This document shows positions 1 through 64,000 of a DNA stretch of 64,000 nucleotides, in pieces; position 1 is the stretch's first letter; each line of letters begins with the position of its first letter. Location of the stretch: the NCBI GenBank assembly GCA_965116885.1, contig OZ220741.1, positions 1,728,001 to 1,792,000 on the forward strand, written 5' to 3'. The stretch is from Candidatus Latescibacterota bacterium. Lineage in GTDB: Bacteria > Latescibacterota > UBA2968. The notes beneath the pieces are model-generated. The model did no database searches, was not told the origin of the DNA, and was given only the letters and a program-made list of their open reading frames with translations. The translations under genes were made by a program, and so were the position numbers.

Positions 1-1248
1 AATCACAAGCTGTATTACGTGCAGGATACGCGCGTGCCGCAAACGCGGCTTTCAATGAGGTATTATACAGGAGGAGATCTGCAGGAGACAATGGATACGC
101 GCGGTTTGTCCTTTGCGTTTTTTCGCTTGAATGATCTGGCATTACACGGAGAAGATAAAAAGGAGATGGATCGGCTTGGCGCAGAGTTCTGGTTCAATAT
201 TTCTGATCGATACGTCACCGTTAACCTGACTGTGTTTAGTGAAAATTTGGATGCGGCCTTAAAACGCCTGAAAACGATGATGGAAGACCTAAAATTTTCT
301 GAAGAATTGCTGAACAGAGAACGGGCGCGGATTATAGACGATTTTGAGGATTATGTTGATGACCATGAGGTGACAGGAATTTTTTCCTATCACTTATACC
401 AGGGCAAGTACCGGCGAGAGGGCTCGCGCACAGCACTTGAAAATTTGGTGGCGCAAGACTTGCAACAATTTTGGGATCAAACCCTGCGTGCAAAAGTACT
501 TTTTTTTACAGTGACTTCCGATCTGAGTAAGTCGGAAATTGAGCGCAGTTTGCGCGTGATGACGGATAACCGACCTCGGGATGGTTTTTCGCCACATCCC
601 AGACCAAAACGCAAAGAAATCAGGGGTTTGCACGTTCTAATTCATTCCACAACACATTTGGCTGATTCTTATAATTGGATAACCAATGGCTTACCCCGCA
701 CGCATGAGGATTGGTTTGCACAAACGGTTTTGGTCAATGCACTGGATCGCCTGTTGTTCGTTCGGTTTCGCGACCAGAAGGGCTGGTGTTATTCGACTGG
801 CGTGAGTATTGACGAAACTAAGTCGCCTCCAATACTGCGTTTTTGGGCTGATCCTCGAGGTGTTTATACTTCTCAGCTTGTTCCCGAGATGTTTCGGTTG
901 ATTTACCATTGTTTGTCTGAGCCAGATTTTTGGGAGCAGGTGAAGAAAGGTCGTGAAAGGCTCAAGCGGGCATATCATTTGCAACTCGGTCCGCAGACCA
1001 GGCTCAGTCAGCAGGTGCGCTATGACCGCGATGGGGTGCCCGCTCTTTCGCTGGAGGAATACGAGTCGGCTATTGATCGGGTGACGGAAGAGGATATTCG
1101 CCGCGTTTTCAGGCGACTGTTGAACTATCAGGTCAAAAATTTTTTGATGCTTTTTTACGGGGATGTCGATCGCATTAAAGATGCATTGAGGCGAGGGGAT
1201 ATCATGGGCAGGACAACGGTTTTTGATATTCAGACTCTGCGCGAGTAA
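1..1248 (+). CDS. M16 (insulinase) family peptidase-like protein, probably a non-catalytic subunit; 5' end lies outside the window
   Basis: Frame is open from position 1. C-terminal M16-like motifs (LFVRFRDQKGWCYS; IDRVTEEDIRRV); no HxxEH in the visible part. Confidence 0.7.
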   Translation, partial: NHKLYYVQDTRVPQTRLSMRYYTGGDLQETMDTRGLSFAFFRLNDLALHGEDKKEMDRLGAEFWFNISDRYVTVNLTVFSENLDAALKRLKTMMEDLKFSEELLNRERARIIDDFEDYVDDHEVTGIFSYHLYQGKYRREGSRTALENLVAQDLQQFWDQTLRAKVLFFTVTSDLSKSEIERSLRVMTDNRPRDGFSPHPRPKRKEIRGLHVLIHSTTHLADSYNWITNGLPRTHEDWFAQTVLVNALDRLLFVRFRDQKGWCYSTGVSIDETKSPPILRFWADPRGVYTSQLVPEMFRLIYHCLSEPDFWEQVKKGRERLKRAYHLQLGPQTRLSQQVRYDRDGVPALSLEEYESAIDRVTEEDIRRVFRRLLNYQVKNFLMLFYGDVDRIKDALRRGDIMGRTTVFDIQTLRE

Positions 1249-1266
1249 TAATTTTCGTCTATACTC

Positions 1267-1295
1267 TTGACGTTGTTTTTGAAGTTGGCTATGTT
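1267..1295 (+). promoter_or_regulatory. sigma70-type promoter TTGACG-N17-TATGTT
   Basis: -35 at 1267-1272, -10 at 1290-1295, directly upstream of a long hairpin with a U-tract. Confidence 0.6.
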
Positions 1296-1301
1296 TTATA
1301 T

Positions 1302-1378
1302 GCCGCGGGTTGCCTCAGCATTTCTGTTTATTTCCTCCCTCCCGATAAATAGAGTGCTGTTGGCAGCCCGCTTTTTTT
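1302..1378 (+). ncRNA. Putative small hairpin RNA with a C-rich loop (UUCCUCCCUCCCG) and intrinsic terminator
   Basis: Long stem 1305-1331/1345-1371, loop 1332-1344, T7 at 1372-1378, own promoter, no ORF. Confidence 0.5.
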
Positions 1379-1379
1379 A

Positions 1380-1408
1380 TTGACAGGGTTATTTTTGGAA
1401 TTTATTTT
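1380..1408 (+). promoter_or_regulatory. sigma70-type promoter TTGACA-N17-TATTTT
   Basis: -35 at 1380-1385, -10 at 1403-1408. Confidence 0.55.
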
Positions 1409-1414
1409 GATTTT

Positions 1415-1471
1415 GTAGCAGAAGTACAAAGCCTTTGAGGGTGTCGGGAGGGAGCCCTCAAAGGTTTTTTT
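1415..1471 (+). ncRNA. Putative small hairpin RNA with a G-rich loop (UGUCGGGAGGGAG) and terminator
   Basis: Stem 1431-1441/1455-1465 followed by a T-run; loop is complementary to the loop of the upstream hairpin. Confidence 0.45.
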
Positions 1472-1481
1472 GTTTATAAAT

Positions 1482-1521
1482 AAAAAAGAGGCGCCGGTTG
1501 GGAGGGTATAACCAACGCCTC
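1482..1521 (-). ncRNA. Putative minus-strand hairpin RNA or terminator with a CCCUCCC loop
   Basis: GAGGCG..CGCCTC stem (1488-1521); U-tract on the minus strand at 1482-1487. Confidence 0.35.
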
Positions 1522-1778
1522 AAGGGATGTTGCATGGTACTGGGTTAGACGCATTTGTACAGAAAAGAGTTCCAAGAAAGAGTAACGGCGTTGACTCAGC
1601 CGGGGTATAGGAGTCAACGCCGATATTTTTGCGACACGCTTTGTCGCATATTCTTTTACTTTTAAGGGGTGGAAAGGTTCCCAAAAGGTGTGATTTTTTA
1701 TGCGTTCAAACAAGTTTTAACTTTTTGTTTTATGGTATATATTGTTGAATCTCTAAAAGATGTGACCATGGAGAAGAT

Positions 1779-3287
1779 ATGCTGAATAAACAAATAGAAC
1801 GCTGGGGGCTGTGGCTCGGTCCGATAATTGGGCTGAGTGTCACGGTTTTTGGAGATCTCAAGCCGGGACATCCCGAGGTGACACATACGGCAGGTGTGGC
1901 CTGCTGGATGGCGGTTTGGTGGATGACAGAGGCCGTGCCTTTGGCTGCGACGGCACTGTTGCCCGTGGTGCTGTTTCCCCTGCTGGGTATTATGAGCGGG
2001 CAAGAGGTTGCGCCACTTTATTTGAATCACATTATCTTTTTGTTTGTCGGTGGTTTTATGGTGGCACTGTCCATGCAGCGCTGGAATTTACACCGGCGAA
2101 TTGCCCTTCGCTTGCTGCTTCTTTTTGGGGGGTGTCCCCGGTGTATCCTGACGGGTTTTATGCTGGTAACGGCGTTTTTGTCCATGTGGATTTCCAATAC
2201 GGCGACAACGATGATGATGGTGCCTATTGCGCTTGCAATTGTGGTCAGGATGGAAGAGCAGGGTGTGGCATCTGGTTCTTTTGGCACGGCGGTGTTTCTG
2301 GGGGTGGCTTATGCGGCTTCAATTGGTGGGAGCGCAACGCTTGTAGGCACGCCGACCAATTTGTCTTTTGTGAGGATTTTATCCATTCATTTTGCAGAGG
2401 TTCCCGAGATTTCATTTGCGACGTGGTTTGCGTTTGCTCTGCCTCTGGCATGCGTGATGCTCGTTTGTGCGTGGGGCGCGCTTTGTCTCGTTTTTGGTAT
2501 TCGCGGTCGCGGCGATGATATTGATCTGAGCGTGGTGCGAACGCAATATGCCGAGTTGGGGCCGATGTCGTTTGCAGAGAAGGTCGTGCTGGCCGATTTT
2601 GTGTTGTTGGCGCTGTTGTGGTTGTCGAGACGCCCCGTCCAAATTGGCGATTGGACGCTGCCGGGCTGGTCTCAGTTTTTCGAATCTGGCGGATTGATAA
2701 CCGATGGGTCGGTTGCTATGGCAATGGCTTTGATTTTATTTGTCGTGCCCGCGCGAGATGGTGCGAAATCCAGGGTGATGGATTGGCAAACGGCTGGCAA
2801 TGTGCCCTGGCATATTGTTTTGCTGATTGGCGGTGGATTTGCTCTGGCAAGTGGGTTTAAGGAGTCGGGGTTGTCGCTCTGGTGCGCGCAGCAACTGGAG
2901 GGTATGGGGCGCTTGCATCCTCTATTTTTGGTCGGTGGTTTGTGTGTGATGATGACTTTTTTGACTGAGTTGACTTCCAATACGGCAACGGCAGAGATGT
3001 TTCTTCCGGTTTTGGCGGCGTTGTCTGTGGCGGTGGGTCTCAATCCATTGTTGCTGATGATTCCGGCCACGTTGTCGTGTTCTTGTGCGTTTATGTTGCC
3101 GGTAGCTACGCCGCCCAATGCAATTGTGTTTGGCACGGATAGAATTTCCATGCGCGATATGGCGCGCGTGGGTGTGTGGTTGAATTTGGTTGGGGCGGTG
3201 ATGATTACTGCTGCGATTGCTGTTGTTGGTCGCGTTGTGCTGGGTATTGAACTCGAAGTGATGCCCGATTGGGCGAAGATTCAATAG
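1779..3287 (+). CDS. SLC13/DASS family Na+:dicarboxylate/sulfate symporter
   Basis: Many TM helices; MWISNTAT, LVGTPTN, ELTSNTAT and FMLPVATPPNAIV signature motifs. Confidence 0.93.
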   Translation: MLNKQIERWGLWLGPIIGLSVTVFGDLKPGHPEVTHTAGVACWMAVWWMTEAVPLAATALLPVVLFPLLGIMSGQEVAPLYLNHIIFLFVGGFMVALSMQRWNLHRRIALRLLLLFGGCPRCILTGFMLVTAFLSMWISNTATTMMMVPIALAIVVRMEEQGVASGSFGTAVFLGVAYAASIGGSATLVGTPTNLSFVRILSIHFAEVPEISFATWFAFALPLACVMLVCAWGALCLVFGIRGRGDDIDLSVVRTQYAELGPMSFAEKVVLADFVLLALLWLSRRPVQIGDWTLPGWSQFFESGGLITDGSVAMAMALILFVVPARDGAKSRVMDWQTAGNVPWHIVLLIGGGFALASGFKESGLSLWCAQQLEGMGRLHPLFLVGGLCVMMTFLTELTSNTATAEMFLPVLAALSVAVGLNPLLLMIPATLSCSCAFMLPVATPPNAIVFGTDRISMRDMARVGVWLNLVGAVMITAAIAVVGRVVLGIELEVMPDWAKIQ

Positions 3288-3300
3288 GTGGGAGGCAGCG

Positions 3301-5076
3301 TCAATCCGCGACCTGCGATTCGCGGGTTGTAATGCGCGATAGTATTTCTCCGTTGCGCGTGAGGTCTTGCGCCCGAACCATGCGCGCATAGAGTCCATCG
3401 CGGTCGATGAGGGAACTGTGGTTGCCCGTTTCAACTACGCGCCCTTTGTCGAGTACAGCAATGGCAGGCGACCGGCGCACAGTGGAGAGGCGATGGGCAA
3501 TGACGAGGGTGGTGCGATTTTGCGTGAGGCGATAAAGGGCTTCTTGAATAAGTGCTTCGGTTTCGACGTCCACAGAAGATGTGGCTTCGTCAAGGATGAG
3601 GATGGGGGCGTCTTTAAGCAGTGCTCGGGCTATAGAGAGGCGTTGTTTTTCTCCGCCGGATAAGCGCACGCCGCGTTCTCCAATGACGGTGTCATATCCT
3701 TTGGGCAGGGCGCAGATAAAGGCATGGGCATTAGCTGCTTGTGCGGCTTTTCGCACCGTGCGTTCGGTCGCATCTGGATGACCGAAGATCAGATTTTCAT
3801 ATACTGTGCCGTGAAATAAGAAGACGTCTTGAAGGACTGAGGCGATGTTTTGGCGCACAAAAGAGAGGGGCAGGTCGCGCAGGTCATATCCGCCAATGCG
3901 AATCGCGCCCTGTTGGGGGTCATAAAATCGGGGCAAGAGGTTGGCAAGGGTTGATTTGCCAGCGCCCGTGGGGCCGACGAGTGCGAGAATATCTCCTTCG
4001 TCAATGTACAGGTCGATGTCGTGCAAGACGGGTGTGTTGGGATCATAGCCGAAGGTGAGTGCGTCGATATGGATATCCCATGTGATGGTTTTGGGTGCGG
4101 TTACACCGGGCGCGTCGGTAATTTCCGGACGGATGGCGAGGAGTTGAAAAACGCGGTCTGTGCTGGCGGCGGCTTTTTGCAATACATCGTTAAAAGACGC
4201 CAGTTGCAAAAAAGGCTGGTAGATGTGGCCCATATAGACAATGAAGACAAATAGATCAGCTACCGAGATGCTGTCGCTGAGGGCCATATTGCCACCGCTC
4301 CAGATGACGAGTACAATGCCCAGTCCTCCTGTGGCTTCGATGATGCCAGCGGGCAGGAGCGAGACTGTGTTGGCTTTGATCAAGCGGTCGTGAAAGGTGG
4401 CACTGCGGTGGGTTACCTGGCGGGCGCATTCCCGTTCGCGAGCAAATGATTTGATGACGGCAATGCCCGACATGTTATCTTGCACGAGGGCGGCGAGTTC
4501 AGAGAGCCGCTCGCGCACAGCATGCCACATGGCGCGCACTTTGGATACATAGCGATAGACGAGAAATGCCGTGAGCGGAATGGGCAATATGGCGATGATG
4601 GCGAGTTCTGGGTTGAGGTAAAAGAGCACGGCAACCATGGATATGGGGATAACCGTGGCAAGCGCGGTTTCGGGTATGCCGTGTGCAATAAAGTCTTCGA
4701 TGGCTTCGATGTCGTTGATGGAGCGGGCCATGAGATTGCCGGTGCGCTGGCGATTGAAAAAGCTGTGGGATAGGTTTTGCAGGTGCTTGTACACGCGCGT
4801 CATAAGTGCGTGCATCACGCGATAGGCAGTGACGTGGGAAAAAAAGCCATAACCATAACGGGAGACACCGCGAAGCAGATAAATCCCGAGGAGTAAGAGG
4901 CTGACTTCTATGAGGTCCCCTGCGGGTTTTGCTTCGGTGAGCCACTGGATGAGTTTGCGGATGAGCAATGGTGGGATGAGATTGGCCGCTGCAAAGATAA
5001 GCCCACAGGCGATGCAGCATGCCATAAAGAGACGGCGCCCTTCGAGCAGGTCGTAGATTTGTTTGATAAAGGCCAT
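3301..5076 (-). CDS. ABC transporter, fused permease and ATP-binding domains (exporter type)
   Basis: Walker A GPTGAGKST, LSGGEKQR, ILILDEATS; N-terminal TMD. Start taken at MAFIKQ (ORF extends to 5145). Confidence 0.93.
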   Translation of the reverse strand: MAFIKQIYDLLEGRRLFMACCIACGLIFAAANLIPPLLIRKLIQWLTEAKPAGDLIEVSLLLLGIYLLRGVSRYGYGFFSHVTAYRVMHALMTRVYKHLQNLSHSFFNRQRTGNLMARSINDIEAIEDFIAHGIPETALATVIPISMVAVLFYLNPELAIIAILPIPLTAFLVYRYVSKVRAMWHAVRERLSELAALVQDNMSGIAVIKSFARERECARQVTHRSATFHDRLIKANTVSLLPAGIIEATGGLGIVLVIWSGGNMALSDSISVADLFVFIVYMGHIYQPFLQLASFNDVLQKAAASTDRVFQLLAIRPEITDAPGVTAPKTITWDIHIDALTFGYDPNTPVLHDIDLYIDEGDILALVGPTGAGKSTLANLLPRFYDPQQGAIRIGGYDLRDLPLSFVRQNIASVLQDVFLFHGTVYENLIFGHPDATERTVRKAAQAANAHAFICALPKGYDTVIGERGVRLSGGEKQRLSIARALLKDAPILILDEATSSVDVETEALIQEALYRLTQNRTTLVIAHRLSTVRRSPAIAVLDKGRVVETGNHSSLIDRDGLYARMVRAQDLTRNGEILSRITTRESQVAD

Positions 5077-5154
5077 AAATCTGTTGTGGTTTGAGGTTCG
5101 TTGTGGTTGTGACCCAAACCTATTATTTGATGGGATAGAAGTCAAGAAAATAGA

Positions 5155-6177
5155 ATGGAGAAAACGACTATGGTGATTAAAACAGAAGAAGAATTGATCG
5201 ATCAGATGACGACCCCGTCGCCCGAAGTGGTCGAGGCTGTGTCAAAGTTAGATGGTCCCGTGATGATTTTGGGTATCGCGGGAAAGATGGGACCGACTTT
5301 GGCAGAGTTGCTACTGCGCGCTGGCGCAGATGAGGTGATTGGCGTGTCGCGGTTTTCCAATCCGCCGGATCGCGATGATCTGGAGTCGCGGGGTATTGCG
5401 ACGATCAAGTGCGATTTGCTGGACGATGAAGGGCTGGCGCGGTTGCCTCGCGTGCCGTATCTCTATTTAATGGCCGGGCATAAGTTTGGAGCAACGGGCA
5501 ATGAGCCGTTGACCTGGGCGATGAATGCGGTATTGCCCGCAAAGGTTATGCAACAGTTTCCAGAGTCGCGCGTTGTTTATGTGTCTTCTGGCAATGTTTA
5601 CGAATTTGCTTCGGTGACGGGGTCGGGTGCTCGGGAGGATGCTGCTGTCAATCCGATTGGCGAATACGCCATGTCCCGGCTGGGCGGTGAACGGCTTGCC
5701 GAGTTTTATTGCAAAGAGAATCGAACGCCTCTGGCAATTGTGCGTTTGTTTTACGCGACTGAGTTGCGCTATGGCATCATTTTGGATATTGCCGAGAAAA
5801 TTAAATCCGAGACGCCTATTGATCTGTCTATGGGCCATGTCAACCAGATCTGGCAGGGCGATGCGAATGCGTATTTGGCGCGGATGTTTCCGCTTTGTGC
5901 ATGTCCTGCGCGGGTGGTGAATATGACGGGTAGGGATGTGTTGTCGGTGCGCGATTTGGCTTTGCAACTGGGCGAGCATATCGGTATTGATCCCGTGTTT
6001 GAAGGCGAAGAGCGCGAGACGGCATTGTTGGGCGATGCAGGGGTGCTGTTTGAGGAGATGGGGGTGCCGCAGGTTTCTGTTGAAGAAATTGTCTCGTGGG
6101 TTGCACACTGGGTTATGAGCGATGGTCGCACGCTGGGCAAACCGACAAAATACGAGTCGAGGACAGGGGCGTTTTAG
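5155..6177 (+). CDS. NAD-dependent epimerase/dehydratase family protein
   Basis: Rossmann ILGIAGKMG; SSGNVY; YAMSR variant of the catalytic motif. Confidence 0.85.
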   Translation: MEKTTMVIKTEEELIDQMTTPSPEVVEAVSKLDGPVMILGIAGKMGPTLAELLLRAGADEVIGVSRFSNPPDRDDLESRGIATIKCDLLDDEGLARLPRVPYLYLMAGHKFGATGNEPLTWAMNAVLPAKVMQQFPESRVVYVSSGNVYEFASVTGSGAREDAAVNPIGEYAMSRLGGERLAEFYCKENRTPLAIVRLFYATELRYGIILDIAEKIKSETPIDLSMGHVNQIWQGDANAYLARMFPLCACPARVVNMTGRDVLSVRDLALQLGEHIGIDPVFEGEERETALLGDAGVLFEEMGVPQVSVEEIVSWVAHWVMSDGRTLGKPTKYESRTGAF

Positions 6178-6225
6178 GCGTGTGATCCGCAGATAAAAAA
6201 GAGGGGCTGTGAAGTGTGAACAACC

Positions 6226-6249
6226 GTAGGGGCGAGGCATGCCTCGCCC
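6226..6249 (+). repeat. GTAG-type REP palindrome
   Basis: GTAGGGGCGAGGCATGCCTCGCCC, identical to 30547-30570. Confidence 0.85.
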
Positions 6250-6267
6250 TTCATTAAGGAGTATGAC

Positions 6268-7566
6268 ATGATAAAAGCAGGGATTTCAGAGGTGAATATC
6301 ACGCCGCCAGTAGGGATTTCAATGTGCGGATTTGCAGCGCGCGGAGGACCATCTGAGGCGATACACGACGAGTTGTACGCCAGGGTACTGGTGCTGGATG
6401 ACGACAAGACGCAGGTCGCAATTGTGGGGGCCGATGTGATTAGTTTTGCGCCGGATCTGGTCAATCGGATTCGGGATTTGGTTGAGCATTCGGTCGGGAT
6501 TCCCGGGGGACATATTTTGCTCAATGGGTCTCATTCCCATTCGGGACCCTCTGTGATGGCTTTTCGATGTATGGGCGATCGCGATGCAGCTTATGAAGAT
6601 GTGCTGTGTCGCAAGGTTGTTGGGGCAATTAAAATGGCGGCAGAAGGATTGATACCCGCATCGCTTTCGCATGGGCGAGAATCCGTGCGTATTGCACATA
6701 ACCGCAGGGAGATGCGCGATGGTCGCATTGTGCTGGGCCATCATCCCAAAGGTCCCGAAGCACCCTGGGTTGATGTGGTGCGCGTGGATACAGCAGGCGG
6801 TGTACCTGTAGCTGTTGTATTCGCGACTGCGGCGCATCCCGTGAATTTGAATGCGCTATCGATCAGTGCAGAGTTTCCGGGATATGCCGCGCAATTTGTG
6901 AGGGATAATTTGGCGATGCCTCTGTTTTTGCAGGGTTGTTGTGGGGATATCAATTGTTCTCCAAAGGATGGGAAATTTGAGGGATGCGAGTTGTTGGGCA
7001 CGCGTCTGGGCGCGGCCACGGTGAAGGCTGCATTACATGCCGAGAGGCTGGAGGGTGATGAGTTGACGGTGAATAACCGGGTTGTCGAATTGCCTCTTAT
7101 GGTACCCGATGTCGATGAGGCAGAGAGAGCACTTGCAGATGCCACGGCGAATTTGCAACGCGTGCGAGAAGACAAAAACATAACGCCTTACCGACGTCGC
7201 CAACAATACGAGGGGATGGTCGGGTGGGCGAGAGATTATGTGCAGGCTGCGAGGAGAGGGGGAAGTCCAACAGAGTCGTTTGAGATTCAGACCATGCATA
7301 TTGGCAATTTGGCAGTGGTGGGATACCCGGGAGAGATGTTTGTCGATTACCAGTTGTTTTTAGATGGTGCTTCTCCTTTTGATAGAACTATCGCACTGGG
7401 ATATACCAATGGATGTATTGGATATGTTCCGACTGCGGATGCCTATCCTGTTGGTGGATATGAAGTCGAACAAGCTTTTAAATATTATGGAACATTGATG
7501 ATAGGTGCGGAGTGTGAAGATATAATTAAAACGACTACGGTTGATCTGCTAAAAGAGATGACATAA
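6268..7566 (+). CDS. Neutral/alkaline ceramidase-like hydrolase
   Basis: ITPPVG..HDELYARVL, SHSHSGP, AAHP, GCCGDINC, PGEMF, GYTNG..GYVPT..GGYE family pattern. Confidence 0.8.
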   Translation: MIKAGISEVNITPPVGISMCGFAARGGPSEAIHDELYARVLVLDDDKTQVAIVGADVISFAPDLVNRIRDLVEHSVGIPGGHILLNGSHSHSGPSVMAFRCMGDRDAAYEDVLCRKVVGAIKMAAEGLIPASLSHGRESVRIAHNRREMRDGRIVLGHHPKGPEAPWVDVVRVDTAGGVPVAVVFATAAHPVNLNALSISAEFPGYAAQFVRDNLAMPLFLQGCCGDINCSPKDGKFEGCELLGTRLGAATVKAALHAERLEGDELTVNNRVVELPLMVPDVDEAERALADATANLQRVREDKNITPYRRRQQYEGMVGWARDYVQAARRGGSPTESFEIQTMHIGNLAVVGYPGEMFVDYQLFLDGASPFDRTIALGYTNGCIGYVPTADAYPVGGYEVEQAFKYYGTLMIGAECEDIIKTTTVDLLKEMT

Positions 7567-7804
7567 TTGAAAAAAGTGTCTATATATTGTATAATAAAGC
7601 ATTTATACCACTTGAAATTGTAGAAAATGCTTGACAAATAGTGTGTATTATCATAGATATATTTTTTGAGAGAGTATTTATTTTTTGTTGGTTCTCTATA
7701 AGCACAGATTATGTGTACACCGAGAGCCACCACATCGCATCAAGCCATATGCCGACAGTACACATGGTACGGGGAGCCATTATCGGTACTGTTGTGGAGA
7801 CTCA

Positions 7805-8992
7805 ATGTATCGAAACGTTTTCTATATGATGCTGATCGTGCTTTTTCCCCTTTCGGGATACGCGCAATCAGATGTCGATATTGATTTTGACGATAACGGC
7901 GTCGTTGATGAGCGAGACCTCGCGGCTCTAACCGCAGCTTTTGGGACAAATCAAGCGCGGTATGATTTGCACCCAGACGGCGTGATTAATTTTCAAGATC
8001 TCATTATTTTTGCCGGTGCTTACAACCAGAGAGATACCTCTGAAGTCGTCGTACCGATTACCGAGGAGGCCGAGGAGCAAGTAGCTTCTGCTCAGGTCGA
8101 TTTTTTTGAGCTTTTGACGAATAGCCGGCCAAATGATCTGGCGATTGACTCACGAGGGTATATATGGTTTACAGAGGTGGGGGGCAATGCAATTGGTCGA
8201 TTAGAGCCGCGCACAGATGTGATTCTCAGATTTTCTTTAACCACGACGGGTGCACAACCACACAGTATTGTCCTCGATAGTCAGGGGCACGTCTGGTTTA
8301 CTGAAATTGCCGCCAATCGGATTGGTGTGCTGGCTCCTTTCTCCGGGGATATCCAGGAGTTTACTATTCCGACTCCGGGCAGTCGGCCAATGAGTTTGAA
8401 ATTTGACGATCAAGGGAGGCTCTGGTTTATCGAGAGTGCAGCCGACCGCATTGCCCGTTTGGATCCCGTCACCGAAACGATAACAGAATTTTCAATTGGT
8501 GAACAAGATGTCGCGCTTGGTTCGCTTCAGATAGATGACAGTGGGCAGGTCTGGTTCGTCGATCGCGAGCAAAGCCTGTTGGGGAAGCTCGACCCGGATA
8601 CCGAAGAGATTACAACCTTTTCGGTTTCAAATGATAGTCTTGCAATTGGACAAATGGGATTGGATTCAGTGGGGAAGGTGTGGTTTACGGATACGGATTC
8701 GACAAGGCTGGGCATGTTTGATTTTGTAACTCGACAAACGCGCTATTTCCGGTTTCCCGAAGAGATGGAATCTCCTTATGCTTTGGAGGTCGATTCGAAT
8801 GATCGCGTGTGGGTCGGTGGACAATCGTCGGGATGGCTGACCAGTTTTAGTTTGCAAGATACGACGTTTACGCTCTATGAGATTTCCAATGATGATGTTG
8901 AGGTCACAAACTTGCGCGTTGATCCCAGAGGTGTTGTCTGGATTGTCGATTCAACAGGGAACCAGATTGGGCGTATTGATACGTCTAATTAG
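7805..8992 (+). CDS. Secreted Vgb-like/NHL beta-propeller protein with an N-terminal dockerin/EF-hand-like domain
   Basis: RBS GGAGA then ATG at 7805; signal peptide; DFDDNGVVDERD and YDLHPDGVINFQD motifs; repeated P..l..D..G.vWF.E....IG.L.P blades. Confidence 0.8.
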   Translation: MYRNVFYMMLIVLFPLSGYAQSDVDIDFDDNGVVDERDLAALTAAFGTNQARYDLHPDGVINFQDLIIFAGAYNQRDTSEVVVPITEEAEEQVASAQVDFFELLTNSRPNDLAIDSRGYIWFTEVGGNAIGRLEPRTDVILRFSLTTTGAQPHSIVLDSQGHVWFTEIAANRIGVLAPFSGDIQEFTIPTPGSRPMSLKFDDQGRLWFIESAADRIARLDPVTETITEFSIGEQDVALGSLQIDDSGQVWFVDREQSLLGKLDPDTEEITTFSVSNDSLAIGQMGLDSVGKVWFTDTDSTRLGMFDFVTRQTRYFRFPEEMESPYALEVDSNDRVWVGGQSSGWLTSFSLQDTTFTLYEISNDDVEVTNLRVDPRGVVWIVDSTGNQIGRIDTSN

Positions 8993-9057
8993 CTGTTTAT
9001 CTCATCCACCAAGAGGAACAGATTTTAAGGTCGAGCGGAAATAGGTCTGCAAGCAAG

Positions 9058-9084
9058 GCACTCTATATTTAGAGTGCTTTTTTT
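9058..9084 (+). terminator. Intrinsic terminator
   Basis: GCACTCTA-tatt-TAGAGTGC followed by T7. Confidence 0.75.
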
Positions 9085-9097
9085 ATTTAAAAAGGCG

Positions 9098-9126
9098 TTG
9101 ACACACCCGAAGGGGCATACTACTAT
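9098..9126 (+). promoter_or_regulatory. sigma70 promoter TTGACA-N17-TACTAT for the ABC importer operon
   Basis: Near-consensus hexamers with 17-bp spacing, 32 nt before the ATG. Confidence 0.7.
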
Positions 9127-9158
9127 ACTTTATCATATGCTAAAGTTATAAAGGGTCA

Positions 9159-10568
9159 ATGGTTATGAAATATTACAGTGCCATTTTTTGTTTTGCTCTT
9201 ATCGGATCGCTGGTTTTGCCATGTGATGCCGATCAGTTGGTGCTGATGTCGCCGCACTCAGATGAGATCCAAAACGAGTTTGAGTCGGCTTTTGTGGCTT
9301 TTTATAAAGAGACCACAGAGCGAGATGTGCGGGTAGAATGGCTCGATATCGGTGCGGGTACGAGTGCGATTTTGCGTTATATCAAATCGGAATTTGGGCG
9401 GTCGCCAGAAGGCATTGGCATCGATATCTTTTTTGGTGGGGGGACCACGCCTTATGTTGATTTGTCTGAGCGAGGGCTGTGTAGGCCCTATCGGTTGTCC
9501 GATGCCGCACTCAATCGATTACCCGCGCAGATTGGGGGGGTTCCGCTTTACGATTCGGCATATCAATGGTATGGTGCAACGCTGTCTGGTTTTGGTATTG
9601 TGTACAATCGACGCGTGCTTGAAATTTTGAATTTGCCCATCCCCCAAACCTGGGCGGATTTGGGTGCGCCGGAATTGTTCTCGTGGGTTGGTTCGGGCGA
9701 TCCGCGCAAGAGTGGCAGCGTGCATATGGCTTATGAATTAATTTTGCAGGCTTATGGCTGGGAAAGAGGATGGGAAGTGATTACCACAATGGGGGCCAAT
9801 GTGCGAAATTTTGGACAAGGTGGCTCTTATGCCCCCAGGGAAGTTGCTATGGGTGAGGTGGCTTATGGTTTGTCCATCGACTTTTATGCCTGGGCACAAG
9901 TCGCAGAAGTAGGCGATGAATATGTGGGCTTTGTGATGCCCGATAATTTGACCATTGTCAATCCCGATGGTATCGCCATATTAAAGGGTGCGCCAAACCT
10001 GGAGGTGGCACAGGTATTTTTGGCGTTTGTGATGTCCGATGCGGGGCAGAAGCTCTGGTTTTTGAAAAAGGGCGCGCCGGGCGGTCCTGTCGCAAAGCAG
10101 TTGAATCGGTTTACCGTATTGCCCGATCTATACAAGCACTATCAGAGTGATGCTGCGGTGACGTTAAATCCCTTTGAATGGCGTTCCGATTTGATATACG
10201 ATGCTGAGTTGGGCAGTGGGCGATGGCGCGTGTTGAACGATTTGATTGGCGTGATGGTCATTGACTCACATCAGGCATTGCAAGCTGCCTGGAAGGACGC
10301 GATGACAGATGGCGTGTCAGAAGAAGAACGCAAGACGCTGTCATCTGTTCCCATTTCAGAGGCTGAAGCACTGAAGTTGGAGCAGTCATGGGGAGATGCC
10401 GAGATGCGCAATCGGACAATGGCCGATTGGACGGATTTTGCGCGCGACAAATACGGTGCTCACGATGTGTCTTTGTCTGTGCGTATCACCAATGTGATTA
10501 CTCTATTTTTTCCTATGGGTATTGCCTGCTGTGTAGTGGCTTATTTGTGGCGTTTGCGCAGAAATTAA
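9159..10568 (+). CDS. ABC importer solute-binding protein (Fe3+/phosphonate/thiamine-type family) with a C-terminal TM anchor
   Basis: DIFFGGG, DPRKSGS, NPDGIAILKGAPN; signal peptide; hydrophobic helix plus basic tail at the C-terminus. Confidence 0.85.
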   Translation: MVMKYYSAIFCFALIGSLVLPCDADQLVLMSPHSDEIQNEFESAFVAFYKETTERDVRVEWLDIGAGTSAILRYIKSEFGRSPEGIGIDIFFGGGTTPYVDLSERGLCRPYRLSDAALNRLPAQIGGVPLYDSAYQWYGATLSGFGIVYNRRVLEILNLPIPQTWADLGAPELFSWVGSGDPRKSGSVHMAYELILQAYGWERGWEVITTMGANVRNFGQGGSYAPREVAMGEVAYGLSIDFYAWAQVAEVGDEYVGFVMPDNLTIVNPDGIAILKGAPNLEVAQVFLAFVMSDAGQKLWFLKKGAPGGPVAKQLNRFTVLPDLYKHYQSDAAVTLNPFEWRSDLIYDAELGSGRWRVLNDLIGVMVIDSHQALQAAWKDAMTDGVSEEERKTLSSVPISEAEALKLEQSWGDAEMRNRTMADWTDFARDKYGAHDVSLSVRITNVITLFFPMGIACCVVAYLWRLRRN

Positions 10569-10580
10569 AAAGGGTGCGAC

Positions 10581-11672
10581 ATGCTCAGAATCAGGCTGGA
10601 AAATGTGACCAAGCGTTTTGACAATGTTCTGGCATTGGATCGCATCAATCTGGAAATTGACGCGGGGGAGTTCTTTTTTTTATTGGGTCCCTCTGGTTGT
10701 GGAAAAACCACGTTGCTGCGTATTTTGGCGGGTTTTGAGCAGCCCGAGAGTGGTCGGGTGCTTTTTGATGAGCGCGATGTGACTGCTGTGCCTCCGCACG
10801 AACGCAATACGGGCATGGTGTTTCAGAATTATGCCTTGTGGCCTCACATGACGGTTTGGAAAAATGTGGAATACGGCCTTACGATGCGCAATATGCCACA
10901 GCACGAGCGCGACCAAAAAGTGAAGCGCGCTCTGGAAATGGTTCAGATGAGCGGTTATGCCAGGCGGTCGCCCAATCAGCTTTCGGGGGGGCAGCAACAG
11001 CGCGTGGCACTGGCGCGGGCACTGGTTATAGAACCGGATGTTGTGTTGTTGGACGAGCCGCTTTCCAATCTGGATGCGCGATTGCGGTTGGAGATGCGCG
11101 AGCAGTTGCTGGATTTACAGCGGACTCTGGATGTAACGATGATTTATGTGACACACGATCAAAAAGAAGCGCTGGCTATGGGCGAGCGCATTGCGGTTAT
11201 GCAGATGGGTAAGGTGGCGCAAATCGGTACGCCGCGGGATGTTTACAGGCAACCGCTCACGCGCTTTGTCGCGGATTTTATTGGTGAGATCAATTTGATT
11301 TCCGGGGAGATAAAATCTGTGGAATCCGGGGTGGTTGCTGCAACAGATGTGGGAGATATTCTCGGGCAGGCGGGATATGAGGGTATTCAGGTTGGAGATC
11401 GGGTGTTGTGCGCGATTCGACCCGAGGCGATAGGTTTTCTTTTAGATGAATCTGGAGCGGTAGATAATGTCATTTCTGGGCATGTGCGGCGTGCAATTTA
11501 TCTGGGCGAAGTCGAACAATTTTTTGTTGAATTGGCAAGTGGGGATCAGGTCAAACTGATTAAGTACGACGCGACTATGCAGCACGTACAACCCGGCGAT
11601 GAGGTGCGACTGGGGTTTTCGCAAGTGGTCATGTTGCGCGATGAAGCGGAGGACCGCGATGAAGCGGTTTGA
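10581..11672 (+). CDS. ABC importer ATP-binding subunit (PotA/FbpC-like, TOBE domain)
   Basis: GPSGCGKTT, VFQNYALWPHM, LSGGQQQR, LDEPLSNLD. Confidence 0.93.
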   Translation: MLRIRLENVTKRFDNVLALDRINLEIDAGEFFFLLGPSGCGKTTLLRILAGFEQPESGRVLFDERDVTAVPPHERNTGMVFQNYALWPHMTVWKNVEYGLTMRNMPQHERDQKVKRALEMVQMSGYARRSPNQLSGGQQQRVALARALVIEPDVVLLDEPLSNLDARLRLEMREQLLDLQRTLDVTMIYVTHDQKEALAMGERIAVMQMGKVAQIGTPRDVYRQPLTRFVADFIGEINLISGEIKSVESGVVAATDVGDILGQAGYEGIQVGDRVLCAIRPEAIGFLLDESGAVDNVISGHVRRAIYLGEVEQFFVELASGDQVKLIKYDATMQHVQPGDEVRLGFSQVVMLRDEAEDRDEAV

Positions 11673-13344
11673 TCTCAATTGGCCCACGCTCATTTTCCTG
11701 GTGGGGTTGATCGGCTTTTTTGTCTTGTTTTTGTTTTATCCTCTGTGGTATGCCTTTGTGCAGTCGCTGGTGGTGGATGGCAGGTTCACGTTTGCGTTTT
11801 ACGAATTGATGGTGACGAGTCCGGTTTATCAAGAGGCCATTCTCAATAGCTTTCGGCTGGGGATGATTACGACCATTGCGACTACGTTGCTCAGCTTGCC
11901 TCTGGCGTTTTTGCTGGTGCGATACGATTTTGCTGGCAAAGGGTTTCTCAATGGTTTGATTTTGGTGCCGATGGTTTTGCCTCCGTTTGTAGGGGCTATT
12001 GGCATGAAGCAGATGTTTGCGCGTTTTGGCTCCATCAATTTGCTGCTTCTGGATTTGGGGCTTATCGATCAGCCTGTAGATTGGTTTGGTGGCGGTGGTT
12101 TTGTGGGTGTGGTGATTTTAGAGGTGCTGCATCTTTATCCCATTATGTATCTCAATGTGGCCGCTGCGCTTGCCAATGTCGATCCGAGTCTGGAAGAGGC
12201 GGCGCGCAATATGGGCAGCAAGGGGTTTCGCCTTTTTCGCACGGTGACATTTCCACTGATGTTGCCGGGCTATTTTGCCGGGGCGATTATTGTTTTTATC
12301 TGGGCGTTTACCGATTTGGGGACGCCGCTTATTTTTAATTATCGGCAGGTCGTAGCGGTCGAGATTTTTAATTCTATTGAGGATATTAACGAAAATCCGA
12401 TGGCTTACGCGCTCGTTGTCTTTGTGTTGTTGTTGACGGTTTTTTTCTTTTATCTGTCAAAGGCTACGATGGGCAATCGCCGCTATGAGATGATTGCGCG
12501 GGGGTATATCAGTTCGGGATCGCGCCCCGCTTCTCGCGGGATGACTGTGTTGATTTACGCCGCGATGTTGTCGCTTACGGGCATTGCTCTAATTCCGCAT
12601 ATGAGTGTGTTTTTGACGTCTATTGCCGAGCGCTGGTTTATGGCTGTGCTGCCCCAGGAGACGACCGGGCGATTTTATACGATGGTTTTTGAACATCCGA
12701 TGTCTCTGTCCAGTATTGAGATGAGTTTGATACTGAGTGTATTGAGTACGACGCTGGATATTGTTCTGGGTATTGCCATTGCCTATTTGTTGACGCGCAC
12801 CCGCATCCCGTATAAGGGCGTTTTAGATGCGATGGCGATGTTGCCCTTAGCTCTGCCCGGTCTGGTGCTGGCTTTTGGGTATCTGGCGGGGTATTCGGGT
12901 ACTTTTTTGGATGCGCGGCACTATCCCGTGCCACTGCTGGTCATTGCCTATGCGGTGCGGCGGTTGCCCTATATGGTGCGCGCGGCGTATGCGGGATTTC
13001 AGCAGACGAGTGTGACGCTGGAGGAGGCGGCTCAAAATTTGGGGGCTTCCCGGTTGCGCACGCTTTTTCAAATTACATTTCCGCTGATTTTAGCCAATCT
13101 GGTGGCTGGTGGTATTTTGTGTTTTGCGTTTGCAATGCTCGAGGTGAGCGATAGTTTGATTTTGGCGCTCAAGGACGAATACTATCCCATCACAAAAGCG
13201 ATTTACGCGCTTATGGGGCGCATTGCAGATGGCGCGTATCTGGCCAGTGCGATGGGTGTTTTTGGTATGGTGTTGCTGATTGTGAGTTTGTTTTTGGCCG
13301 GGCGATTTTTGGGTAGGCGCATGGGCGAGTTGTTCCGCGCCTGA
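11659..13344 (+). CDS. ABC importer permease (FbpB-like, two EAA loops)
   Basis: LEEAARNMG and LEEAAQNLG motifs; GGAGG RBS before ATG 11659. Confidence 0.9.
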   Translation: MKRFDLNWPTLIFLVGLIGFFVLFLFYPLWYAFVQSLVVDGRFTFAFYELMVTSPVYQEAILNSFRLGMITTIATTLLSLPLAFLLVRYDFAGKGFLNGLILVPMVLPPFVGAIGMKQMFARFGSINLLLLDLGLIDQPVDWFGGGGFVGVVILEVLHLYPIMYLNVAAALANVDPSLEEAARNMGSKGFRLFRTVTFPLMLPGYFAGAIIVFIWAFTDLGTPLIFNYRQVVAVEIFNSIEDINENPMAYALVVFVLLLTVFFFYLSKATMGNRRYEMIARGYISSGSRPASRGMTVLIYAAMLSLTGIALIPHMSVFLTSIAERWFMAVLPQETTGRFYTMVFEHPMSLSSIEMSLILSVLSTTLDIVLGIAIAYLLTRTRIPYKGVLDAMAMLPLALPGLVLAFGYLAGYSGTFLDARHYPVPLLVIAYAVRRLPYMVRAAYAGFQQTSVTLEEAAQNLGASRLRTLFQITFPLILANLVAGGILCFAFAMLEVSDSLILALKDEYYPITKAIYALMGRIADGAYLASAMGVFGMVLLIVSLFLAGRFLGRRMGELFRA

Positions 13345-13365
13345 TTATGAAATGCAAAGGGACTT

Positions 13366-16300
13366 GTGATGGACTTGCGGAGATGGATAATTATTTTTGC
13401 AGGGGGTGTGATAGGCATGGTCAATGCGGCGATGGCACAGAATACACCATGGCGCTATGATTTTGAGGCGTTGTCCGGGTCCTATCGGGCAGATGCAGGC
13501 AGTCAGGTTTCGCTTTCGACGAGGCGTTACAAGGGAGGAGCACAATCTCTGAAGTGGGCATGGCAGAATAATGGGCGGATTGTGTTCACGGATCCCGCGC
13601 CGGGACGTAGCGAGGTACTGATCGGATTTCGGGCGTGGGTGTACAACGAGGAAGCGCTCGATGAGGTGCTGACGTTTGGGTTTGGCACGGAATCTGAGTT
13701 GTCGGCAAATAATCCGCGTTACCAGTTTGAGTTTGGCTTGAATTTTACGGGCTGGCGGGCGATGTGGATCCATTTGCGAGAGGATGCGCGGAATAATTCT
13801 TATACGGGTCCGAGAAATGGGCGTGTGACGGCGTTTGAAATCAGGGCACCGAATAGCGGAGCTGTTTATCTGGATTTGATCGAGTTGGTGGAAAGGATTG
13901 ACTCCAGACGATCTCCAGATGCACAGGTTCCATTTGTGAATGGAGGTGCAAATACAAGTGGCGATAAAACCCGCGAATATCGATGGAGTCTGAATAGATT
14001 GCCGGGTCCGCTTCCTTCGCAGATTACCGATGATGAGAGACGGGCTTTTGAGACGATTGCCCGACGATATGAGGCATGGGTTCTGGGCGATGGGGTGAAG
14101 AATGATCAGCGGGAGCCTGTGAGGATTCGGCTCAATGAACTTACAGCCTATATAAGGCGTGGGCATAGCAATCTGGCGAATTACGAGATTCGGCGGGAAA
14201 ATGACCTCATTCTGGGTAAACCTCTGTTTGCGGCTCGGTCATCCTACAGGCCCTATTTTCAGAGTGTTTTTCAAAATGTCTTGTTGCGTCTGGTGCTGGA
14301 TTATCGGTTGAATGGCAATGAGGAGGCCAGAGACCGGGTGATAGATGTGTTCGATTATTTGCACGATCAAGGATGGGCAGAAGGCAGTGGTGTTGGCGCG
14401 TTGCATCACGAGTTTTTGCGGATTGCGAGCTATGCCCATGCGGTGTATTTGATGCGGGATATTTTGGAGGATACGGAACGGCTGGAACGGGAATTGGCGA
14501 GTTTGAAATGGTATAGCATGTTTGGCGAGTTGTATGAACAGACCTGGGATCCGGGCACGAATGCAGATTTTTTGCGTTCGGTGGCGATGTATCGTTTGTT
14601 GTGTATTTTGATGATGGACGATTCGCCCGAGAAGGTGGCGAATATGCGCCGCTATGTTGTATGGCTGAATAATGCGCTGGATATTGCACCCGGGTGGCTG
14701 GATACGATTAAGCCGGATTACACGGGTTTTCACCATCGGGGTATTTACGCCAATGCGTATGCGCCAAATGCTTTTCACGTGGCTTCTGTGCTGGTGTATT
14801 TGTTGCACGATACGCCTTTTGCAGTTGGGGATGAGAAGCGCGATAATTTGAAGCAGGCGCTGTTGACGTCCAGGATTATGGCGAATACGTATGATATTTC
14901 AACGGCCATTAACGGGCGTTTTCCGCTTAATACAACAGTCACCGATGGTCTTTTGCCGGCGTATATGTATGTGGCTTTGAGTTATCCTTCGGTGGATGCG
15001 GAATTATCGGGCGCGTTTATGCAGCTTTGGAAACCGGATTCGCAGTTGCTGATAGAAGGTTTGTTCGAACAGGTAGCTTCGCGGATTATGTATTTGCACA
15101 CGCCGGGTGCGATGCAGATGATGGCGGATTTTGCAAGTGCGGGGTACGCACCTGTTGCTGAGCCTTCTGGGCACTGGACGTTGCCTTATGGTGCGTTGTC
15201 CATTCATAGGCGTGCGGACTGGATGGTGAGTATGAAGGGGTGGAGCAAGTACGTGTGGGATTACGAGTCGTCAGTCGGTGGTGAAAATCCGCTCGGTCGT
15301 TATTTGAGCTATGGTTCGATGCTGATTTACGCCAGCGGTAATCCGGTTGGCCGGGAGGCGAGTGGGATTGTGCGAGATGGGTGGGATTGGAGTATGTGGC
15401 CGGGTACGACGGTGATTCGCCTGAGTCATGAGCAGCTCAAACACGAGGGGCGGGATCGCAATTTTTCGGATGAGACTTTCGTGGGTGGGGTGAATATAGA
15501 AGGGCAGAATGGTGTGTTTGCACTGAAGTTGCACGATACGAGGTTCAATACGAGTTTTCGAGCGGTTAAGACGGTGTTCTGTTTTGATGATGTACTTGTT
15601 TGCCTGGGGTCGGGTATTGAGAACGATGATGGTGGTCATACGACGGTGACGCCGTTGTTTCAGGCGGCTATTTCTGAGGATCGTTCTACGGGGGTGAATG
15701 GGGAGCGTGTGCATGCGATTCCCTATACGTTTTCGGGGATAGAGAGACAGAGGGCATGGCTAATGGATTCACGGGGCAATGGGTATGTGATCCCCGATGG
15801 TGAGGGTCTGCAGGTGCAGCGTAGGGTGCAAACTCCTGGAGACTTTGGCAACGAGGGTGGTACAGGGGCTTTTGAACTGGCGTATCTGGATCACGGTAGC
15901 GCGCCTCAGGGTGCGTCATATCACTATGCCGTGCTGGTGCAGAGGTCGCCTGATAGGGTGCGTGTGTTTGCCAATGCACCGGAATACGATGTGTGGCAAC
16001 GAGATGGTCAGGCACATATTGTGCGTCATAGGGGGATGAAGATGACGGGTTACGCGCTGTTCGATAAGGATGCAAGGCCAACAGGCGGTCCAGTTGAGTC
16101 TGTGTCTTTGCCGAGTTTGGTAATGTCCCGAGAAGTGGATGATGGGTTATTGCTTTCAGTGGCTGATCCGGATTTTGGGTGGCGTTGGGAGATTCAGACG
16201 CCGCATCGCCAGGATGGTTCGCTAATTGTCAATCAGCCGAGTGAGCCTCGGAAGGTAGAGGTGATAGTGCGCGGCAAATGGCGTTTGGATCAATCCTATG

Positions 16301-16638
16301 ATCTGGTAGAGATTGTAGAGGAGAGCGAGGATCAGACGGTTGTGGCGTTTATCTGTCAGGACGGCAAAAGCGTGGAGGTGAAACTGGTCAGGCCAGGTAT
16401 TGGTGTTGCAAATCTGGATTTTGATGGAGACGGTGCGGTTGGGTTCACGGATTTTTTGCTCTTTTCCAGCAAATTTGGTCTGTCGGAGGGGGATGCGGGT
16501 TTTGAAGCACAATACGATCTGGATGGTAATGGTATGGTGGGGTTCAGCGATTTTCTGATTTTTGTACAGGGATTTGGCAAACCAGTGAGTGGAAAACCCG
16601 TTGCTCTCCGGAATGGAGGAGAAAGATTGGGGTCGTGA
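13366..16638 (+). CDS. Chondroitinase ABC-like polysaccharide lyase (PL8) with a C-terminal dockerin/EF-hand-like tag
   Basis: LNFTGWRA, DQGWAEGS, IKPDYTGFHHRGIY..AY, GRYLSYGS, GWDWSMWPGTT, AYLDHG motifs; C-terminal DFDGDGAVGFTDF..YDLDGNGMVGFSDF. Confidence 0.88.
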   Translation: MMDLRRWIIIFAGGVIGMVNAAMAQNTPWRYDFEALSGSYRADAGSQVSLSTRRYKGGAQSLKWAWQNNGRIVFTDPAPGRSEVLIGFRAWVYNEEALDEVLTFGFGTESELSANNPRYQFEFGLNFTGWRAMWIHLREDARNNSYTGPRNGRVTAFEIRAPNSGAVYLDLIELVERIDSRRSPDAQVPFVNGGANTSGDKTREYRWSLNRLPGPLPSQITDDERRAFETIARRYEAWVLGDGVKNDQREPVRIRLNELTAYIRRGHSNLANYEIRRENDLILGKPLFAARSSYRPYFQSVFQNVLLRLVLDYRLNGNEEARDRVIDVFDYLHDQGWAEGSGVGALHHEFLRIASYAHAVYLMRDILEDTERLERELASLKWYSMFGELYEQTWDPGTNADFLRSVAMYRLLCILMMDDSPEKVANMRRYVVWLNNALDIAPGWLDTIKPDYTGFHHRGIYANAYAPNAFHVASVLVYLLHDTPFAVGDEKRDNLKQALLTSRIMANTYDISTAINGRFPLNTTVTDGLLPAYMYVALSYPSVDAELSGAFMQLWKPDSQLLIEGLFEQVASRIMYLHTPGAMQMMADFASAGYAPVAEPSGHWTLPYGALSIHRRADWMVSMKGWSKYVWDYESSVGGENPLGRYLSYGSMLIYASGNPVGREASGIVRDGWDWSMWPGTTVIRLSHEQLKHEGRDRNFSDETFVGGVNIEGQNGVFALKLHDTRFNTSFRAVKTVFCFDDVLVCLGSGIENDDGGHTTVTPLFQAAISEDRSTGVNGERVHAIPYTFSGIERQRAWLMDSRGNGYVIPDGEGLQVQRRVQTPGDFGNEGGTGAFELAYLDHGSAPQGASYHYAVLVQRSPDRVRVFANAPEYDVWQRDGQAHIVRHRGMKMTGYALFDKDARPTGGPVESVSLPSLVMSREVDDGLLLSVADPDFGWRWEIQTPHRQDGSLIVNQPSEPRKVEVIVRGKWRLDQSYDLVEIVEESEDQTVVAFICQDGKSVEVKLVRPGIGVANLDFDGDGAVGFTDFLLFSSKFGLSEGDAGFEAQYDLDGNGMVGFSDFLIFVQGFGKPVSGKPVALRNGGERLGS

Positions 16639-16656
16639 TAGTTTGAAGTCACCAAT

Positions 16657-16691
16657 AAAAAAAGCCGCCACACAATGTGGCGGCTTTTTTT
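16657..16691. terminator. Bidirectional intrinsic terminator
   Basis: A-run GCCGCCACA-caa-TGTGGCGGC T-run between convergent genes. Confidence 0.85.
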
Positions 16692-16968
16692 ATTCCTTAG
16701 AATGCGACTTGTCCCAAATGGGTTTTACTTTTTCGATAACTTCGGCATCGGTCGGACTGGATGCGACGATGTTTGTAAATTCTTCAGCTTCAACCCCAAG
16801 TTCCTCCAGGAACTTTCGGTCAGCTGGTCACGGATAGACGTAGTCACCGATGCAGCCTCGCAACTTGGCGCGGGCTTTATCTGTAATGCGCGGGAGCCAG
16901 GGCATGTCGCCCATGTAAAGCTGACGGCTGCGCGGTCTAAAATCAACAGCGGAACTGAGTTTGTCCAT
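16690..16968 (-). CDS. DUF5069-like small protein, predicted selenoprotein (in-frame UGA at codon 47)
   Basis: Manual translation: MDKLSSAVDFRPRSRQLYMGDMPWLPRITDKARAKLRGCIGDYVYP(UGA)PADRKFLEELGVEAEEFTNIVASSPTDAEVIEKVKPIWDKSHSKE*; AAGGAGGG RBS; SECIS-like hairpin follows the UGA. Confidence 0.8.
16785..16827 (-). promoter_or_regulatory. Bacterial SECIS-like hairpin
   Basis: mRNA after the UGA: C-CAGCU-GACC-GA-AAGUUCC-UGGA-GGAACUU-GG-GGUU-GA-AGCUG; apical loop with G at position 2, 19 nt after the UGA. Confidence 0.7.
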
Positions 16969-17031
16969 TTTTCATATCCCTCCTTGTGTTGTGATAGTTA
17001 AAACATAGTGATTTTGGCGATGGATAGCAAG

Positions 17032-17604
17032 TTAGAAAGTGAGGGTGTATGTGCTCAATGTTGTGTCGCCGTATTTTTTTTGTCGGGAGAGGGTGAGCTT
17101 GGAAAAGGATTCTGGTAGCGGTGTGCGAGAGGTGTGTTGGACGAGAACGCGGGCGTTGGGAGCGAGTATCGGAATTGTTGCGAGGCGGGTGAGTATCGCG
17201 CAGGACATGGGGTGTCCGCCTAATTGTTGTTGGTAGGGAGGATCGAGGTATATGATGTCAAATATGGAACGGGACCGCACGAGTTGGGGCAAGAGTTTTT
17301 GCGCGGGACGCGCGTAAAGATAGATGCGATCGTTGAGATGCCAATTGTCTATTAGCTGTGCGATGAAGCGGTTGCAGCGGCGGTCGGGTTCGTTGATGAC
17401 CACCTGCGCACCGCGGCTACAGGCTTCGAGGCCGATTTGACCCGAGCAGGAGAAGAGGTCGAGGAAATAACTGCCGCAGAGGATTTCGCCGAGGGAAGAG
17501 AATACGGCTTTTTTGACAAAGTCGGATGTGACGCGGGCATTGCCGTACTTTTTGTTGTTAAAGGGGATGCGGCGGCCCTTAAATTCCCCAGCGATGATGC
17601 GCAT
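17032..17604 (-). CDS. rsmD: 16S rRNA m2G966 methyltransferase (RsmD family)
   Basis: MRIIAGEFKGR, LDLFSCSGQIGLEACSRGA, IYLDPPY, KKYGDT. Confidence 0.85.
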   Translation of the reverse strand: MRIIAGEFKGRRIPFNNKKYGNARVTSDFVKKAVFSSLGEILCGSYFLDLFSCSGQIGLEACSRGAQVVINEPDRRCNRFIAQLIDNWHLNDRIYLYARPAQKLLPQLVRSRSIFDIIYLDPPYQQQLGGHPMSCAILTRLATIPILAPNARVLVQHTSRTPLPESFSKLTLSRQKKYGDTTLSTYTLTF

Positions 17605-17615
17605 AAGAGCGTGTT

Positions 17616-20099
17616 TTAATTTCCATACCGGAAGCGCACTTCGCGTTCGACGCTCTTGCCACTGACCAGGTCGGTTACGATGACCTCGAGTGCGTTGACA
17701 CCGGGTCTGACTTTGTTGAGGACGATTTCGACGTATTCGCGCTCGTCGGCGTCGCGTCCCGTGAGTTCGTTGGTGATGGCCACCTGGGGTTTGGTGGTTC
17801 TAAAGATGGTGCGCAACCCCGTGGCCACCGCGCCAAATACGCCAACGGCGGGCATGGCGCTGGAGCGAATGCGGTATTCGGTTTTGTAGCGGGTTTGTCC
17901 AAAGGTGTCTTTGGTCAGGTTGTAGATTTCAAAGTAGGCATAGACATTTTGCTTTATGGCATAACTGCGCGTGGGAATGGGAATGATCCACACGTCTTCT
18001 TTTTGGAATTTTGTCGCGCCTGCTTCCGCAATGTTCGAAGCCAGTTGAATTTCGCTGACCTGGAGTTCTGGGATTTGATAGTCTCTGACCTGGAGTTCTT
18101 GCCGGTAGAGTCCGGTGCGTCCAGAGATGAGGTCTTTCATCTGCACCTGGAGTTCGTATTTGCCAGGCGGCACCTGTGTTTTGATGATTTCAGGCACAAA
18201 AGTACCCTGTTCAGTTGTGCTGTGTACTTGTGCGCCGCGATACGCAAACGCATCGGTTGTGCGATAGATAGATGTGTGACCTTCATTTGCCAGCGCAACG
18301 GCCAATTGTACGTGTATGAAACTCGAATCGGCTTCTTGCTCAATTTCGACCTGCTCGGGCGGGATGCCATAGTAGATCTCGAGATTGGTCTGGCCGTCGG
18401 GTCCGCGGAAGTGCGCCAGGTCATAGTAGAAATTGAGTATATCGCCGGGAAGACCAGGGCGATAAAAGTCGGGCGAAGTCGATACGGCTTGCTGATAGAT
18501 GACTTCGGGTGTGTGTTCGGTCATGCGGGCGATATAAGCGATGGCTTCGGCATCTTCGGTCGTGGCTTCGGGCAGTGGGGCAAAGTCATAGCGTCCATTG
18601 CCCATTTCGTCGGTGAATGTAATCTCTATGCCCCCATTGAGCTGAATATAGGTCCAGGTTTCCCAGGGCACGGTATCAATTTCATTGCCAATGGTAATGG
18701 GGGAATAGCGGCCAAATTGTAAGCGGGTGTTGAGTTGTCCGGTTTGCTCATCGAGAACGCTTTCGATGGTACCGTCACGCTCAAATGGATTGCGCTCAAA
18801 ACCGAGCCTGAAGCCCTCACCCTCACCGCCTTCGGCTTCGGGGAGTTCGGTCATACCTTCATCGGCGGCTTCGGTAGCTTCTTCGCCCGTAAAACTTTCG
18901 TCGTCGGCGATGTCAGTAGGGGAGTCTGGCTCAAAGAGAGAACCTGTTTCGCGGTTGGTGCGAATGGGAAAGACGGGACCTGTGAAGGTGAAGAAGGCCG
19001 CTTCGGGACCGTAGATGTCAACGGCCATCTGCGTACGCACGCGCTCTACTTCGGCAGTTTGAACAAAATTGCGGTCATTGGAGCGCGAGCGGTAGTCGGG
19101 TTCGCCATATCGGATATAAACAGCACCTCGCTCATCCCAGGGATAGACATTGGACGAAAAATAGGTGCGTGCATACCAGGTGCGGCGGTAGTGTTCGATG
19201 ACGCGCTCGTTGAGCTTGGTGAGGATGTCGGGGTCGCGTCGTGCCCAGAATTGCTCGCGATATGCCTGTTGTTCGGGTCCCGGTGTGGCGGCGTGGTATT
19301 CCTGGAGTTCTGTATCTGAGGCAACGTAGGCAATATTGGTGTAGTGTGCGCGTTCACTACCTTCGGTGTTGGCGAGATAGCGCTCGAAGAGTTCGAGGGC
19401 TTTTTGCGCCTCGTCGTTGTAAAAATGGCCCTGCGCAACAATGGGCAAGAGATGAACGACGTCGGGATTTGCCGTAAGATAGGGGGCAATATGTTCGCGT
19501 ATTTTGTCAAATGCTTTGGCCTGTACACAGGCTAAACCGTAGTAATAAAGGCCCTCGGGATTATCGGGTTCGAGTTCGACGTATTTCTGATAATACTGCA
19601 TGGCTCTGGTGTGGTCTTCTTGAAATCGCTCATAGACTTCGCCGAGCAAGCGATAGGCCGGACCGTAGTTGGGATCGAGTTTGGTCGCGCGCTTGGCTTC
19701 GCGAATGGCTCTGCGAAAATTGTAATAAGATTGCATTCCTCGCGTGGGTGCTTCGGCATACGTAAGGCCAAGCCCGACATAAGCTTCAACGAGGCTTTTG
19801 TCCAATTTTTTAGCTATTTTGAAGGCGCTTTCAGCTTCTTTATATTCTTTCCGTTTGAGATAGATATAACCCAGTTGAGAATACACATGGGCATCTTCGG
19901 GGAAAAGTTCTAATATGCGTTGCAGGGTTGCCATGGCCTCGTTGATTTCACCCGCTTGAATCTGACGCTGACCCAGGGCAAACATCGTATTTCGATAGGC
20001 TTTGTCTTGTTGAGGCGTTTCATCTTCTTCTGCAAAAAGAGGCAGCGCAATGCAAGAGGCACAGCAGACAACCATCCAGAACCGCAATCCAATTTTCAT
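17616..20099 (-). CDS. TPR and GWxTD domain-containing secreted protein
   Basis: Signal peptide, N-terminal TPRs, FWARRDP..NER..EHYRR..YA and WDERGAVYIRYGEPD (GWxTD variant). Confidence 0.8.
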   Translation of the reverse strand: MKIGLRFWMVVCCASCIALPLFAEEDETPQQDKAYRNTMFALGQRQIQAGEINEAMATLQRILELFPEDAHVYSQLGYIYLKRKEYKEAESAFKIAKKLDKSLVEAYVGLGLTYAEAPTRGMQSYYNFRRAIREAKRATKLDPNYGPAYRLLGEVYERFQEDHTRAMQYYQKYVELEPDNPEGLYYYGLACVQAKAFDKIREHIAPYLTANPDVVHLLPIVAQGHFYNDEAQKALELFERYLANTEGSERAHYTNIAYVASDTELQEYHAATPGPEQQAYREQFWARRDPDILTKLNERVIEHYRRTWYARTYFSSNVYPWDERGAVYIRYGEPDYRSRSNDRNFVQTAEVERVRTQMAVDIYGPEAAFFTFTGPVFPIRTNRETGSLFEPDSPTDIADDESFTGEEATEAADEGMTELPEAEGGEGEGFRLGFERNPFERDGTIESVLDEQTGQLNTRLQFGRYSPITIGNEIDTVPWETWTYIQLNGGIEITFTDEMGNGRYDFAPLPEATTEDAEAIAYIARMTEHTPEVIYQQAVSTSPDFYRPGLPGDILNFYYDLAHFRGPDGQTNLEIYYGIPPEQVEIEQEADSSFIHVQLAVALANEGHTSIYRTTDAFAYRGAQVHSTTEQGTFVPEIIKTQVPPGKYELQVQMKDLISGRTGLYRQELQVRDYQIPELQVSEIQLASNIAEAGATKFQKEDVWIIPIPTRSYAIKQNVYAYFEIYNLTKDTFGQTRYKTEYRIRSSAMPAVGVFGAVATGLRTIFRTTKPQVAITNELTGRDADEREYVEIVLNKVRPGVNALEVIVTDLVSGKSVEREVRFRYGN

Positions 20100-20341
20100 G
20101 GTATTCTCCCGATGGAAAAGTCGGAGGACCAGATGTGTTTTAGTATTTGTTAAAATATTGTAAGGAGATGTCTTTGTCAACAGATTCCAATCAGTTAAAC
20201 ATCGTACAGGAGGCTATGTTGATAACGCCTGACTGATGGGGCGGTTCCGGTTTTTGCGATTCTGTACTTGACCCTCTGAAAAGAAGAGTCTTATGTTGAA
20301 GCAATGGACAAAAGAGGATCTAAACCATTTAGGGGGATTTA

Positions 20342-21661
20342 ATGCGGTATCGGTTTTGTTGGATTGTTGCGTTTTGGGGGCTGATTTTTGAAGGTGTTTC
20401 CGCAGATGCAATAGGAATTCCATGGGACTTGTCTGCGATACTGGGTTCTGTAACGGTTGAGCAGGAGCAGCGGCAACGCTATAATATACAGCCTCGCATA
20501 CGCATGGGGGACTTGTCTGCGGCTTTTGATCTGGAGATTTTTTTGGATCATGAGGGGCGCATTCGGGACAGTGGCTGGGATTTTTCGAGTCGCCGAAGAG
20601 GGGTGGAGAGTCTGTTGCGAAAAATTCACTACGTGCGCTATGGAGATATCGATGATCGCAATCGGCGATTGTCTCTGCACGTCGGTGCTTTGGAATGGGT
20701 GACATTGGGCACGGGGCTGGTGATGCGCAACTATCGCAATACGCACGGTTCGCCGGGGATAAAACGCGCGGGTTTGGACATGAGAATTCGCCATATTTTC
20801 AGGCGTTTGACAGTGCGCGCCGTGATCGGCAATTTGCTGGATTTAGAAAGCGGTGGACCCGTTTTTGGGGGGCGCGTCGAATTTCAACCGGTTCCGCTAT
20901 TGGATATGGGCGTCACGGCGGTTGTGGATGCGGATCAACTCAGTGGCTTGCCCGATTCAATTCGCGCAGATCTGCCGCGCGATGCATTTGCGGCCGCGAG
21001 TGTTGATGTGGGCTATCCCTTTATCGATAGACGGCATCTAAGGGCGAGGCTGTATGCGGGCGCTGGGCGAATTTTGGATGAGGATAGTGGGACGGGTCTC
21101 GCTTTGCCCGGTGTGATGGTTGATGTGGGGCCAGCGCGATTACAGGCGGAGTATCGCTGGGTCAACGGCAGGTTTCAGGCCGGGCATTTTGACGCGCTCT
21201 ACGATGTTAATCGCGCCCTTGTCGATTCGCGTACGGGGGCTATTACAACGCGGGAAGCTACGTTGCAGTCTGAGTCGATGCAAGGGGTGTTTGGCAGTGC
21301 TCTTATGAGATTTTACGGCATTTTTGTGGCAAGTGGATCCTATCAGCACTTGCGCGGAGATGCCAGCAATGCACAGATTGTGGAAGGCCGCGCGGGTATG
21401 ATACCAGAATTTTTGAAACAGATGCCCAAATTAAAAAAAGTGACACGGGCAGAGGGGTATTTTGAGAAGCGCTTTCAGAATATCAGCCTGAGAAATTTAT
21501 TCGATGGCACGCCCAATACGCGGTTTGGATATGTGGTTGCGCTGGAACCCGTAAAGAATACAGTGGTGATAATGGAGGCCGAATTTACTTATTTGCCAGA
21601 TGGTTCCGGCGGATTTCGACGCGAACGGATTTTGAATATTCAGACAAAGATACAGCTTTAA
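20342..21661 (+). CDS. Putative outer-membrane beta-barrel protein
   Basis: Signal peptide, alternating beta-strand pattern, TLGTGLVMRNY motif, terminal strand. Confidence 0.6.
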   Translation: MRYRFCWIVAFWGLIFEGVSADAIGIPWDLSAILGSVTVEQEQRQRYNIQPRIRMGDLSAAFDLEIFLDHEGRIRDSGWDFSSRRRGVESLLRKIHYVRYGDIDDRNRRLSLHVGALEWVTLGTGLVMRNYRNTHGSPGIKRAGLDMRIRHIFRRLTVRAVIGNLLDLESGGPVFGGRVEFQPVPLLDMGVTAVVDADQLSGLPDSIRADLPRDAFAAASVDVGYPFIDRRHLRARLYAGAGRILDEDSGTGLALPGVMVDVGPARLQAEYRWVNGRFQAGHFDALYDVNRALVDSRTGAITTREATLQSESMQGVFGSALMRFYGIFVASGSYQHLRGDASNAQIVEGRAGMIPEFLKQMPKLKKVTRAEGYFEKRFQNISLRNLFDGTPNTRFGYVVALEPVKNTVVIMEAEFTYLPDGSGGFRRERILNIQTKIQL

Positions 21662-21666
21662 ATTAT

Positions 21667-24648
21667 TCAGAACCCCTCAAACTGGCTCAGGTCTGCAATG
21701 CCGTCGGGCAGGGCGGCGATGTGCTGGGCAAGGGCGAGGCGCGATTGCTTGAGGTCGGGATCATCGACCATGATGAGCACGTCTTCGAAGAAGCTGTTGA
21801 TGGGGTCGCGCAATTCGGCCATGACCTGGATCAGGGCGGTGAGTTTGTCGTCGGCTGCATCCATTGTTTTGCGCGCGGCGAGATAGGCTTTGTGCAGTGC
21901 CTGGGAGGCTTCTTCGGGGTCGCGGTCAGGAGTGAGATCGTAGTGCTCTGAGAGGTCGCGCACAATGCGTTTGCACCGCGCATGGGCATGGAGGATGTCG
22001 AGCCATTGATCGGAATGGATTTGCGCGGTAAATGCCCGGGCAATCCGCTGGATTTGATAGGGGTCATCCAAATTTTCCGCAATCGCAGCGGAAATTGCGT
22101 CGTGGCGCAGGCCCTCGTCTCGCAGGACTACTTCGAGGCGACGGATAATGTAGTCAAAGGCTTCGTCGAGGGCATCTCGTTTGACTACAACGGACAAGTG
22201 ATTGGCGGCTACATTGAGGCCCTGGCGCAGGGGAAAATGCATTTTGTAACCGAGGAGATTTGAAAGCAGACCCAGGGTGTCGCGCCTGAGACCATAAGGG
22301 TCAGCATTTGAGCGGGGTTTGATGCCCACGCCAAAAAGACCGGCGAGGCTGTCGAGACGGTCGGCTATTGAGACAGCGAGACCGGGTTGTGTTTGGGGCA
22401 GTGAGTCGCCCGGGAAGCGCGGATGGTAATGGTCTTCAATGGCGCGCGCAACGGCTTTCGTTTCGCCGGAAGACAGGGCGTAGTAGCGGCCCATGATGCC
22501 TTGCAGAGAGGTCATTTCAACGACCATGCTGGTCGCCAGATCGGCTTTGCACAATACGGCTGCGCGCAGAGCCGTTTTTTTATTTTTTTCCCGAAGTCCA
22601 AGCGCGGCAGATAAGTCGTTGACGAGTTTTTCAACACGGCGGGTTTTGTCGCGCATAGAGCCGAGTTTTTCTTGAAAGGTGAGGGTGTCCAGGCGCGACA
22701 GAAAGTCGCCGAGTTTTTTGTTTGTGTCGTCTTCGTAAAAGAATCTGGCGTCGGCATATCTGGCGCGTATGACGTTTTCATTGCCTTTGACGACGAGGTC
22801 GGGGTCGTCGGGTATTCCGTTGCATACAGTGATGAAGTTGGGTTTGAGATCGCCTTTTTCGTCGAGTATTGGAAAATATCGCTGATGTTTTTTCATGACG
22901 GCGATGAGCATTTCGCGGGGTAGGGAAAGGCGCGCGCTTTCAAAGGTGCCACAAAGCGCGTGCGGGGCTTCGACGAGGTCGGTGACTTCGTCGATCAGGT
23001 CGGGATCGTCGGGCACGTTGCCGTCAATTTGTTGGGCTACTGTTTCGATTTGTTGTTTGATGGTTTCGCGCCGTTTGTCGCGGTTGACTACGATGCCGTG
23101 TTTTTGCATTTGCGCGCGATAGTCAGAAGCAGAAGCGATTTCGATTTCTGGCGAGGCGTTGGGGCGCAGCCCGCGACTCGTGCGTCCTGCTGTTGCGCGC
23201 GCATAAGTGAATGGGATGATTTGATCGCCAAAGAGAGCGACAATCCAGCGGAGGGGCCGCGGATATGCGATTCCTTCAGAATTCCAGCGCATGGTTTTGC
23301 CAAAGCTGAGTTTGGCGATGAGTTCGGGTAGCAGTTCAGAGAGGATTTCCTGGGTTTTGCGTCCGTAAATGGTGATGCCTGCCCAGACGTAGTCGTCGCG
23401 CTGTTCTACTTCTGACGGATCAATGCCCTGTCCGCGGGCAAATCCCTGAAGTGCTCGGGTGGGATCGCCGTCATTGTCATAGGCGATGCGGATGGCTGGT
23501 CCGCGCGCTTGTTTGATTTCATCGGGTTGCCGTCCCAGCAGATTTTTGACGATGGCATATTGTCTGCGCGGCGTACCGCTGACTTCGATGCTGTCGTACG
23601 TGAGATTTGCTTCGCCGAGGTGTTCGGGCAGCAGTTTTTCGAGTTGTGATATCGCGCTGACGACATCGGCAGGTGGCAGTTCTTCCGAGCCGATTTCGAG
23701 CAGGAGATCGGCGGCGTTTAATTCGGGCAGTTCTTCGGCTTCGGATACCAGTGGGGGCTTGTCCTTTAATGGTTTTATGAGGGGATGTCCCTGGTCTTCG
23801 CGTTGTTTGACATAGGCTTCGGCTATTTGGCGCGAGAGGTCGCGCATTTGGGCAAAAAAACGGGCGCGTTCGGTTACGCCAATGGCACCGCGCGTGTCGA
23901 GCAGATTAAAGGTGTGCGAGCAGCGAATGACGTAGTCGTGTGCGGGAATGACGAGGTCGCGGTCAAGAGCTGCCTGGGCTTCGGCTGTAAAGATGTCGTA
24001 CATGGATTTGAGGCGGTTGACGTCGGCCCAGTAGAATTCGTAGTTGCAGTATTCTATTTCTTGTCTTTTGAGGATGTCGCCATAAGTTACTGTGTCATTC
24101 CACTGCAATTGCCAGACTTCATCCACGCCTTGAAGATACATGGCAATGCGTTCGAGACCGTAGGTGATTTCAACGGCAACGGGATCGAGTTGCATGCCGC
24201 CCGCCTGCTGGAAATAGGTAAATTGCGTGATTTCCATGCCGTCTAACCACACTTCCCATCCCAGGCCCCATGCACCCAGAGCTGGGGATTCCCAGTTGTC
24301 TTCGACAAAGCGGATGTCGTGTGCTTTGCAATCGAGTCCCAGAGTTTCGAGGCTTTTGAGATACAGTTCCTGCGGGTTGCCGGGATCGGGTTTGAGGATG
24401 ACCTGATACTGGGTGTGCATTTGCATGCGGTTGGGATTTTCACCAAAGCGCCCATCGTCGGGGCGATAGGAGGGTTCAACATAAGCGACGTTCCAGGGTT
24501 CGGGGCCAAGTACGCGCAATACTGTGGCGGCGTTCATTGTGCCTGCGCCCACTTTTTCGCTGTAGGGTTGCCATATTATACAGCCGTTGTCGGCCCAGAA
24601 GCGCTCAAGGCGCATGATCAGGTCTTGAAAATTCAGGTGGTTGCTCAC
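21667..24648 (-). CDS. glyQS: Glycine--tRNA ligase, fused alpha and beta subunits
   Basis: Alpha: [38 protein letters not shown]. Beta: [31 protein letters not shown]. One ORF; GTG start at 24648 with GAGGA RBS. Confidence 0.96.
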
Positions 24649-24690
24649 GGTTGGTTCCTCGGTTGGTGTATCGTAGGGACAGAGGGTAGC

Positions 24691-24762
24691 GGGCGGGCAC
24701 AGGGGCACCGCCCCTACATGCAATGATCGTGTCCGTGTAGGGGACGGCCCCTGTGCCGTCCC
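24691..24762. repeat. Inverted pair of GTAG-type REP elements (REPIN-like)
   Basis: GGGCGGGCACAGGGGCACCGCCCCTAC (24691-24717, identical to 50076-50102) and GTAGGGGACGGCCCCTGTGCCGTCCC (24737-24762). Confidence 0.8.
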
Positions 24763-24835
24763 GAATCAAAGGTCAAATGATACCCTGATTTTTAGTTTGT
24801 GTCAACTTGTGGTCGGTTTCACGCGTTTTTTCCTC

Positions 24836-24941
24836 TTGCAAAAGCCCATTTTCTCGCCTATATTTTGGATAGATGGCGACTGGTAAAATTAAATACAAAC
24901 GCTCCCTCATAAGGGGGCGTTTTTTTTTACGCGGGAGGTAA
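24836..24941 (+). promoter_or_regulatory. pyrB promoter and attenuator leader with a 22-codon leader ORF
   Basis: TTGCAA-N17-TATATT (24836-24864); hairpin ACGCTCCCT..AGGGGGCGT plus T-run (24899-24928); leader ORF 24873-24941. Confidence 0.65.
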
Positions 24942-24944
24942 GAG

Positions 24945-25871
24945 ATGGACAGTCTGTTTCACGTAATTGAGGCGCAGCAATTTAGTCGAGATATCATGAA
25001 TGAGATTTTTGGCGTGACGCGAGAGATGGAGCATGTGGTCAGCCGTTATGGTTCGAATATTTTGAATCGGCGGATTATGGCGACTTTGTTTTACGAACCG
25101 AGTACGCGCACGCGGTTGTCTTTTGAAGCGGCGATGTATCGCCTGGGTGGCGAGGTGATTACTACAGAGAGCGCGCGGGAGTTTTCATCGGCGGCAAAGG
25201 GCGAAACGCTCGAAGATACGATCCGTATTGTAGAGGGGTATTCCGATGTGATTGTGTTGCGGCACTACGAGAGCGGTTCTGCACGGCGGGCAGCAGAGGT
25301 GGCGTCGATTCCCATTCTCAATGCAGGTGACGGGCCGGGGCAGCATCCCACGCAGGCACTTTTGGATGTGTACACGATTCAGAAAGAGATCGGCAGGTTA
25401 GATGGTATTCATGTGGCATTGGTCGGCGATCTGGCAAATGGTCGGACGGCGCGGTCGCTGGCTTATTTGTTGACAAAGTACGAAGATGTGAAGTTGTATT
25501 TTGTGGCGCCAGAGATGGTGCGTATGAGAGATGATATCAAGGGGTATCTGACAGAACACGGGGTAGCGTTTGAGGAAGAAGACGATCTGATGAGCGTGAT
25601 GTCGAAGGTGGATGTGGTGTATCAGACGCGGATTCAGCGTGAGCGGTTTGGCGATCGGATACAAGATTACGAGCGGGCGCGGGGAAAGTATATTATCGAT
25701 GTGGAGACGATGTCGGCGCTTTCGGAGAATGCGATTGTGATGCATCCCCTGCCCCGGGTGGATGAGATTGATCCGGCTGTTGATACGGATCCCCGCGCTG
25801 CGTATTTTCGCCAGGCACACAATGGTGTTTTTATTCGCATGGCACTGTTGCAGATGGTGTTGGGCGTGTGA
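24945..25871 (+). CDS. pyrB: Aspartate carbamoyltransferase catalytic subunit
   Basis: FYEPSTRTRLSF, KGETLEDT, NAGDG..HPTQALLD, RIQRER, MHPLPR. Confidence 0.97.
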   Translation: MDSLFHVIEAQQFSRDIMNEIFGVTREMEHVVSRYGSNILNRRIMATLFYEPSTRTRLSFEAAMYRLGGEVITTESAREFSSAAKGETLEDTIRIVEGYSDVIVLRHYESGSARRAAEVASIPILNAGDGPGQHPTQALLDVYTIQKEIGRLDGIHVALVGDLANGRTARSLAYLLTKYEDVKLYFVAPEMVRMRDDIKGYLTEHGVAFEEEDDLMSVMSKVDVVYQTRIQRERFGDRIQDYERARGKYIIDVETMSALSENAIVMHPLPRVDEIDPAVDTDPRAAYFRQAHNGVFIRMALLQMVLGV

Positions 25872-25880
25872 TAGAGGGGT

Positions 25881-26306
25881 TTAAGATAACGTCCCCAGAT
25901 CTCTTTCAAATACCAGGAGTACAATAGAACCAGATAGCGATTCCGTCACGGCGATTCGACTTTGTTTGTCGTAGAAAAATCCCGAAAAATTTCGTCCTGG
26001 GGTGGAAAATGTGATTTCAAATTTTGAATTTACAGCGTAATTCCCATCTATCTCCCAAACACTTTGTTCTGGACTGCCAAAGCTCGCAGATAAGCGATAG
26101 GTTCTGTCCGGGTTTAATTCGATAAATCCAGTGGGCGGATTTTTTTCCGCTTCGCGATTCCGATAGACCAGAGCGCGTCCGCGACCCGAATCAATTTTGA
26201 CTGCCTGCAATGTGTAAATTCCCGCCACGGCCTGTGGCGATGTGGGCGATTCTGTGCCACAGGTACTCAAGAGCAATCCGAGAAAAATAATCGCGATCCG
26301 TTTCAT
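25881..26306 (-). CDS. Hypothetical lipoprotein
   Basis: MKRIAIIFLGLLLST-C lipobox-like signal. Confidence 0.65.
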   Translation of the reverse strand: MKRIAIIFLGLLLSTCGTESPTSPQAVAGIYTLQAVKIDSGRGRALVYRNREAEKNPPTGFIELNPDRTYRLSASFGSPEQSVWEIDGNYAVNSKFEITFSTPGRNFSGFFYDKQSRIAVTESLSGSIVLLVFERDLGTLS

Positions 26307-26433
26307 ATCAACCTGTCTCCAGGTGCTCTTTGCCGCTCAAATTATGTGTTTTAACTTAACCCAACTGTTTCGTTTATGCGAGTATTTTCTATCACCTTGA
26401 CGGATTAGCTACTGTGCGAGTATATTGTTGCTT

Positions 26434-27360
26434 ATGATTTCTGATGAGATGAGAAGACGCATTGCCGCGCTCAATCGCCGCGATTTGAAACACGCAGATG
26501 AGGTTGCTGAAGCCGAGGCGCAAGTAGAGCCTGAAGTCCGTCCTGTCCGTGGAGAGAGACGTGCGCCCGATCCCGGTGAGTTGCGCGTGATGGCTACTGC
26601 GTCCGATGCGCGATTGCATCTCGCGCTGGACGAGGTGACACAGGGCGAGGTGATTCATACACCCGCAGGTACATTTCTGTTGATTGATCAGACTGTTCAA
26701 GAGTTTCTGAGCGGTGGCGGGCGGGCGTTTGGTGCGCGATACGAACGCGCGATAAGCGCGTTACATGCGGGTAATGTGCCACACGATCCGTATGATACGT
26801 TTCATACTTTGATTGATGCACGCGCCGAAGATGTGATTTACGTCGATATTGAGACGACGGGGTTGACGGCTGGTACGCCGCTGTTTTTGATTGGCGTGTT
26901 GGGGCATTTTGATGGCGATTTGCGCGTTGTGCAGTTGCTGGCGCGAGATTATACGGAAGAGGCCGCGTTGTTGTCGCATTTCGTCACCATGTTAGATGCT
27001 TCACAGGTGATCGTCAGCTTTAATGGCAAGTCGTATGATTTGCCCTATATCCGCGACCGGTGTTTGTTTATGGGGGTGCCGTTTCGGTTGCGACAAGCGC
27101 ATATCGATATGTTGCATGTCGGGCGTCGTATATGGGGCAGGCAGTTGCCCAATTGCAAGTTGCAGACTCTGGAACAATATATTTGCCGTCGCACCCGGCA
27201 AGGCGATATTCCAGGTGCGGAGATTCCCAATGCGTATCACCGGTTTGTTAAGTCGGGAAATGCTGTACAGATGCGCGATATTTTACACCACAATGTGCTG
27301 GATCTGCTGACGACGACAGAGGTGTTGTTGCGTGTGATAGAGGGGAGGGTGTATTTGTAG
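26434..27360 (+). CDS. YprB-like RNase H-fold exonuclease (RNase_H_2)
   Basis: YVDIETTGL, SFNGKSYDLPY, HIDMLH, HHNVLDL. Confidence 0.85.
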   Translation: MISDEMRRRIAALNRRDLKHADEVAEAEAQVEPEVRPVRGERRAPDPGELRVMATASDARLHLALDEVTQGEVIHTPAGTFLLIDQTVQEFLSGGGRAFGARYERAISALHAGNVPHDPYDTFHTLIDARAEDVIYVDIETTGLTAGTPLFLIGVLGHFDGDLRVVQLLARDYTEEAALLSHFVTMLDASQVIVSFNGKSYDLPYIRDRCLFMGVPFRLRQAHIDMLHVGRRIWGRQLPNCKLQTLEQYICRRTRQGDIPGAEIPNAYHRFVKSGNAVQMRDILHHNVLDLLTTTEVLLRVIEGRVYL

Positions 27361-27382
27361 GGGCGACCCCCTGTGGTCGCCC
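27357..27382 (+). repeat. GTAG-type REP supplying the TAG stop of the upstream gene
   Basis: GTAGGGGCGACCCCCTGTGGTCGCCC, identical to 29800-29825. Confidence 0.85.
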
Positions 27383-27394
27383 GCAGGTGGTCAT

Positions 27395-29825
<2,431 letters not shown>

Positions 29826-29870
29826 GCTGATTATATTGTTTGGGTATTATCACAGAGGAGGAGGCGAGGT

Positions 29871-30530
29871 ATGAGTATGCGGTGGATTATTGGTTTGTTT
29901 TTTATCGGATGTGTTGTAGCGCAACAGGTCTGGGCAGAGACATCATTGGGGTTGCCGGTTGAGGGCGTGCAGACGATTGTGTTGCGCAATGAGGTGGGTA
30001 AAAATCAGATTCGGTTTGTGAGTTCGGCACCGCTGGAGGAGATCCACGGTACAGCGTCGGAGATTTCGGGTGCGTTAAAATTGGATCCGGCAAATGTGGA
30101 GGGTATGACGGGGAAGATTGAGGTGCAGGTTGCGAGTATGGAGACGGGTATCGAGAAGCGCGACGCGCATTTGCACAGCGCGGATTGGTTGGATGAAAAA
30201 CAGTTTCCGGTGATTGTGTTTGAGATTGTGGGGTTGAAGGATGTGTCTGTGGAGGGAGGAGAAGATAGGGCTGTGATTAAGGGTTTGGCTATGGGGACGT
30301 TTTCACTGCACGGCGTGGATAAGGAGATGGAGATTCCTTTTGAGGCGACGTATTTGCTGGCGTCAGAGCAGACAAAGAAGCGCGCGTTAGGGGATTTTTT
30401 TGTGGTGAAGGGCGAGTTTGAGATTGCGTTGAAGGATTTTGATATTGCAGGCGCGCGCGGGCTGGTGGGCAATCGCGTTGGGAAGAAGATCGATTTGAAG
30501 ACGAATTTTTTTGGTTCTACAAGGCGGTGA
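29871..30530 (+). CDS. YceI family periplasmic lipid/isoprenoid-binding protein
   Basis: Signal peptide; METGIEKRDAHL..WLD..FPVIVF; GTFSLHGV; strong RBS. Confidence 0.88.
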   Translation: MSMRWIIGLFFIGCVVAQQVWAETSLGLPVEGVQTIVLRNEVGKNQIRFVSSAPLEEIHGTASEISGALKLDPANVEGMTGKIEVQVASMETGIEKRDAHLHSADWLDEKQFPVIVFEIVGLKDVSVEGGEDRAVIKGLAMGTFSLHGVDKEMEIPFEATYLLASEQTKKRALGDFFVVKGEFEIALKDFDIAGARGLVGNRVGKKIDLKTNFFGSTRR

Positions 30531-30546
30531 GACGGGAGAAGCACCC

Positions 30547-30570
30547 GTAGGGGCGAGGCATGCCTCGCCC
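30547..30570 (+). repeat. GTAG-type REP palindrome at the left edge of the AT-rich island
   Basis: Identical to 6226-6249. Confidence 0.85.
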
Positions 30571-30875
30571 GTCATTTTGGCATGTAAACCGCGATTCAGT
30601 GTTTGCGAACTGTGGATGGGAAAACTTGATATCCCATTCACAGTTTTTTTATAAAAATGCACCAATTCTGAAAAAAATGAAAAAATCTAACATATGAATA
30701 ATGATTCTAATATATGAGCAATCTTTTCCAATTGCAGTCATAGACGCAATGGTGTTATTATACAAAAGCCGCTGACAAGACCAGGACAAGTCAACTGTCA
30801 GCGGCGGCAAATATCTCAAGCTGATAACTTGAGAAGGATAAATAAAGGTAGCGACCTGAAGCGCGATTGTCAATG

Positions 30876-30925
30876 TGAATATAATGTTCAATGCAAAAAG
30901 AGAAAAGTGAACAATGTGTTCACTT
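30876..30925. promoter_or_regulatory. Tandem palindromic sites TGAAYA-N3-TGTTCA, putative bEBP enhancer (UAS)
   Basis: TGAATA-taa-TGTTCA (30876-30890) and AAGTGAACA-atg-TGTTCACTT (30905-30925); centres 32 bp apart. Confidence 0.55.
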
Positions 30926-31021
30926 CTCAATTCGATGTTCAGCCTGACTTTTACTCGATAATAATCTCTATACGAAATAAAAATAATGACTTACAAATAT
31001 TATTATTTTAAAAGTCCACAT

Positions 31022-31037
31022 TGGCATACATGTTGCA
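31022..31037 (+). promoter_or_regulatory. sigma54 (-24/-12) promoter
   Basis: TGGCATACATGTTGCA, i.e. GG-N10-GC matching TGGCA-N6-TTGCW, about 100 nt upstream of the operon's first ATG. Confidence 0.75.
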
Positions 31038-31138
31038 TGTATCTGTTTAAGCAGTAAAAAATCTGTATTGAATCGTATGGAGATTCACGCTCTGAGCCTC
31101 AAATATTTAGACAGCGTTTTATCGCACAGGAGAAAAAT

Positions 31139-31945
31139 ATGAACAAACAGAAAATACTGATTATAGATCACGACCCCGGCATTCTATCGACCCTTGTCGG
31201 ATTTCTGAGCGATGAACCTTATGACGTATGCACAGCGAGCAATGGGAAAGAAGGGCTTGAAATTTTGAGACGAGAGAAGATCGATCTCGCCATCGCTGAA
31301 ATGTATATGGGAGGTCTTGATGGGGTCGCGCTTTTGAAGCGCGTTGCAATTGAGAAAATTCAGACAAACGTCCTGATCATGGAAAGTGTTGTGCCCATGG
31401 AAATAGCCGAAAAAATACTCAAGGCTGGTACTGCAGGCGTACTGGACAAACCGACCAATAAGGACAAATTTTTGGCAAAGATCAAAAACAGCATCCCACT
31501 GAATGAAGGAGGATACAAGGTGTCGCGGGTCCGTGAAGCATCCCGTTCACAGCCCAGATCCTTTCAACAATTCTTAAACACCGGTCGAGAGAAGGTTTCA
31601 CCAGAGGCGTTGGAATCATTCTTGGAGGAGCGTTACAGAGATCCAGACCTGAAATTTGAAGACCTCACACGCCATTTTCGGATCACCCCACCGCACGGTC
31701 ATGTACTATTCAAAAAATTTTTTAACAAGACCTTCCGCGAAAAATTGCGAGAGGTCAGAATATCGCAAGCAGAGCATTTTTTATCGGGATCATCCCTGTT
31801 GATATATGAAATTGCACGCCTATGTGGGTTTCATTCATCAAGTCGTTTCTGTCACGCTTTCAAGAGGATACATGGCATTTCTGCTACCCAGTATCGAAAA
31901 AAATTTATGCGCGGAGAGATCGAGACGCTTTCGGAAGATGCCTGA
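31139..31945 (+). CDS. Atypical response regulator (pseudo-receiver plus AraC HTH)
   Basis: REC fold with DLAIAE (acceptor D replaced by E) and LDKP; C-terminal EIARLCGF..SRFCHAFKRIHGISATQYRK. Confidence 0.85.
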   Translation: MNKQKILIIDHDPGILSTLVGFLSDEPYDVCTASNGKEGLEILRREKIDLAIAEMYMGGLDGVALLKRVAIEKIQTNVLIMESVVPMEIAEKILKAGTAGVLDKPTNKDKFLAKIKNSIPLNEGGYKVSRVREASRSQPRSFQQFLNTGREKVSPEALESFLEERYRDPDLKFEDLTRHFRITPPHGHVLFKKFFNKTFREKLREVRISQAEHFLSGSSLLIYEIARLCGFHSSSRFCHAFKRIHGISATQYRKKFMRGEIETLSEDA

Positions 31946-32001
31946 GTTGAATGTTCATTTGTCTGGTCGAAATTCACTTTTAACAGTGGGCTACATGAGT
32001 T

Positions 32002-33282
32002 ATGGCACATAGTGAACAGGTTGTAAGATTCAATGGCTATCCACAAAAAGATGTGTCTTTTGAAAACACAGAGGCACGAGAAGCCCTCTCAACTTCGGGG
32101 ATTGGCTTCCGGTTTGTGCGCTATTTCTTGCTCACCATTTTGTGCGTTGTGGGAAGCATGGTCGCGTTTATCTGTCTTTTGGGATGGCATCTGGGCATGG
32201 AAATTACGATTGCAGGACAGGGTCGCTTGCAGCCTACTGCGCGTTATGAAGTGAAAGCACAGCGATCAGGCTTGATCCAGACGGTTTATGTGCAACACGG
32301 GCAAGAGATTGCACAGGGGGATTTGATGCTGACTTTGGATGATACCGATTTACGCACGGAATTGGAGCAACTTGAACATGAACTGGCGATGAATCAGAGT
32401 CGGCGTGTGGCTCTGGTATCAGAATTGCAACGCGAGCGTGCTGTTTTGGAGACAGAGATTGCACGGGCTGAAGTGGCGTATGAGACCGCACAGTTGCAAT
32501 TGGAACAGGTACGGCAAGAATACCAGATCTACCGCAAATACGCACCTTATCGCGAGGATGGGAGTGTGCGACCACCTGTTGATACATTGATCCCTATTCG
32601 GGTACACCAGACGCGGGTAGAGAGCGCAGAGGTAGAAATTGAGCGGGCAAAACGGCGGCTGGTCGCTCTGGACAATCGCAAGCAGGAACACGAGATGCTA
32701 AAACAGACGTATGAAAAATTACAGGTCAGCCATCGCCTTGTCAAAACTCGTATGGAACAGATGAAGATATACGCACCTGTTTCTGGAACGGTGTTGACGC
32801 GCGATTTGGATAAACGCGAGGGAGATCGCATTGAGGCGGGTGAGGCCGTGATTGAATTGGCCGAATTGCACAGTTGGCAAGCAAAGGTGATGATCCAGGA
32901 AGTGGATATCCCAAAGGTGAAAGAGGGACATAAGGTGCGAATATATGTAAATGCTTTTCCACACATGGAATACAAGATTTTTGAGGGCAGGGTGACAGAC
33001 GTGCCGAGAAAACCCGAGTCTATCACACCTATGGGCGCCGGTCTCGTACCGGGCGGTATGAGCACGGTTTATCCAGTGAAGATCAGTGTGATAGATCCGC
33101 ATTTATCTGACGGAGAATGTCCGCTTGCTTATGGGATGGGTGTAGAAGCCAAAATCGTGACAGAACGCGGTCCCATCGTTGACTTGCTGTGGAAGAAGTT
33201 TCTGAAAACCGTGGGCAAAATTGGGCGTCCTGAAATTTATCGGTTGGAAGAACCCCTTGAAACTGTACAGACCGGGAACTGA
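32002..33282 (+). CDS. HlyD family membrane fusion protein
   Basis: N-terminal TM, lipoyl-like VYVQHGQEIAQGD, coiled coil, IYAPVSGTV, AFPHMEY..FEGRV, GMGVEAKI. Confidence 0.9.
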   Translation: MAHSEQVVRFNGYPQKDVSFENTEAREALSTSGIGFRFVRYFLLTILCVVGSMVAFICLLGWHLGMEITIAGQGRLQPTARYEVKAQRSGLIQTVYVQHGQEIAQGDLMLTLDDTDLRTELEQLEHELAMNQSRRVALVSELQRERAVLETEIARAEVAYETAQLQLEQVRQEYQIYRKYAPYREDGSVRPPVDTLIPIRVHQTRVESAEVEIERAKRRLVALDNRKQEHEMLKQTYEKLQVSHRLVKTRMEQMKIYAPVSGTVLTRDLDKREGDRIEAGEAVIELAELHSWQAKVMIQEVDIPKVKEGHKVRIYVNAFPHMEYKIFEGRVTDVPRKPESITPMGAGLVPGGMSTVYPVKISVIDPHLSDGECPLAYGMGVEAKIVTERGPIVDLLWKKFLKTVGKIGRPEIYRLEEPLETVQTGN

Positions 33283-33290
33283 ATGAGCCA

Positions 33291-35006
33291 ATGCGTCAGA
33301 TATTCAAAATCATCAAAATGCTCCGGCCTTACTGGCGGTTTATCTTTCAATCTCTTCTCGTGGGCATCATGGTCATGTTCTTGCAAATCCCAGGACCGTA
33401 CATCACCAAGGTTTTGATTGATGACGTATATCCCCACAAAGACTATACGCTCCTAACCTTTATCCTGATTATAGGTGCTGTGCTCTCGACGGGGTTGGGA
33501 TTCACAAATTTATTGAGCAGCTATTTTAGTCGTTATGTGGGTGTCAACATGGGATTGGATTTCAAATCTCGATTTTACTCCCATGTACAGTCGTTGGACT
33601 TCAGCTTTTTTGACAACCGTCAGACGGGCGAAATCCTGTCTCGCTTCAGGGATATGGACAGATCTATCAACAGCACCATTGGAATGGTGAATAGCCTGAT
33701 TATGAACACCCTTCAGTTGCTCATCTTTCCACCTATTTTGCTTTATATCAACTGGAAACTCGCCTTGATCAGCCTGGCGGTGTTACCTTTTGATACTGTG
33801 TTAATTATGGTTTCTAAAAAATATCTCAGCAGAGTCTCAAAAAAAGTGACCGAAGCATCTGCTGAATTATCTGCTAAGTCCTACGAATCGCTTTCGGGCA
33901 TCCGGACAGTGCAAGCACTGGGACTGGAAGCCGCGTTTTATCACAAGCTCAGAGACATCTTTCTCGATGTTTCAAAATTGCAGATCCAATCAACGCATTT
34001 AAGTGGAGGATTTGGGTTTATAGGGTCGTTGGTGAAAACAGCGGGTACTCTGGCGTATGGATGGTATGGCTGGACGCAAGTTCTATCCGGCAATCTCTCT
34101 CTGGGCAGTTATATGGCTTTTTCGGGGTATGTAGGATATCTCTACGGTCCAATAGGCAATCTCATCGGCCTCGTAGGACAGGTTGAAATGGCTTTGGTTC
34201 GCATCAATCGCTTCTTTGAAGTCTATGACTTGAAACCCGATATCCAGGATCGTCCCGATATGGCTGTGTTGCCACAGGTGCGAGGTGAGATCAGTTTTCA
34301 CAATGTGAGTTTTTCGTATCAAGAAGATCAACCCGTTTTGCGTCACATCAACCTGCACATACCCGCACAGACCACCATTGCTCTGGTCGGCAAGAGTGGG
34401 TCTGGCAAATCTACACTTGCCAAATTGATCCCGAGATTTTACGACCCGCAAGAGGGATATGTGTCTATTGATGGGTACGATATTCGAAACTATCGCTTAA
34501 AATCCATCCGGCAGCAGGTTGGATTTGCGATGCAGGGTGGCACTTTGTTTCAGGGTAGTATTTTAGACAACCTGACCTTTGGACACGATATTCCAATGCG
34601 AGATGTCCAGGCTGCGACACAAGCAGCGTACATTCACGACTTCATCGCATCCTTACCCGAGGGCTATGAAACGCTGGTGGGTGAACAAGGGTCACAGATG
34701 TCGGAGGGACAGAAACAGCGTATTGCACTGGCACGCGTGCTATTGATGGACACGCCTATCCTGATATTAGATGAACCCACCGCCGCGTTGGATATGGAAT
34801 CTGAATATCATATCCAGGAGGCATTGAAAACCGTGCGACAAGGTAGGACAACCATCATCATCGCACATCGGCTTTCAACCATTCAAAACGCAGACGAGAT
34901 TGTGGTATTGGATGAGGGACAGATCGCAGAGCGAGGAACGCACGAATGGTTAGCCATGCAAGATGGAGTTTATGCCCACTTGTATGAAAAAACAGCAAGT
35001 ATATGA
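33291..35006 (+). CDS. ABC exporter (TMD plus NBD) without a C39 peptidase domain
   Basis: RQTGEILSRF (bacteriocin/T1SS-type TMD), GKSGSGKST, MSEGQKQR, LDEPTAALD. Confidence 0.92.
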   Translation: MRQIFKIIKMLRPYWRFIFQSLLVGIMVMFLQIPGPYITKVLIDDVYPHKDYTLLTFILIIGAVLSTGLGFTNLLSSYFSRYVGVNMGLDFKSRFYSHVQSLDFSFFDNRQTGEILSRFRDMDRSINSTIGMVNSLIMNTLQLLIFPPILLYINWKLALISLAVLPFDTVLIMVSKKYLSRVSKKVTEASAELSAKSYESLSGIRTVQALGLEAAFYHKLRDIFLDVSKLQIQSTHLSGGFGFIGSLVKTAGTLAYGWYGWTQVLSGNLSLGSYMAFSGYVGYLYGPIGNLIGLVGQVEMALVRINRFFEVYDLKPDIQDRPDMAVLPQVRGEISFHNVSFSYQEDQPVLRHINLHIPAQTTIALVGKSGSGKSTLAKLIPRFYDPQEGYVSIDGYDIRNYRLKSIRQQVGFAMQGGTLFQGSILDNLTFGHDIPMRDVQAATQAAYIHDFIASLPEGYETLVGEQGSQMSEGQKQRIALARVLLMDTPILILDEPTAALDMESEYHIQEALKTVRQGRTTIIIAHRLSTIQNADEIVVLDEGQIAERGTHEWLAMQDGVYAHLYEKTASI

Positions 35007-35061
35007 TATAAACTTGACCTTCGGGGGCTGTAGTATTCATTTCTTTGAAAGGAGAAACACA

Positions 35062-35445
35062 ATGAAAATCGTAAAGTTGCACAAACCTCAGCGGATGGGC
35101 AGTTTGGAAAACGTTCTTGCCTATTCTGGTGAGGAAGATGAACAGGCCCAGGCAGATTCTACTGCTACAGATAGTACGGGTGTGCAGAGAACGGATAGGG
35201 GATTTGAAACGACCCTTGAGGGAGATGATGGGCGCATTACATTTACATTGGACCTTCCTTTTGGTAAAAAAGAAGGAGCAGGAGACGATCCAGATAGTAC
35301 AATCGTCAGTGTCTCGGGGGGGTTATTTGGTGTTAGCGCGGGAATAGAGATAGCTGTTCCTATCCCTCCGCCTACCCCTCAGCCTGATTATATTACGCCT
35401 GGTGATGTAGAGTATGATCAGTTTGGCAGAAAACTTATTCATTAA
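35062..35445 (+). CDS. Putative precursor/substrate protein (127 aa) with a CLI_3235-like leader ending in VLAY
   Basis: AAGGAGA RBS; MKIVKLHKPQRMGSLENVLAY followed by an acidic, Cys-free core; directly after the exporter. Confidence 0.65.
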   Translation: MKIVKLHKPQRMGSLENVLAYSGEEDEQAQADSTATDSTGVQRTDRGFETTLEGDDGRITFTLDLPFGKKEGAGDDPDSTIVSVSGGLFGVSAGIEIAVPIPPPTPQPDYITPGDVEYDQFGRKLIH

Positions 35446-35634
35446 TCTGGATATTGAAAATTATAACCGTTCACAGGTTTTGCCCGATCTGAAAGCCGTG
35501 AACAGTTTTCTCAGCCCCCGAAGGCTTTTTGCAATACATTTTAACATTCTCAGCGCGTTGACGTGAATTAATGAATCAAGTATTTTATCCCAGATGTCCC
35601 TTATCCCTGTCCAGATAGACGAGAGAATGCTGTA

Positions 35635-36327
35635 ATGAAAAAGTTTCTGCTGTTGTGCCTTCCCCTTGTACATGCCGTTGCTTTCTATTATTTTGCGAGT
35701 TTTATTTTAGAACCTTATAAATCTCGTGGACAAGCTCAAATTTTGTCAAAAAAAGGAAATAAGTTTTTGAAGATTGGTGCCGTTGAAGAAGCTTTGAAGG
35801 CCTATCATCAGACAGTTGAATTAAATCCCGAAAATAAGTTTGCCTGGAATATCCTGGGCTTGATTTATAGAGACCAAGAAAAAAATCAAGACGCGCTTGA
35901 AGTTTATGACCAGGCACTTCAAATACTACCTCAAGCATCTATCTTATGGAATAATCGAGGTACTGTTTTGATGAAAATAGACGAATTGGAAAAAGCACTT
36001 CTTTCATTTGATCGCGCATTAGAACTTGACACCGAATATTCTGATGCCTGGAACAATAGAGGGGTTATATTTCTGGAGTTAGGCAGATTACCCGAAGCAA
36101 TCATAGCATTAGATCGGTCAATTGAACTGAATCCCCAAAATGGTAATACCTGGTATAACCTGGCCCGAGTATATGGAGCAATGAAAAATAAAGAACAGAC
36201 TCTTTCAAGCTTAAAAAGAGCACTCCAGTGGGATCCTGCCCGAAAAAAAAGAATTCACAAAGAGCCAGCTTTCAAATTTTTATTGGCAGACGAAAGTTTT
36301 AAGATGTTGAGCAACAAACTGGATTAA
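35635..36327 (+). CDS. Membrane-anchored TPR protein
   Basis: N-terminal hydrophobic helix; about 5 TPRs (AWNILG, LWNNRG, AWNNRG, TWYNLA). Confidence 0.88.
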   Translation: MKKFLLLCLPLVHAVAFYYFASFILEPYKSRGQAQILSKKGNKFLKIGAVEEALKAYHQTVELNPENKFAWNILGLIYRDQEKNQDALEVYDQALQILPQASILWNNRGTVLMKIDELEKALLSFDRALELDTEYSDAWNNRGVIFLELGRLPEAIIALDRSIELNPQNGNTWYNLARVYGAMKNKEQTLSSLKRALQWDPARKKRIHKEPAFKFLLADESFKMLSNKLD

Positions 36328-36346
36328 ACAGAATTGGAATTATTCT

Positions 36347-37087
36347 ATGGCTCCAGGATCATCAATTGAAGAAGCCCCTAAAACGGAATCTGTACAAGAG
36401 AACTGGCCGCCAGCACTCCAGGTGCCTTTGGCAAAGGGTTTGACCTGGTCTTGTTTAATTATCCTGGAAGGTGTGATTGTGTGGAGACTTGTATCGCCAC
36501 CAAGGGGTTTCGTGAATGCCCTTATGCAAGGGTTGCATCTTCTCTTAGTGCTTTTTGTTTTGGTTCAATTCGGACGGTTTGAGTTAAAGAAAATGGTGTC
36601 TTATGATATTCCCCCTAAACGCGTATTCTTCTTCTGGATATATGCAGGTATAGGTCTAACAGCGTATTATTTACCCCTTAATTTCTGGGAAGGCCTCGGT
36701 GCCCAACCTCCAGACTTTGTTTTTCAGTATCTATGCCTTTTTATTGCACGGGTTATATTAGCACCAATTGAAGAAGAGCTTCTTTACAGAGGTCTGCTTT
36801 ACGGAACGATCAGGACAAAATATGGAAAATTTAAGGCTTATGTCATTAGTATTTCAATCTTTGTTTTTAGCCATAGACGTTTATGGCCTTATATCATAGA
36901 GGGTTATTGGGATTTATTTTTTGTGTACTTGATTGCATTGACAGTGATTGCTTGTCTTTTAACCTATCTCTACGAATCTAAGCGCAGCCTTCTGTTATGT
37001 ATGGCTTTTCATAGCTCTGCAAATATTAATGTCACTATTACACCTCTTCTTGGATTTCTGTATGGCGGCTATATCGTCAGCAAGTGA
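36347..37087 (+). CDS. CPBP (Abi/CAAX) intramembrane metalloprotease, possibly immunity or processing
   Basis: APIEEELLYRG, FVFSH, FHSSAN motifs. Confidence 0.88.
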   Translation: MAPGSSIEEAPKTESVQENWPPALQVPLAKGLTWSCLIILEGVIVWRLVSPPRGFVNALMQGLHLLLVLFVLVQFGRFELKKMVSYDIPPKRVFFFWIYAGIGLTAYYLPLNFWEGLGAQPPDFVFQYLCLFIARVILAPIEEELLYRGLLYGTIRTKYGKFKAYVISISIFVFSHRRLWPYIIEGYWDLFFVYLIALTVIACLLTYLYESKRSLLLCMAFHSSANINVTITPLLGFLYGGYIVSK

Positions 37088-37114
37088 TTTTTAAACTTCT
37101 CAAAGAGTAAAAAA

Positions 37115-37840
37115 ATGTATCAAATGCATCCCTTAAACAAAAACGATTTACATCACTATGCTACTTTTTTGAGAGATATTCAGACACACCATTGGTCCTT
37201 GTCTTCAAATGCTTTTCAAAGACAGCCAAACCCTGAATGCCTGCCCAGCTATGAAGAACTTATTGAGGACTTGAGCAATTTAGAGTACTCGGTCATCTAT
37301 TTACTCAAGCGAAATCACCGCATTATTTCATCCATGAAAATAACCCAAAAGAAATCTGAGTCCGGTGTGCTCATTTTTTCTCATGTAGAAACCCATCCCG
37401 ACTTTCAGAAACGCGGAACTTTTGGACTGGCATTGGGGGATGCGTGTTTGAGAGCGGTCTGCGGATCTGAGTGTAAACGCATCGAAATTACGACCTGGTC
37501 GTTCAATCGAAAAGGGATTCCGCTTTATAAACGCTATGGATTTCGTGCGATACCAGGCACCAATCTTTTGATGGAAAATTATCTGCCAGCTATTGTGAAG
37601 CATGTAGATGCACAACCCTATTTTGCTCGCCATGATTATATTCGTACACTCTATAACAAACGCAGTTATGGGTATGATGCTATTGAAATGAATGGCTCAA
37701 GTGTCTTTGAGTATCGCTGGAAGCCGAGAAAGGCTGATGACACATTGCGCGTGTTGGTTGATTGGAAAAAAAAAGAAATCATGGATGTGAAATGCAAGAT
37801 CATGGATTCACCATCATTAGTTAGAGAATGTCATGCGTAG
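37115..37840 (+). CDS. GNAT family N-acyltransferase
   Basis: VETHPDFQKRGTFG (motif A) and NRKGIPLYKRYGF (motif B). Confidence 0.85.
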   Translation: MYQMHPLNKNDLHHYATFLRDIQTHHWSLSSNAFQRQPNPECLPSYEELIEDLSNLEYSVIYLLKRNHRIISSMKITQKKSESGVLIFSHVETHPDFQKRGTFGLALGDACLRAVCGSECKRIEITTWSFNRKGIPLYKRYGFRAIPGTNLLMENYLPAIVKHVDAQPYFARHDYIRTLYNKRSYGYDAIEMNGSSVFEYRWKPRKADDTLRVLVDWKKKEIMDVKCKIMDSPSLVRECHA

Positions 37841-39734
37841 AGAAAATTCCTCTCAAATCCGGATTGCCATTGTCGATAGCGGCATAGACGCATCGCATTC
37901 TGGTGTGCGTGATGTTGCAGGTGGTGTTCATATTCAGATTGGGGAGAAAGGCGAGGTCGTGTTGTCAGATGATTATTACGACTGTGCAGGCCATGGCACG
38001 GCGTGTGCCGGGATTATTCGAAAGAAGGCACCTGATGCAGCACTGTATAGCGTGCGGATTTTTGATGACTCTTTGATGGCGGATGGCCGAGCACTCATTG
38101 CGGCGATTCAGTGGTGTATTGACAATGAGATGGATGTAGTGAATTTGAGCCTGGGCACGACGGATGTGACGTTTAAGAAATCTCTTCAAAAGGTGTGTCG
38201 CAAAGCGGTTGACGCTGGCGTGATTCTCGTAGCTGCTGAGAGCAATGACGGGGGTGAAAGTTATCCTGCGGTATTTCCCGAAGTGATTGGTGTGACGGGT
38301 AGTGCGATCCATGAAGTAGATGGATTTTACTACCGTAAGGATCATCGCATCGAATGTGTGGCGCGAGGCGATGATCAGCGTGTGTGCTGGTTAAACGGAA
38401 AACATATTATGACGGGGGGAAATAGCTTTGCTGCGCCGCATATCACGGGCATTATCGCACACCTGTTGGAGCAGCATCCAAAATGTTCGGTTCAAGATAT
38501 TCGGTTATTATTAAAAGAAAAAGTATTAAACGAAATATCTCAAGATCGAAATAAGTCCAAATCTGATCGTCAGGCACACCGAAAAGATTTTCAAGAGGAT
38601 TATTCTTGGATAAACAAAGCCGTGCTATATCCGTATAACAAAGAGATGCACAGCCTGGTGCGCTATCGTGATTTGCTTGCGTTTGAGATTGTCGGCGTCG
38701 CCGATCCCATTGGCAAGGGGATGGTGGGCAAGGATGCAGGCCAGGTGATTGGGGAACCCCATGCAAATTTGCGGATTAGCCCAAATATCCGCCGCGCAAT
38801 GGCAGATGCGGATACGCTTATCCTCGGGTATGTGGATCAACTATCTCGCATCCGCAAGCGCGATTTGTTGAGAGAATATGTGCAATTGGCTCTTGATGAG
38901 GGATGCCATGTGTTCAGTTTTCAGGCACTTGATCCAACCGTTTACGGCGATCTGTATGATACATCGGGCAAAAAGGGACTGAACCTTGCCTATCCTCATA
39001 TTCATAGAGAAGAACTTGCACAGGCGATTCAGCATTTCAACGCGCTTCCACCTGTGGATGTGCCAGTGCTTTCTGTGATGGGGACGAGTTCTCAACAGGG
39101 CAAGTTCACGTTGCAACTCGCGCTCAGGCGTAGGCTCATCCAAAAGGGCTATAAAGTCGGGCAGATCGGCACTGAACACCATTCCCGGTTATTCGGCATG
39201 GATGCTGCTTTTCCAATGGGTTACGCTTCACCGCTCAAACTGCCATTTCAACATTACATACCGTATTTGGATTACAAAATGCGAGAAATTTGCCAGCGCA
39301 CACAGCCCGATATTATCCTGACAGGCTCTCAATCGGGAACTATTCCCTATCATGTCCAGGAACACAGTACACATTGCTTGTCTTCACTGGCATTTTTACT
39401 GGGGGTAAAACCCGATGCCTGCATTCTGGTGGTCAATAGTATTGATGCAGAAGAATACATACGCGATACCATAGATGGCATACGTGCGGTGTGCAAAGCA
39501 TTGACCATCTTGCTGGCGATGGGCGACCACGAAAAACACATCCGAACAGCTTATGGGCGCAGTATGATCACGCCCGAAAAGATGGCACAAGTCCAAATAG
39601 AACAGCACTTAAAAAAACTACAAGATACGTTTTGTGTGCCTGCGATTGAAATTCTTTCAGAGATAGGTCAACAGCGTCTTGTGGAAACTGTGATTCGATA
39701 TTTTTCAAAGGATGATACAGCAGGTATTGCATAG
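37833..39734 (+). CDS. S8 subtilase fused to a TIGR04066/DUF1611-like peptide-maturation domain
   Basis: Triad IVDSG / HGTACAG / GNSFAAP, no signal peptide; C-terminal part KAVLYPYNKE..GKDAG and VPVLSVMGTSSQQGKFTLQLALR..GYKVGQIGTE. Confidence 0.8.
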   Translation: MRRENSSQIRIAIVDSGIDASHSGVRDVAGGVHIQIGEKGEVVLSDDYYDCAGHGTACAGIIRKKAPDAALYSVRIFDDSLMADGRALIAAIQWCIDNEMDVVNLSLGTTDVTFKKSLQKVCRKAVDAGVILVAAESNDGGESYPAVFPEVIGVTGSAIHEVDGFYYRKDHRIECVARGDDQRVCWLNGKHIMTGGNSFAAPHITGIIAHLLEQHPKCSVQDIRLLLKEKVLNEISQDRNKSKSDRQAHRKDFQEDYSWINKAVLYPYNKEMHSLVRYRDLLAFEIVGVADPIGKGMVGKDAGQVIGEPHANLRISPNIRRAMADADTLILGYVDQLSRIRKRDLLREYVQLALDEGCHVFSFQALDPTVYGDLYDTSGKKGLNLAYPHIHREELAQAIQHFNALPPVDVPVLSVMGTSSQQGKFTLQLALRRRLIQKGYKVGQIGTEHHSRLFGMDAAFPMGYASPLKLPFQHYIPYLDYKMREICQRTQPDIILTGSQSGTIPYHVQEHSTHCLSSLAFLLGVKPDACILVVNSIDAEEYIRDTIDGIRAVCKALTILLAMGDHEKHIRTAYGRSMITPEKMAQVQIEQHLKKLQDTFCVPAIEILSEIGQQRLVETVIRYFSKDDTAGIA

Positions 39735-39742
39735 GAGGGGTT

Positions 39743-40018
39743 ATGTCTATTGAACATCGGGTCAAACAGGTGATCATTCGCACGTTGTCTCTTGAAGTTG
39801 AAGCAGACGAAATTGACGATGAAGACGAGCTTTTTGGAGGTGGCCTGGGTATTAATTCGATGGCGACGATTGAAATTATTGTGGGTCTGGAAGAAGAATT
39901 TGGCATTGAGGTGCCAGATGAAGATTTGCGCGTGGAACTGTTTGATAGCGTGCAAACCATGGCCGACTATGTTCGCGCAGTGTTACAGAAAGTACCTGCT
40001 GCCGGATATATAGAATAG
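39743..40018 (+). CDS. Acyl/peptidyl carrier protein
   Basis: LGINSMATIEIIVGLEEEFGIEV; phosphopantetheine Ser retained. Confidence 0.9.
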   Translation: MSIEHRVKQVIIRTLSLEVEADEIDDEDELFGGGLGINSMATIEIIVGLEEEFGIEVPDEDLRVELFDSVQTMADYVRAVLQKVPAAGYIE

Positions 40019-40061
40019 ATTTTTCGCTCACACTCGGATGACATAGCTTTTGAGACACATC

Positions 40062-41081
40062 ATGCAAAAAATACTTCCCATCCAGGTATCCCCACCCATA
40101 CATGGCTATCCTCGCCATGGCTATCGGCTTTCGATTATGTCGCTTCACGATGCGTATATTCCCTGGTTCTTCTGCAATTACATCCAACTCTTCGCCGTTG
40201 ACCTGTTGCATGAGAACAAACACAATATCCGATTCAACTTCTATTTTCAGGGACCGTACTCCCCACCGTGGCTGTCTATCTACACCGTTCCGAGGCGATC
40301 AATTGCCAAAGTCTATCATCAGATTGTGCCGTTTATTCGGGACCAGATTGATGAGGGCTTCTATGTCCAGTTAACAGCCGACGAGTATTTCCTGCCGCAT
40401 ACGCCATTTTATGAGAAAATACATCATCCACATGCTATTATGGTATTCGGATACGATGACGATACAGAAACGCTTGAGACTCTGGGATTTAATAGAGCGC
40501 GGGACTACTCTGTTTCAAGGGTTGGGTATTCAGATTTTGAAGCGGCGTTTCGCTGGATTGATCCCGAGAAACGCAGATCGTACCGGATAGATCTTTTTGA
40601 GTATAACGAGGACGGTGTCTATGAGTTTGATATTGATGCTGTCATTGACCAGTTGCGAGCTTATGTCCATTCCGAGAATTCGTCTATCTACTATCGGACG
40701 TTGCGCAAGCCAGTTGAAGGCGTTTTTGGGATGGCGACGTATAAGCTCTTACGAGATTATTTTACGCATTTGTTTGTTCATCCCCGGTTGTGGGATCGGC
40801 GGCATCTGTTCACGCTTTGGGAGCACAAGCGTTGTATGCTGAACAGGCTTGCTTATCTGGAGGAGCGCGGGTATTTGCGTCCGTCAGACCAGTTTCATCA
40901 GGCGTACAAGGAGGTTGAGCATAAGGCGCATCAGATTCATCTGATGATGCTTAAGTTGCGAGCGCTAGGGGAGGTCAAGAGAACGTGGGATGTGGAACGT
41001 ATTTTGAAGATTATCACCTTGTTAAATGATATTTCTCAAAGGGAGGAGCGCATTTTGAAGGATGTTTTGACAGCTCTTTGA
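40062..41081 (+). CDS. BtrH-like (butirosin BtrH / papain-like fold) protein, possible ACP-dependent acyltransferase
   Basis: ADEYFLP..FY..HHPHAIMVFGYDD motif typical of the BtrH_N-like family; adjacent to the ACP. Confidence 0.6.
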   Translation: MQKILPIQVSPPIHGYPRHGYRLSIMSLHDAYIPWFFCNYIQLFAVDLLHENKHNIRFNFYFQGPYSPPWLSIYTVPRRSIAKVYHQIVPFIRDQIDEGFYVQLTADEYFLPHTPFYEKIHHPHAIMVFGYDDDTETLETLGFNRARDYSVSRVGYSDFEAAFRWIDPEKRRSYRIDLFEYNEDGVYEFDIDAVIDQLRAYVHSENSSIYYRTLRKPVEGVFGMATYKLLRDYFTHLFVHPRLWDRRHLFTLWEHKRCMLNRLAYLEERGYLRPSDQFHQAYKEVEHKAHQIHLMMLKLRALGEVKRTWDVERILKIITLLNDISQREERILKDVLTAL

Positions 41082-41096
41082 GGCGCGTACACTAAT

Positions 41097-41138
41097 ATCC
41101 CCTATCGCGCGTTATTGCGATGGGGGATTGGTTTTTTT
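41097..41138 (+). terminator. Terminator closing the maturation operon
   Basis: ATCCCCTATCGC..GCGATGGGGAT then a T-run. Confidence 0.6.
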
Positions 41139-41176
41139 GGGGCTGGGGGCGGCCCTCTCACCTCTTACCGCCTCTC

Positions 41177-42067
41177 TCACATCAATTTTTTGCGTTTGGC
41201 GAGGTAGTTGAAGAGGGCGGTGTCAAAGGGTTCTGAGGTTTCGAGGAGGACGTAGTCGATCATGGCTTCGCGGCATTCGCGGCGAAAGCGGTTGATGAGG
41301 GTTTCCATGTGGTCGCGGTATTCAGGTGCGAGGTGCCAGGGTTCTGTAGAGATTTGCGTGCCGGATTCGAGATCGACGAAGCGCATTTCCCGGTTGAAGT
41401 CGAGGTCGCGCTCTCGGGGATCCAGGATGTGGAAGACGATGACTTCGTGGTTGCGATGGCGAAAGTGTTTGAGGCCGTTGAGCAGGCGATCTGGATCGTC
41501 AAAGAGGTCGGAGATGACGATGACGAGGCCGCGGCGTACAATGCGTTCGGCCAGTTCGTGAAAGGCGGCGGCGAGGTCGGTGTCGCCGCCTTCGGGGCTG
41601 GTGTTTTGAAGTGTGGTGAGCAGGGTGTGCAAATGACTGGTGACGGAGCGGGGCGGCAGATATGTGCGTATGCGGTCGTCAAAGGCGATTAATCCGACGG
41701 CGTCTCGCTGGCGCAACATGAGGTGGGATAGAGCGGCGGCGGTATAAGATGCGTATTGGAATTTGGTGATGGCGTCCGAGGCATAGGCCATTGAGGCACT
41801 GGCGTCTATGAGGAGATGGGCTTTGAGGTTGGTTTCTTCTTCGTATTGTTTGACGTAGAGGCGGTCGGTTTTGCCGAATACTTTCCAGTCCAGGTCGCGC
41901 AGTGAGTCCCCCGGCATGTATTGACGGTATTCGGAGAATTCGACGGAGAAGCCGTGATAGGGGCTTTGATGCAGGCCGGTGATAAATCCCTCAACGACCA
42001 TGCGGGCGATCAGGTCCAGGCGCGCGAGCCGGGAGACGACTTCGGGTTTGAGATATTCCTGGTTCAT
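41177..42067 (-). CDS. DUF58 (MoxR-associated, vWA-like) protein
   Basis: GLHQSPYHGFSVEFSEYRQY.PGD..DWKV..YVKQYEEETN, IDASASM, ISDLFD. Confidence 0.92.
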   Translation of the reverse strand: MNQEYLKPEVVSRLARLDLIARMVVEGFITGLHQSPYHGFSVEFSEYRQYMPGDSLRDLDWKVFGKTDRLYVKQYEEETNLKAHLLIDASASMAYASDAITKFQYASYTAAALSHLMLRQRDAVGLIAFDDRIRTYLPPRSVTSHLHTLLTTLQNTSPEGGDTDLAAAFHELAERIVRRGLVIVISDLFDDPDRLLNGLKHFRHRNHEVIVFHILDPRERDLDFNREMRFVDLESGTQISTEPWHLAPEYRDHMETLINRFRRECREAMIDYVLLETSEPFDTALFNYLAKRKKLM

Positions 42068-42069
42068 CC

Positions 42070-43236
42070 CTAAAAGCCCGCGGCGAGGATGATCCAACCC
42101 GCAACGGCTCCACCGACGACCAGCCATACTGCGCCGACTCCGCGCCACAATATCAGAATGGATGCGATGCCTGCGATTGCCATTTTGGGTATTGAATCAA
42201 GGGTTAGGTAGCCCAGTTCTATTGTTACAGCGGCCATCAATCCCACAGCACAGACATTTACGGCGTCGAGGAATGACGCCACCCATTCAGATTCTCGCAG
42301 CCGGGGCAAGAGGGGGTTCAGGGCAGCGACAAATACAAAGGAGGGTAGGAAGATCGCGCCAGCAGCGACGAGGGCGCCCGACAATTTGCCGCCGGTGACG
42401 AGATAACCGATAAAGGCTGCGGTCGATAATACGGGTCCGGGTGTGAACTGACCGATGGCAATGGCTTCCAGCAATTGTTCCTGGGTCAGCCAGGCATATC
42501 CGAGCACGAGTTCTTCTTCGAGAAATGCAATGAGTAAGTATCCGCTGCCGTAGAGGATTGCGCCAATTTTTAGGAAGAATAGGCCCAGTGCCCACAGAGT
42601 TGGTCCTGCGGATACTGCGCCTTGACTTGCCAGTATTGTAAATCCTGTGCCTGCTATAGGCGCAATTACAGCTGCGTGTTCGCGATCTCTGGAGCGGGTC
42701 ATTCTCAGCCAGAACATTCCGATGATTCCGCCGCCGATCAGTGCGAGTACGCCGCTAAATTGTGTGAGGGCTACGAGCATGACAGCCAGGCCCAGAAAGC
42801 TCAATCGCCAGCCTTTTACGGCTTTTTGACCCAGTCGCCACAGCGCGCCCAGGATGACGGCGAGTACCGCTGGTTTGATGCCGTAGAGCAGGTCGGCAAC
42901 CTCTGGGATAGCGCCATACGTCATGTAGGCCCAGGCGAGGATTGTGGTCAATGTGACGGCGGGAAATATAAAACACAGGCCAGCGAGCAATAGACCGGGC
43001 CAACCGCCGCGCAAGAATCCCAGGTGTATCGCCATTTCCGTCGAGTTTGGTCCGGGGATAATGCTGGTTACGCCGACGAGGTCTAAGAATCGCTCGCGCG
43101 ATAGCCACGCGCGCTTTTCAACGACTTCGTCTTCCATCAGGGCGATGTGTGCTGCGGGTCCACCAAAACCTATTACACCGAGTTTAAAAAATAATGCCGC
43201 TACTTCGCGCAGTCGTCCGCGTTTTTTGTTTTCCAT
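42070..43236 (-). CDS. chrA: Chromate efflux transporter (long-chain CHR)
   Basis: GFGGPAAHIA, PGPNSTEMA, YGSGY, GQFTPGP. Confidence 0.92.
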   Translation of the reverse strand: MENKKRGRLREVAALFFKLGVIGFGGPAAHIALMEDEVVEKRAWLSRERFLDLVGVTSIIPGPNSTEMAIHLGFLRGGWPGLLLAGLCFIFPAVTLTTILAWAYMTYGAIPEVADLLYGIKPAVLAVILGALWRLGQKAVKGWRLSFLGLAVMLVALTQFSGVLALIGGGIIGMFWLRMTRSRDREHAAVIAPIAGTGFTILASQGAVSAGPTLWALGLFFLKIGAILYGSGYLLIAFLEEELVLGYAWLTQEQLLEAIAIGQFTPGPVLSTAAFIGYLVTGGKLSGALVAAGAIFLPSFVFVAALNPLLPRLRESEWVASFLDAVNVCAVGLMAAVTIELGYLTLDSIPKMAIAGIASILILWRGVGAVWLVVGGAVAGWIILAAGF

Positions 43237-43241
43237 ATAAT

Positions 43242-44609
43242 TTACCTCTGTATATCATTCACAACTTCACCAAGTATCTGTAAGCCATCTTCAAGCGCGT
43301 CTTGTTCAATGGTCAATGGCGGAGAGATTTTTACGGTTTGTCCCCACGCGCCCACAGGGGCAAAGAATAGCAGTCCTTTGTGAAAACATCGCAGTACAAT
43401 TTCATACGCCAGGTCCGGATCGGGTTCTTTTTGTCCGGCTTTTACCATTTGTACACCGCCTACGAGTCCTTTGCAGGTTACGTGCCCGACCACGTCGGGA
43501 TGTGCGGCCTGGATTTTTTTGATTCCGTTCGCTAATACGGGTTCGAGTCGCGCTGCATTGCCGGTTAGGTCATCGTTTACGATTTTTTTCAGGCTGGCGA
43601 GTGCCGCTGCACAACAGACGGGGTTGCCCGTGTGGGTGCTGGTCATTGATCCGGGAGGGTATGAGTCCATGACTTCGGTTCTGCCGATTACGCCCGATAG
43701 TGGCAAGGAACTGCTTACGCCTTTGCCAAAGCATATCAGGTCGGGGGTTACGCCGTAGTGCTCAAATCCCCACATTTTACCTGTGCGACCAAATCCCGCC
43801 TGTACTTCGTCAAAGATTAAGAGGGCACCGTGTGCTTTGCACCATTCAGATAGTGCCTGTACGTACGCTACGGGCGCGAAATCGGGTCCCACACCCTGAT
43901 ATGTTTCGAGCATGACGCCGCATACGTCGTCTGCATTTAGTCCTTTGTCTTTGATTGTAGAGCAGAAAAAATCGAAATCCACGTTTTCTGTCCAATATCC
44001 GTCGGGAAAGGGCACCTGTACGATGGCGGGGTCTTCGTTGCCGATCCAATCTTTTTGCCCGGGCATTCCGCCGACTTGCTGGGCGCCCATTGTGCGTCCG
44101 TGAAATCCGCGTTCAAATCCCACAAAGCCGATTTTCTTTTTTCCTCCGGTTGTAATGCCATGCGTTCGCGCGAGTTTTAAGGCGTTTTCTGTGCTTTCAG
44201 ATCCGGTTGTTAAAAGAAAAACTTTGTCTAACCCTTCTGGTGCCAGGTCCGCCAAAAATTCGACGAGTTGCGCCCGTTCCTCGCTCGGGAATACGTAGTT
44301 GTGTAGTAGTCCGGTGCCTACCTGATCCACGATTGCACGCCGGACTTCGGGCATGCCGTGTCCGGCATTGGTGACGAGTACGCCCGAGCTCCAGTCGAGC
44401 CACATGTTGCCGTATTTGTCATAGACCTGACAATCTTCTGCGCGATCCCATACTATGGGCGGTTGTCCGCGCATGGAGATGGGTTCTACCCGGTGTAGCG
44501 TTTCCAAAGTTGCTACCGAGTCTGGGTGGGGTACAGGGGTCACGATGCGGCGATATTTTGTATCGACTTTTGGTACGTTAACAGGGGTGATGTCAAATTC
44601 TTTTCCCAT
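43242..44609 (-). CDS. Class III PLP aminotransferase
   Basis: TGSESTENALK, FHGRT, DEVQAGFGRTG, FGKG, STHTGNP. Confidence 0.92.
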   Translation of the reverse strand: MGKEFDITPVNVPKVDTKYRRIVTPVPHPDSVATLETLHRVEPISMRGQPPIVWDRAEDCQVYDKYGNMWLDWSSGVLVTNAGHGMPEVRRAIVDQVGTGLLHNYVFPSEERAQLVEFLADLAPEGLDKVFLLTTGSESTENALKLARTHGITTGGKKKIGFVGFERGFHGRTMGAQQVGGMPGQKDWIGNEDPAIVQVPFPDGYWTENVDFDFFCSTIKDKGLNADDVCGVMLETYQGVGPDFAPVAYVQALSEWCKAHGALLIFDEVQAGFGRTGKMWGFEHYGVTPDLICFGKGVSSSLPLSGVIGRTEVMDSYPPGSMTSTHTGNPVCCAAALASLKKIVNDDLTGNAARLEPVLANGIKKIQAAHPDVVGHVTCKGLVGGVQMVKAGQKEPDPDLAYEIVLRCFHKGLLFFAPVGAWGQTVKISPPLTIEQDALEDGLQILGEVVNDIQR

Positions 44610-45892
44610 TACACTGGCCTATCGTATATTTTTTCAAATACTGCGTCGGGTCCGTCAGATGCGCGGTTGGGATCGACGATGGTGATGCCGTCTGCGCCGA
44701 ATTGCGCTGTGACTGTGGCGCCTTTGCCTTCGCGCATGTATTCAAAATTGCGGTCGCGGACGATGCGCGCGGCATCTACGATTGCCGTGGTGATTCGGCC
44801 GTCTTCAGCGGTGGGATAGATTTCTTTTACGTCTGATAGGGTTTCGCCCAGGAATTCGATGCGGCATATTGCGACGAGTGCCACGATGATGCTGTCTGTG
44901 CCATATCCCACATAGACTTCTGAGCCGTCGGGGCGTTTGACGTTGCGCGTGAAGTGGTTGTTTGAACTCTGGCTGCCGCCGTCTGCGTACCAGAATCGAA
45001 ATCCGCGATATTGCTGGTCGGATTCCACTTTGCCGTCGGTGCCGACGATTTCGTGTCCCTGATTGACGGGTCCTTCAAAGTCATCGGGTGTGATCCAGTT
45101 GTTGTGGAAGTAAATGCTCATGCCGTTGTCGAAATCCACGCGTACCTGGACGGCGTCATAGGCGTCGATCCCATCGCGTATGAGGCGTTTTTTTTGTCCC
45201 ACGGCTGTGAGGGATACGGGTTTGCTGCGGTAGTAGTTGTAAAATAGATCGACCCAGTGGGGTCCCACATAGGAGAAGGGGTCGCTTTCTTCTGCCCATT
45301 TAAATGTGCTGGTGGATACTTCGAGCGGCTCTTCCAGCATGGCGAGCCCGTAAATGGGGTCGCCGATGCGATTGGCGATGTCGTGCTCGATGCGCATGTG
45401 ATCCGGGTCGTAGCGTTTGTGCATATCTACCGCACATACCAGTCCTTTTTCATTGGCGAGTTCGATCATTTCGTCGGCTTCGTGGACCGATAAACACATC
45501 GGTTTTTCGGTGATGACATGGGTACCGTTGTTCAGTGCTGCCAGTACCACGGGCGTGTGCAGGTTGTCGGGTGTGGCGACGGCCATGACGTCGAGGTCCG
45601 GAAAGTCGCGCAAGACATCTTCCCAGGGTGTTTCGCCCCAGTAGGGTGCGGGCGCGTGTCCGGTCCATTGTTCAAAGTTGGTTTTTGCGCGTTGTGCGGA
45701 TGCTTCGCTGCGGGTGGCTACTGCAACGAGATCAAATTCGATGTCTGCAAGGTCGCGCGCCCAGGCGTCGAGTCCGACTCGTCCCATCAGGCCACTGATG
45801 CCGTTGCGCTGCAGATCCGCAAAGGCCCGGGCGTGAACATCGCCGCCAAACATCCCGGCGCCAATTAATGCTATTGTTACTTTTCTTGCCAT
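44609..45892 (-). CDS. Gfo/Idh/MocA family oxidoreductase
   Basis: IGAGMFG, VATPDNLH, TEKPM, HKRYDP; abuts the aminotransferase. Confidence 0.9.
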   Translation of the reverse strand: MARKVTIALIGAGMFGGDVHARAFADLQRNGISGLMGRVGLDAWARDLADIEFDLVAVATRSEASAQRAKTNFEQWTGHAPAPYWGETPWEDVLRDFPDLDVMAVATPDNLHTPVVLAALNNGTHVITEKPMCLSVHEADEMIELANEKGLVCAVDMHKRYDPDHMRIEHDIANRIGDPIYGLAMLEEPLEVSTSTFKWAEESDPFSYVGPHWVDLFYNYYRSKPVSLTAVGQKKRLIRDGIDAYDAVQVRVDFDNGMSIYFHNNWITPDDFEGPVNQGHEIVGTDGKVESDQQYRGFRFWYADGGSQSSNNHFTRNVKRPDGSEVYVGYGTDSIIVALVAICRIEFLGETLSDVKEIYPTAEDGRITTAIVDAARIVRDRNFEYMREGKGATVTAQFGADGITIVDPNRASDGPDAVFEKIYDRPV

Positions 45893-46110
45893 TAAATACT
45901 CCATTCTGGATCAGGTGTACACCATTCTACAGGATTTACGGGTCGCTAATTTACAAAGAGATTGATAAAATTCAATAGGAAAGATGTACAACGGCAATAG
46001 CAGTTTACAAAAATGCAAGGTTGTGATACAGGTTTGAAATCCGTGTAATATTGGGTATCTTTGAAAAGGTAAAAAAATTCTGGCTCACATTGAAACCAAA
46101 GGAATAAAAA

Positions 46111-46362
46111 ATGCAGATGATTCAGATTGAAGTGCCAGAAGAGATCTTTCTGTCCTTAAAAGAGACACCTGAAGAATTTACCCAAGAGGTCCGCATGGCC
46201 GCCGCGGCCAAGCTCTATGAAATGGGTAAGATGTCTTCCGGGCATGCGGCTGAATTCGCTGGCATGTCGCGCATTCAGTTTCTCCAAAATATGGGTCACT
46301 ACGGCGTGTCTGTATTTGATATGACCTCTGAAGAATTAGAACAGGATCTCCAAAATGCCTGA
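46111..46362 (+). CDS. UPF0175 family antitoxin-like protein
   Basis: KLYEMGKMSSGHAAEFAGMSRIQF..ELEQD. Confidence 0.85.
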   Translation: MQMIQIEVPEEIFLSLKETPEEFTQEVRMAAAAKLYEMGKMSSGHAAEFAGMSRIQFLQNMGHYGVSVFDMTSEELEQDLQNA

Positions 46363-46840
46363 GGTCGTGATCAGCAATACATCGCCGATCTTTTACCTCC
46401 ATCGACTTCGTCTTCTCGATCTGCTTCAAGAACTCTATCAGAAGATTATTGTTCCAAAAGCAGTGGTAACAGAATTGGAGACAGGACGCAGACAAGGCGA
46501 AGATGTGCCAGAGATAGATAATTATGAATGGATTGAAACCCGAGCCATTCGATCACCTCAAATTCTGGGGTTGAGTACAGACTTTGGCTCAGGTGAAGCG
46601 GAGGTGTTGGCTTTAGCATTAGAAGAATCGGATAGTCTGGTTATTATTGATGAAAAACTCGCAAGAAAAATAGCTCGCCTGCGAGGTTTGCGTGTAACAG
46701 GTACAGCAGGTGTATTACTCAAAGCCAAACAAGAAGGTTATATCTCGGCGGTAAAACCCTTTCTCGATCAATTGCAAGAGATGCAATTTCATCTCAGCGA
46801 TAATGTGAGGACTCTAATTTTGAGTAAAGCCGAAGAATAA
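46355..46840 (+). CDS. DUF3368 PIN-domain toxin-like protein
   Basis: SNTSPI, GEAEVLALA, IIDEKLAR, GTAGVLLKAK; overlaps the antitoxin. Confidence 0.88.
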   Translation: MPEVVISNTSPIFYLHRLRLLDLLQELYQKIIVPKAVVTELETGRRQGEDVPEIDNYEWIETRAIRSPQILGLSTDFGSGEAEVLALALEESDSLVIIDEKLARKIARLRGLRVTGTAGVLLKAKQEGYISAVKPFLDQLQEMQFHLSDNVRTLILSKAEE

Positions 46841-46910
46841 CGAGTTCTCAAGAGTTATGACATATTGTTTCTTTGAAGGCTACGAGTTTAATAGTAGCCT
46901 TTTTTGTTTT

Positions 46911-47690
46911 TTAGATATGGGTACGTAAAAACGACAGATCAGCCTTTGCCGCTGTCCAGAGGTCGTCCATATTTTCTCCGGGTTCGCGGGTTCCTTTGGA
47001 GAATTCGACGGTGATCGAGCCAGAGAATTTGTATTCTGCCATCATATCCAGTGCTGTCTGGGCGCGTTCGGGATGGTCGTGAAGCAACTGGACATTGCTG
47101 TTTTCGTCGCGCAATTGGGTGTGTGCGTGGGTGACTTTGGGTCCGAAGAGGTCAAACCATCGCTTTAAGATATCCATTTCGGGGATGAAGCAGTGTACGA
47201 TGATTTCCCAGCCTTCGATGCTCAGGTCGTCGAAGAATGCTCTGGCTGCATCGGGGTCTTCTACTATTGTGCCCGGGTGGCATTCGCAGAGCAGTGTACA
47301 GGTTTGTGGGACTTGTTCGCGCCAGGCGCGCAGGTTGTTCAAATAGGTTTCGCGCAGGGCAGGGTCTTTGCCTACGTTGAATTTTACACCGGCTGAGCCG
47401 AATAGGCCGATCATTTCTGCTGCGTTTTGCCGCGCATCGGCATCGTTGTCGTCAAAGTCGCAATACGTGTTGTAGATGGTTGCGGGGAAATTGGAGGATA
47501 GCAATTTTTCGCGTTCGGCGTCTGAACACAGTGTGGCGTGATATTCCCAGAGTTCCATTCCATCAAATCCGGCTTTCCGAAAGCGGTCAGTCCAGTCGCT
47601 TACTTCGTAGGTCGGTGTTTTGGGATCGCCCCAGCGGTTGAGGTCCAGGAGTATGGAGCCGATTAAAATTTCTCCATTGCGATTTGACAT
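46911..47690 (-). CDS. Sugar phosphate isomerase/epimerase (xylose isomerase-like TIM barrel)
   Basis: GFDGMELW, ECHPGT, HAH, ITVEF. Confidence 0.75.
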   Translation of the reverse strand: MSNRNGEILIGSILLDLNRWGDPKTPTYEVSDWTDRFRKAGFDGMELWEYHATLCSDAEREKLLSSNFPATIYNTYCDFDDNDADARQNAAEMIGLFGSAGVKFNVGKDPALRETYLNNLRAWREQVPQTCTLLCECHPGTIVEDPDAARAFFDDLSIEGWEIIVHCFIPEMDILKRWFDLFGPKVTHAHTQLRDENSNVQLLHDHPERAQTALDMMAEYKFSGSITVEFSKGTREPGENMDDLWTAAKADLSFLRTHI

Positions 47691-47703
47691 GTTATATCTC
47701 CAG

Positions 47704-48570
47704 TTATTTGTTCCAATTTCTCATCAACTTGCGCCAGACTTTTATGATCTCGTTCTTTTCCCGGATGGCATCCTCCCAGATGTCGGGAAAACAGGCGAGC
47801 GCGTATCCAGAGCCTTGTGGTCCCAGTTCGGGGACGATATGGAGTATTTTGCCCGGTTTTGCGCCCTGTAACCACGCTTCGAGGGCGGGTTCGAGGTAAT
47901 TCGTCAACCAGATTTTGAAATCGCGATCCAATCGCCCTTTGCCATTTGTCACCGGGGTCTGGCAATGGCTGCCCGTAAAGGGGCGAAAATGGATGAGTTC
48001 GTGCATTTGCAAGAGGTCGGTGCGTTCAGACAAGCGCTCCCAGTATTCGTGCGGGCGGAGTTGTTTGATGATTGCCGGATGCGAGTGGTCGAAGTTCATT
48101 CGCAATTTCTTTTTGTGTTTTTTTCGGTATGCATCGGCGAGTGCAAAGGCCTTTTCCGGTGTTTCTGTGCATGTGTCGCGATGGATCTCGATTGCGGGTT
48201 TGACTTTGTGCTTTTTTCCGGCTTTGACGACTGCTCGCGCGACTTTTACCGCAGCTTTTGTTTTTGTGTCGTGATCGCACAATTGTACGTTGATGTGAAC
48301 CACGCCTATGTCGGCAAATGCTTTCATTTTTGCATCGGCTTCTTTTTTGCTGCCCACATCTACTCCGCCTACCATTTCCAATCCCTGTTTGTGCAGTTCC
48401 GAGGCTAACTCGGCATCGGCTCCAGCCGACATGCCGTGAAATCCCGCTTCTTTCACTTTTCGCACTTTGGTCTGAATTGTCCAGGGATTTCTTGCAGATG
48501 GATAATCTCTCAATGACCAGTCTGCTGCCATGATTTTAATTTTTGGTTTTTGAACGGGTTTTTTTGCCAT
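47704..48570 (-). CDS. Xylose isomerase-like TIM barrel protein
   Basis: EIHRDTCTE, NFDHSH, HFR, PELGP..GY. Confidence 0.75.
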   Translation of the reverse strand: MAKKPVQKPKIKIMAADWSLRDYPSARNPWTIQTKVRKVKEAGFHGMSAGADAELASELHKQGLEMVGGVDVGSKKEADAKMKAFADIGVVHINVQLCDHDTKTKAAVKVARAVVKAGKKHKVKPAIEIHRDTCTETPEKAFALADAYRKKHKKKLRMNFDHSHPAIIKQLRPHEYWERLSERTDLLQMHELIHFRPFTGSHCQTPVTNGKGRLDRDFKIWLTNYLEPALEAWLQGAKPGKILHIVPELGPQGSGYALACFPDIWEDAIREKNEIIKVWRKLMRNWNK

Positions 48571-48598
48571 GTCATACCTCCGCGACGATGATTTGTTT

Positions 48599-50056
48599 TT
48601 ACATGGGTCCAATGCGTTCAGGACCTCTGTCCATTGCGAGCATTGACGCATCAAAGCTGCGTTGCATTAAGTCGAGTTTTACATCCGCATGATCGGGACT
48701 GTCCCAAAGATTGTCAAATTCGTCTGGATCCTCTCGTAAGTCGTAGAGTTCGCCCAGGCCGTGTCCGTGATAGACCACGAGTTTGTACCGTCGGTTGCGA
48801 TACATTGTGGCAAATGTTCCGTCGGCTTGATCGAGTGCATCGTAATATTCACAGCGCACAAAATCGCGGTGTTCGTCGGGGGGTTGATCCCCGCTGAGCA
48901 GGGGCAATAGAGGATGCGGTTGCATGCGCTCGGGCACTTCTATACCAGCGAGTTCCAACAAGAGGGGGGCTATGTCGCGCAATTCGACGAGGGCATCGCT
49001 TTTTTGTTCCGATTTTACGTGACCAGGCCATGAGAAAATGAGTGGTACGCGCACCAGTCCTTCGTAAAAACGACATCCCTTTTGGATCAGTCCGTGGTCT
49101 CCCAGGGTTTCGCCGTGGTCGCTGGTAAAGATAATCAATGTGTTGTCGCGCTGTCCAGTTTCTTCCAATGCGGCTATTATGCGCCCGAGTTGGTCGTCGA
49201 TCAGTTTGATCATGGCGTAATAGGCGGCGATCAGGGTTTTTGCATCGCGTTTTCCGGCTGACTCAGATTCGTGCAATCCGCGCGTCGGTGTTCTGGGGAT
49301 CACGGGGCTTCTGATATCTAATTCATCGGGATGCTGGCCCTTGGACTGGAAGTCGATGGCTTCCAATTTTTCTTGCTGCGCGAGGTCGCTTTCTCGAAAT
49401 AGCGGGCCGTTTACCTGTTCGGGATGGAACATTTCGCGGTACGTTTTGGGTGGGTTAAATGGCGGATGTGGGTCGTAGATGTTCACAGAGGCCAACCAGG
49501 GTCCATCGCGCTGTTCGCTCAAAAATTCGATGGTTTTTTCTGCACACCAGGTGGTCTGGTGCAGTTCTGCGGGTACGCCGTCGGGACTTTTGATGAGTTC
49601 GCCCAATATCTCGCCTTTTGATCGTACCCAGTCGGCATAATCGTGTCCGGTTTTCCAGTCGTCCCGGGGCGCGTGGCTGTATTGCCAGTAGCGGTATCCG
49701 TCATCTGTTCTTTTTTCTATGCGTCCATGCGCGCTCGATAAGTGCAATTTGCCGATTAGTCCGCAGTCGTATCCGTTGTCTGCGAGTATTTTGGTGACCA
49801 GGGGTGGCGCGTCTGGGAAATGCGAGTTGCCATTGCCGTTTACGTGTACGGCGCTGGCGTATTGTCCGGTCAAAAAACTCGTCCGGCTCGGTGTGCAGAT
49901 CGGACTCTGGCAATACGCATGGGTAAATGCAAATCCTTCGGCGATCAGGCGGTCGATATTGGGGGTATCTACATGGGGATTGCCCAATGCGCCGATGGTG
50001 TCATATCGCTGCTGGTCTGTGCAGATCCACAAGATGTTTGGTTTTGTTCCTTTCAT
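48599..50056 (-). CDS. Sulfatase (FGly-dependent, Cys-type)
   Basis: NILWICTDQQR, CTPSR, GKLH, PHPP, SDHG. Confidence 0.95.
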   Translation of the reverse strand: MKGTKPNILWICTDQQRYDTIGALGNPHVDTPNIDRLIAEGFAFTHAYCQSPICTPSRTSFLTGQYASAVHVNGNGNSHFPDAPPLVTKILADNGYDCGLIGKLHLSSAHGRIEKRTDDGYRYWQYSHAPRDDWKTGHDYADWVRSKGEILGELIKSPDGVPAELHQTTWCAEKTIEFLSEQRDGPWLASVNIYDPHPPFNPPKTYREMFHPEQVNGPLFRESDLAQQEKLEAIDFQSKGQHPDELDIRSPVIPRTPTRGLHESESAGKRDAKTLIAAYYAMIKLIDDQLGRIIAALEETGQRDNTLIIFTSDHGETLGDHGLIQKGCRFYEGLVRVPLIFSWPGHVKSEQKSDALVELRDIAPLLLELAGIEVPERMQPHPLLPLLSGDQPPDEHRDFVRCEYYDALDQADGTFATMYRNRRYKLVVYHGHGLGELYDLREDPDEFDNLWDSPDHADVKLDLMQRSFDASMLAMDRGPERIGPM

Positions 50057-50075
50057 GAATGCTCCTTGATCTAAC

Positions 50076-50102
50076 GGGCGGGCACAGGGGCACCGCCCCT
50101 AC
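50076..50102 (-). repeat. GTAG-type REP overlapping the TAG stop of the C-N hydrolase gene
   Basis: Identical to 24691-24717. Confidence 0.85.
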
Positions 50103-50950
50103 TCCTGATGAGACGCACAATCTACTAACTTCACACCGTCTTTCATCCATTCGCGCAGGCGCGTTGTGTCATTCACGGCTCGCAATGCGATGTTTCGCGA
50201 TGCCTGATGGAGATCTAATTTGCGGATTATGATCTCGTCGGTGAATATGCCGGCTTCGACCATGACGTTGCCATTTGGATGGATGATTTTTGATTCGCCG
50301 TGGGAAGATCCCGCGCGGTTGATATCCGTGGGGTCGGCGGGAGCGTTTGCCATGACGACGTAAATGTCATTTTCGGTTGCGCGACTGATGGGCATGGCGC
50401 GATAGGCCGACAATTTGTGCTCTGATGTGACAGAGCTTTCACAACTGGCGAAGAAGCAGATTTTTGCACCGGCCGCAGCGGGCAATCTCACGAGTTCGGG
50501 ATATCGGATGTCGTGGCAGATTAAAAAACAACAGGGTACGCCGCACAGGTGATAAATGGGCAGGTGTTGCGCGGGTTCACACCATTTTTCTCCCGCCAGA
50601 TGTATTTTGCCATAGCGTCCCTTTACGGTGCCATCGCGGTCTATGACGAGCAGGCTGTTGTAGCGGTGTCCGTTTTCGAGATGTGTTGAGCCGACGATTG
50701 CGGCAATGCCTTTTTCACGGCATACCTGTATGATTTGTCGTTCGGCTTTTTCAATGCGCGTTTGATCGAGGTTTGACCAGAAGTCGGGGCAGCTGGTATA
50801 GCCGTATAAAACCCCTTCGTGAAATGCAGCTATATCCACTTTTTCACGCGCACAGGTGTTCAGACGGTCGATAATCTCACATGTGTTTTTTTCGATATTC
50901 TCATCGGCATGCATTTGACATGCGGCAACGCGCAACGATTTTTTGGACAT
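50099..50950 (-). CDS. Carbon-nitrogen hydrolase (nitrilase superfamily)
   Basis: E-K-C triad: FHEG, YGKIHL, ICHDIRYPE; GESKII. Confidence 0.9.
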   Translation of the reverse strand: MSKKSLRVAACQMHADENIEKNTCEIIDRLNTCAREKVDIAAFHEGVLYGYTSCPDFWSNLDQTRIEKAERQIIQVCREKGIAAIVGSTHLENGHRYNSLLVIDRDGTVKGRYGKIHLAGEKWCEPAQHLPIYHLCGVPCCFLICHDIRYPELVRLPAAAGAKICFFASCESSVTSEHKLSAYRAMPISRATENDIYVVMANAPADPTDINRAGSSHGESKIIHPNGNVMVEAGIFTDEIIIRKLDLHQASRNIALRAVNDTTRLREWMKDGVKLVDCASHQE

Positions 50951-51094
50951 GTTTTCCTCCGATCGATGGTCAGGCGCGAAATATAATGACTATTTTTTAA
51001 AAATGAAGGAATTTTTGGGCACGGAGTAATATTTGGTTTGGCGTGTTTTGTGTGATATATTGTGGCGTGTGGGAAGGGTTAGGGGCTGGGGTAT

Positions 51095-51131
51095 CATCCT
51101 GCTCATCCTTCCATCCTGCTCATCCTGATCC
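51095..51131. repeat. Short CATCCT tandem repeat in the pckA leader
   Basis: catcctgct catccttc catcctgct catcctgatcc. Confidence 0.7.
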
Positions 51132-51146
51132 AGAAAGGATTTGTTT

Positions 51147-52727
51147 ATGACCGGAATAAATCTGGAGCGATACAATATTACCAGGCCGTTTATTTTGCGC
51201 AATGCTTCGCCAGCGGTGCTTTACGAGGAGGCACTGACCCATGAGACCGGATCGACGATTACGAGTACTGGGGCGCTTATTGTGCGTTCGGGAGAAAAGA
51301 CCGGGCGCAGTCCAGAGGATAAACGCATTGTGAATCATCCCGATAGTGCGGACGATATCTGGTGGGGTGAGGTCAATATCAAGCTCGATGAGCGCACGTT
51401 TCTGATCAATAGAGAGCGGGCTATCGATTATCTCAATGTTTGCGATCGCATTTATGTGGTTGATGGGTACGCGGGCTGGGATCCCAAGTATCGCATTAAG
51501 GTGCGGGTTGTTTGCGCCCGCGCGTACCATGCTCTGTTTATGCACAATATGCTTATGCGTCCCTCGCGCACGGAACTCGAAAATTTTGGCGAGCCGGATT
51601 ATGTCATTTTTAATGCTGGCAGATTTCCCGCGAACCGATATACGGCTGAGATGACTTCGACTACGAGTGTGGATGTGAGTTTTGAAATGCAAGAGATGGT
51701 TATTTTGGGAACGGAATATGCGGGTGAGATGAAAAAAGGTGTTTTCACGGTTCTCAATTATATTTTGCCCAGGCAGGATATTTTGTCGATGCACTGTTCG
51801 GCCAATGTGGGTGCTGCGGGTGATACGGCGCTCTTTTTTGGTCTGTCTGGTACGGGAAAGACCACGCTTTCAGCCGAGCCTCAGCGCCGTTTGATCGGCG
51901 ATGATGAACACGGGTGGAGCGATCGCGGCATTTTCAATTTTGAGGGTGGTTGTTACGCCAAGTGCATTGGTCTTTCACAAGCGCGCGAGCCGGAGATTTA
52001 CAATGCGATCCGTTTTGGGACGGTGCTCGAAAATGTCGTTTTTGACGAGCATACGCGCGTGATTAGTTACGATGATGATTCTATTACGGAAAATACGCGT
52101 GCGGCTTATCCCATTGAGTATATTCCCAATGCACAAATTCCATGTGTGGGCGGTCATCCCAGGAATGTGATTTTTTTGACTTGCGATGCTTTTGGTGTTT
52201 TGCCTCCGGTGAGCAAGCTTACGCCTGCACAGGCGATGTATCATTTTATCAGCGGTTATACGGCCAAGGTCGCGGGTACAGAGATGGGTATTACCGAACC
52301 GCAGGCTTCTTTTTCGGCCTGTTTTGGCGCGCCTTTTCTCGTGTGGCATCCGGGGAAGTACGCCGAGCAACTGGCAGAAAAAATCCAGCAACACAATTCG
52401 GATGTGTGGCTGGTCAATACGGGCTGGTCGGGCGGTGGCTACGGCGTTGGTAAGCGCATTACGTTGACGAATACCCGATCAATTATTCGGGCGATACACA
52501 ATGGTGCTTTGACAGATGTGGCGTGCGAGACAGATCCGCGCTTTGGTTTCGAGGTTCCAAAGACCTGTCCAGATGTTACGGGTAGTATTTTGTCGCCGCG
52601 TGCGACGTGGTCCAATCCGTCTGAATACGATGCGAGGGCTACGCATCTGGCGCGGTTGTTTAAGGAGAATTTCAAGCAGTTTGAAGATGGGGTTAGCGAT
52701 GAGATTATAGAGGCGGGGCCTGTTTGA
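51147..52727 (+). CDS. pckA: Phosphoenolpyruvate carboxykinase (ATP)
   Basis: [51 protein letters not shown]. Confidence 0.97.
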
Positions 52728-52734
52728 GGAGAGA

Positions 52735-53991
52735 TTACAGGTAGGGAATGACCAGTGGGCCGTCGGGCAATACGGCTACGCGGGCATCCCGGGTTTTCAG
52801 GTGGTCGTGTAGCGCTTTGTTGAGGTCGGGTATGACCTGTAGTTTGCAGGCGCGGACCTCGTCGCTGTCCATGTCGGTATAGACTTTTACATTTACGCGG
52901 TCTAAGATGCCCGATAGAATTTGCGCCTGCCACTGGTCGAGGATCGGTTCACGCGCATAGACCGATTCTATCACGTCTGCAGGTGTATGGCCTTCGCGCA
53001 TCAATGCCGCAAAATTGCCGTGATTGGGTACGCCATCGCTACACGCACTGGCTACGAGGATTGTTCCGCCGTCGGTTACGATACGCGCTGCGGCTGAGAT
53101 GCCTTTTACGGTTTGATACAGGTTTTGATCCAGGGGAAAGCCGCTGTTGGATGTGACGACCAGCGGGAAGGGGGTTTCGACAGGGACCATTGCCGAGGCT
53201 TTTACATCGGCGCACCCCTTTGCATGGGCTTGGGAGAGATCGCCCGCGTAATATCCCGAGATTTTCTTTTCTGCGTTGAGTGTCACGTTGAGCAAAAAAT
53301 CCGGGGGACATAGCGCGACGCATTCGCGAATTTCCCGGTGTAGTGGGTTTTCGTGGAGTACGCCCCATGTGCTGTTTGGGTCGGCGATTAGTTCGGCGCG
53401 ATGGAGTCGGAAAATGGTTTCAATGCTCGCCACGCCGGGCGCGACTGCTTTTGGCCCGCCTGAGAATCCCGCAAAGAAGTGTGGTTCGATAAATCCGAGG
53501 GCAATGCGCACATCTGCATTGATGTATTCCCGGTTCAAAAATACGGTTGTTCCATCCGCAGTTTTGCCCACCTGCTCGTTTTGCGTTTCGCTAAATGCAT
53601 CGTGGTTAACAATGCGTACGCGGCGAACCAGATCTTCGCCAAACATTTCGACGATTTCGCGCTTTGTATTTGGTCTGTGCGTGCCCGTGCCGATCAATAC
53701 GGTTACACGGTCGGGGGATACGGGCAGTTCTTCGAGTAGATAGGGGATTAGTTGTTTGTTCGGGACGGGACGGGTGCCGTCGGATGTTGCGATTACGACG
53801 CGGTCTGAAGGTTTGACTATTTCTTTGAGTGGTTTTGTGCCGAGAGGATGGCGCACGGCTTCGAGAAAGAGCTGTTTGGGGTCTTTGAGTGCAGGTTCAA
53901 ATGAGGGGCGGATTATGTCCCAGTGCGCCAGTTTGGGGTCTGCACAAACAGATACGGCTCCTCGGCCATAAGGTATGTCGATTTGTTTCAT
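52735..53991 (-). CDS. larA: Nickel-pincer-dependent lactate racemase family protein (LarA homologue)
   Basis: SDGTRP, GTGTHR, IEPHFFAGFSGGPK, DQNLYQTVKG, DQWQAQ. Confidence 0.88.
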   Translation of the reverse strand: MKQIDIPYGRGAVSVCADPKLAHWDIIRPSFEPALKDPKQLFLEAVRHPLGTKPLKEIVKPSDRVVIATSDGTRPVPNKQLIPYLLEELPVSPDRVTVLIGTGTHRPNTKREIVEMFGEDLVRRVRIVNHDAFSETQNEQVGKTADGTTVFLNREYINADVRIALGFIEPHFFAGFSGGPKAVAPGVASIETIFRLHRAELIADPNSTWGVLHENPLHREIRECVALCPPDFLLNVTLNAEKKISGYYAGDLSQAHAKGCADVKASAMVPVETPFPLVVTSNSGFPLDQNLYQTVKGISAAARIVTDGGTILVASACSDGVPNHGNFAALMREGHTPADVIESVYAREPILDQWQAQILSGILDRVNVKVYTDMDSDEVRACKLQVIPDLNKALHDHLKTRDARVAVLPDGPLVIPYL

Positions 53992-53993
53992 GT

Positions 53994-55259
53994 TTAACCC
54001 CGTGCTAAAGCGTCCGCTGTTTGCAGGATGATTTCTTCTTCGCCCTGATATGGCGCGGGTTCCCCGTAATACGGATAGGCATTGGGTTCGTAACCACCTT
54101 CTTCGTATTGCCGCTCTGTACACAAATATCCCACTTCGTCATTGGCATAGCCCACGGGCCACAGGTCCGCGCTGATGTCCCGTAGCCTTTTTTCCATTGC
54201 ATGTCCAATTTCCTGTACGGGTTCGCCCGGTATGGTGATCAGTGCTATTGGTCCCACCTGCATCAGTTGCATTTCGGTGGGTTTTTCAGATGGGACGGTG
54301 CCTGATGCCATCATTCCCAGTACATTTCTTGCCCAAGATCCTGTCAATAATTGTCCGCGTTCGCTTTGGTCTGTTGCCATTTTCTTTAGTTCGTCTTCGG
54401 GCATCAGGTCGCCGAATGGTATTGCGATGTCGGTGCGGCGGGCAGATATGCGTTGTGTACTTCTGGTGTTTAGTCCTGTAGCTATGCGGCATACTTCGTC
54501 GCCGAGTTCGTGACCACAAGCGTCTAATTGTTCTCTGGTGGCGGATGCAAATCCTCCGGTTTCGCTCAGGATGGCGGGGCGGATGTTGCCAAAGCACCCG
54601 GGTAAGAAGAGTGCTTTGCTTCCGAGGGCTTGTTCAATTCGGTTGCGGGCTATGCCGGGATAATCGGGCGAGATGATGCCGTTGGCGCCGCTCAATGTGG
54701 TCGGGTGACAGGCGTAGTGGAATAATGTGGCGAGGGGGGTGCCGTTTTCTCCTGTTACGTGTAAGACTCTTACGCGGCGATCGACGATTCCGCCGTAGTT
54801 CAAGGTCATGCTTGAAGCTCCAGGGAGCGGGCGGCGGTTGATGTTGAAATGCGCGGATCCGCATCCGAGACCGAGGGTTACGGGCTGGAGATTTGCGGCT
54901 GCTTCGGCTATGCACGCGGCGGTGGTTTCGACTATGCGATCCATATATTCGGGGTCGGGGGTCATGCCCAAACACGGCAATGTAGGGAGGGCGCAATGCG
55001 TGTGGCTACACGCTACCATTACGCTGTCTCCCGGAATAATATTTGCCACTTTCGCCCGGATTCGGTCAGTGGTGGCTCTGGTTATGCCGATGACGTCGAG
55101 TGTGGCGATGGCTATTTGCGCGTCTCCGTCGGCAAATACAACTGCCCGTACTTCCAGAGGATAGAGTACAGAATGCGATGGGTTGGTGTTCCAATGTCCC
55201 TGAAGTACTGGGCCGGGTTCTGGCGTGATGTCTCCGCTTGCAACGCCGCTTCGGATCAT
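53994..55259 (-). CDS. Neutral/alkaline ceramidase-like hydrolase
   Basis: DITP, CSHTH, YACHPT, DYPG, PGEP, GYAND..GY..GGYE. Confidence 0.8.
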   Translation of the reverse strand: MIRSGVASGDITPEPGPVLQGHWNTNPSHSVLYPLEVRAVVFADGDAQIAIATLDVIGITRATTDRIRAKVANIIPGDSVMVACSHTHCALPTLPCLGMTPDPEYMDRIVETTAACIAEAAANLQPVTLGLGCGSAHFNINRRPLPGASSMTLNYGGIVDRRVRVLHVTGENGTPLATLFHYACHPTTLSGANGIISPDYPGIARNRIEQALGSKALFLPGCFGNIRPAILSETGGFASATREQLDACGHELGDEVCRIATGLNTRSTQRISARRTDIAIPFGDLMPEDELKKMATDQSERGQLLTGSWARNVLGMMASGTVPSEKPTEMQLMQVGPIALITIPGEPVQEIGHAMEKRLRDISADLWPVGYANDEVGYLCTERQYEEGGYEPNAYPYYGEPAPYQGEEEIILQTADALARG

Positions 55260-55613
55260 GGTATGTCTCCTGAATTTATGCGTTCGGAATTTAATTTTTC
55301 AAATGTATCTCAGAATTGCCTTTCGCGCAATCTTCTTTGTAGGGGACAATAATTTCAACTCTTAAATTGGTAATGGATCAATATGTTCACTATTGCGTGC
55401 GCGGCGCATTCGGATTTGTATTTGTTTTTTGAGGTGGTACTTAAATTCGAGTTGTGGATGCGAGCGTAATACAGCATATTTTAAGCAAAAGGTGGTGCTT
55501 GAACTGCTTTTTCTGGAATATGTGGATCAATTTTTGGATAATGGCGTTTTCTGGCTCGCTATTTGCTAAAGGTCGGAGTGTTATGTGTAGTCTAAAACAC
55601 ACCCTCAGATCCA

Positions 55614-55713
55614 ACGAATCAATCAACTCTATCAACTAAGCCGTCATTGCGGCATGCTTCTGAGCCGCCACGCGCAAGCACAACGCCAGTAATCCAGTGG
55701 TTTTGGTTGTCAT
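55614..55713 (+). repeat. 100-bp direct repeat, copy 1
   Basis: 97/100 identical to 56545-56644 by manual alignment. Confidence 0.9.
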
Positions 55714-55783
55714 GTTGACAGTGTATAATGGTTTCGTTACCTTATATAAATCAACACCTTTTTCCCACTAAAGGGAGTAACAA

Positions 55784-56002
55784 ATGAATGATCAAGAGGT
55801 AGAACACCGATTAACTAAATTGGAAAGAGATGTAGAGATCAATGTTGAGATCATCAAGGAGCAAGTTTCAGGTATTCGGGAAGATATAAAAGAGATGCGA
55901 AGTGAGCTGACAGGTCGTATGGATATTTCCGCTAAATGGATGCTCACAGTGATATTTGGAGGTCTTGCTGTTATTGTTGCACTTATTAAGTGGCTTCCTT
56001 AG
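55784..56002 (+). CDS. Small coiled-coil protein with a C-terminal TM helix
   Basis: GGAG RBS; heptad pattern then KWMLTVIFGGLAVIVALIKWLP; TTGACA promoter-like site at 55715. Confidence 0.65.
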   Translation: MNDQEVEHRLTKLERDVEINVEIIKEQVSGIREDIKEMRSELTGRMDISAKWMLTVIFGGLAVIVALIKWLP

Positions 56003-56017
56003 ATAAGGAGGTTAGAG

Positions 56018-56251
56018 ATGCTGGAATTCATAGCGATATACTTCTATGATTACATGGATAAGTGGTATTGGATTTTACATAGAACTGGAGGACCTCTAAA
56101 GATTTCTCCATACGACAATACTTCTAAAGAACTCTGTTTAGAGAGGATTAGAATACTTCAAGATGATGGGTCTCTCCCGATTTGTAAGGTTGCTATGGGC
56201 GGTTTTCGAGAGCCACCTAATTACAAAGAACGTCCTATTTGCGATCCGTGA
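56018..56251 (+). CDS. Hypothetical protein
   Basis: Perfect AAGGAGG RBS; co-oriented with the previous gene. Confidence 0.5.
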   Translation: MLEFIAIYFYDYMDKWYWILHRTGGPLKISPYDNTSKELCLERIRILQDDGSLPICKVAMGGFREPPNYKERPICDP

Positions 56252-56544
56252 GGTTGAAGGTTTATATTTAAATAAATTATTGATTTTATTTAATTTATTC
56301 GCATAATTTTAGTATATTACCCCTTGTTGAATAATAACAATAGGGGGTATTTTTATGGCGTATAAAGAGCGGAACTGAGTGAGACGCACCCTCTATCTGG
56401 CCGCATTGCCGATATTGGCGATTTACACCGCCTCAAGTAGTTGCTTGGCAATTCAGGCCACCAGTCCCGAAGCATTTGAACGTATGTTAGATGATGTGTG
56501 ACGTAGTTTCTGAGATCATGAGGCGGAATCAAGAAATCAATCTT

Positions 56545-56644
56545 ACGAATCAATCAACTCTATCAACCAGGCCGTCATTGCGGCATGCTTCTGAGCCGCC
56601 ACGCGCAAGCACCACGCCAGTAATCCAGTGGTTTTGGTTGTCAT
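56545..56644 (+). repeat. 100-bp direct repeat, copy 2
   Basis: See copy 1; partial third fragment GCACCACGCCAGTAATCC near 56673-56690. Confidence 0.9.
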
Positions 56645-56715
56645 ATGGGCCTGGTTTTGATCCCTACGCGCAGCACCACGCCAGTAATCCGCATCTGTCC
56701 ACTTATAGGGCAGAA

Positions 56716-58293
56716 TCAGGAGGCAGCGGTCAGCAGACCAGCATTTTGCCGGAAGGACAGGGCCACGCTGTCAATATGCGGCTTGTTCTTGTAGTAGAAC
56801 AAATCATCGTGGGTGAGTCCTGTGATGTTCAGAGCCAAATTCAACATATGGGGTTGGAGGTGTTTGTTTAGATATATTCCAATTCCGGCTCCAGCTATCG
56901 TACCGGCTATGCCACCGATCAGGTTGCCAACTCCCGGTACGGCTGTGCCTGCGGCAGCCCCACCAAAACCACCGGCAGTTGACAGGACAGTTGAGACGCC
57001 AAAACGAGACATTAAAGTTAGGGTTTGCACGACCTGCATCTTGTTTTTGGTGGTACGATCAGCAGTACTGAATTCCTTCTCAGTTTTGAGGACGTTGTAT
57101 ATCAACTTAGCACCCACAAAAATTGCGCCCGCGTAAGGGACTATCTCTCCGACACTGTCGGGCAGGTCAAAGCCTTGATTGGCACTGAGGATTTCAAGAC
57201 CATCCATTGTTCCTTCTACCAGTTCGTATTCAGTGCCCCTATCGGTTATTTGATTTATCGTATTCTGCGCGCTACCGTAAATTTTATCGTAAATTTCGGT
57301 GCTGATGGCGTAATGTATGTTGGGATATTCAGCCATTAGCTGTTGGACTTCACCAGCACGGCCTGCTAAACCAGTTTTGACTTGAAACAGTATCTCTTGT
57401 CCTTCAGGAGAAGTTGCAGGGATGTCCCAGATAGGCTGGGTGGGATCTTGGGGCATTCTTATGTTGGTGTACCCTCGTGCTTCGAGCTTTTCTGCGAAGT
57501 CGAGTTCGGCATATTTGCCTTTGAGATTGTTTAAGAATCCACTGGGGGCATTTCCGCCGCGCTGTAGCATCTCTTGCCAGTGTTCGTGAAGTGAACCTTC
57601 GTAAGTCCCGAAGGCCATTTCGTGGGCTTGAGCCAGTTTGTCATCTATGCTGGAGGTTTTCAACCCATCTTCGATTTTTTGCACCAGCGCATCATTAGAT
57701 CCAATGTTGGTTATTCGGTTTATCGTATCCTGTGCGCTATCGCGAATTCTATTATAAATTTCGGTACTAACGACGTAGTGTATGTTAGGATTTTCGGCTA
57801 TTAGCTGTTGAACTTCTCCAGCGCGGTCTGCCAATCCGGTTTCGACTTGGAACAGTGTCTCCGCTCCTTCCGAAGAGATAGCACTAATGCCCCATGGCTG
57901 GGTGGAATCTGTGGCGATTTCTACGTTGGTGAACCCTCGTGCTTCGAGATCTTCCGCAAAGTTGAGTTCGGCATATTTGTCTTTCAGTGCGCTGATGAAT
58001 CCGGTCATGGATTCGCTGCCGCCTTCTGCCATCTCCTGCCAGTGTTCGTAAAGTGAGCCCTCGTAGTTCCCGAAGGCCATTTCGTGAGCTTGGGCCAGTT
58101 TATCATCTACATTGATGGTATCAAAAATGCCCCACATTGCGAACGAGACCCCTGCTGCCGCTTCTGCCGCATAAAGCTCTCGATCCATACTCCTCAGATC
58201 GGTGATCGTATCCTGAAAGGATTTACTCTGGTCAGATTCCGAACTGGGGAGTTTCTGTAGTTCTGGTAATAGGTTCAGAGACTTCATGGCCAT
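56716..58293 (-). CDS. Protein with a tandem 154-aa duplicated domain (PD-(D/E)XK-like) and a C-terminal glycine zipper
   Basis: Repeat period 462 nt; motifs KYAEL..LEARG and LFQV(E/K)TG; GGAAAGTAVPGVGNLIGGIAGTIAG. Confidence 0.7.
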   Translation of the reverse strand: MAMKSLNLLPELQKLPSSESDQSKSFQDTITDLRSMDRELYAAEAAAGVSFAMWGIFDTINVDDKLAQAHEMAFGNYEGSLYEHWQEMAEGGSESMTGFISALKDKYAELNFAEDLEARGFTNVEIATDSTQPWGISAISSEGAETLFQVETGLADRAGEVQQLIAENPNIHYVVSTEIYNRIRDSAQDTINRITNIGSNDALVQKIEDGLKTSSIDDKLAQAHEMAFGTYEGSLHEHWQEMLQRGGNAPSGFLNNLKGKYAELDFAEKLEARGYTNIRMPQDPTQPIWDIPATSPEGQEILFQVKTGLAGRAGEVQQLMAEYPNIHYAISTEIYDKIYGSAQNTINQITDRGTEYELVEGTMDGLEILSANQGFDLPDSVGEIVPYAGAIFVGAKLIYNVLKTEKEFSTADRTTKNKMQVVQTLTLMSRFGVSTVLSTAGGFGGAAAGTAVPGVGNLIGGIAGTIAGAGIGIYLNKHLQPHMLNLALNITGLTHDDLFYYKNKPHIDSVALSFRQNAGLLTAAS

Positions 58294-58305
58294 GTTGTCT
58301 ATCTC

Positions 58306-59508
58306 CTAAGCGAGCACCGCGACGATTAGCGCGGTTATTGCGATGATAGCACTGCCAGCAGCTATGGCGGTAAGTCTGTTTCGGGTCTGACGTGCCTCTT
58401 GGCGTAGATTCTCCCCTTGCTCAGACAGGGCCTTTTGAGTGATTTGTTCATGGGTTTCGTTTAGCTGTTTTTGGGCAGTATTCAGGGCTGATTCATACTG
58501 TTGGGCCTGTTCAGATAGAGCCTTTTGGATAGTGTCGCTGAGTATTTGTTGCAAGTTGTCGTGCTCGGCGATGTGCTGGGTTAGCAGTTCGTTCTGACGA
58601 ATGACCCGTGGAATTAGCTCCTGGTTGATTCGGTCCTGTTCTTCCCAAAAGCGGACTTTTTCTCCGATACTCGGTATTTCCGTATTTTCATCTGAGCTGG
58701 GCATTGATTTTTCTGTATTCTCGGCTAACGACGATAATAGTATCTGCACCTCCTCGTCGGGGTCATATAATGAAGCCAATGTCTCACCAGTCTCCTCGTC
58801 TTGAGAAAACTCGACATCCACATCCGCGTCCTTGAGTTTCTGGGCAGTGTTGTTCAGGTTGTTCACAGTGAAGTCTATGTGATCAAAGCCCTTAGACTCA
58901 AACCATCCGGTCGATAAGAGTTCTATGACTATATTTCCCGCTTGTAAACCAACATAATCCTCATCGTCCTCGTAGGATAAGCCCTCTATTTCTTTTAATC
59001 CCAAGATCTGGGTATAGAATTGCACCGAGTCTTCTACATCGTCCGTTTTCAGGGCGAGTCCGTCAAGACGAATTTCTGTTTCCTCGCCGCTTGACATATC
59101 AGGTGAGGCGGCTGTTGTCAACACTATCTCTACATCATTAGGGTCCAAAAAACTTACCCTCTGCGTCCCGTCATCATAGTTTTTGAGTTTGACATCTACA
59201 TCCTCATCCTTGAGTTTCTGGACGGTATTGTCTAAGTTATCTACTGTGAAGGATATGCAAGCGAACCCCTCATCCATCTCCCCCTTCGTGGCCGTTTGCG
59301 AGCCGAGTATCAAACAACCACTTATATCTTTTCCTTGCAAAGCGATCGTGTTGGATTTTTTTTGTTTTTTTCTTTTTATAAATTCTCTCTCCTGCAAAGA
59401 TACTATGTCAGGTGTACGCTCTATTTCCTTCAGCCCCAGAGTCTGGGTATAGAAGTTGACCGAGTCTTCTAAATCTTCTGCCACCAAATAGATTCCATTC
59501 AGGTTCAT
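58306..59508 (-). CDS. Tandem VOC/glyoxalase domains fused to a coiled coil and C-terminal TM
   Basis: Two copies of D(L/V)EDSV.FYTQ.LGLKEI..I.FTV.NL..T.QKLKD.DV..DP; GAGGA RBS before ATG 59508. Confidence 0.75.
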   Translation of the reverse strand: MNLNGIYLVAEDLEDSVNFYTQTLGLKEIERTPDIVSLQEREFIKRKKQKKSNTIALQGKDISGCLILGSQTATKGEMDEGFACISFTVDNLDNTVQKLKDEDVDVKLKNYDDGTQRVSFLDPNDVEIVLTTAASPDMSSGEETEIRLDGLALKTDDVEDSVQFYTQILGLKEIEGLSYEDDEDYVGLQAGNIVIELLSTGWFESKGFDHIDFTVNNLNNTAQKLKDADVDVEFSQDEETGETLASLYDPDEEVQILLSSLAENTEKSMPSSDENTEIPSIGEKVRFWEEQDRINQELIPRVIRQNELLTQHIAEHDNLQQILSDTIQKALSEQAQQYESALNTAQKQLNETHEQITQKALSEQGENLRQEARQTRNRLTAIAAGSAIIAITALIVAVLA

Positions 59509-59693
59509 TTTCGTTTCCTCATCTGACAAATGAAATACTTGACTCTTTCCAGCCGCGTCTCATAATAGCTACTGAATTGTGTGAACACAATTAAAAATCA
59601 GGTTGAGAATGACCCTCTTCAACTGGAGTTCTGCGATATTGACTTTTGTAGTATAACACAGTAATTTTGAAATACGTACCAGTGGAGAGGACA

Positions 59694-59900
59694 ATGGAAA
59701 CGACGCTTGATTTGGCAGGATTGTCTGAAGATCGAATACAATATCTCAAAAACCTCGTTGCGATTTGGAAAGCACGAGGTGAGAATAGTGGTGGACTACA
59801 GCCCATTATCAAGCGGAAAGTAGCTCCGTCGGAATTTATCGTGAAGGATTCTGATGTTGTTGGCGGTGAAGTGACCCGAGCAATGGCGTATGATGAATAA
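59694..59900 (+). CDS. Small hypothetical protein (antitoxin-like size)
   Basis: GGAGAGG RBS; 68 aa. Confidence 0.5.
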   Translation: METTLDLAGLSEDRIQYLKNLVAIWKARGENSGGLQPIIKRKVAPSEFIVKDSDVVGGEVTRAMAYDE

Positions 59901-60039
59901 TTTTGGTGATCTTTCATACCTTCTCTTGCAACCGAAATCCACCAAATGATACCCCTGAAGAGATTATCTCTCCAGGGGATTTTAAATTTTTCAATATGGA
60001 ACGCATGAACGCTGATCGAGAGCGAAAAGAGGGATAAAG

Positions 60040-60351
60040 ATGACCAGTGAAAAGACAAGTGTGCGGATATTTCTCGAAGAACAGTTGAAAGATCGAGAAG
60101 TCGCGGAATCATTCTACCAGGGCCTTGATGAACTGCGGCTTGCAGTTAAAATTGCCCAACTGCGCAAGCAACGCGGATTGACGCAGGCGCAATTGGCAGC
60201 GAAATTGGATACCAGTACACCGGTCATTAGCCGATTGGAAAACCGGGGAAACTGTACCATCAGCACCTTAAAAAAAGTCGCCGCAGCCCTGGATGCAGTT
60301 GTGCAAATTGACATCGTGTCTAAAGAAGAGAGCGCAATTCAAAAAACGTGA
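60040..60351 (+). CDS. XRE/HigA-like HTH antitoxin or regulator
   Basis: LRKQRGLTQAQLAAKL..VISRLEN..TISTLKKVAAAL. Confidence 0.88.
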   Translation: MTSEKTSVRIFLEEQLKDREVAESFYQGLDELRLAVKIAQLRKQRGLTQAQLAAKLDTSTPVISRLENRGNCTISTLKKVAAALDAVVQIDIVSKEESAIQKT

Positions 60352-60397
60352 ATCTTTTCCTCCCAAATTCCAATTTAAGTGCAACAGCAGAAAAGAA

Positions 60398-60431
60398 GAA
60401 CGCCCCAGCATCGTTGTGCCGGGGCGTTTTT
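60398..60431 (+). terminator. Intrinsic terminator-like hairpin
   Basis: AACGCCCCAGCA..TGCCGGGGCGTT TTT. Confidence 0.6.
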
Positions 60432-61042
60432 GCGTATCAAGTAAACCAATCCCCAAAGGATTTTTCTGTTTATTGGCTCAATTTTATGTGATGTTGTGCT
60501 GCGGATCGCGGATGGGGCATTGCCTATGTCATTTGTTAAATCTTTATTTGCTTCAGATCACTCAGTATATCAAAAAGGGGATTATATAGGATAGTGCCGA
60601 AACAGGTATTGCTCATATATACCTCTTTAATAGAAAAAATGCCCACCTTTTATCAGGCGGGCATTCAGTTTGAAATTCTTTAACAACTACGTAGTAACAG
60701 TATGCATAGCACGACTACGACAGCAATCCCTATCGCACAATACCGCTCCCACTTATCTTCCGAAAAAAACATTTCGAGAAAACCTAAAGACTCCCTCAAC
60801 GCCCAGACAAGAAAAAGAACCGCAACAATGATGAGAAAAACCCACTACGATATAATGACAAAACCAAACAGTTTCATTTATTGTGTATTTATCTCGGCAG
60901 GAGGGCTCTGGCAGTGGTGCTTGCAGGACATGGATGACAATGGGAAGATTTGCTTGATCTCTGAGGTCTTCCCTTCTCTCGATGCCTGCCAGTGCGACTT
61001 CACGGTAAAGAGGGGACTGGCGTAGAATTGAAAGATTGGCAG

Positions 61043-61447
61043 CTACTTAGGCATTTTTTGCTCCAAATTTGCAGATATTTTTGGCACTCCTGTTTGGATA
61101 CTTAGCACAGTAGTCCATTTATCCCATTTTGTGCCCGGGACTACAGTGATTTTTTGACGTTTTAAGTCTGGAGTCGCTATCAATTTGTCGGGGCATTTAA
61201 GACACCAAATACCAATATGGTCAGGATCTTCCCCCTTTGGCACTCGCCATTCTATATAGTTGTAGAAAACTATTTCTTTGCCTATATAATGAAAGATTTT
61301 GAAGGCATCCCTTCTGATCTCATAATATGAGTACCCCGGCCCGGATATTTCATTTGTGGTATCTGGCTTGCCTTTATGTAACCGAACAGAAACGCCAGAT
61401 CTAAACATGTTTTTTCGCATGTGCCTGACAGCTACTTGTGAAAGCAT
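61043..61447 (-). CDS. Hypothetical protein
   Basis: AAAGGGA RBS; 134-aa ORF in a run of minus-strand genes. Confidence 0.55.
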   Translation of the reverse strand: MLSQVAVRHMRKNMFRSGVSVRLHKGKPDTTNEISGPGYSYYEIRRDAFKIFHYIGKEIVFYNYIEWRVPKGEDPDHIGIWCLKCPDKLIATPDLKRQKITVVPGTKWDKWTTVLSIQTGVPKISANLEQKMPK

Positions 61448-61490
61448 ATTATCCCTTTCTTTTGCTAATCCCCCTCTACAAGCTAATAAT

Positions 61491-61859
61491 TTATACTTCC
61501 AACTTCAATTCTGGGTATGCAAGTATCATTGCTGATATTATCCAAAGAACGGGAATGATGCTCAGTAGTGCTATCCTCATTTTTGTTCTTGACTTCCTCC
61601 AAATGAATATCGCTGTTAATCCGAGCCATAAACTTTGTATCGCTGTAACACCGACTGCTTCTGCAAGTATCCTGATGTCTCCTTCGACAAAGAGTATTAG
61701 CCATCCTTGCCCTTCAAAGAATGCTCTCAGCGCATATTCTGGCACTTGTTCATAGGTAGCATTGCTGATTAGTCCACCCCCGACTATAAAGGTTGCATAT
61801 CCTAAGAGGGAAAGTATCGGCAGTCCAAAATCGTTCCTCATATTGAATTTATTCTGCAT
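61491..61859 (-). CDS. Hypothetical membrane protein
   Basis: About 3 hydrophobic helices. Confidence 0.55.
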   Translation of the reverse strand: MQNKFNMRNDFGLPILSLLGYATFIVGGGLISNATYEQVPEYALRAFFEGQGWLILFVEGDIRILAEAVGVTAIQSLWLGLTAIFIWRKSRTKMRIALLSIIPVLWIISAMILAYPELKLEV

Positions 61860-61872
61860 CGCTCATCTTTAT

Positions 61873-62112
61873 TTATGTATGATGTCCAACAAGCAATCTA
61901 TTTCCTTTCCTGCGATTACAGGACTTGTGGGCGAGTTGGAGGTTGGCGTACGTATTCGGACCGCCCAAACTCCGCGGCCAAATATGATCCCTTTCTGTGA
62001 GCCCGAGGCTTATCAAGATGGGATGGATGTATCCACCACAGATCCCACATTGTCCATCCTGCCGCTCATATAACAGGCAATTCAGCAGGTGTTTCAGGTC
62101 ATCCCTGTTCAT
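61873..62112 (-). CDS. Small HNH endonuclease
   Basis: RQDGQCGICG, DHIWPRSLGG..NLQLAHKSCNRRKG. Confidence 0.9.
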   Translation of the reverse strand: MNRDDLKHLLNCLLYERQDGQCGICGGYIHPILISLGLTERDHIWPRSLGGPNTYANLQLAHKSCNRRKGNRLLVGHHT

Positions 62113-62345
62113 GTCGCACCGCCTTCCTTATTTGTGCTTGCAACACGAACGGACATTCAGTATATTTACACCTGACTGGCATGCGCGTGTTGAAAGTTTT
62201 GGGTGAGGCCCCTCCTGTTCCAACCAGGAGCGGGCCTCTGTCGTTCTGTGCTCTTTGCGCTGCCATGAACCATGCAGGATTTACGCATTCCCGTCAAGCG
62301 GTTTCCTTCTTCGCCCCCAATTCTTTTTATTGTCTCCTACGTGGT

Positions 62346-62810
62346 TTATGGACACCAATTATATTTTCTTATTTCCACGATCCAAACAGCGTGATCAAAA
62401 GAATAGGGCCCCCAACAAAGATCAATAACTGTTTGACCATGATGAGTTATCCATCTTAGCTGTTGTCCTTTGTGGGGCGGTTGTTCATCATCGTCTGTGA
62501 CAGGACTACCATATTTCTCCATTAAACATTCTTCGAGCTTTGAACACAATGCTTGAATTTTTGAAGGTTCTTGGCGCTTAAAATTATACACCATCTCCTG
62601 CAATTCATGGGTCTCTGTATTGTTTTTTGAAAAGTTATAGCTTAAACGGCAAGATTGATCATCAAAGAGGGTGCCTTCATATTCAATATGCCCTCCCAGC
62701 GGATATGTGCCAGCAACAAATGGTTGTCTTAGGGCCCATTTTTCAGTATTTCTAACTTTTTCGATTGAATCGCCCCAAAAAACGCCTCTAATACTAAATT
62801 CTTGGTTCAT
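62346..62810 (-). CDS. Hypothetical protein
   Basis: GAGGAG RBS before MNQEF; RGVFWGDSIEKVR..E and L.EKYGSP patterns. Confidence 0.55.
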   Translation of the reverse strand: MNQEFSIRGVFWGDSIEKVRNTEKWALRQPFVAGTYPLGGHIEYEGTLFDDQSCRLSYNFSKNNTETHELQEMVYNFKRQEPSKIQALCSKLEECLMEKYGSPVTDDDEQPPHKGQQLRWITHHGQTVIDLCWGPYSFDHAVWIVEIRKYNWCP

Positions 62811-62950
62811 ATTCTCCTCATTTCTCCTGATGTTTTTATTCAATGCATCCTACCAAAATATACAGCATGCATGGCAGTTTGTTGAGCATATTTTACCTTA
62901 TTACCTACCACACAACAATTTATACCTCCGGTACTATTGCATATAGTAGT

Positions 62951-63163
62951 TTACGAGAAGGCCGCCCAAAACTGCTGTCTAGCATGTTCTCCTGCCATAG
63001 CTTGGGTATCGGGATAGTTGTCGATCTTGCTCCAGTATCCACCATCGCTTGGAAAGTGCCTGCCTTCCTCGATGATAAGCCTGCTGTTCTCTCCATACTC
63101 ACTACGATAGATGCCAGCACTCTGGCACACCTCGCCTGCATGACCTCCAAATGGGGTGGCCAT
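62951..63163 (-). CDS. Small YjzC-like protein
   Basis: AAAGGA RBS; GEVCQSAGIY..EGRHFP..W pattern. Confidence 0.5.
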   Translation of the reverse strand: MATPFGGHAGEVCQSAGIYRSEYGENSRLIIEEGRHFPSDGGYWSKIDNYPDTQAMAGEHARQQFWAAFS

Positions 63164-63366
63164 GTTAGATCCTTTCTGCCTTGACAAGCGACTCGCTATG
63201 CGATAAATTGTGAGCAACCTTCAAGGCTTGTATGGTTATTGTCGTGGGATGGCTCACTTTATGCGGAGTGAGCCATTTCCTTTTGTGCGCTTTGCACTGA
63301 CATGAACATGACTGAAAAGGCAATCCCCGTCAAGCGTTTTACATCTCTCGGAAGAAAGTAGAAAAG

Positions 63367-64000
63367 ATGAGCAACAGAGAGGTATTGGCCTGCGCAGCAT
63401 ACTATCATGCGCTCAGCCATTGGTGTGCAGCAGCGTATATGGAAGAGCAGATCCTCAAATTTTTTGAAGAAAATCCAGAGGATTACTTTAGCTCGGCGTT
63501 TACGGAAAAACTATACCCGTTTTTCTTTAGGTGCAATGTTGTCCATTCTATAACTAATGCATACGAACACCTTTTAAGATCAATTATTTATTCTGAAGGT
63601 AAGGGACTTACAAAAAAAGCTAGAGAGGATATGGGTATGTATGGGCATAACCTCGAAAAAAAGGTGCGCCATATATCCTCGGAGACAATAGAAAAATTTG
63701 ATAACAACATCAAAATTTGGTTACAAGATTTGCAACATATACAGAATGCCATGGAGATAAGTGATCAAAGTCAGACCTTGGAACATATCTCAGAAGATAT
63801 CAACTCTCTTGAAAAACTGGCAAAATATATTTGGCAAAACCAAAAATTGACAGATGTACGATATATGTATGAGTATAAAAAAGTGTCTATTATGCCATCC
63901 TTTGGTGCAATGGCGGTCTCTATAGTTTTAAGCTCCATTTTATCAGCCCAACATGTCATCCTGTTAGAGTACCCAATCTATCGTCGTGAAAATGTATATA
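63367..64000 (+). CDS. HEPN-domain protein, truncated by the window end (absent from the ORF track)
   Basis: Manual translation, open to the end: MSNREVLACA..NAYEHLLRSII..GHNLEK..DVRYMYE. Confidence 0.55.
   Translation, partial: MSNREVLACAAYYHALSHWCAAAYMEEQILKFFEENPEDYFSSAFTEKLYPFFFRCNVVHSITNAYEHLLRSIIYSEGKGLTKKAREDMGMYGHNLEKKVRHISSETIEKFDNNIKIWLQDLQHIQNAMEISDQSQTLEHISEDINSLEKLAKYIWQNQKLTDVRYMYEYKKVSIMPSFGAMAVSIVLSSILSAQHVILLEYPIYRRENVY

Follow-up and report, generated by a model that had tools for sequence, protein, structure and literature searches.

The locus investigated here raises the question of whether an in-frame TGA triplet terminates translation or is decoded as an amino acid and, in the latter case, as which one. 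It lies on the minus strand of the window, i.e., the complete stretch of 64,000 nucleotides under study, where ORF calling with translation table 11 halts at the TGA and returns only an N-terminal piece of 46 residues (16828..16968). When TGA is translated as U, the frame yields a protein of 92 residues with a single in-frame TGA, U at position 47 and a terminal TAA codon. A Shine-Dalgarno-like site precedes the ATG codon, another stop codon is located in frame two codons further 5', and the TAA codon is followed by a G+C-rich hairpin (16684-16667) and a T-run (see the table below). All of this agrees with the sequence-only reading of the region, which had described a 92-residue read-through protein that is missed by the standard ORF track, preceded by a ribosome-binding site and followed immediately by a terminator. 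Based on comparative sequence analysis, we put the probability that the predicted gene encodes a DUF5069 selenoprotein decoded by SelB with the help of a SECIS element at roughly 93%.

Features of the predicted selenoprotein gene and its surroundings, with positions given in window coordinates
Feature	Position	Strand	Basis
Short-form DUF5069 selenoprotein CDS, 92 residues (predicted)	16690..16968; ATG 16968-16966, TAA 16692-16690	-	Translation and PF16798 match on both sides of the TGA
UGA as selenocysteine codon, residue 47 (predicted)	16828..16830	-	Same column holds TGA or a Cys codon in orthologues
Shine-Dalgarno-like site AAGGAGGG	16978..16985	-	Read directly from the sequence, 9-10 nt before the ATG
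Apical SECIS stem-loop (predicted)	16798..16815; 5' arm 16815-16809, loop UGGA 16808-16805, 3' arm 16804-16798	-	Fold and conservation
Lower SECIS helix	16785..16826; 16826-16818 pairs with 16795-16792 and 16789-16785	-	MFE structure
Intrinsic terminator (hairpin and T-run), common to the convergent lyase gene	16657..16684	-	Stem 16684-16667, mirror image on the plus strand
RsmD-family methyltransferase, 63 nt upstream, possibly in the same operon	17032..17604	-	PF03602 at 131 bits
Polysaccharide lyase family 8, 1090 residues	13366-16638	+	Lyase_N, Lyase_catalyt and Lyase_8 domains
TPR-repeat protein, 854 residues	17616-20180	-	Weak GWxTD-domain match, 19.6 bits, below cut-off
Glycyl-tRNA synthetase alpha-beta fusion, 1018 residues	21667-24723	-	tRNA-synt_2e, tRNA_synt_2f and DALR_1 domains

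The proposed assignment of the read-through protein to the DUF5069 family proved correct. The protein matched the Pfam profile PF16798 with a score of 61.2 bits (cut-off 27), and the two halves did so separately (28 bits for the N-terminal half; 19.2 bits, E 0.0015, for the C-terminal half), so that the similarity runs across the UGA. In a six-frame search of the window's own genome, the gene scored 56.2 bits, and the matching stretch included one TGA. Residues 12-85 align to positions 4-77 of the 133 in the profile, short of the full domain; the protein, which ends at residue 92, is a member of a short-form subfamily, for which full-length Cys homologues of 86-94 residues exist. No family of NCBIfam release 20.0 matched it at E values of up to 1. 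In the protein atlas, a query with the natural Cys homologue P0002 led only to DUF5069 clusters, with scores of 0.86-0.88 that have the standing of leads.

A search of 1.84 billion representative proteins (E <= 0.001) returned 415 relatives. Alignment of family proteins to a profile of close homologues gave 195 domain instances, including 182 with a residue at column 47; this residue was Cys 142 times, Ser 20 times and Trp five times. The UGA is thus found at a conserved Cys position, just as the sequence-only reading had held. Asp50, shared by the window protein, is present in 175 of the 182 DUF5069 domains with a residue at that column, and the family signature G-[DE]-Y-x-[YF]-P-C-P-x-D recurs in the window protein with U at position 47. 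The five proteins with Trp at this column (P0003-P0006 and P0012) otherwise show the features of the TGA forms, and their sources evidently translated TGA as Trp. Another 12 database proteins stop exactly at ...YP (P0023, P0030, P0032, P0038, P0043, P0044, P0053, P0086, P0094, P0121, P0134 and P0176), indicating that their gene calls halted at the UGA. Since gene callers either cut the gene at residue 46 or insert Trp, the public databases lack this protein, which is conserved in several uncultured phyla, or hold it in a wrong form. The source names of the proteins concerned never mention selenium.

The abundance of such truncated calls and the halt of table 11 ORF calling at the TGA could also be taken to mean that the locus is a pseudogene or the product of an assembly error, with a disabling or miscalled TGA that leaves only a 46-residue remnant or no product at all. 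A six-frame search of 61 genomes (the window's own and 60 relatives) identified a full-length orthologue in 53 of them, with exactly one in-frame TGA in 50 cases and none in three; the other genomes contained fragments at contig ends (G022) or matches at the level of paralogues, and one (G055) gave nothing. Forty of these loci were fetched, with protein identities between 50% and 99%. At the column of the window's TGA, within the context Y-[VI]-[YF]-P-[U/C]-[PGS]-A-D, 37 of them carry TGA and the remaining three a Cys codon, TGC or TGT. A public scan with one genome per species found 236 relatives, and the best 80 of these loci contained TGA (61) or a Cys codon (19) at this position. Judging by record titles, they come from Candidatus Latescibacterota, Candidatus Poribacteria, Gemmatimonadota and, in one case, Opitutales; the nearest relatives of the window's gene are titled Latescibacterota. 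The sequence-only reading had asked for UGA-containing orthologues elsewhere and for assurance that the UGA is not peculiar to this assembly; both were obtained, and the recurrence of the same TGA down to about 50% identity speaks strongly against a disabling mutation or a miscall.

The substitution pattern points in the same direction. Among 68 distinct Sec-form sequences, the mean difference at third codon positions exceeds that at first and second positions both 5' of the TGA (0.548 versus 0.234 and 0.155) and 3' of it (0.619 versus 0.344 and 0.260), and none of these sequences contains an additional in-frame stop. Coding-type substitution on both sides of the TGA, combined with the lack of extra stops, excludes both a pseudogene and an assembly error. 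In addition, the TGA is retained in RNA-library contigs from at least three studies. As judged from sequence comparison, this explanation is already contradicted, and we would rate its probability as practically nil.

The contigs in question derive from RNA libraries labelled as sponge metagenomes, are 90-99% alike to the window and bridge the UGA, spanning positions 16679-16985 (X1), 16696-16969 (X7) and 16703-16917 (X5 and X6). No difference is listed for them at 16828-16830 or in the hairpin core at 16801-16815. The 17 differences that are listed comprise 15 at third codon positions, one synonymous change of CGA to AGA and one exchange of Val44 for Ile. The contigs represent close relatives rather than the window's strain, the uncovered parts of the 501-nt stretch are uninformative, and contigs do not reveal strand or ends. 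In view of their origin from relatives and a possible carry-over of DNA, we count them only as consistent with transcription. X5 and X6 are assigned to different studies and years; their contigs agree exactly in length, depth and listed differences, and a double deposition of the same data is probable.

A quick maximum-likelihood protein tree with 80 rows (79 loci and the window sequence) and 72 alignment columns was built, which leaves out one locus containing N (L130) and in which many forks are unresolved. At least five changes between Sec and Cys are needed to explain this tree, and well-supported branches force at least three of them. Two Cys forms fall within an otherwise exclusively Sec-containing clade of 18 rows (support 96) that includes the window's gene. 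Within the window's own genus, two species have exchanged TGA for TGC (L044 and L046, from the genomes of L078 and L080), and in each of them the stem of the hairpin described below is broken by a single synonymous change (AAG to AAA and GAG to GAA, respectively). This pattern looks like the decay of a SECIS element soon after a switch from Sec to Cys. The combination of a uniform hairpin in Sec forms with its decay in Cys forms of a single genus provides a clean natural experiment on the constraints acting on SECIS elements.

In bacteria, SECIS elements are intragenic and read by SelB, the prototype being that of E. coli fdhF, and a consensus with numerical criteria for bacterial SECIS elements has reportedly been formulated by Zhang and Gladyshev. 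The DUF5069 gene shares with these elements a UGA, a stem-loop at a short fixed distance from it and guanosines in the loop. The perfect 7-bp stem with a UGGA loop that had been noted earlier is indeed present: the hairpin, AAGUUCC-UGGA-GGAACUU, forms seven pairs and starts 12 nt after the TGA, with the loop beginning 20 nt after it. Conserved guanosines in the SECIS loop are also indicated by a figure legend in PMC2398784. Folding of a 76-nt segment gave a minimum free energy of -23.7 kcal/mol and a z-score of -2.58, with 3 of 200 shuffled sequences folding as well, so that the hairpin by itself is only mildly unusual and derives its significance from the comparative data. A permissive Rfam search of positions 16400-17200 produced 44 matches, all of them below the gathering score, nearly all centred on the terminator hairpin and none to a SECIS family.

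The hairpin overlaps the conserved peptide F-L-E-E-L, and part of its conservation is therefore protein-level. Our argument draws on synonymous sites and on how Sec forms differ from Cys forms. In the 37 Sec orthologues, codons +5 to +9 (AAG-UUC-CUG-GAG-GAA) show no synonymous variation at all, with UUC, CUG, GAG and GAA each used in 37 of 37 sequences and AAG in all 30 that encode Lys, whereas codon choice is almost free for the invariant residues that flank this core. The mean third-position difference amounts to 0.012 within the core, compared to 0.55 upstream and 0.62 downstream of it. The motif (G/C)UUCCUGGAGGAA(C/G), i.e., (G/C)UUCC-UGGA-GGAA(C/G), was found in 97 of 97 TGA loci and in none of the 22 Cys loci. 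These 119 loci combine two overlapping samplings; by distinct sequences, the core is present in 62 of 62 Sec forms and in none of 20 Cys forms. Three Cys forms still encode F-L-E-E, using other codons or containing a broken pair (AAA before UUC in L044, GAA-GAA in L046, CUC-GAG-GAG in L113). Cys forms can thus retain the peptide and still lack the core, which shows that the nucleotide-level conservation goes with Sec and not with the peptide. This conservation in Sec forms and its loss in Cys forms support the SECIS-type hairpin postulated on the basis of the single sequence.

Covariation was analyzed in an alignment of the 62 distinct Sec-form segments. In the apical stem, four pairs are constant. 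Pair 21-34 shows a compensatory double change, with G-C in 60 sequences and C-G in two, and pair 20-35 appears as A-U (41), G-U (8) or U-A (7), or is unpaired (6). The UGGA loop is invariant in all 62, and RNAalifold independently predicted an apical stem of six pairs. In the lower helix, pair 12-45 joins two synonymous sites and occurs in five standard pair types (C-G 15, U-A 14, A-U 13, U-G 3, G-C 2, G-U 1, unpaired 14). The covariation score of 0.134 compares with 0.042 for shuffled alignments, none of 500 reaching the observed value, and does not exceed 0.054 when the partners are slid. Poribacteria-titled sequences have not retained the lower helix, and pairs 10-47, 11-46 and 12-45 are each unpaired in 14 to 15 of the 62 rows. 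Compared to other bacterial SECIS elements, the apical element of the DUF5069 genes is unusually uniform, with 14 nt identical in 60 of 62 distinct sequences titled as belonging to several phyla, and it also provides the codons for F-L-E-E.

Given the modest advantage of the hairpin's own fold over shuffled sequences (z -2.58), one could imagine that the 46-residue peptide is the real product, that the hairpin acts as a regulatory element or attenuator, and that the conservation 3' of the TGA reflects a separate small gene. Yet the 3' part has neither its own start codon nor its own ribosome-binding site, and every orthologue keeps it in frame with the 5' part. Moreover, the Cys forms consist of one uninterrupted ORF (L044, L046 and L067; P0002 and others), and a single DUF5069 domain, together with the fold of PDB entry 3omd discussed below, spans the junction. 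Taken together, these points make a functional 46-residue peptide extremely unlikely.

If the codon is translated, it could in principle be decoded by a route other than selenocysteine insertion, either because UGA has been reassigned to Trp or Gly or because near-cognate read-through inserts Trp or Cys. The five database proteins with W at column 47 might seem to favour such a scenario, even though they evidently result from the translation of TGA as Trp. However, TGA terminates 13 of the 32 ORFs of at least 300 aa in the window, which argues against a general reassignment. Furthermore, the residue encoded by the 22 non-TGA loci is invariably Cys and never Trp from TGG; Trp or a non-conserved residue would have spoken against the original proposal. 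The tight association of a dedicated hairpin with the TGA forms is equally difficult to reconcile with non-Sec decoding.

The same is true for the genetic equipment of the organism. Its genome, a single contig of 5.56 Mb, encodes selA (580 bits) and an adjoining selB (385 bits), as well as selD (369 bits), which itself contains one in-frame TGA, and tRNA-Sec (70 bits), located beside selD. All four scores exceed the curated cut-offs, so that the Sec machinery, whose absence would have undermined the original proposal, is encoded in full. The SECIS element of selD comprises a 7-bp stem 13 nt after the UGA and a GGU loop and matches the DUF5069 hairpin of the same genome in spacing, stem length and loop guanosines. 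With a complete Sec machinery and a second gene that combines a UGA with a similar hairpin, decoding of the DUF5069 UGA as anything but Sec appears very unlikely. The selD gene (C1:607506-608627; L014, L017) is a selenoprotein gene in its own right, with the motif VSCGG-U, and tRNA-Sec follows about 100 nt downstream on the same strand.

Selenocysteine insertion at the DUF5069 locus very probably proceeds as follows. The SECIS element inside the coding sequence, composed of a stem of 6-7 bp with a UGGA loop atop a more variable lower helix, would recruit SelB and Sec-tRNA(Sec) to the mRNA, enabling the ribosome to read the UGA at codon 47 as selenocysteine. The predicted product is an all-helical short-form DUF5069 protein of 92 residues. 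In it, Sec would stand where the family motif G-D-Y-x-Y-P-[U/C]-P-x-D otherwise has its near-invariant Cys, directly before helix 48-57.

An AlphaFold2 model built on a 93-sequence alignment (mean pLDDT 88.4) shows a short beta hairpin and helices at residues 25-37, 48-57, 61-69 and 74-89, with residue 47 immediately preceding the second of these helices. The only structural relative, and the one solved member of DUF5069, is PDB entry 3omd, an uncharacterised protein of Leptospirillum rubarum, which aligned with the model at a Z-score of 12.5 and an rmsd of 2.2 over 85 residues in VIA-align and at an E value of 1.2e-4 and a TM score of 0.77 in Foldseek. Apart from this entry, Foldseek gave nothing at E <= 0.001 against the PDB (next best E >= 2.5), and VIA-align gave nothing above Z 4.2 among 48,161 chains. 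As both searches led only to 3omd, we draw no functional analogy from structure. The two proteins share the same domain and fold, but 3omd is of the Cys type, with the motif G-E-Y-T-Y-N-C-P-L-D in place of G-D-Y-V-Y-P-U-P-A-D, and has a length of 145 residues as opposed to 92 in the window protein.

The near-invariant residues of the family are P12, R13, R27, D30, K31, R33, A34, G41, C47, D50 and D74. There is no second conserved Cys that could serve as a resolving partner: C39 is restricted to the window's genus, and T, N or R takes its place in other lineages. We infer that residue 47 acts as a single nucleophilic selenol at the N-terminus of a helix. The use of Sec is among the strongest signs of a catalytic or redox-active residue that can be obtained from sequence, and it likely marks residue 47 as the active site of DUF5069. 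Assuming that the protein is real, the odds that Sec47 is a redox-active nucleophile recycled by an external thiol are about even. Against this functional assignment we counted the missing resolving Cys, a fold that is not thioredoxin-like, gene neighbours that vary from phylum to phylum, and heterogeneous fusion partners. The main alternative, a metal- or ligand-binding site formed together with Asp50, appears less likely. It is tempting, if somewhat doubtful, to regard DUF5069 proteins as a new class of small all-helical, non-thioredoxin-like enzymes or carriers characterized by a Cys or Sec residue at a helix N-terminus, an adjacent invariant Asp and a cluster of invariant Arg and Lys residues. 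If so, the repeated choice of Sec would mean that this residue performs redox or chalcogen-transfer reactions of a demanding kind, for which no structural precedent is known. With a solved structure at hand in 3omd, the presence of Sec makes DUF5069 a testable case at Cys/Sec47.

In line with the earlier impression, the literature and inventories searched do not treat DUF5069 as an established selenoprotein family. The literature that we searched makes no mention of DUF5069 or PF16798, and neither name is included among the 119 families and subfamilies in Table 1 of a review from May 2026 (PMC13188914). The deep-Sep supplements (PMC12013277) contain neither these names nor YPU motifs, and the same applies to the accessible part of the BSepDB supplementary file (PMC13326102). 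Further selenoprotein candidates come from Deng et al. 2026 (Cell Rep), as far as the citation in PMC13188914 indicates. Searches for '3OMD' returned only unrelated uses, and those for selenoproteins in Latescibacteria nothing relevant, among the matches listed. Of the GOS families, GOS_A of PMC2398784 has the motif GEPUAKFL and is thus another protein, and GOS_B and GOS_C rest on NCBIfam models, none of which matches the window protein.

As predicted from comparative data, DUF5069 is an uncatalogued bacterial selenoprotein family, new within a well-known kind of system. The evidence for it is of the same type as that for other predicted single-Sec families listed in PMC13188914 (DUF523, DUF1573, DUF3179 and GOS_B), comprising a Sec/Cys pair, a SECIS element and TGA-containing orthologues, and its status as a prediction is likewise the same. 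However, most families in that list are thioredoxin-like or contain CxxU or UxxC motifs, whereas the DUF5069 selenoprotein is all-helical and has a lone Sec. The list of bacterial selenoproteins would thus gain an entry on a non-thioredoxin fold. The lineages using Sec in this protein are uncultured and, judging by the titles of the RNA runs, in many cases associated with sponges.

The genomic surroundings of the gene differ between lineages. Of the best 80 public loci, 33, none of them titled Poribacteria, encode an RsmD-family homologue upstream of the DUF5069 gene and on its strand, and this adjacency may reflect nothing but inherited gene order. In Poribacteria-titled loci, by our reading of the sequences, the gene downstream is instead PheA-like and the one upstream encodes a large membrane protein. 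No neighbour shared across phyla was found among the best 80 loci. In the window, the polysaccharide lyase gene converges on the DUF5069 gene, with a common terminator between them, and the D-x-D-G-N-G repeats at the C-terminus of the lyase are presumably dockerin-like or calcium-binding. The TPR protein, with its repeats in the N-terminal region, adjoins the RsmD-family gene upstream on the same strand, and its position is kept in the window's genus (14 of the best 80 loci). A second group of Latescibacterota-titled loci has a homologous glycyl-tRNA synthetase ORF of about 1066 residues near the DUF5069 gene.

Among 23 longer family members, fusions to Cupin_2 were found three times, and those to a NuoF-like FMN/4Fe-4S module, a methyltransferase, an AI-2E transporter and a dienelactone hydrolase once each. 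These partners are too heterogeneous to assign a function, with the NuoF fusion giving a weak hint at a redox role of DUF5069. The window's genome itself contains three further DUF5069 domains. Two of them are arranged in tandem in a 284-residue paralogue (C1:3354777-3355592; L025 1063-1917), in which only the second has the Cys (YDCPID), and the third is part of a 148-residue protein without Cys. The ORF following the tandem gene contains a GAGVSTASGIPDFRG motif, by which we take its product to be Sir2-like. In relatives, the frames matching the tandem protein comprise about 435 residues, and representatives with three DUF5069 domains exist as well.

Follow-up and report, generated by a model that had tools for sequence, protein, structure and literature searches.

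The locus analyzed here is related to the Clostridial peptide-maturation systems covered by the models TIGR04065-04069, and relatives in Firmicutes and Bacteroidota carry a radical SAM/SPASM enzyme and Cys-rich cores. SacP23, a CLI_3235 peptide from Paenibacillus, comes with the same accessory genes and is an active bacteriocin according to the paper describing it (PMC10731318). Published accounts of two further systems state that QhpE cleaves a leader in the cytoplasm prior to ABC export (PMC7876137), and that CtaG (catalytic residues Cys11/His128/Asp144) has homologues, BtrH and AsbE, whose donors are carrier-bound and whose acceptors are free (PMC12865890). No characterized members of TIGR04066 or TIGR04069 were found in the searchable literature. 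Here we analyze an operon from an uncultured Latescibacterota bacterium, within a 64-kb stretch of DNA (the window). With a probability of roughly one half, we propose that it serves the production, maturation and export of a small, fast-evolving bacteriocin-like protein, as a radical SAM-free branch of the CLI_3235/CcpM type in which an ACP-bound unit is passed to the precursor.

Gene content and recurrence of the operon

Ten genes, all on the + strand, occupy positions 31139-41081 according to the ORF calls, and their domains were assigned by Pfam and NCBIfam scans:

30902-30928, no strand: palindrome, 12 nt per arm, preceding the regulator gene
31139-31945, +: response regulator, receiver plus AraC-type HTH (Pfam Response_reg 70 bits, HTH_18 58.6 bits)
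32002-33282, +: HlyD-family periplasmic adaptor (Pfam HlyD_3 57 bits)
33291-35006, +: ABC exporter, a half-transporter with TMD and NBD (ABC_membrane residues 21-287, ABC_tran 350-498)
35062-35445, +: precursor, 127 aa (ORF open from 34963; ATG 35062 preceded by AGGAG)
35635-36327, +: TPR protein with a hydrophobic N-terminus (TPR_1 131.5 bits), variable cassette
36347-37087, +: CPBP/Rce1-like intramembrane protease-fold protein (Rce1-like 55 bits), cassette
37115-37840, +: GNAT-fold acyltransferase (Acetyltransf_1 20.5 bits, cut-off 20.7), cassette
37833-39734, +: S8-DUF1611/TIGR04066-like fusion (Peptidase_S8 94.2 bits; DUF1611 37.4 bits, cut-off 25)
39743-40018, +: ACP, 91 aa, with Ser39 in G-I-N-S-M (PP-binding 43.9 bits)
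40050-41081, +: BtrH/CtaG-like papain-fold transacylase (BtrH_N 26.5 bits, cut-off 29.7; fold search)
41097-41138, +: terminator-like (intrinsic) hairpin, 13-bp stem and T-run, closing the operon

A reading made earlier from the sequence alone had described ten co-oriented genes in an AT-richer block ending at a terminator, and the ORF calls, GC content and hairpin all reproduce this. GC is 0.39-0.49 in the block interior and 0.51-0.57 in the flanks, with the minimum (0.39-0.41) in the cassette at 35000-37500. Its gene inventory was also correct; the GNAT and BtrH_N calls are sub-threshold and are backed by the Atlas and the fold search, respectively. The upstream element that it called a REP is only a palindrome, at best a putative REP; it may act as an operator or end transcription from the opposite strand.

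We identified 63 related loci, of which 44 could be evaluated for co-occurrence. A conserved core recurs across these 44, in up to six copies per genome: the S8-DUF1611/TIGR04066 fusion, a holo-type ACP, usually a BtrH/CtaG-like protein, and an ABC/HlyD exporter without a C39 domain. The gene arrangement is non-random, because the fusion and the ACP recur together in 41 of the 44; an ABC transporter is present in 40, and a BtrH-like gene matches strongly in 29, weakly in four and not at all in 11, the last including the close relatives L009, L010 and L052. The locus type is multi-copy and expanded in Latescibacterota. Regulator homologues with 72-83% identity occupy the equivalent slot in L007, L010, L013 and L015, and the regulator would govern expression of the operon.

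Predicted leader cleavage and export, and the exchangeable cassette

The true start of the precursor is most likely ATG 35062, which gives a leader of residues 1-21 (35062-35124) ending in V-L-A-Y and an acidic core of 106 aa with no Cys. It matched no Pfam or NCBIfam family, and its homologues fall into 37 unnamed clusters at 40-98% identity. Curated precursors share a basic leader of 19-27 residues that ends in V-x-A-Y and is followed by acidic residues; M1, L6, K8, A20 and Y21 are invariant in an alignment of 20 sequences. The Tyr is present in all 28 curated precursors, preceded by Ala in 24, Leu in three and Gly in one. Leader pI is 7.8-11.2 and core pI 4.1-4.7, except for the 12-residue core of L059 (6.4). 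Among loci the cores are hypervariable, and many resemble Gly-rich bacteriocins, with hydrophobic Gly/Ala-rich examples in L022, L046, L060 and L007. The acidic core in the window has no obvious membrane-active bacteriocin character, which counts against our model.

The S8 domain (residues ~8-237 of the fusion) has an intact D15/H54/S198 triad, and no signal peptide was detected in the fusion. Its top NCBIfam model is QhpE (162.2 bits, cut-off 165), and in L058 the S8 domain is joined directly to an ABC transporter. Assignment of this domain as a cytoplasmic leader peptidase is well supported by analogy; it would cut after the invariant Tyr and so remove the leader. The transporter lacks an N-terminal C39 peptidase domain in the Pfam scan, since ABC_membrane begins at residue 21 and is followed by ABC_tran. 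In NCBIfam it scores best against models of MsbA, HlyB and bacteriocin-ABC type, without reaching the cut-off of any; the match of the adaptor to TIGR01843 (type I HlyD, 92 bits) is sub-threshold too. Judged from these families, export through the ABC/HlyD pair after leader cleavage is likewise well supported, and the sequence-only reading, which had proposed this order of events, fits the evidence at this level.

Between exporter and maturase lies a swappable cassette, consisting of the precursor with CPBP, TPR and GNAT genes or other small membrane proteins. In the loci closest to the window, identity to the window proteins is high for the HlyD adaptor (91-94%), the HlyD/ABC pair (91-95%), the fusion (86-91%), the BtrH-like protein (88-93%) and the ACP (87-94%). 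The precursor, by contrast, retains 37-65% identity or gives way to an unrelated core, and cassette genes are exchanged. The CPBP gene adjoins unrelated precursor types in L001, L007, L048, L060, L005 and L010, and its product may be an immunity-like member of the cassette; the TPR gene accompanies it in L002, L003, L004, L013, L009 and L016, and L003 also contains orphan TPR-CPBP-GNAT repeats. The genes accompanying each precursor type would serve producer protection or cargo tailoring. The earlier reading had overlooked three features: the shared leader motif, the hypervariability of the cores together with their immunity-like cassettes, and multi-copy expansion in Latescibacterota.

The GNAT protein (Atlas score 0.96, with all ten top matches being GNATs) matches GNAT N-terminal acetyltransferases in the PDB weakly, and the stop of its gene overlaps the start of the fusion gene. 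The earlier reading had noted its presence; the gene belongs to the cassette, however, and not to the conserved core, and lies immediately 5' of the fusion in just 9 of the 63 loci.

The carrier protein and its predicted partners

The C-terminal part of the fusion (residues ~256-633) is a DUF1611/TIGR04066-like Rossmann and P-loop domain. The fusion scores 131.3 bits against TIGR04066 (cut-off 200), below threshold, and its DUF1611 match exceeds the separate cut-off of that model. The predicted structure of this domain (pLDDT 87.9) matches the DUF1611 structures 2g0t and 2obn (TM 0.63-0.73), and also 7xrj, titled N-acetyltransferase DgcN. The ACP reaches only 17.2 bits against TIGR04069 (cut-off 70).

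For the BtrH-like protein, likely starting at ATG 40062, the earlier call is strengthened by a structural model predicted to share the fold of the carrier-protein-dependent ligases CtaG, CcbD and AziU3/U2 (E 4e-7 to 1e-5, TM 0.44-0.61). The model has pLDDT 72.7, falling below 50 at residues 14-70 around the proposed nucleophile. Profile searches of PDB sequences returned no relatives, BtrH_N hits are sub-threshold in 6 of 14 family members, and hhalign to bona fide BtrH_N+DUF4872 paralogues gave a probability of only 44% (E 2.3e-4). The columns of the candidate triad, C42, H128 and D136, are conserved in the alignment, with Ser replacing C42 in some paralogues (9 of 16 aligned sequences); Ser here is compatible with catalysis and also with a non-catalytic role. 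The structure of CcbD has additionally been solved together with its own PCP.

We suggest that the precursor is probably modified by the dedicated ACP and this butirosin/closthioamide-type ligase. The DUF1611-like domain, the holo-ACP and the BtrH/CtaG-like transacylase would together handle a unit bound to the ACP as a thioester, and acyl transfer would then join this unit to the precursor by amide formation. In favor of such thiotemplate chemistry are the invariant ACP Ser, the fold matches and triad columns of the BtrH-like protein, the G-T-x4-G-K motif of DUF1611 and its match to 7xrj, and the carrier-protein modules described below, whether fused to family members or following the ACP in L048 and L049. 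The 11 evaluable loci that have no BtrH-like gene count against it. The most economical acceptor would be the alpha-amine freed by leader cleavage, as it is the sole amine common to all cores; Lys is missing from 6 of the 28 curated cores, so that only the N-terminus could be a shared amide acceptor.

Alternatively, these three components may make or transfer a separate thiotemplated metabolite (an amide-linked signal, a siderophore-like compound or a co-factor), exported beside a protein that is leader-cleaved and otherwise unmodified. The characterized fold relatives, CtaG, CcbD, BtrH and AsbE, all work in small-molecule pathways, and within the family of the BtrH-like protein (4664 representatives) relatives occupy the terminal position in one A-PCP protein and in one KS...C-A-PCP protein, i.e. 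in NRPS/PKS fusions. In L048 and L049 the slot 3' of the ACP is filled by a PCP accompanied by a divergent BtrH/DUF4872-like domain and a condensation/epimerization-like domain, and L017, L018 and L031 have glycosyltransferase genes separating the ACP gene from the BtrH-like gene. Nevertheless, 53 of the 63 loci have DUF1611 on the same polypeptide as the leader peptidase, the fusion and ACP track leader-bearing precursors across three phyla, and the Pfam and NCBIfam scans detected no obvious ACP-loading gene (adenylating enzyme, ATP-grasp) or other building-block enzyme in the operon. We therefore regard a separate metabolite as rather unlikely, although the missing loading gene weighs against our own model too.

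The unit itself is at least as likely to be aminoacyl or small acyl as fatty acyl. Acylated RiPPs made with an ACP and a GNAT are known, namely goadvionins and lipolanthines, a fatty-acid synthase could charge a stand-alone ACP, and the window cassette contains a GNAT; a fatty acyl chain would yield a lipidated protein, membrane-anchored or membrane-targeted, as the sequence-only reading had supposed. Nothing indicates a lipid, however: Pfam and NCBIfam gave no hit at the locus to a ketosynthase, an acyl-ACP synthetase or any other fatty-acid gene, the characterized fold relatives carry aminoacyl, aryl or peptidyl groups, the GNAT is missing from most loci, and L048 and L049 suggest amino-acid-type thiotemplate chemistry. 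Lipidation thus appears quite improbable.

It is also conceivable that the ACP and DUF1611 domain are accessories that help to recognize or cleave the leader or to deliver cargo to the exporter, with no acyl transfer; the acidic ACP could, for example, chaperone the basic leader. The leaders are basic and the ACP is Asp/Glu-rich, the NCBIfam name of its Clostridial counterpart is merely "acyl carrier-related", and the BtrH-like ligase is dispensable to the core, given the 11 evaluable loci without it. Against this, every one of 49 homologues has the phosphopantetheine Ser, in keeping with the earlier observation that the ACP keeps its Ser, the P-loop-like motif G-T-x4-G-K of DUF1611 is invariant down to 30% identity, and the next slot repeatedly holds thiotemplate enzymes (BtrH-like, or PCP with C/E-like). 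We consider a purely accessory role very doubtful.

Relation to radical SAM-dependent systems

Could this be an ordinary CcpM/CLI_3235-type system, with its radical SAM maturase and Cys-rich precursors elsewhere in the genome? In L053, L059 and L061 an rSAM/SPASM enzyme adjoins the S8-TIGR04066 fusion, an ACP and a leader of this type, and the Latescibacterota loci L038 and L039 have a radical SAM gene 6-8 kb upstream. In the window, however, the precursor is Cys-free, and no radical SAM gene was detected by phmmer across the 64 kb or in scans of 49 flanking ORFs (12 with NCBIfam, 37 with Pfam); the sequence-only reading had noted the lack of both in the operon itself. Most Latescibacterota loci are likewise without one, and 41 of the 44 evaluable loci have none within 10 kb, leaving three that do. 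The ordinary arrangement is therefore most improbable here.

The combination of an S8-DUF1611 fusion, an ACP, a BtrH-like protein and an exporter has no earlier description. Kinship with the Clostridial system, which the earlier reading had recognized, is borne out by L053 (Bacteroidota) and L059 (Erysipelotrichaceae): these share the leader type, the fusion and the ACP with the window, and differ from it in having Cys-rich cores and an rSAM/SPASM enzyme.

The operon and its related loci

Ten ORFs on the + strand, with short or overlapping junctions, occupy 31139-41081 of the window, and together with two flanking sequence elements they make up the following block:

30902-30928, palindrome with 12-nt arms, upstream of the operon (the "REP" of the sequence-only reading)
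31139-31945, + strand, REC-AraC regulator
32002-33282, + strand, HlyD adaptor
33291-35006, + strand, ABC exporter
35062-35445, + strand, precursor
35635-36327, + strand, TPR protein
36347-37087, + strand, CPBP protein
37115-37840, + strand, GNAT protein
37833-39734, + strand, S8 peptidase joined to a DUF1611/TIGR04066-like domain in one protein (the fusion)
39743-40018, + strand, ACP
40050-41081, + strand, BtrH-like ligase
41097-41138, hairpin of 13 pairs with a T-run, closing the block

Each of the domain calls made in the sequence-only reading was recovered by Pfam and NCBIfam, including the REC and AraC domains of the regulator. The AT-richer block described there is also evident, with a GC content of 0.39-0.49 inside against 0.51-0.57 in the flanks and a minimum of 0.39-0.41 at 35000-37500, as is the terminator at its end. 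The flanking genes are housekeeping genes, encoding a fused glycine-tRNA ligase, aspartate carbamoyltransferase and monomeric isocitrate dehydrogenase, together with a YceI-like protein, a DUF58/VWA protein and a chromate transporter. The glycine-tRNA ligase (21667-24723, - strand; 1198 bits against NCBIfam PRK14908, cut-off 1244) carries the alpha and beta subunits in a single 1018-aa protein. Elsewhere in the window, a 1090-aa polysaccharide lyase family 8 protein (13366-16638, + strand) and a sulfatase (48599-50056, - strand) hint at degradation of glycosaminoglycan-type polysaccharides by the host.

The observed locus is real and has more structure than was first described. A search of species-representative genomes with its fusion protein gave 63 loci, nearly all in Latescibacterota MAGs; six lie on one 5.7-Mb Latescibacterota chromosome (contig OZ244847.1; L001, L014, L015, L017, L020 and L045), and several other genomes have two. 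In the protein database, 651 clusters matched with the fusion at E <= 0.001 among 7999 candidates scored, and Peptidase_S8 and DUF1611 occur together in nearly all of the 120 matches listed. Nothing similar was found in E. coli genomes, and the window, for all its GC content of about 50%, is not enterobacterial. When the ten window proteins were compared by blastp with all ORFs of the loci, the closest loci showed 91-95% identity for HlyD and ABC, 86-91% for the fusion, 87-94% for the ACP and 88-93% for the BtrH-like protein. The stretch between the ABC and fusion genes (the cassette) is exchanged: a precursor of the window type is present in only six loci, at 37-65% identity, and elsewhere it is replaced by unrelated small ORFs, accompanied by other CPBP, TPR or small zinc-ribbon membrane proteins.

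For counts of co-occurrence we kept the 44 of 63 loci that matched in both halves of the fusion and had 5 kb or more of sequence on each side, dropping 19. An ACP is encoded in 41 of these and an ABC exporter in 40, and BtrH-like genes give 29 strong and four weak matches, leaving 11 loci that lack this ligase. Only three have a radical SAM gene within 10 kb; elsewhere the gene set recurs with none nearby. In four distant paralogous loci (L017, L018, L023 and L031), the neighbors of the fusion, ACP and BtrH-like genes encode glycosyltransferases (GT28-C or GT4), a MacB-type pump, and MauE/DoxX, rhodanese, thioredoxin-like, Yip1 and DUF5128 beta-propeller proteins, companions that suggest other tailoring chemistries built on one core.

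Leader, peptidase, exporter and cassettes

The window precursor most likely starts at ATG 35062, preceded by AGGAG, and its 127 residues include no Cys, as previously noted. Its homologues form 37 unnamed clusters with 40-98% identity; an Atlas search gave no usable match, and NCBIfam searches, including TIGR04065, with this and nine related precursors returned only noise at E values up to 10. Small ORFs that follow the ABC gene have a common N-terminus, consisting of M-x-x-L-x-K, a basic stretch, V/I-x-A-Y and then S/G/E/H/D-x-E. A regular-expression scan for this leader yielded 33 ORFs, of which those inside larger genes or without a basic N-terminus upstream of the motif were dropped (L010 9263, L023 6223, L024, L026, L034, L035, L036, L052 19625 and L058). 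Because ORFs were dropped and other candidates added, the final set of 28 precursors is curated and not exhaustive.

The Tyr at the leader end is present in 28/28 of these precursors and is preceded by Ala (24), Leu (3) or Gly (1); M1, L6, K8, A20 and Y21 are invariant in a 20-sequence alignment. The leaders are 19-27 residues long with a pI of 7.8-11.2, and the cores have a pI of 4.1-4.7 except for the 12-residue core of L059 (6.4). Six of the 28 cores have no Lys. Cores of different precursor types are unrelated to one another, and those of L022, L046, L060 and L007 contain long, uncharged Gly/Ala-rich runs that, judged by sequence, appear typical of membrane-active bacteriocins. The window core is acidic, with a single uncharged run of 17 residues.

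Counted from a predicted cut after the Tyr, the leader end (P4 hydrophobic, P2 Ala, P1 Tyr) presents a classical context for subtilisin-type proteases. The Peptidase_S8 assignment of the fusion holds at 94.2 bits in Pfam, with the triad D15, H54 and S198 invariant and no signal peptide, and its best-scoring model is the leader peptidase QhpE (NF049966; 162.2 bits, just below the cut-off of 165). According to the available portion of PMC7876137, QhpE is a cytoplasmic subtilisin-like protease that cuts an N-terminal leader before ABC export. By analogy, the S8 domain would cut after Tyr21 in the cytoplasm. A Kryptoniota MAG encodes a QhpE-like S8 domain (residues 13-238) fused to ABC membrane and ATPase domains (L058:9983-12271), and this arrangement therefore supports a role for S8 as an export-coupled leader peptidase; the protein would be the S8 counterpart of the C39-ABC bacteriocin transporters.

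We also considered that the conserved N-terminal 21-mer might itself be the product, as an Agr-like signal. This was rejected because the part after the Tyr in L059 is a 12-residue Cys-rich core next to a radical SAM gene, and because immunity-like genes co-vary with the C-terminal parts of the precursors.

The ABC exporter of the window has 571 aa. Its transmembrane domain begins at residue 21 and it therefore has no C39 domain; neither Pfam nor NCBIfam found an N-terminal C39 peptidase on it, and TIGR01193 aligns only from model position 144, which agrees with the original description. The GNAT protein is borderline in Pfam (20.5 bits, cut-off 20.7) and scores 0.96 in the Atlas, where ten of its ten best matches are GNAT proteins. 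Since its gene lies directly 5' of the fusion gene in only 9/63 loci, it is a cassette member and not a core one.

Cassettes vary in several loci. L003 has three tandem TPR-CPBP-GNAT repeats (2600-10000) upstream of the fusion gene, with the GNAT truncated in two, and looks like an array of orphan cassettes; it also carries two different precursors (983-1387 and 1966-2379). In L046 (7932-9917) and L060 (6878-9304) the precursor is flanked by runs of paralogous proteins of ~110-125 aa, all of them with two hydrophobic helices after a CxxC...CxxC zinc-ribbon, which may be another type of immunity protein. L045 (7793-9853) encodes, in the cassette position and beside a different precursor type, a TPR protein of 686 aa that contains a Peptidase_C39_2-like domain.

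The carrier-protein module and a proposed mechanism

The C-terminal domain of the fusion matches TIGR04066 over residues 261-555 at 131.3 bits (E 4e-38; curated cut-off 200) and DUF1611 (PF07755) at 37.4 bits, above the cut-off of 25. The predicted kinship with both families is thereby upheld, and on sequence grounds the domain is a clear TIGR04066 homologue that falls short of membership by the curated score. Its structural model (pLDDT 87.9) resembles the DUF1611 structures 2g0t and 2obn (TM 0.63-0.73), as well as 7xrj, deposited as 'N-acetyltransferase DgcN' (TM 0.57/0.63), with weaker fold matches to CoA-binding and P-loop ligase folds; a literature search found no usable paper on DgcN. 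In homologues down to 30% identity, no change occurs in the G-T-x4-G-K motif or in Y-P-Y-N-K-E-M-H, a motif of the N-terminal part.

The ACP matches PP-binding (43.9 bits) and scores 64.6 bits against PRK07081 (cut-off 72) and 17.2 against TIGR04069 (cut-off 70). It retains the phosphopantetheine Ser, as had been read from the sequence: Ser39 in the window, and invariant in 49/49 ACPs.

The BtrH-like gene follows 32 nt after the ACP gene. A BtrH match had been expected for its product, and here the outcome is mixed: BtrH_N (PF14399) is sub-threshold (26.5 bits, cut-off 29.7; sub-threshold matches in 6/14 family members), and the support comes from the fold. In Foldseek the model gave 19 matches at E <= 0.001; among these, with E 4e-7 to 1e-5 and TM 0.44-0.61, are CtaG, AziU3/U2 and CcbD, for which a PCP-bound structure also exists. 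The predicted structure has the bipartite fold of a papain-like N-domain and a helical C-domain; the model's pLDDT is 72.7, and residues 14-70, including the nucleophile region, are poor and unreliable. The C42 column, which lies in this low-confidence region, holds Cys in 7/16 and Ser in 9/16 sequences; of the other two candidate columns, D136 is invariant and H128 nearly so. An hhalign comparison with L023-type paralogues, which pass Pfam BtrH_N and DUF4872, was weak (44% probability, E 2.3e-4), and PDB sequence searches with the single sequence and with a profile found no relative. In the available part of PMC12865890, CtaG is described as a papain-like ligase with the triad Cys11/His128/Asp144 that joins carrier-bound substrates through amide bonds by a ping-pong mechanism, and BtrH and AsbE as structural homologues whose donors are bound to a carrier and whose acceptors are free.

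A word-index search gave only eight clusters of the BtrH-like family, but an exhaustive profile search found 4664 representatives at E <= 0.001, 1311 of them at E <= 1e-30, and thus showed it to be large. Three long members from the top 150 were scanned: one is an A-PCP-BtrH-like protein (972 aa), one a KS...C-A-PCP...BtrH-like protein (2689 aa), and the third showed BtrH_N only. L048 and L049 have no stand-alone BtrH-like gene, and in its place a 907-aa protein (L048:12165-14888, with a homologue in L049) follows the ACP. Its first 350 residues are BtrH/DUF4872-like (23.5 bits against the L023-type profile; Pfam DUF4872 E 0.073), followed by a PCP and a condensation/epimerisation-like domain, with PvdL and the PCP-E regions of TycA and GrsA as the best PDB matches. 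Thiotemplate amide chemistry is therefore predicted to recur in the slot after the ACP.

The following model builds on what was observed: which genes are present and how well they are conserved, the leader, the catalytic motifs and the relatives by fold. After leader cleavage, a unit carried on the ACP as a thioester would be handed over to the precursor, be it by the DUF1611 domain, by the BtrH-like ligase or by the two together; they may split the work, one loading or relaying the unit and the other transferring it. The acceptor would be the new alpha-amine, because no other amine is common to the cores. The ABC/HlyD pair would then export the product, CPBP and TPR proteins would protect the producer, and the GNAT could tailor the Ser-Gly-Glu-Glu N-terminus of the window cargo type or add to immunity. 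The operon has no evident ACP-loading enzyme. Whereas the sequence-only reading favored a lipidated product, nothing in the data points specifically to a fatty acyl group.

The locus is best filed as a leader-dependent, radical-SAM-free maturation and export system of the bacteriocin/RiPP type, in which an uncharacterised carrier-protein module may define a ribosomal/thiotemplate hybrid. The boldest reading, to which we give roughly a three in ten chance, is 'cleave-and-cap': the S8-DUF1611 protein, a dedicated ACP and a CtaG/BtrH-type ligase would swap the leader for a non-ribosomal, carrier-delivered unit on many unrelated cargos of 50-130 aa. The unit might be a short acyl group or an amino acid, the latter perhaps of D configuration. 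If true, this would be a general ribosomal/thiotemplate hybrid route for secreted proteins, independent of radical SAM enzymes and present in up to six paralogous loci per genome in Latescibacterota, a phylum for which we know of no cultured model. It would extend the protease-like thiotemplated ligases (CtaG, BtrH, AsbE), a class defined only recently, to the maturation of ribosomal peptides and proteins. It would also give a function to the orphan TIGR04066/DUF1611 and 'ACP-related' proteins, which to our knowledge have for years been annotated beside peptide-maturation genes with no function. The V-x-A-Y leader end provides a simple search handle for many unannotated hypervariable secreted proteins; were these cargos antagonistic, they would form a sizeable untapped bacteriocin-like pool with a portable set of leader, peptidase and exporter.

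Relation to known systems

A close relative is the CLI_3235/CcpM system (TIGR04065-04069), exemplified by the SacP23 cluster, which shares with the window an S8 leader peptidase, a TIGR04066-type protein, an ACP-type protein, an ABC exporter and a short N-terminal leader (19 aa in SacP23 of Paenibacillus polymyxa, in the accessible part of PMC10731318, and 19-27 aa in window-type precursors). The window differs in lacking a radical SAM/SPASM enzyme (TIGR04068), in its Cys-free precursor of 127 aa against about 40-60 aa, in joining S8 and TIGR04066 in one protein, in having a generic PP-binding ACP instead of TIGR04069, and in its additional BtrH/CtaG-like ligase, HlyD adaptor and CPBP/TPR/GNAT cassettes. 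Of the markers of that system, S8 and TIGR04066 homology is found in the window, and TIGR04065, TIGR04068 and TIGR04069 are not recovered there. The absence of a radical SAM gene was confirmed within the 64-kb window by phmmer, in which three radical SAM/SPASM queries (those of L053, L059 and L061) were compared with all frames of 60 aa or more, and by scanning 49 flanking ORFs for families, 12 of them with NCBIfam and 37 with Pfam; Pfam likewise found no Radical_SAM in 70 ORFs of four distant Latescibacterota loci.

By phmmer, radical SAM homologues occur in only 5/63 loci (L038, L039, L053, L059 and L061, where the gene adjoins the S8 gene). Two of these bridge the systems, with an x-Y-(S/T/E)-E junction common to both. 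L053 (Bacteroidota) has ABC, HlyD, a precursor, a radical SAM/SPASM enzyme, the fusion and an ACP, and its 137-aa precursor combines a leader of the window type with 10 Cys. L059 (Erysipelotrichaceae) has a radical SAM/SPASM enzyme, an ACP-like ORF, a precursor, the fusion and two ABC genes; the 39-aa precursor has a leader ending in G-Y before its Cys-rich core. With such radical SAM peptide loci found outside Latescibacterota around the same fusion, the window is seen as a branch, free of radical SAM genes, of the CLI_3235/CcpM system, which was defined by bioinformatics. In L053, the ACP gene is directly followed by an ANT(6)-like nucleotidyltransferase gene (12239-13105) and then by a tyrosine recombinase/integron-integrase-like gene (13392-14405).

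The available part of PMC10731318 reports that SacP23 was expressed and is an active bacteriocin, and offers only guesses at the roles of the TIGR04066 and ACP-related genes of its cluster. In the searchable literature we found no experiments on TIGR04066, TIGR04069 or related proteins: searches for TIGR04066 returned genome-mining papers only, those for TIGR04065/68/69/CLI_3235 nothing functional on the accessory proteins, those for DUF1611 with ACP and RiPP nothing, and those for DUF1611 alone only unrelated papers. BtrH was absent from the papers listed for RiPP terms.

QhpC/D/E/F, which serve the quinohemoprotein amine dehydrogenase gamma-subunit, resemble the window in that a leader is cut from a small protein that then meets an efflux-type ABC transporter (PMC7876137, available portion). 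MauE, rhodanese and thioredoxin-like genes in the distant paralogous loci add to the likeness. Unlike that system, the window lacks the QhpD radical SAM enzyme, QhpG and the dehydrogenase subunits and has the ACP, DUF1611 and BtrH-like parts in addition, and its cargos are hypervariable, whereas the Qhp cargo is one conserved enzyme subunit.

Double-glycine-leader bacteriocins and microcins use a C39-ABC exporter, an HlyD-type accessory protein and CPBP (Abi) immunity. The same logic is seen in the window system, with its leader, hypervariable core, ABC/HlyD pair, CPBP gene beside the cargo gene and orphan cassettes. However, double-glycine leaders end in G-G and are cut by a C39 domain on the transporter, whereas here the leader ends in A-Y, the S8 peptidase is separate and cytoplasmic by prediction, and there is a carrier-protein module. 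Goadvionins, lipolanthines and selidamides combine a ribosomal peptide with carrier-protein-delivered acyl chemistry, in some cases using a GNAT. In contrast to these, the window operon has no PKS or FAS genes, its candidate transferases belong to the DUF1611 and BtrH/CtaG types, and its cargo is a protein of 50-130 aa.

The fusion domain is predicted to share the Rossmann and P-loop fold of the DUF1611 family and keeps the G-T-x4-G-K motif but, unlike the solved members (14-15% identity), sits in one protein with a peptidase and has an ACP as its partner. CtaG (closthioamide), BtrH (butirosin), AsbE (petrobactin) and CcbD share their bipartite architecture (PMC12865890, available part) with the predicted window ligase, which also has candidate Cys/His/Asp columns, a neighboring carrier protein and relatives fused to A-PCP. 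Against this, it is only 10-14% identical to them, lies below the BtrH_N cut-off and has Ser in the nucleophile column of many paralogues. These ligases serve small-molecule pathways, whereas the one in the window sits in a ribosomal-precursor locus.

Follow-up and report, generated by a model that had tools for sequence, protein, structure and literature searches.

The small open reading frame described here lies in a 64,000-nt stretch of a contig from a Candidatus Latescibacterota bacterium (the window), and its product is very probably a leader-bearing, exported precursor. According to sequence comparison, its basic 21-residue leader is a conserved, portable module that is found on several unrelated cargos, and each cargo swaps as a module together with its own CPBP protein (with or without a TPR protein) while the flanking machinery stays constant. 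On balance, we lean toward reading the ORF as the structural (cargo) gene within an operon for leader-dependent maturation and export (Table 1), and its product as a polymorphic competition factor that resembles bacteriocins.

Table 1. Features of the cargo locus; all positions refer to the window.
Feature	Positions	Strand	Basis and remarks
Response regulator with AraC-type DNA-binding domain; opens the locus	31139..31945	+	Response_reg 70 bits, HTH_18 58.6 bits
HlyD-family membrane-fusion adaptor	32002..33282	+	Pfam HlyD_3, HlyD_D23; NCBIfam type_I_hlyD E 3e-26 (below its cut-off)
ABC exporter (transmembrane and ATPase parts) without N-terminal C39 peptidase	33291..35006	+	ABC_membrane, ABC_tran
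Ribosome-binding site AGGAG	35050..35054	+	7-nt spacer to the precursor ATG; sequence reading
Cargo precursor ORF	35062..35445	+	127 aa; ATG start
Leader, codons 1-21 (MKIVKLHKPQRMGSLENVLAY)	35062..35124	+	Predicted cleavage after Tyr21, between 35124 and 35125
Cargo part and stop codon	35125..35445	+	106 aa, acidic, Cys-free, hypervariable; starts with an acidic linker rich in Ser/Thr/Asp, continues with a strand-rich middle, and ends in conserved ..VEYDQFGRKLIH
Pair of conserved stem-loops with a U-run after each	35465..35530	+	Directly 3' of the cargo gene
Promoter-like site TTGACG, 17 nt, TATTTT	35558..35586	+	Precedes the TPR and CPBP genes; consensus match only
TPR protein with N-terminal hydrophobic anchor; belongs to the variable module	35635..36327	+	TPR_1 131.5 bits
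CPBP (Rce1-like) intramembrane protease; cargo-specific partner, candidate immunity protein	36347..37087	+	Pfam Rce1-like 55 bits
GNAT-like acyltransferase	37115..37840	+	Acetyltransf_1 20.5 bits (cut-off 20.7); 8-nt overlap with the next gene
S8 serine protease (~8-237, no pro-domain) fused to a DUF1611 domain (~261-616), TIGR04066-related	37833..39734	+	Peptidase_S8, DUF1611
Acyl carrier protein (ACP), phosphopantetheine serine in GINSM at 36	39743..40018	+	PP-binding 43.9 bits; PRK07081 64.6 bits (cut-off 72)
343-aa protein with two-part CtaG/CcbD/AziU3 fold (papain-like N-domain, helical C-domain)	40050..41081	+	Candidate ACP-dependent transacylase; directly downstream of the ACP gene
Terminator-like hairpin, 13-bp stem and T-run, at the operon end	41097..41128	+	Consensus scan

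The ORF is a genuine gene, as indicated by its ribosome-binding site, its homologues (37 of 46 candidate proteins at E ≤ 0.01), a gene order around it that is kept in all five genome loci compared, and a dN/dS below 1. The 21-aa leader has a pI of 10. The 106 residues after Tyr21 contain 21 Asp and Glu residues but neither Cys nor Trp, which gives a pI of 4.05 and a charge of about -14; the computed mass of the unmodified residues 22-127 is 11,170 Da. An earlier note, made from the sequence alone, had described such an acidic, Cys-free core of 106 aa, and the leader MKIVKLHKPQRMGSLENVLAY, the core start SGEEDEQAQ, and the PIPPPTPQP stretch that it listed are all present as written. Scans of the precursor against Pfam and NCBIfam returned no family, even at E ≤ 10. 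Contigs assembled from RNA libraries (four runs from two studies) are 90-99% like parts of 34981-40993 and include leader-bearing alleles with a different core, and RNA libraries with the label sponge metagenome yielded contigs that carry related alleles. No such contig fell on 31000-34750 in these runs, which had been picked with the query 34700-36400. The contigs, which may derive from DNA and are silent on transcript ends and levels, give a weak hint that the locus is expressed.

Conservation within the precursor is concentrated in the leader. Its residues 1-21 have a mean pairwise identity of 0.84, against 0.42 for residues 27-110 (computed from 28 of the 37 aligned rows, all full-length; the other nine were excluded as truncated or because the usual C-terminal His was missing), and V18, A20, and Y21 are each conserved in at least 90% of the alignment. 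The residues after the invariant A-Y vary among the homologues (SG, SS, AG, QG). At the nucleotide level, the leader is 85-94% identical to that of the related loci L003-L007, whereas the core reaches 43-63%. The adjoining 3' end of the ABC gene is 84-91% identical in four of these loci (39% in L005, where the contig ends), and the spacer downstream of the cargo is 89% identical in L003 and L004 and 50-74% identical in L005-L007. The dN/dS ratios (Nei-Gojobori) amount to 0.14-0.26 for the leader, 0.46 for the core, 0.05-0.06 for the ABC gene, and 0.08-0.13 for the HlyD gene. Simple codon counts in the leader, with 90 synonymous versus 204 non-synonymous pairwise differences, were uninformative. 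Reading the ..AYSG sequence as a double-glycine leader was ruled out, because the residues after AY vary and the exporter has no C39 domain.

The same leader precedes other proteins. A profile built from the first ~32 residues matched precursors whose cores were absent from the profile (G081, 61 bits; G084, 38.7 bits; P0039, 62.7 bits; P0040, 55.3 bits), and its strong matches (E < 1e-8) occurred in nine of the 21 genomes of one Latescibacterota genus and in none of the 147 genomes searched from the rest of the phylum. The leader-bearing proteins fall into at least four unrelated kinds of core (A, B/D, C, and E), all within one Latescibacterota genus. The match between the window precursor and the G081 protein is confined to residues 1-32, and no match of the window precursor to the type-B cargo was obtained at E ≤ 1e-4. 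A word-based search with residues 1-40 retrieved the same cargo family in 20 of 20 matches and no other cores, which the profile searches did find. The earlier note had considered that the leader could be a portable tag, had made its conservation among homologues decisive, and had proposed a scan of the genome and of relatives for similar leaders; the alignment and the leader-only profile agree with the first two points, and the scan located such leaders on at least four kinds of core and near four S8-DUF1611 genes.

These four genes are the only S8-DUF1611 genes of the genome and its sole matches to TIGR04066, a model without any match in 14 control genomes. Each of the four systems adjoins small ORFs with leaders that end in h-x-(A/T/G)-Y. 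A loose leader pattern combined with a ribosome-binding site, defined from four of the seven ORFs that it matches, finds seven small ORFs in the 5.56 Mb genome, six of which lie within 8 kb of S8-DUF1611 genes, a zone that makes up 1.3% of the genome. System 2 additionally encodes an ABC ATPase and a pair of membrane proteins without a known family, and a TPR-C39-like protein belongs to system 3; both sets add to the bacteriocin-like character of these systems.

For the precursor itself, AlphaFold yielded a mean pLDDT of 55 and a pTM of 0.27, with strands at residues 37-43, 47-54, 57-64, 79-84, and 92-98. The strand-like segments marked in the earlier note overlap with these strands, but the model is poor and lends no support to the small folded core that had been proposed; a search of the ESM Atlas with residues 27-127 also gave no usable match. 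Confidence is highest at the C-terminus (pLDDT 70-77), which is better conserved than the middle (0.52 vs. 0.42 identity) and occurs in two alternative versions, ..PGDVEYDQFGRKLIH or, in other alleles, ..DSGYCPQCLPH, each ending in L-x-H. These properties of the C-terminus would also suit a long-leader RiPP, in which residues ~1-105 form a carrier comparable to nitrile-hydratase-like or Nif11-like leaders and the last 17-25 residues are the modified and released core, a piece that the neighboring CPBP protease could trim off. We regard this as quite unlikely, since the operon encodes no known core-modifying enzyme (radical SAM, YcaO, or lanthipeptide synthetase), the middle is the most variable part of the protein whereas long leaders are conserved throughout, cargos behind the same leader carry unrelated C-termini, and the invariant V-x-A-Y is situated at residue 21, far from the C-terminus.

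The reading of the entire mature part as an exchangeable cargo is in line with the organization of the related loci. In G085 and G088, the gene order is response regulator, HlyD, ABC, a module of CPBP2 and cargo B, GNAT, S8-DUF1611, ACP, and the CtaG-like gene, and the machinery is 75-96% identical to that of the window. G084 has two cargo modules, and G082 (L006) contains spare TPR, CPBP, and GNAT-fragment cassettes as well as a spare ABC 3' fragment, with no cargo attached to the spare partner cassettes. Among the constant genes, the HlyD adaptor is 90-94% identical in five related loci (73% in G084), the ABC exporter 93-96%, and the GNAT protein 75-92% across loci; the response regulator is 46-49% identical in L004 and L006, compared to ~90% for its neighboring genes. 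Flanking housekeeping genes share 91-99% identity when the same genomes are compared; the enzymes are thus at baseline divergence, and the cargo alone is divergent. Recombination between the conserved leader or ABC 3' end on one side and the conserved downstream spacer or GNAT 5' end on the other may be the route by which cargo-partner modules are exchanged.

Within the module, every cargo type has its own CPBP protein, one each. The catalytic motifs of the window's CPBP protein are intact (EELLYR at 143, FVFSH at 172, HSSAN at 222), and the general motifs EExxxR, FxxxH, and HxxxN/D are present in all four variants checked. The TPR protein is ~88-90% identical in L003 and L004, 60-64% in L005 and L006, and matched as two segments in L007 (62% and 69%), a pattern that follows the cargo subtype; its gene is missing from the type-B loci. 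The TPR and CPBP proteins of the window are 88-91% identical to those of L003 or L004 despite cargos that are only 51-56% identical, which indicates that the partner tracks the cargo subtype and not its fine sequence. Abi/CPBP proteins serve in bacteriocin self-immunity. The CPBP protease beside each cargo type, accompanied here by the TPR protein, might thus be a cognate immunity or handling partner, and we consider the chances even that the cargo is a toxin with immunity. To our knowledge, the strong acidity of the cargos (charges of -6 to -18 across all types) would be unusual among bacteriocins. This acidity of the mature part, its probably disordered Ser/Thr/Asp-rich linker at the start, the indifference of TPR and CPBP to the fine cargo sequence, and the sponge-metagenome label of the RNA libraries would suit a non-toxic secreted surface or host-interaction protein, perhaps lipid-capped and diversified by phages, grazers, or a host, for which CPBP and TPR would be handling or anchoring factors. 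Indeed, one study describes CPBP proteins that assist a papain-like N-acyltransferase without being catalytic themselves (LnsB with LnsA) or that act as a peptide-processing protease (PMC13559823). This alternative has a low probability in our opinion, because the cargo-less spare cassettes of L006 and the private CPBP protein of each cargo type resemble a toxin-immunity pattern, the Gly-rich hydrophobic stretches of the sister cargos (cargo B and the system-2 cargo) are reminiscent of membrane-active peptides, and the catalytic motifs retained in four of four CPBP variants are described as dispensable in LnsB (PMC13559823).

Two elements lie between the cargo and its partner genes. The stem of the hairpins at 35465-35530 is kept in all six loci, with a loop insertion in three and no compensatory pairs, and the two stem-loops are possibly a leaky terminator; they received no call in the terminator consensus scan, and the fold of the spacer was no better than that of shuffled sequences (z-score -0.47). 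The promoter-like site lies within a block conserved in six loci, and such sites are about as numerous as expected (18 found vs. 19.7).

Regarding maturation of the favored competition factor, the basic leader would act as a recognition tag common to several unrelated cargos, and the candidate for its removal is the S8 domain. This domain reaches 162.2 bits against the QhpE model NF049966 (cut-off 165), covers model positions 1-210 of 219, and has an intact Asp/His/Ser triad (VDSG at 14, HGT at 54, GNSFAAP at 196). Subtilisins prefer hydrophobic residues in their S4 and S1 pockets, and the near-invariant V18, A20, and Y21 fit this preference. A cytoplasmic, QhpE-like cut after Tyr21, with Val18, Ala20, and Tyr21 as P4, P2, and P1, respectively, is therefore suggested by the leader, and we consider cleavage between AY and S somewhat more likely than not. 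The ~11-kDa acidic product would then, judging from the gene content, leave the cell through the ABC exporter and the HlyD adaptor. Matches of this exporter to peptide-cleavage and export models begin at model position ~140-170, which implies that it lacks the peptidase part; consistently, Pfam identified no C39 domain in it.

The least certain step is what may happen to the freed α-amine of Ser22, which could be capped with an acyl group from the adjacent ACP. Candidates for loading or transfer of this group are the fused DUF1611 domain, the CtaG/CcbD-fold protein, and the GNAT protein. The DUF1611 half attains 131.3 bits against TIGR04066 (cut-off 200). A PDB sequence search with it gave nothing useful (2g0t, E 0.05), and nothing relevant was found in the literature on DUF1611 and DgcN. 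DgcN, a DUF1611 protein, may be an N-acetyltransferase. In the PDB, the GNAT protein weakly matches N-terminal acetyltransferases (E 0.006). The 343-aa protein was recognized by its structure: its AlphaFold model (pLDDT 78.7, pTM 0.75) matches AziU2/U3, CtaG, and CcbD with a Foldseek probability of 1.00 and with VIA Z-scores of 18.3 (AziU2/U3), 17.6 (CcbD), and 16.1 (CtaG) over 280-297 residues, the next unrelated structure having a Z of 9. Sequence identity to this group is 8-14%, the BtrH_N model gives 26.5 bits (under its cut-off of 29.7), and PDB sequence searches returned nothing useful. His128 and Asp111 are invariant in all eight sequences. No conserved Cys is present near residue 21, the place that corresponds by alignment ranges to Cys11 of CtaG and Cys19 of CcbD, and Cys42 of the window's protein is replaced by Ser in five distant homologues. 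Proteins of the CtaG/CcbD fold are described as carrier-protein-dependent ligases, while AziU2/U3 makes aziridine and is presented as neither ligase nor transacylase (PMC12865890). No acyl-activating enzyme, fatty-acid synthase, or polyketide synthase was recognized in the operon. Altogether, we view N-terminal acylation of the cargo as a possibility that falls short of an even chance.

Combining these steps results in a "cleave-and-cap" route, in which the leader would send any cargo to the S8-DUF1611 protein, the S8 domain would expose the α-amine, the DUF1611 domain together with the CtaG-fold transacylase would acylate it from the ACP, and the ABC-HlyD system would export the product. This complete sequence of events is a tentative proposal that we hold to be rather doubtful. 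The earlier note had put forward a similar succession of cleavage, acylation, and export, and its outline is consistent with the intact S8 triad and the QhpE score, with a serine-bearing ACP next to a ligase-fold protein, and with the ABC exporter and HlyD adaptor encoded upstream.

Genes for TIGR04066-type and ACP-type proteins are annotated in many clusters for Cys-rich peptides, and no literature that assigns a function to them was found. Here, the same toolkit lacks a radical SAM enzyme and serves exchangeable cargos that are protein-sized and Cys-free, which argues for a role separate from crosslinking and directs attention to leader removal and N-terminal capping. If the cleave-and-cap route were true, it would provide a function for the TIGR04066/TIGR04069 pair of CLI_3235-type clusters, turn ordinary ribosomal proteins into N-acylated, possibly lipid-anchored secreted proteins, and represent protein lipidation outside the lipoprotein pathway, with cargo cassettes exchanged between strains. 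Several unrelated cores behind one leader also define a recognition motif, the invariant V-x-A-Y, as a testable tag for processing and export. Moreover, the locus clearly exemplifies how a secreted protein and its membrane partner diversify in a cassette-like manner in an uncultivated phylum, and offers a handle on strain-level competition in Latescibacterota.

Among known systems, lipidated RiPPs of the selidamide and goadvionin type combine a GNAT acyltransferase with an acyl donor pathway in the cluster. Of these features, the operon has the ACP and a GNAT protein that scores marginally under the Pfam cut-off (Table 1), and no acyl synthase or ligase was recognized.

A closer parallel is the maturation of QhpC, a protein of ~110 aa that loses a 28-residue leader to QhpE in the cytoplasm and is then moved across the membrane by an ABC exporter (PMC7876137). 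With QhpC, QhpE, and QhpF, the window system has in common a protein-sized precursor of ~110 aa, an N-terminal leader of 20-30 residues, a subtilisin-like protease free of a pro-domain, and a dedicated ABC exporter (PMC7876137). However, it lacks the radical SAM enzyme QhpD, the flavoprotein QhpG, and the Cys/Trp cofactor chemistry; accordingly, the features of the QHNDH γ-subunit (QhpD crosslinks and the Cys-Trp quinone) have no counterpart in an operon without radical SAM gene or flavoprotein. Its cargo is hypervariable and swappable, whereas the Qhp substrate is a conserved enzyme subunit, and its protease, which stays 3 bits under the QhpE cut-off, is fused to DUF1611 and accompanied by ACP, CtaG-fold protein, GNAT, and CPBP/TPR.

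The CLI_3235 type, represented by SacP23 of Paenibacillus polymyxa, shares with the window a TIGR04066-type protein, an ACP-type protein, a subtilisin, and an ABC exporter (PMC10731318). The earlier note had called the leader CLI_3235-like, and at the level of short motifs the likeness exists: both leaders have a basic N-terminus and an h-x-A-(Y/F) end before a small residue, and MKIVKLHK...NVLAY followed by SG in the window looks, by eye, like MRKLVKR...TIEAF followed by G in the SacP23 precursor (PMC10731318). The family model contradicts true membership with SacP23-like maturation, which we regard as highly improbable. TIGR04065 (cut-off 26 bits) does not match the precursor at E ≤ 10 or any of seven sister cargos, and its best match in the whole genome (11 bits) is located elsewhere than this locus. 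The window core is 106 aa long and contains no Cys, let alone the many of a Cys-rich peptide, and a radical SAM domain is absent from the ten operon proteins; the best TIGR04068 match of the genome (162.8 bits, cut-off 500) lies outside the operon. Furthermore, TIGR04066 and TIGR04069 remain below their cut-offs, the S8 and TIGR04066 parts form one fused protein in the window, and the carrier looks like a canonical ACP, given its score with the ACP model (64.6 bits) versus 17.2 bits with TIGR04069 (cut-off 70). Thus, the window system is a relative of the CLI_3235 system and not a member of it. The product of the SacP23 cluster is reported to have an N-terminus blocked to Edman degradation (PMC10731318), which would be in keeping with the possible N-terminal acylation.

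With the CtaG/BtrH/AsbE/CcbD ligases, the 343-aa protein shares the entire two-part fold, the conserved His and Asp, and a carrier-protein gene directly upstream, but no conserved catalytic Cys was found at the expected place. The acceptor in the window system would be a ribosomal protein, a case for which no example was found in the literature. Finally, the locus can be compared to bacteriocin loci with CPBP immunity and to polymorphic toxin loci. It differs from such loci by an acidic cargo of ~11 kDa that has no double-glycine leader, by an exporter without C39 peptidase domain, and by the extent of its variable part, which comprises the entire mature protein after a short leader and not a toxin domain at the C-terminal end of a long carrier. 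It shares with them a conserved part for export and processing, exchangeable modules of cargo and partner, spare cassettes of partner genes, and a cargo that evolves fast.

The precursor ORF encodes 127 aa, and its ATG is preceded by AGGAG at a spacing of 7 nt. It comprises a basic leader (residues 1–21, MKIVKLHKPQRMGSLENVLAY; pI 10) and a highly acidic core or cargo (residues 22–127; pI 4.05, charge approximately −14, mass 11,170 Da) free of cysteine, and matches no family in Pfam or NCBIfam up to E ≤ 10. The ORF is a genuine conserved gene, because 37 of 46 candidate proteins are homologous to it at E ≤ 0.01, all length differences among these homologs are whole codons, and dN/dS is <1 throughout. 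This confirms the observation, made in an earlier note, of a leader on an acidic, Cys-free core. To the same note the core looked more like a small folded protein, with strand-like segments. AlphaFold, run on a 37-row alignment, predicted five strands coinciding with these segments, but mean pLDDT was 55 and pTM 0.27 (pLDDT of 70–77 was reached only in the last 17 residues), so that we consider a folded core plausible.

Leader and core differ in conservation. Among the 28 full-length alignment rows (nine truncated rows were left out), mean pairwise identity was 0.84 for residues 1–21, 0.71 for residues 22–26, 0.42 for residues 27–110 and 0.52 for the C-terminal 17 residues; M12, G13, V18, A20, Y21 and E24 are conserved at ≥90%. 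Leader conservation among homologs, on which the earlier note had made its interpretation depend, is thus evident. Compared with five related loci, nucleotide identity drops sharply and only in the core (43–63%), against 85–94% in the leader codons, 84–91% at the ABC gene end in four loci (L005 is interrupted there by a contig end) and 89% in the spacer 3' of the cargo gene in two loci of the same subtype. Nei–Gojobori estimates (window versus the related loci L003 and L004) gave dN/dS values of 0.46 for the core (dS 0.65–1.1), 0.14–0.26 for the leader, 0.05–0.06 for ABC, 0.08–0.13 for HlyD, 0.18–0.22 for GNAT, 0.24–0.38 for TPR and 0.34–0.44 for CPBP. Flanking housekeeping genes on both sides are 91–99% identical between the same genomes, and the operon enzymes are therefore at baseline divergence. 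The core represents an old, divergent and exchangeable allele.

A second variable gene is that of the response regulator, which is 46–49% identical in L004 and L006 and 77–83% in L039 and L040, with neighbors at ~90%; its variation is independent of cargo type. The spacer is conserved better than the cargo and contains a putative stem-loop, for which no compensatory changes were seen among the six loci.

Features of the operon (all genes on the + strand) and of related loci
Feature	Position	Strand	Place in operon	Remarks
Response regulator with AraC-type domain	31139–31945	+	first	
HlyD adaptor		+	second	
ABC exporter		+	third	no peptidase domain
Cargo gene	35062–35445	+	fourth	
Stem-loop with U-run	within 35465–35530			kept in 6/6 loci, loop insertion in 3
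Promoter-like site	35558–35586			follows a second small hairpin with U-run, after the first stem-loop
TPR protein		+	fifth	membrane-anchored
CPBP intramembrane protease		+	sixth	EExxxR, FxxxH, HxxxN motifs intact
GNAT-like protein		+	seventh	slightly below Pfam cut-off
GNAT/S8–DUF1611 overlap	37833–37840			8 nt; suggests coupled translation
S8–DUF1611 fusion		+	eighth	triad intact; QhpE 162.2 bits (cut-off 165)
ACP		+	ninth	serine present
343-aa protein		+	last	
Terminator-like hairpin	41097–41128		end	strong
S8–DUF1611 copy, L044	G000:C1:1842357–1844240			61% identical to window's
S8–DUF1611 copy, L046	G000:C1:1939673–1941550			39% identical to window's
S8–DUF1611 copy, L045	G000:C1:5478448–5480157			41% identical to window's
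Locus in G082	L006:8233–16534			
Type B cargo	L006:9018–9422			
Spare ABC gene 3' fragment	L006:9547–9945			
Transposase-like ORF	L006:13011–14354			447 aa; splits one TPR gene
Locus in G081	L038:8000–15400			decayed

Profile searches show that the leader is both conserved and portable. A profile of the first ~32 residues of seven sequences (six with the window's cargo kind, one with a second kind from L006) was searched against 168 Latescibacterota genomes. Of the 21 that belong to the window's genus, 9 gave strong matches (E < 1e-8), whereas the remaining 147 genomes gave none; weaker matches (E 0.02–0.1) were in unrelated large proteins. Among 1.84 billion protein representatives there were 13 matches at E ≤ 0.001, one being a spurious repeat protein. 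Within these searches, the system turned up in a single genus only, which belongs to an uncultivated phylum. Type A cargos, the window's kind, end in ..VEYDQFG(R/N)xLxH or ..DSGYCPQCLPH; in types B and D, a helical part is accompanied by a hydrophobic, Gly-rich stretch and by the motif C-Y-x-S-C-H-D-Q-S-P-P; type C was found in the related genome G081, and type E (proteins P0039 and P0040) carries a C-x-x-C-H motif. The window precursor matches the type C protein in residues 1–32 only and type B cargo not at all at E ≤ 1e-4, and in all types the leader ends in (V/I/M/T)-x-A-Y, followed by S-(G/S)-(E/D). The earlier idea of a portable tag is borne out by these profile searches, in which the same leader precedes at least four kinds of core, including types C, D and E, all absent from the profile's input. 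One or the other Cys motif occurs in P0039, P0040, P0041, P0043, P0045 and the L006 type B cargo; C-x-x-C-H is shaped like the attachment sites of haem c, and there were weak matches to a doubled-CXXCH domain (E 0.02–0.09). The two motifs may mark metal, haem or crosslink sites.

The cargo is exchangeable together with a private CPBP partner, within a constant set of protease–DUF1611, ACP, ligase-fold protein and exporter. In G085 and G088, machinery 75–96% identical to the window's encloses CPBP2 and a type B cargo where the window has its type A cargo, TPR and CPBP, and G084 contains two modules, type D and type A. G082 possesses one type B module (CPBP2 and cargo), one type A module and two extra TPR–CPBP sets, each with a GNAT gene 5' fragment behind it; this locus has the appearance of a reservoir of spare partner cassettes. 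The type C locus of G081 is disrupted by insertion elements. There, the ABC gene is truncated, the S8–DUF1611 gene is split into two frames and the cargo ORF is intact; insertion-element-like ORFs separate it from a 291-aa CPBP, and tblastn found neither GNAT nor 343-aa genes in this locus. Module edges are conserved (ABC gene end and leader; spacer or GNAT gene start) and are likely recombination sites. Type A TPR and CPBP occur in two versions that match two cargo subtypes (~88–91% identical to the window's in L003/L004, ~60–64% in L005/L006; two-piece matches of 47–69% each in L007), without tracking finer cargo differences.

Subtilisins prefer hydrophobic P4 and aromatic P1 residues. Based on this preference, the near-invariance of V18, A20 and Y21 and the precedent of QhpE, the S8 domain is predicted to cut after Tyr21; the freed N-terminus would then be capped from the ACP and the product exported by the ABC–HlyD pair. 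Of the cleavage, acylation and export suggested in the earlier note, the first and last are well founded by homology (QhpE-like S8, ABC–HlyD), and N-terminal acylation of the cargo is plausible. Capping is the least secure of the steps, given that an acyl-activating enzyme was not recognized and that the ligase-fold protein has no obvious Cys. This 343-aa protein, modeled from eight homologs (pLDDT 78.7), shares its complete two-part fold with AziU2/U3, CcbD and CtaG (Foldseek probability 1.00, TM-score 0.45–0.65; VIA Z 18.3, 17.6 and 16.1, respectively, over 280–297 residues, the next unrelated VIA matches being at Z 9). CtaG, BtrH and AsbE are described as papain-like ligases that form an amide with an acyl group supplied by a carrier protein, CcbD as acting similarly on carrier-bound substrates, and AziU2/U3 as sharing the fold but making an aziridine (PMC12865890). 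His128 and Asp111 are invariant in the 343-aa family, and no conserved Cys was found at the position expected by comparison with the catalytic cysteines of CtaG and CcbD. The product might be a competition factor from which CPBP and TPR would protect the producer. Against this reading, all cargos are acidic, and CPBP proteins elsewhere are described as N-acylation helpers or peptide-processing proteases (PMC13559823).

RNA-library contigs (four runs, two studies) match the leader, spacer, TPR, CPBP, GNAT, S8 and 343-aa genes at 90–99% identity; none in the four runs lies on 31000–34750. In two contigs, a matching leader or early core is linked to a matching spacer through a core that fails to match, so that these contigs derive from other alleles. 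Because the runs were picked using the cargo region as query and contigs cannot demonstrate transcription, they provide only a weak hint of expression.

Within the taxonomic family, 22 of 31 genomes contain the S8–DUF1611 fusion. The four copies in the window's genome are its only TIGR04066 matches (131.3 bits for the DUF1611 domain of the window's fusion, cut-off 200); 14 control genomes had none. Each of the other three copies is adjoined by a short ORF that has a ribosome-binding site and encodes a leader similar in style: an 84-aa cargo in system 2 (leader end ..TIYTY; Gly-rich, hydrophobic core), a 107-aa cargo in system 3 (MKTLVKR...GCVEAY, then GDDE; Cys-free core) and a 71-aa cargo in system 4 (leader end ..SRIYGY; acidic, Cys-containing core). 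A homolog of the system 3 cargo in G087 has a near-identical leader and a core with 38% overall identity. A loose pattern (basic N-terminus, then h-x-(A/T/G)-(Y/F), ribosome-binding site, 50–170 aa) retrieved seven ORFs from the whole 5.56-Mb genome, six of them ≤8 kb from an S8–DUF1611 gene (a zone of 1.3% of the genome) and the seventh 9.9 kb away. As four had defined the pattern, only three have test value; two of these look like further cargos and the third is probably a chance match. Systems 2–4 have differing accessory genes, for glycosyltransferases (family 28), thioredoxin-like proteins, a TPR–C39-like protein and an additional ABC ATPase accompanied by membrane proteins.

The likeness to CLI_3235 seen in the earlier note holds for leader motif and enzyme set but not for family membership: the precursor model TIGR04065 matches neither the window's precursor nor the sister cargos, the operon lacks a radical SAM gene, and no match to the radical SAM model TIGR04068 in the genome exceeds 163 bits (cut-off 500). 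The resemblance is real, since the SacP23 precursor is given as MRKLVKR...TIEAF, then G, and its cluster as containing a subtilisin, TIGR04066 and TIGR04069 proteins and an ABC exporter; the SacP23 product is reported to resist Edman degradation (PMC10731318). The characterized protease nearest to the window's S8 domain is QhpE, described as cleaving the leader off a substrate of protein size that an ABC transporter then exports (PMC7876137). The system is a variant of leader-dependent maturation and export that stands between CLI_3235-type peptide clusters and QhpC-type maturation.
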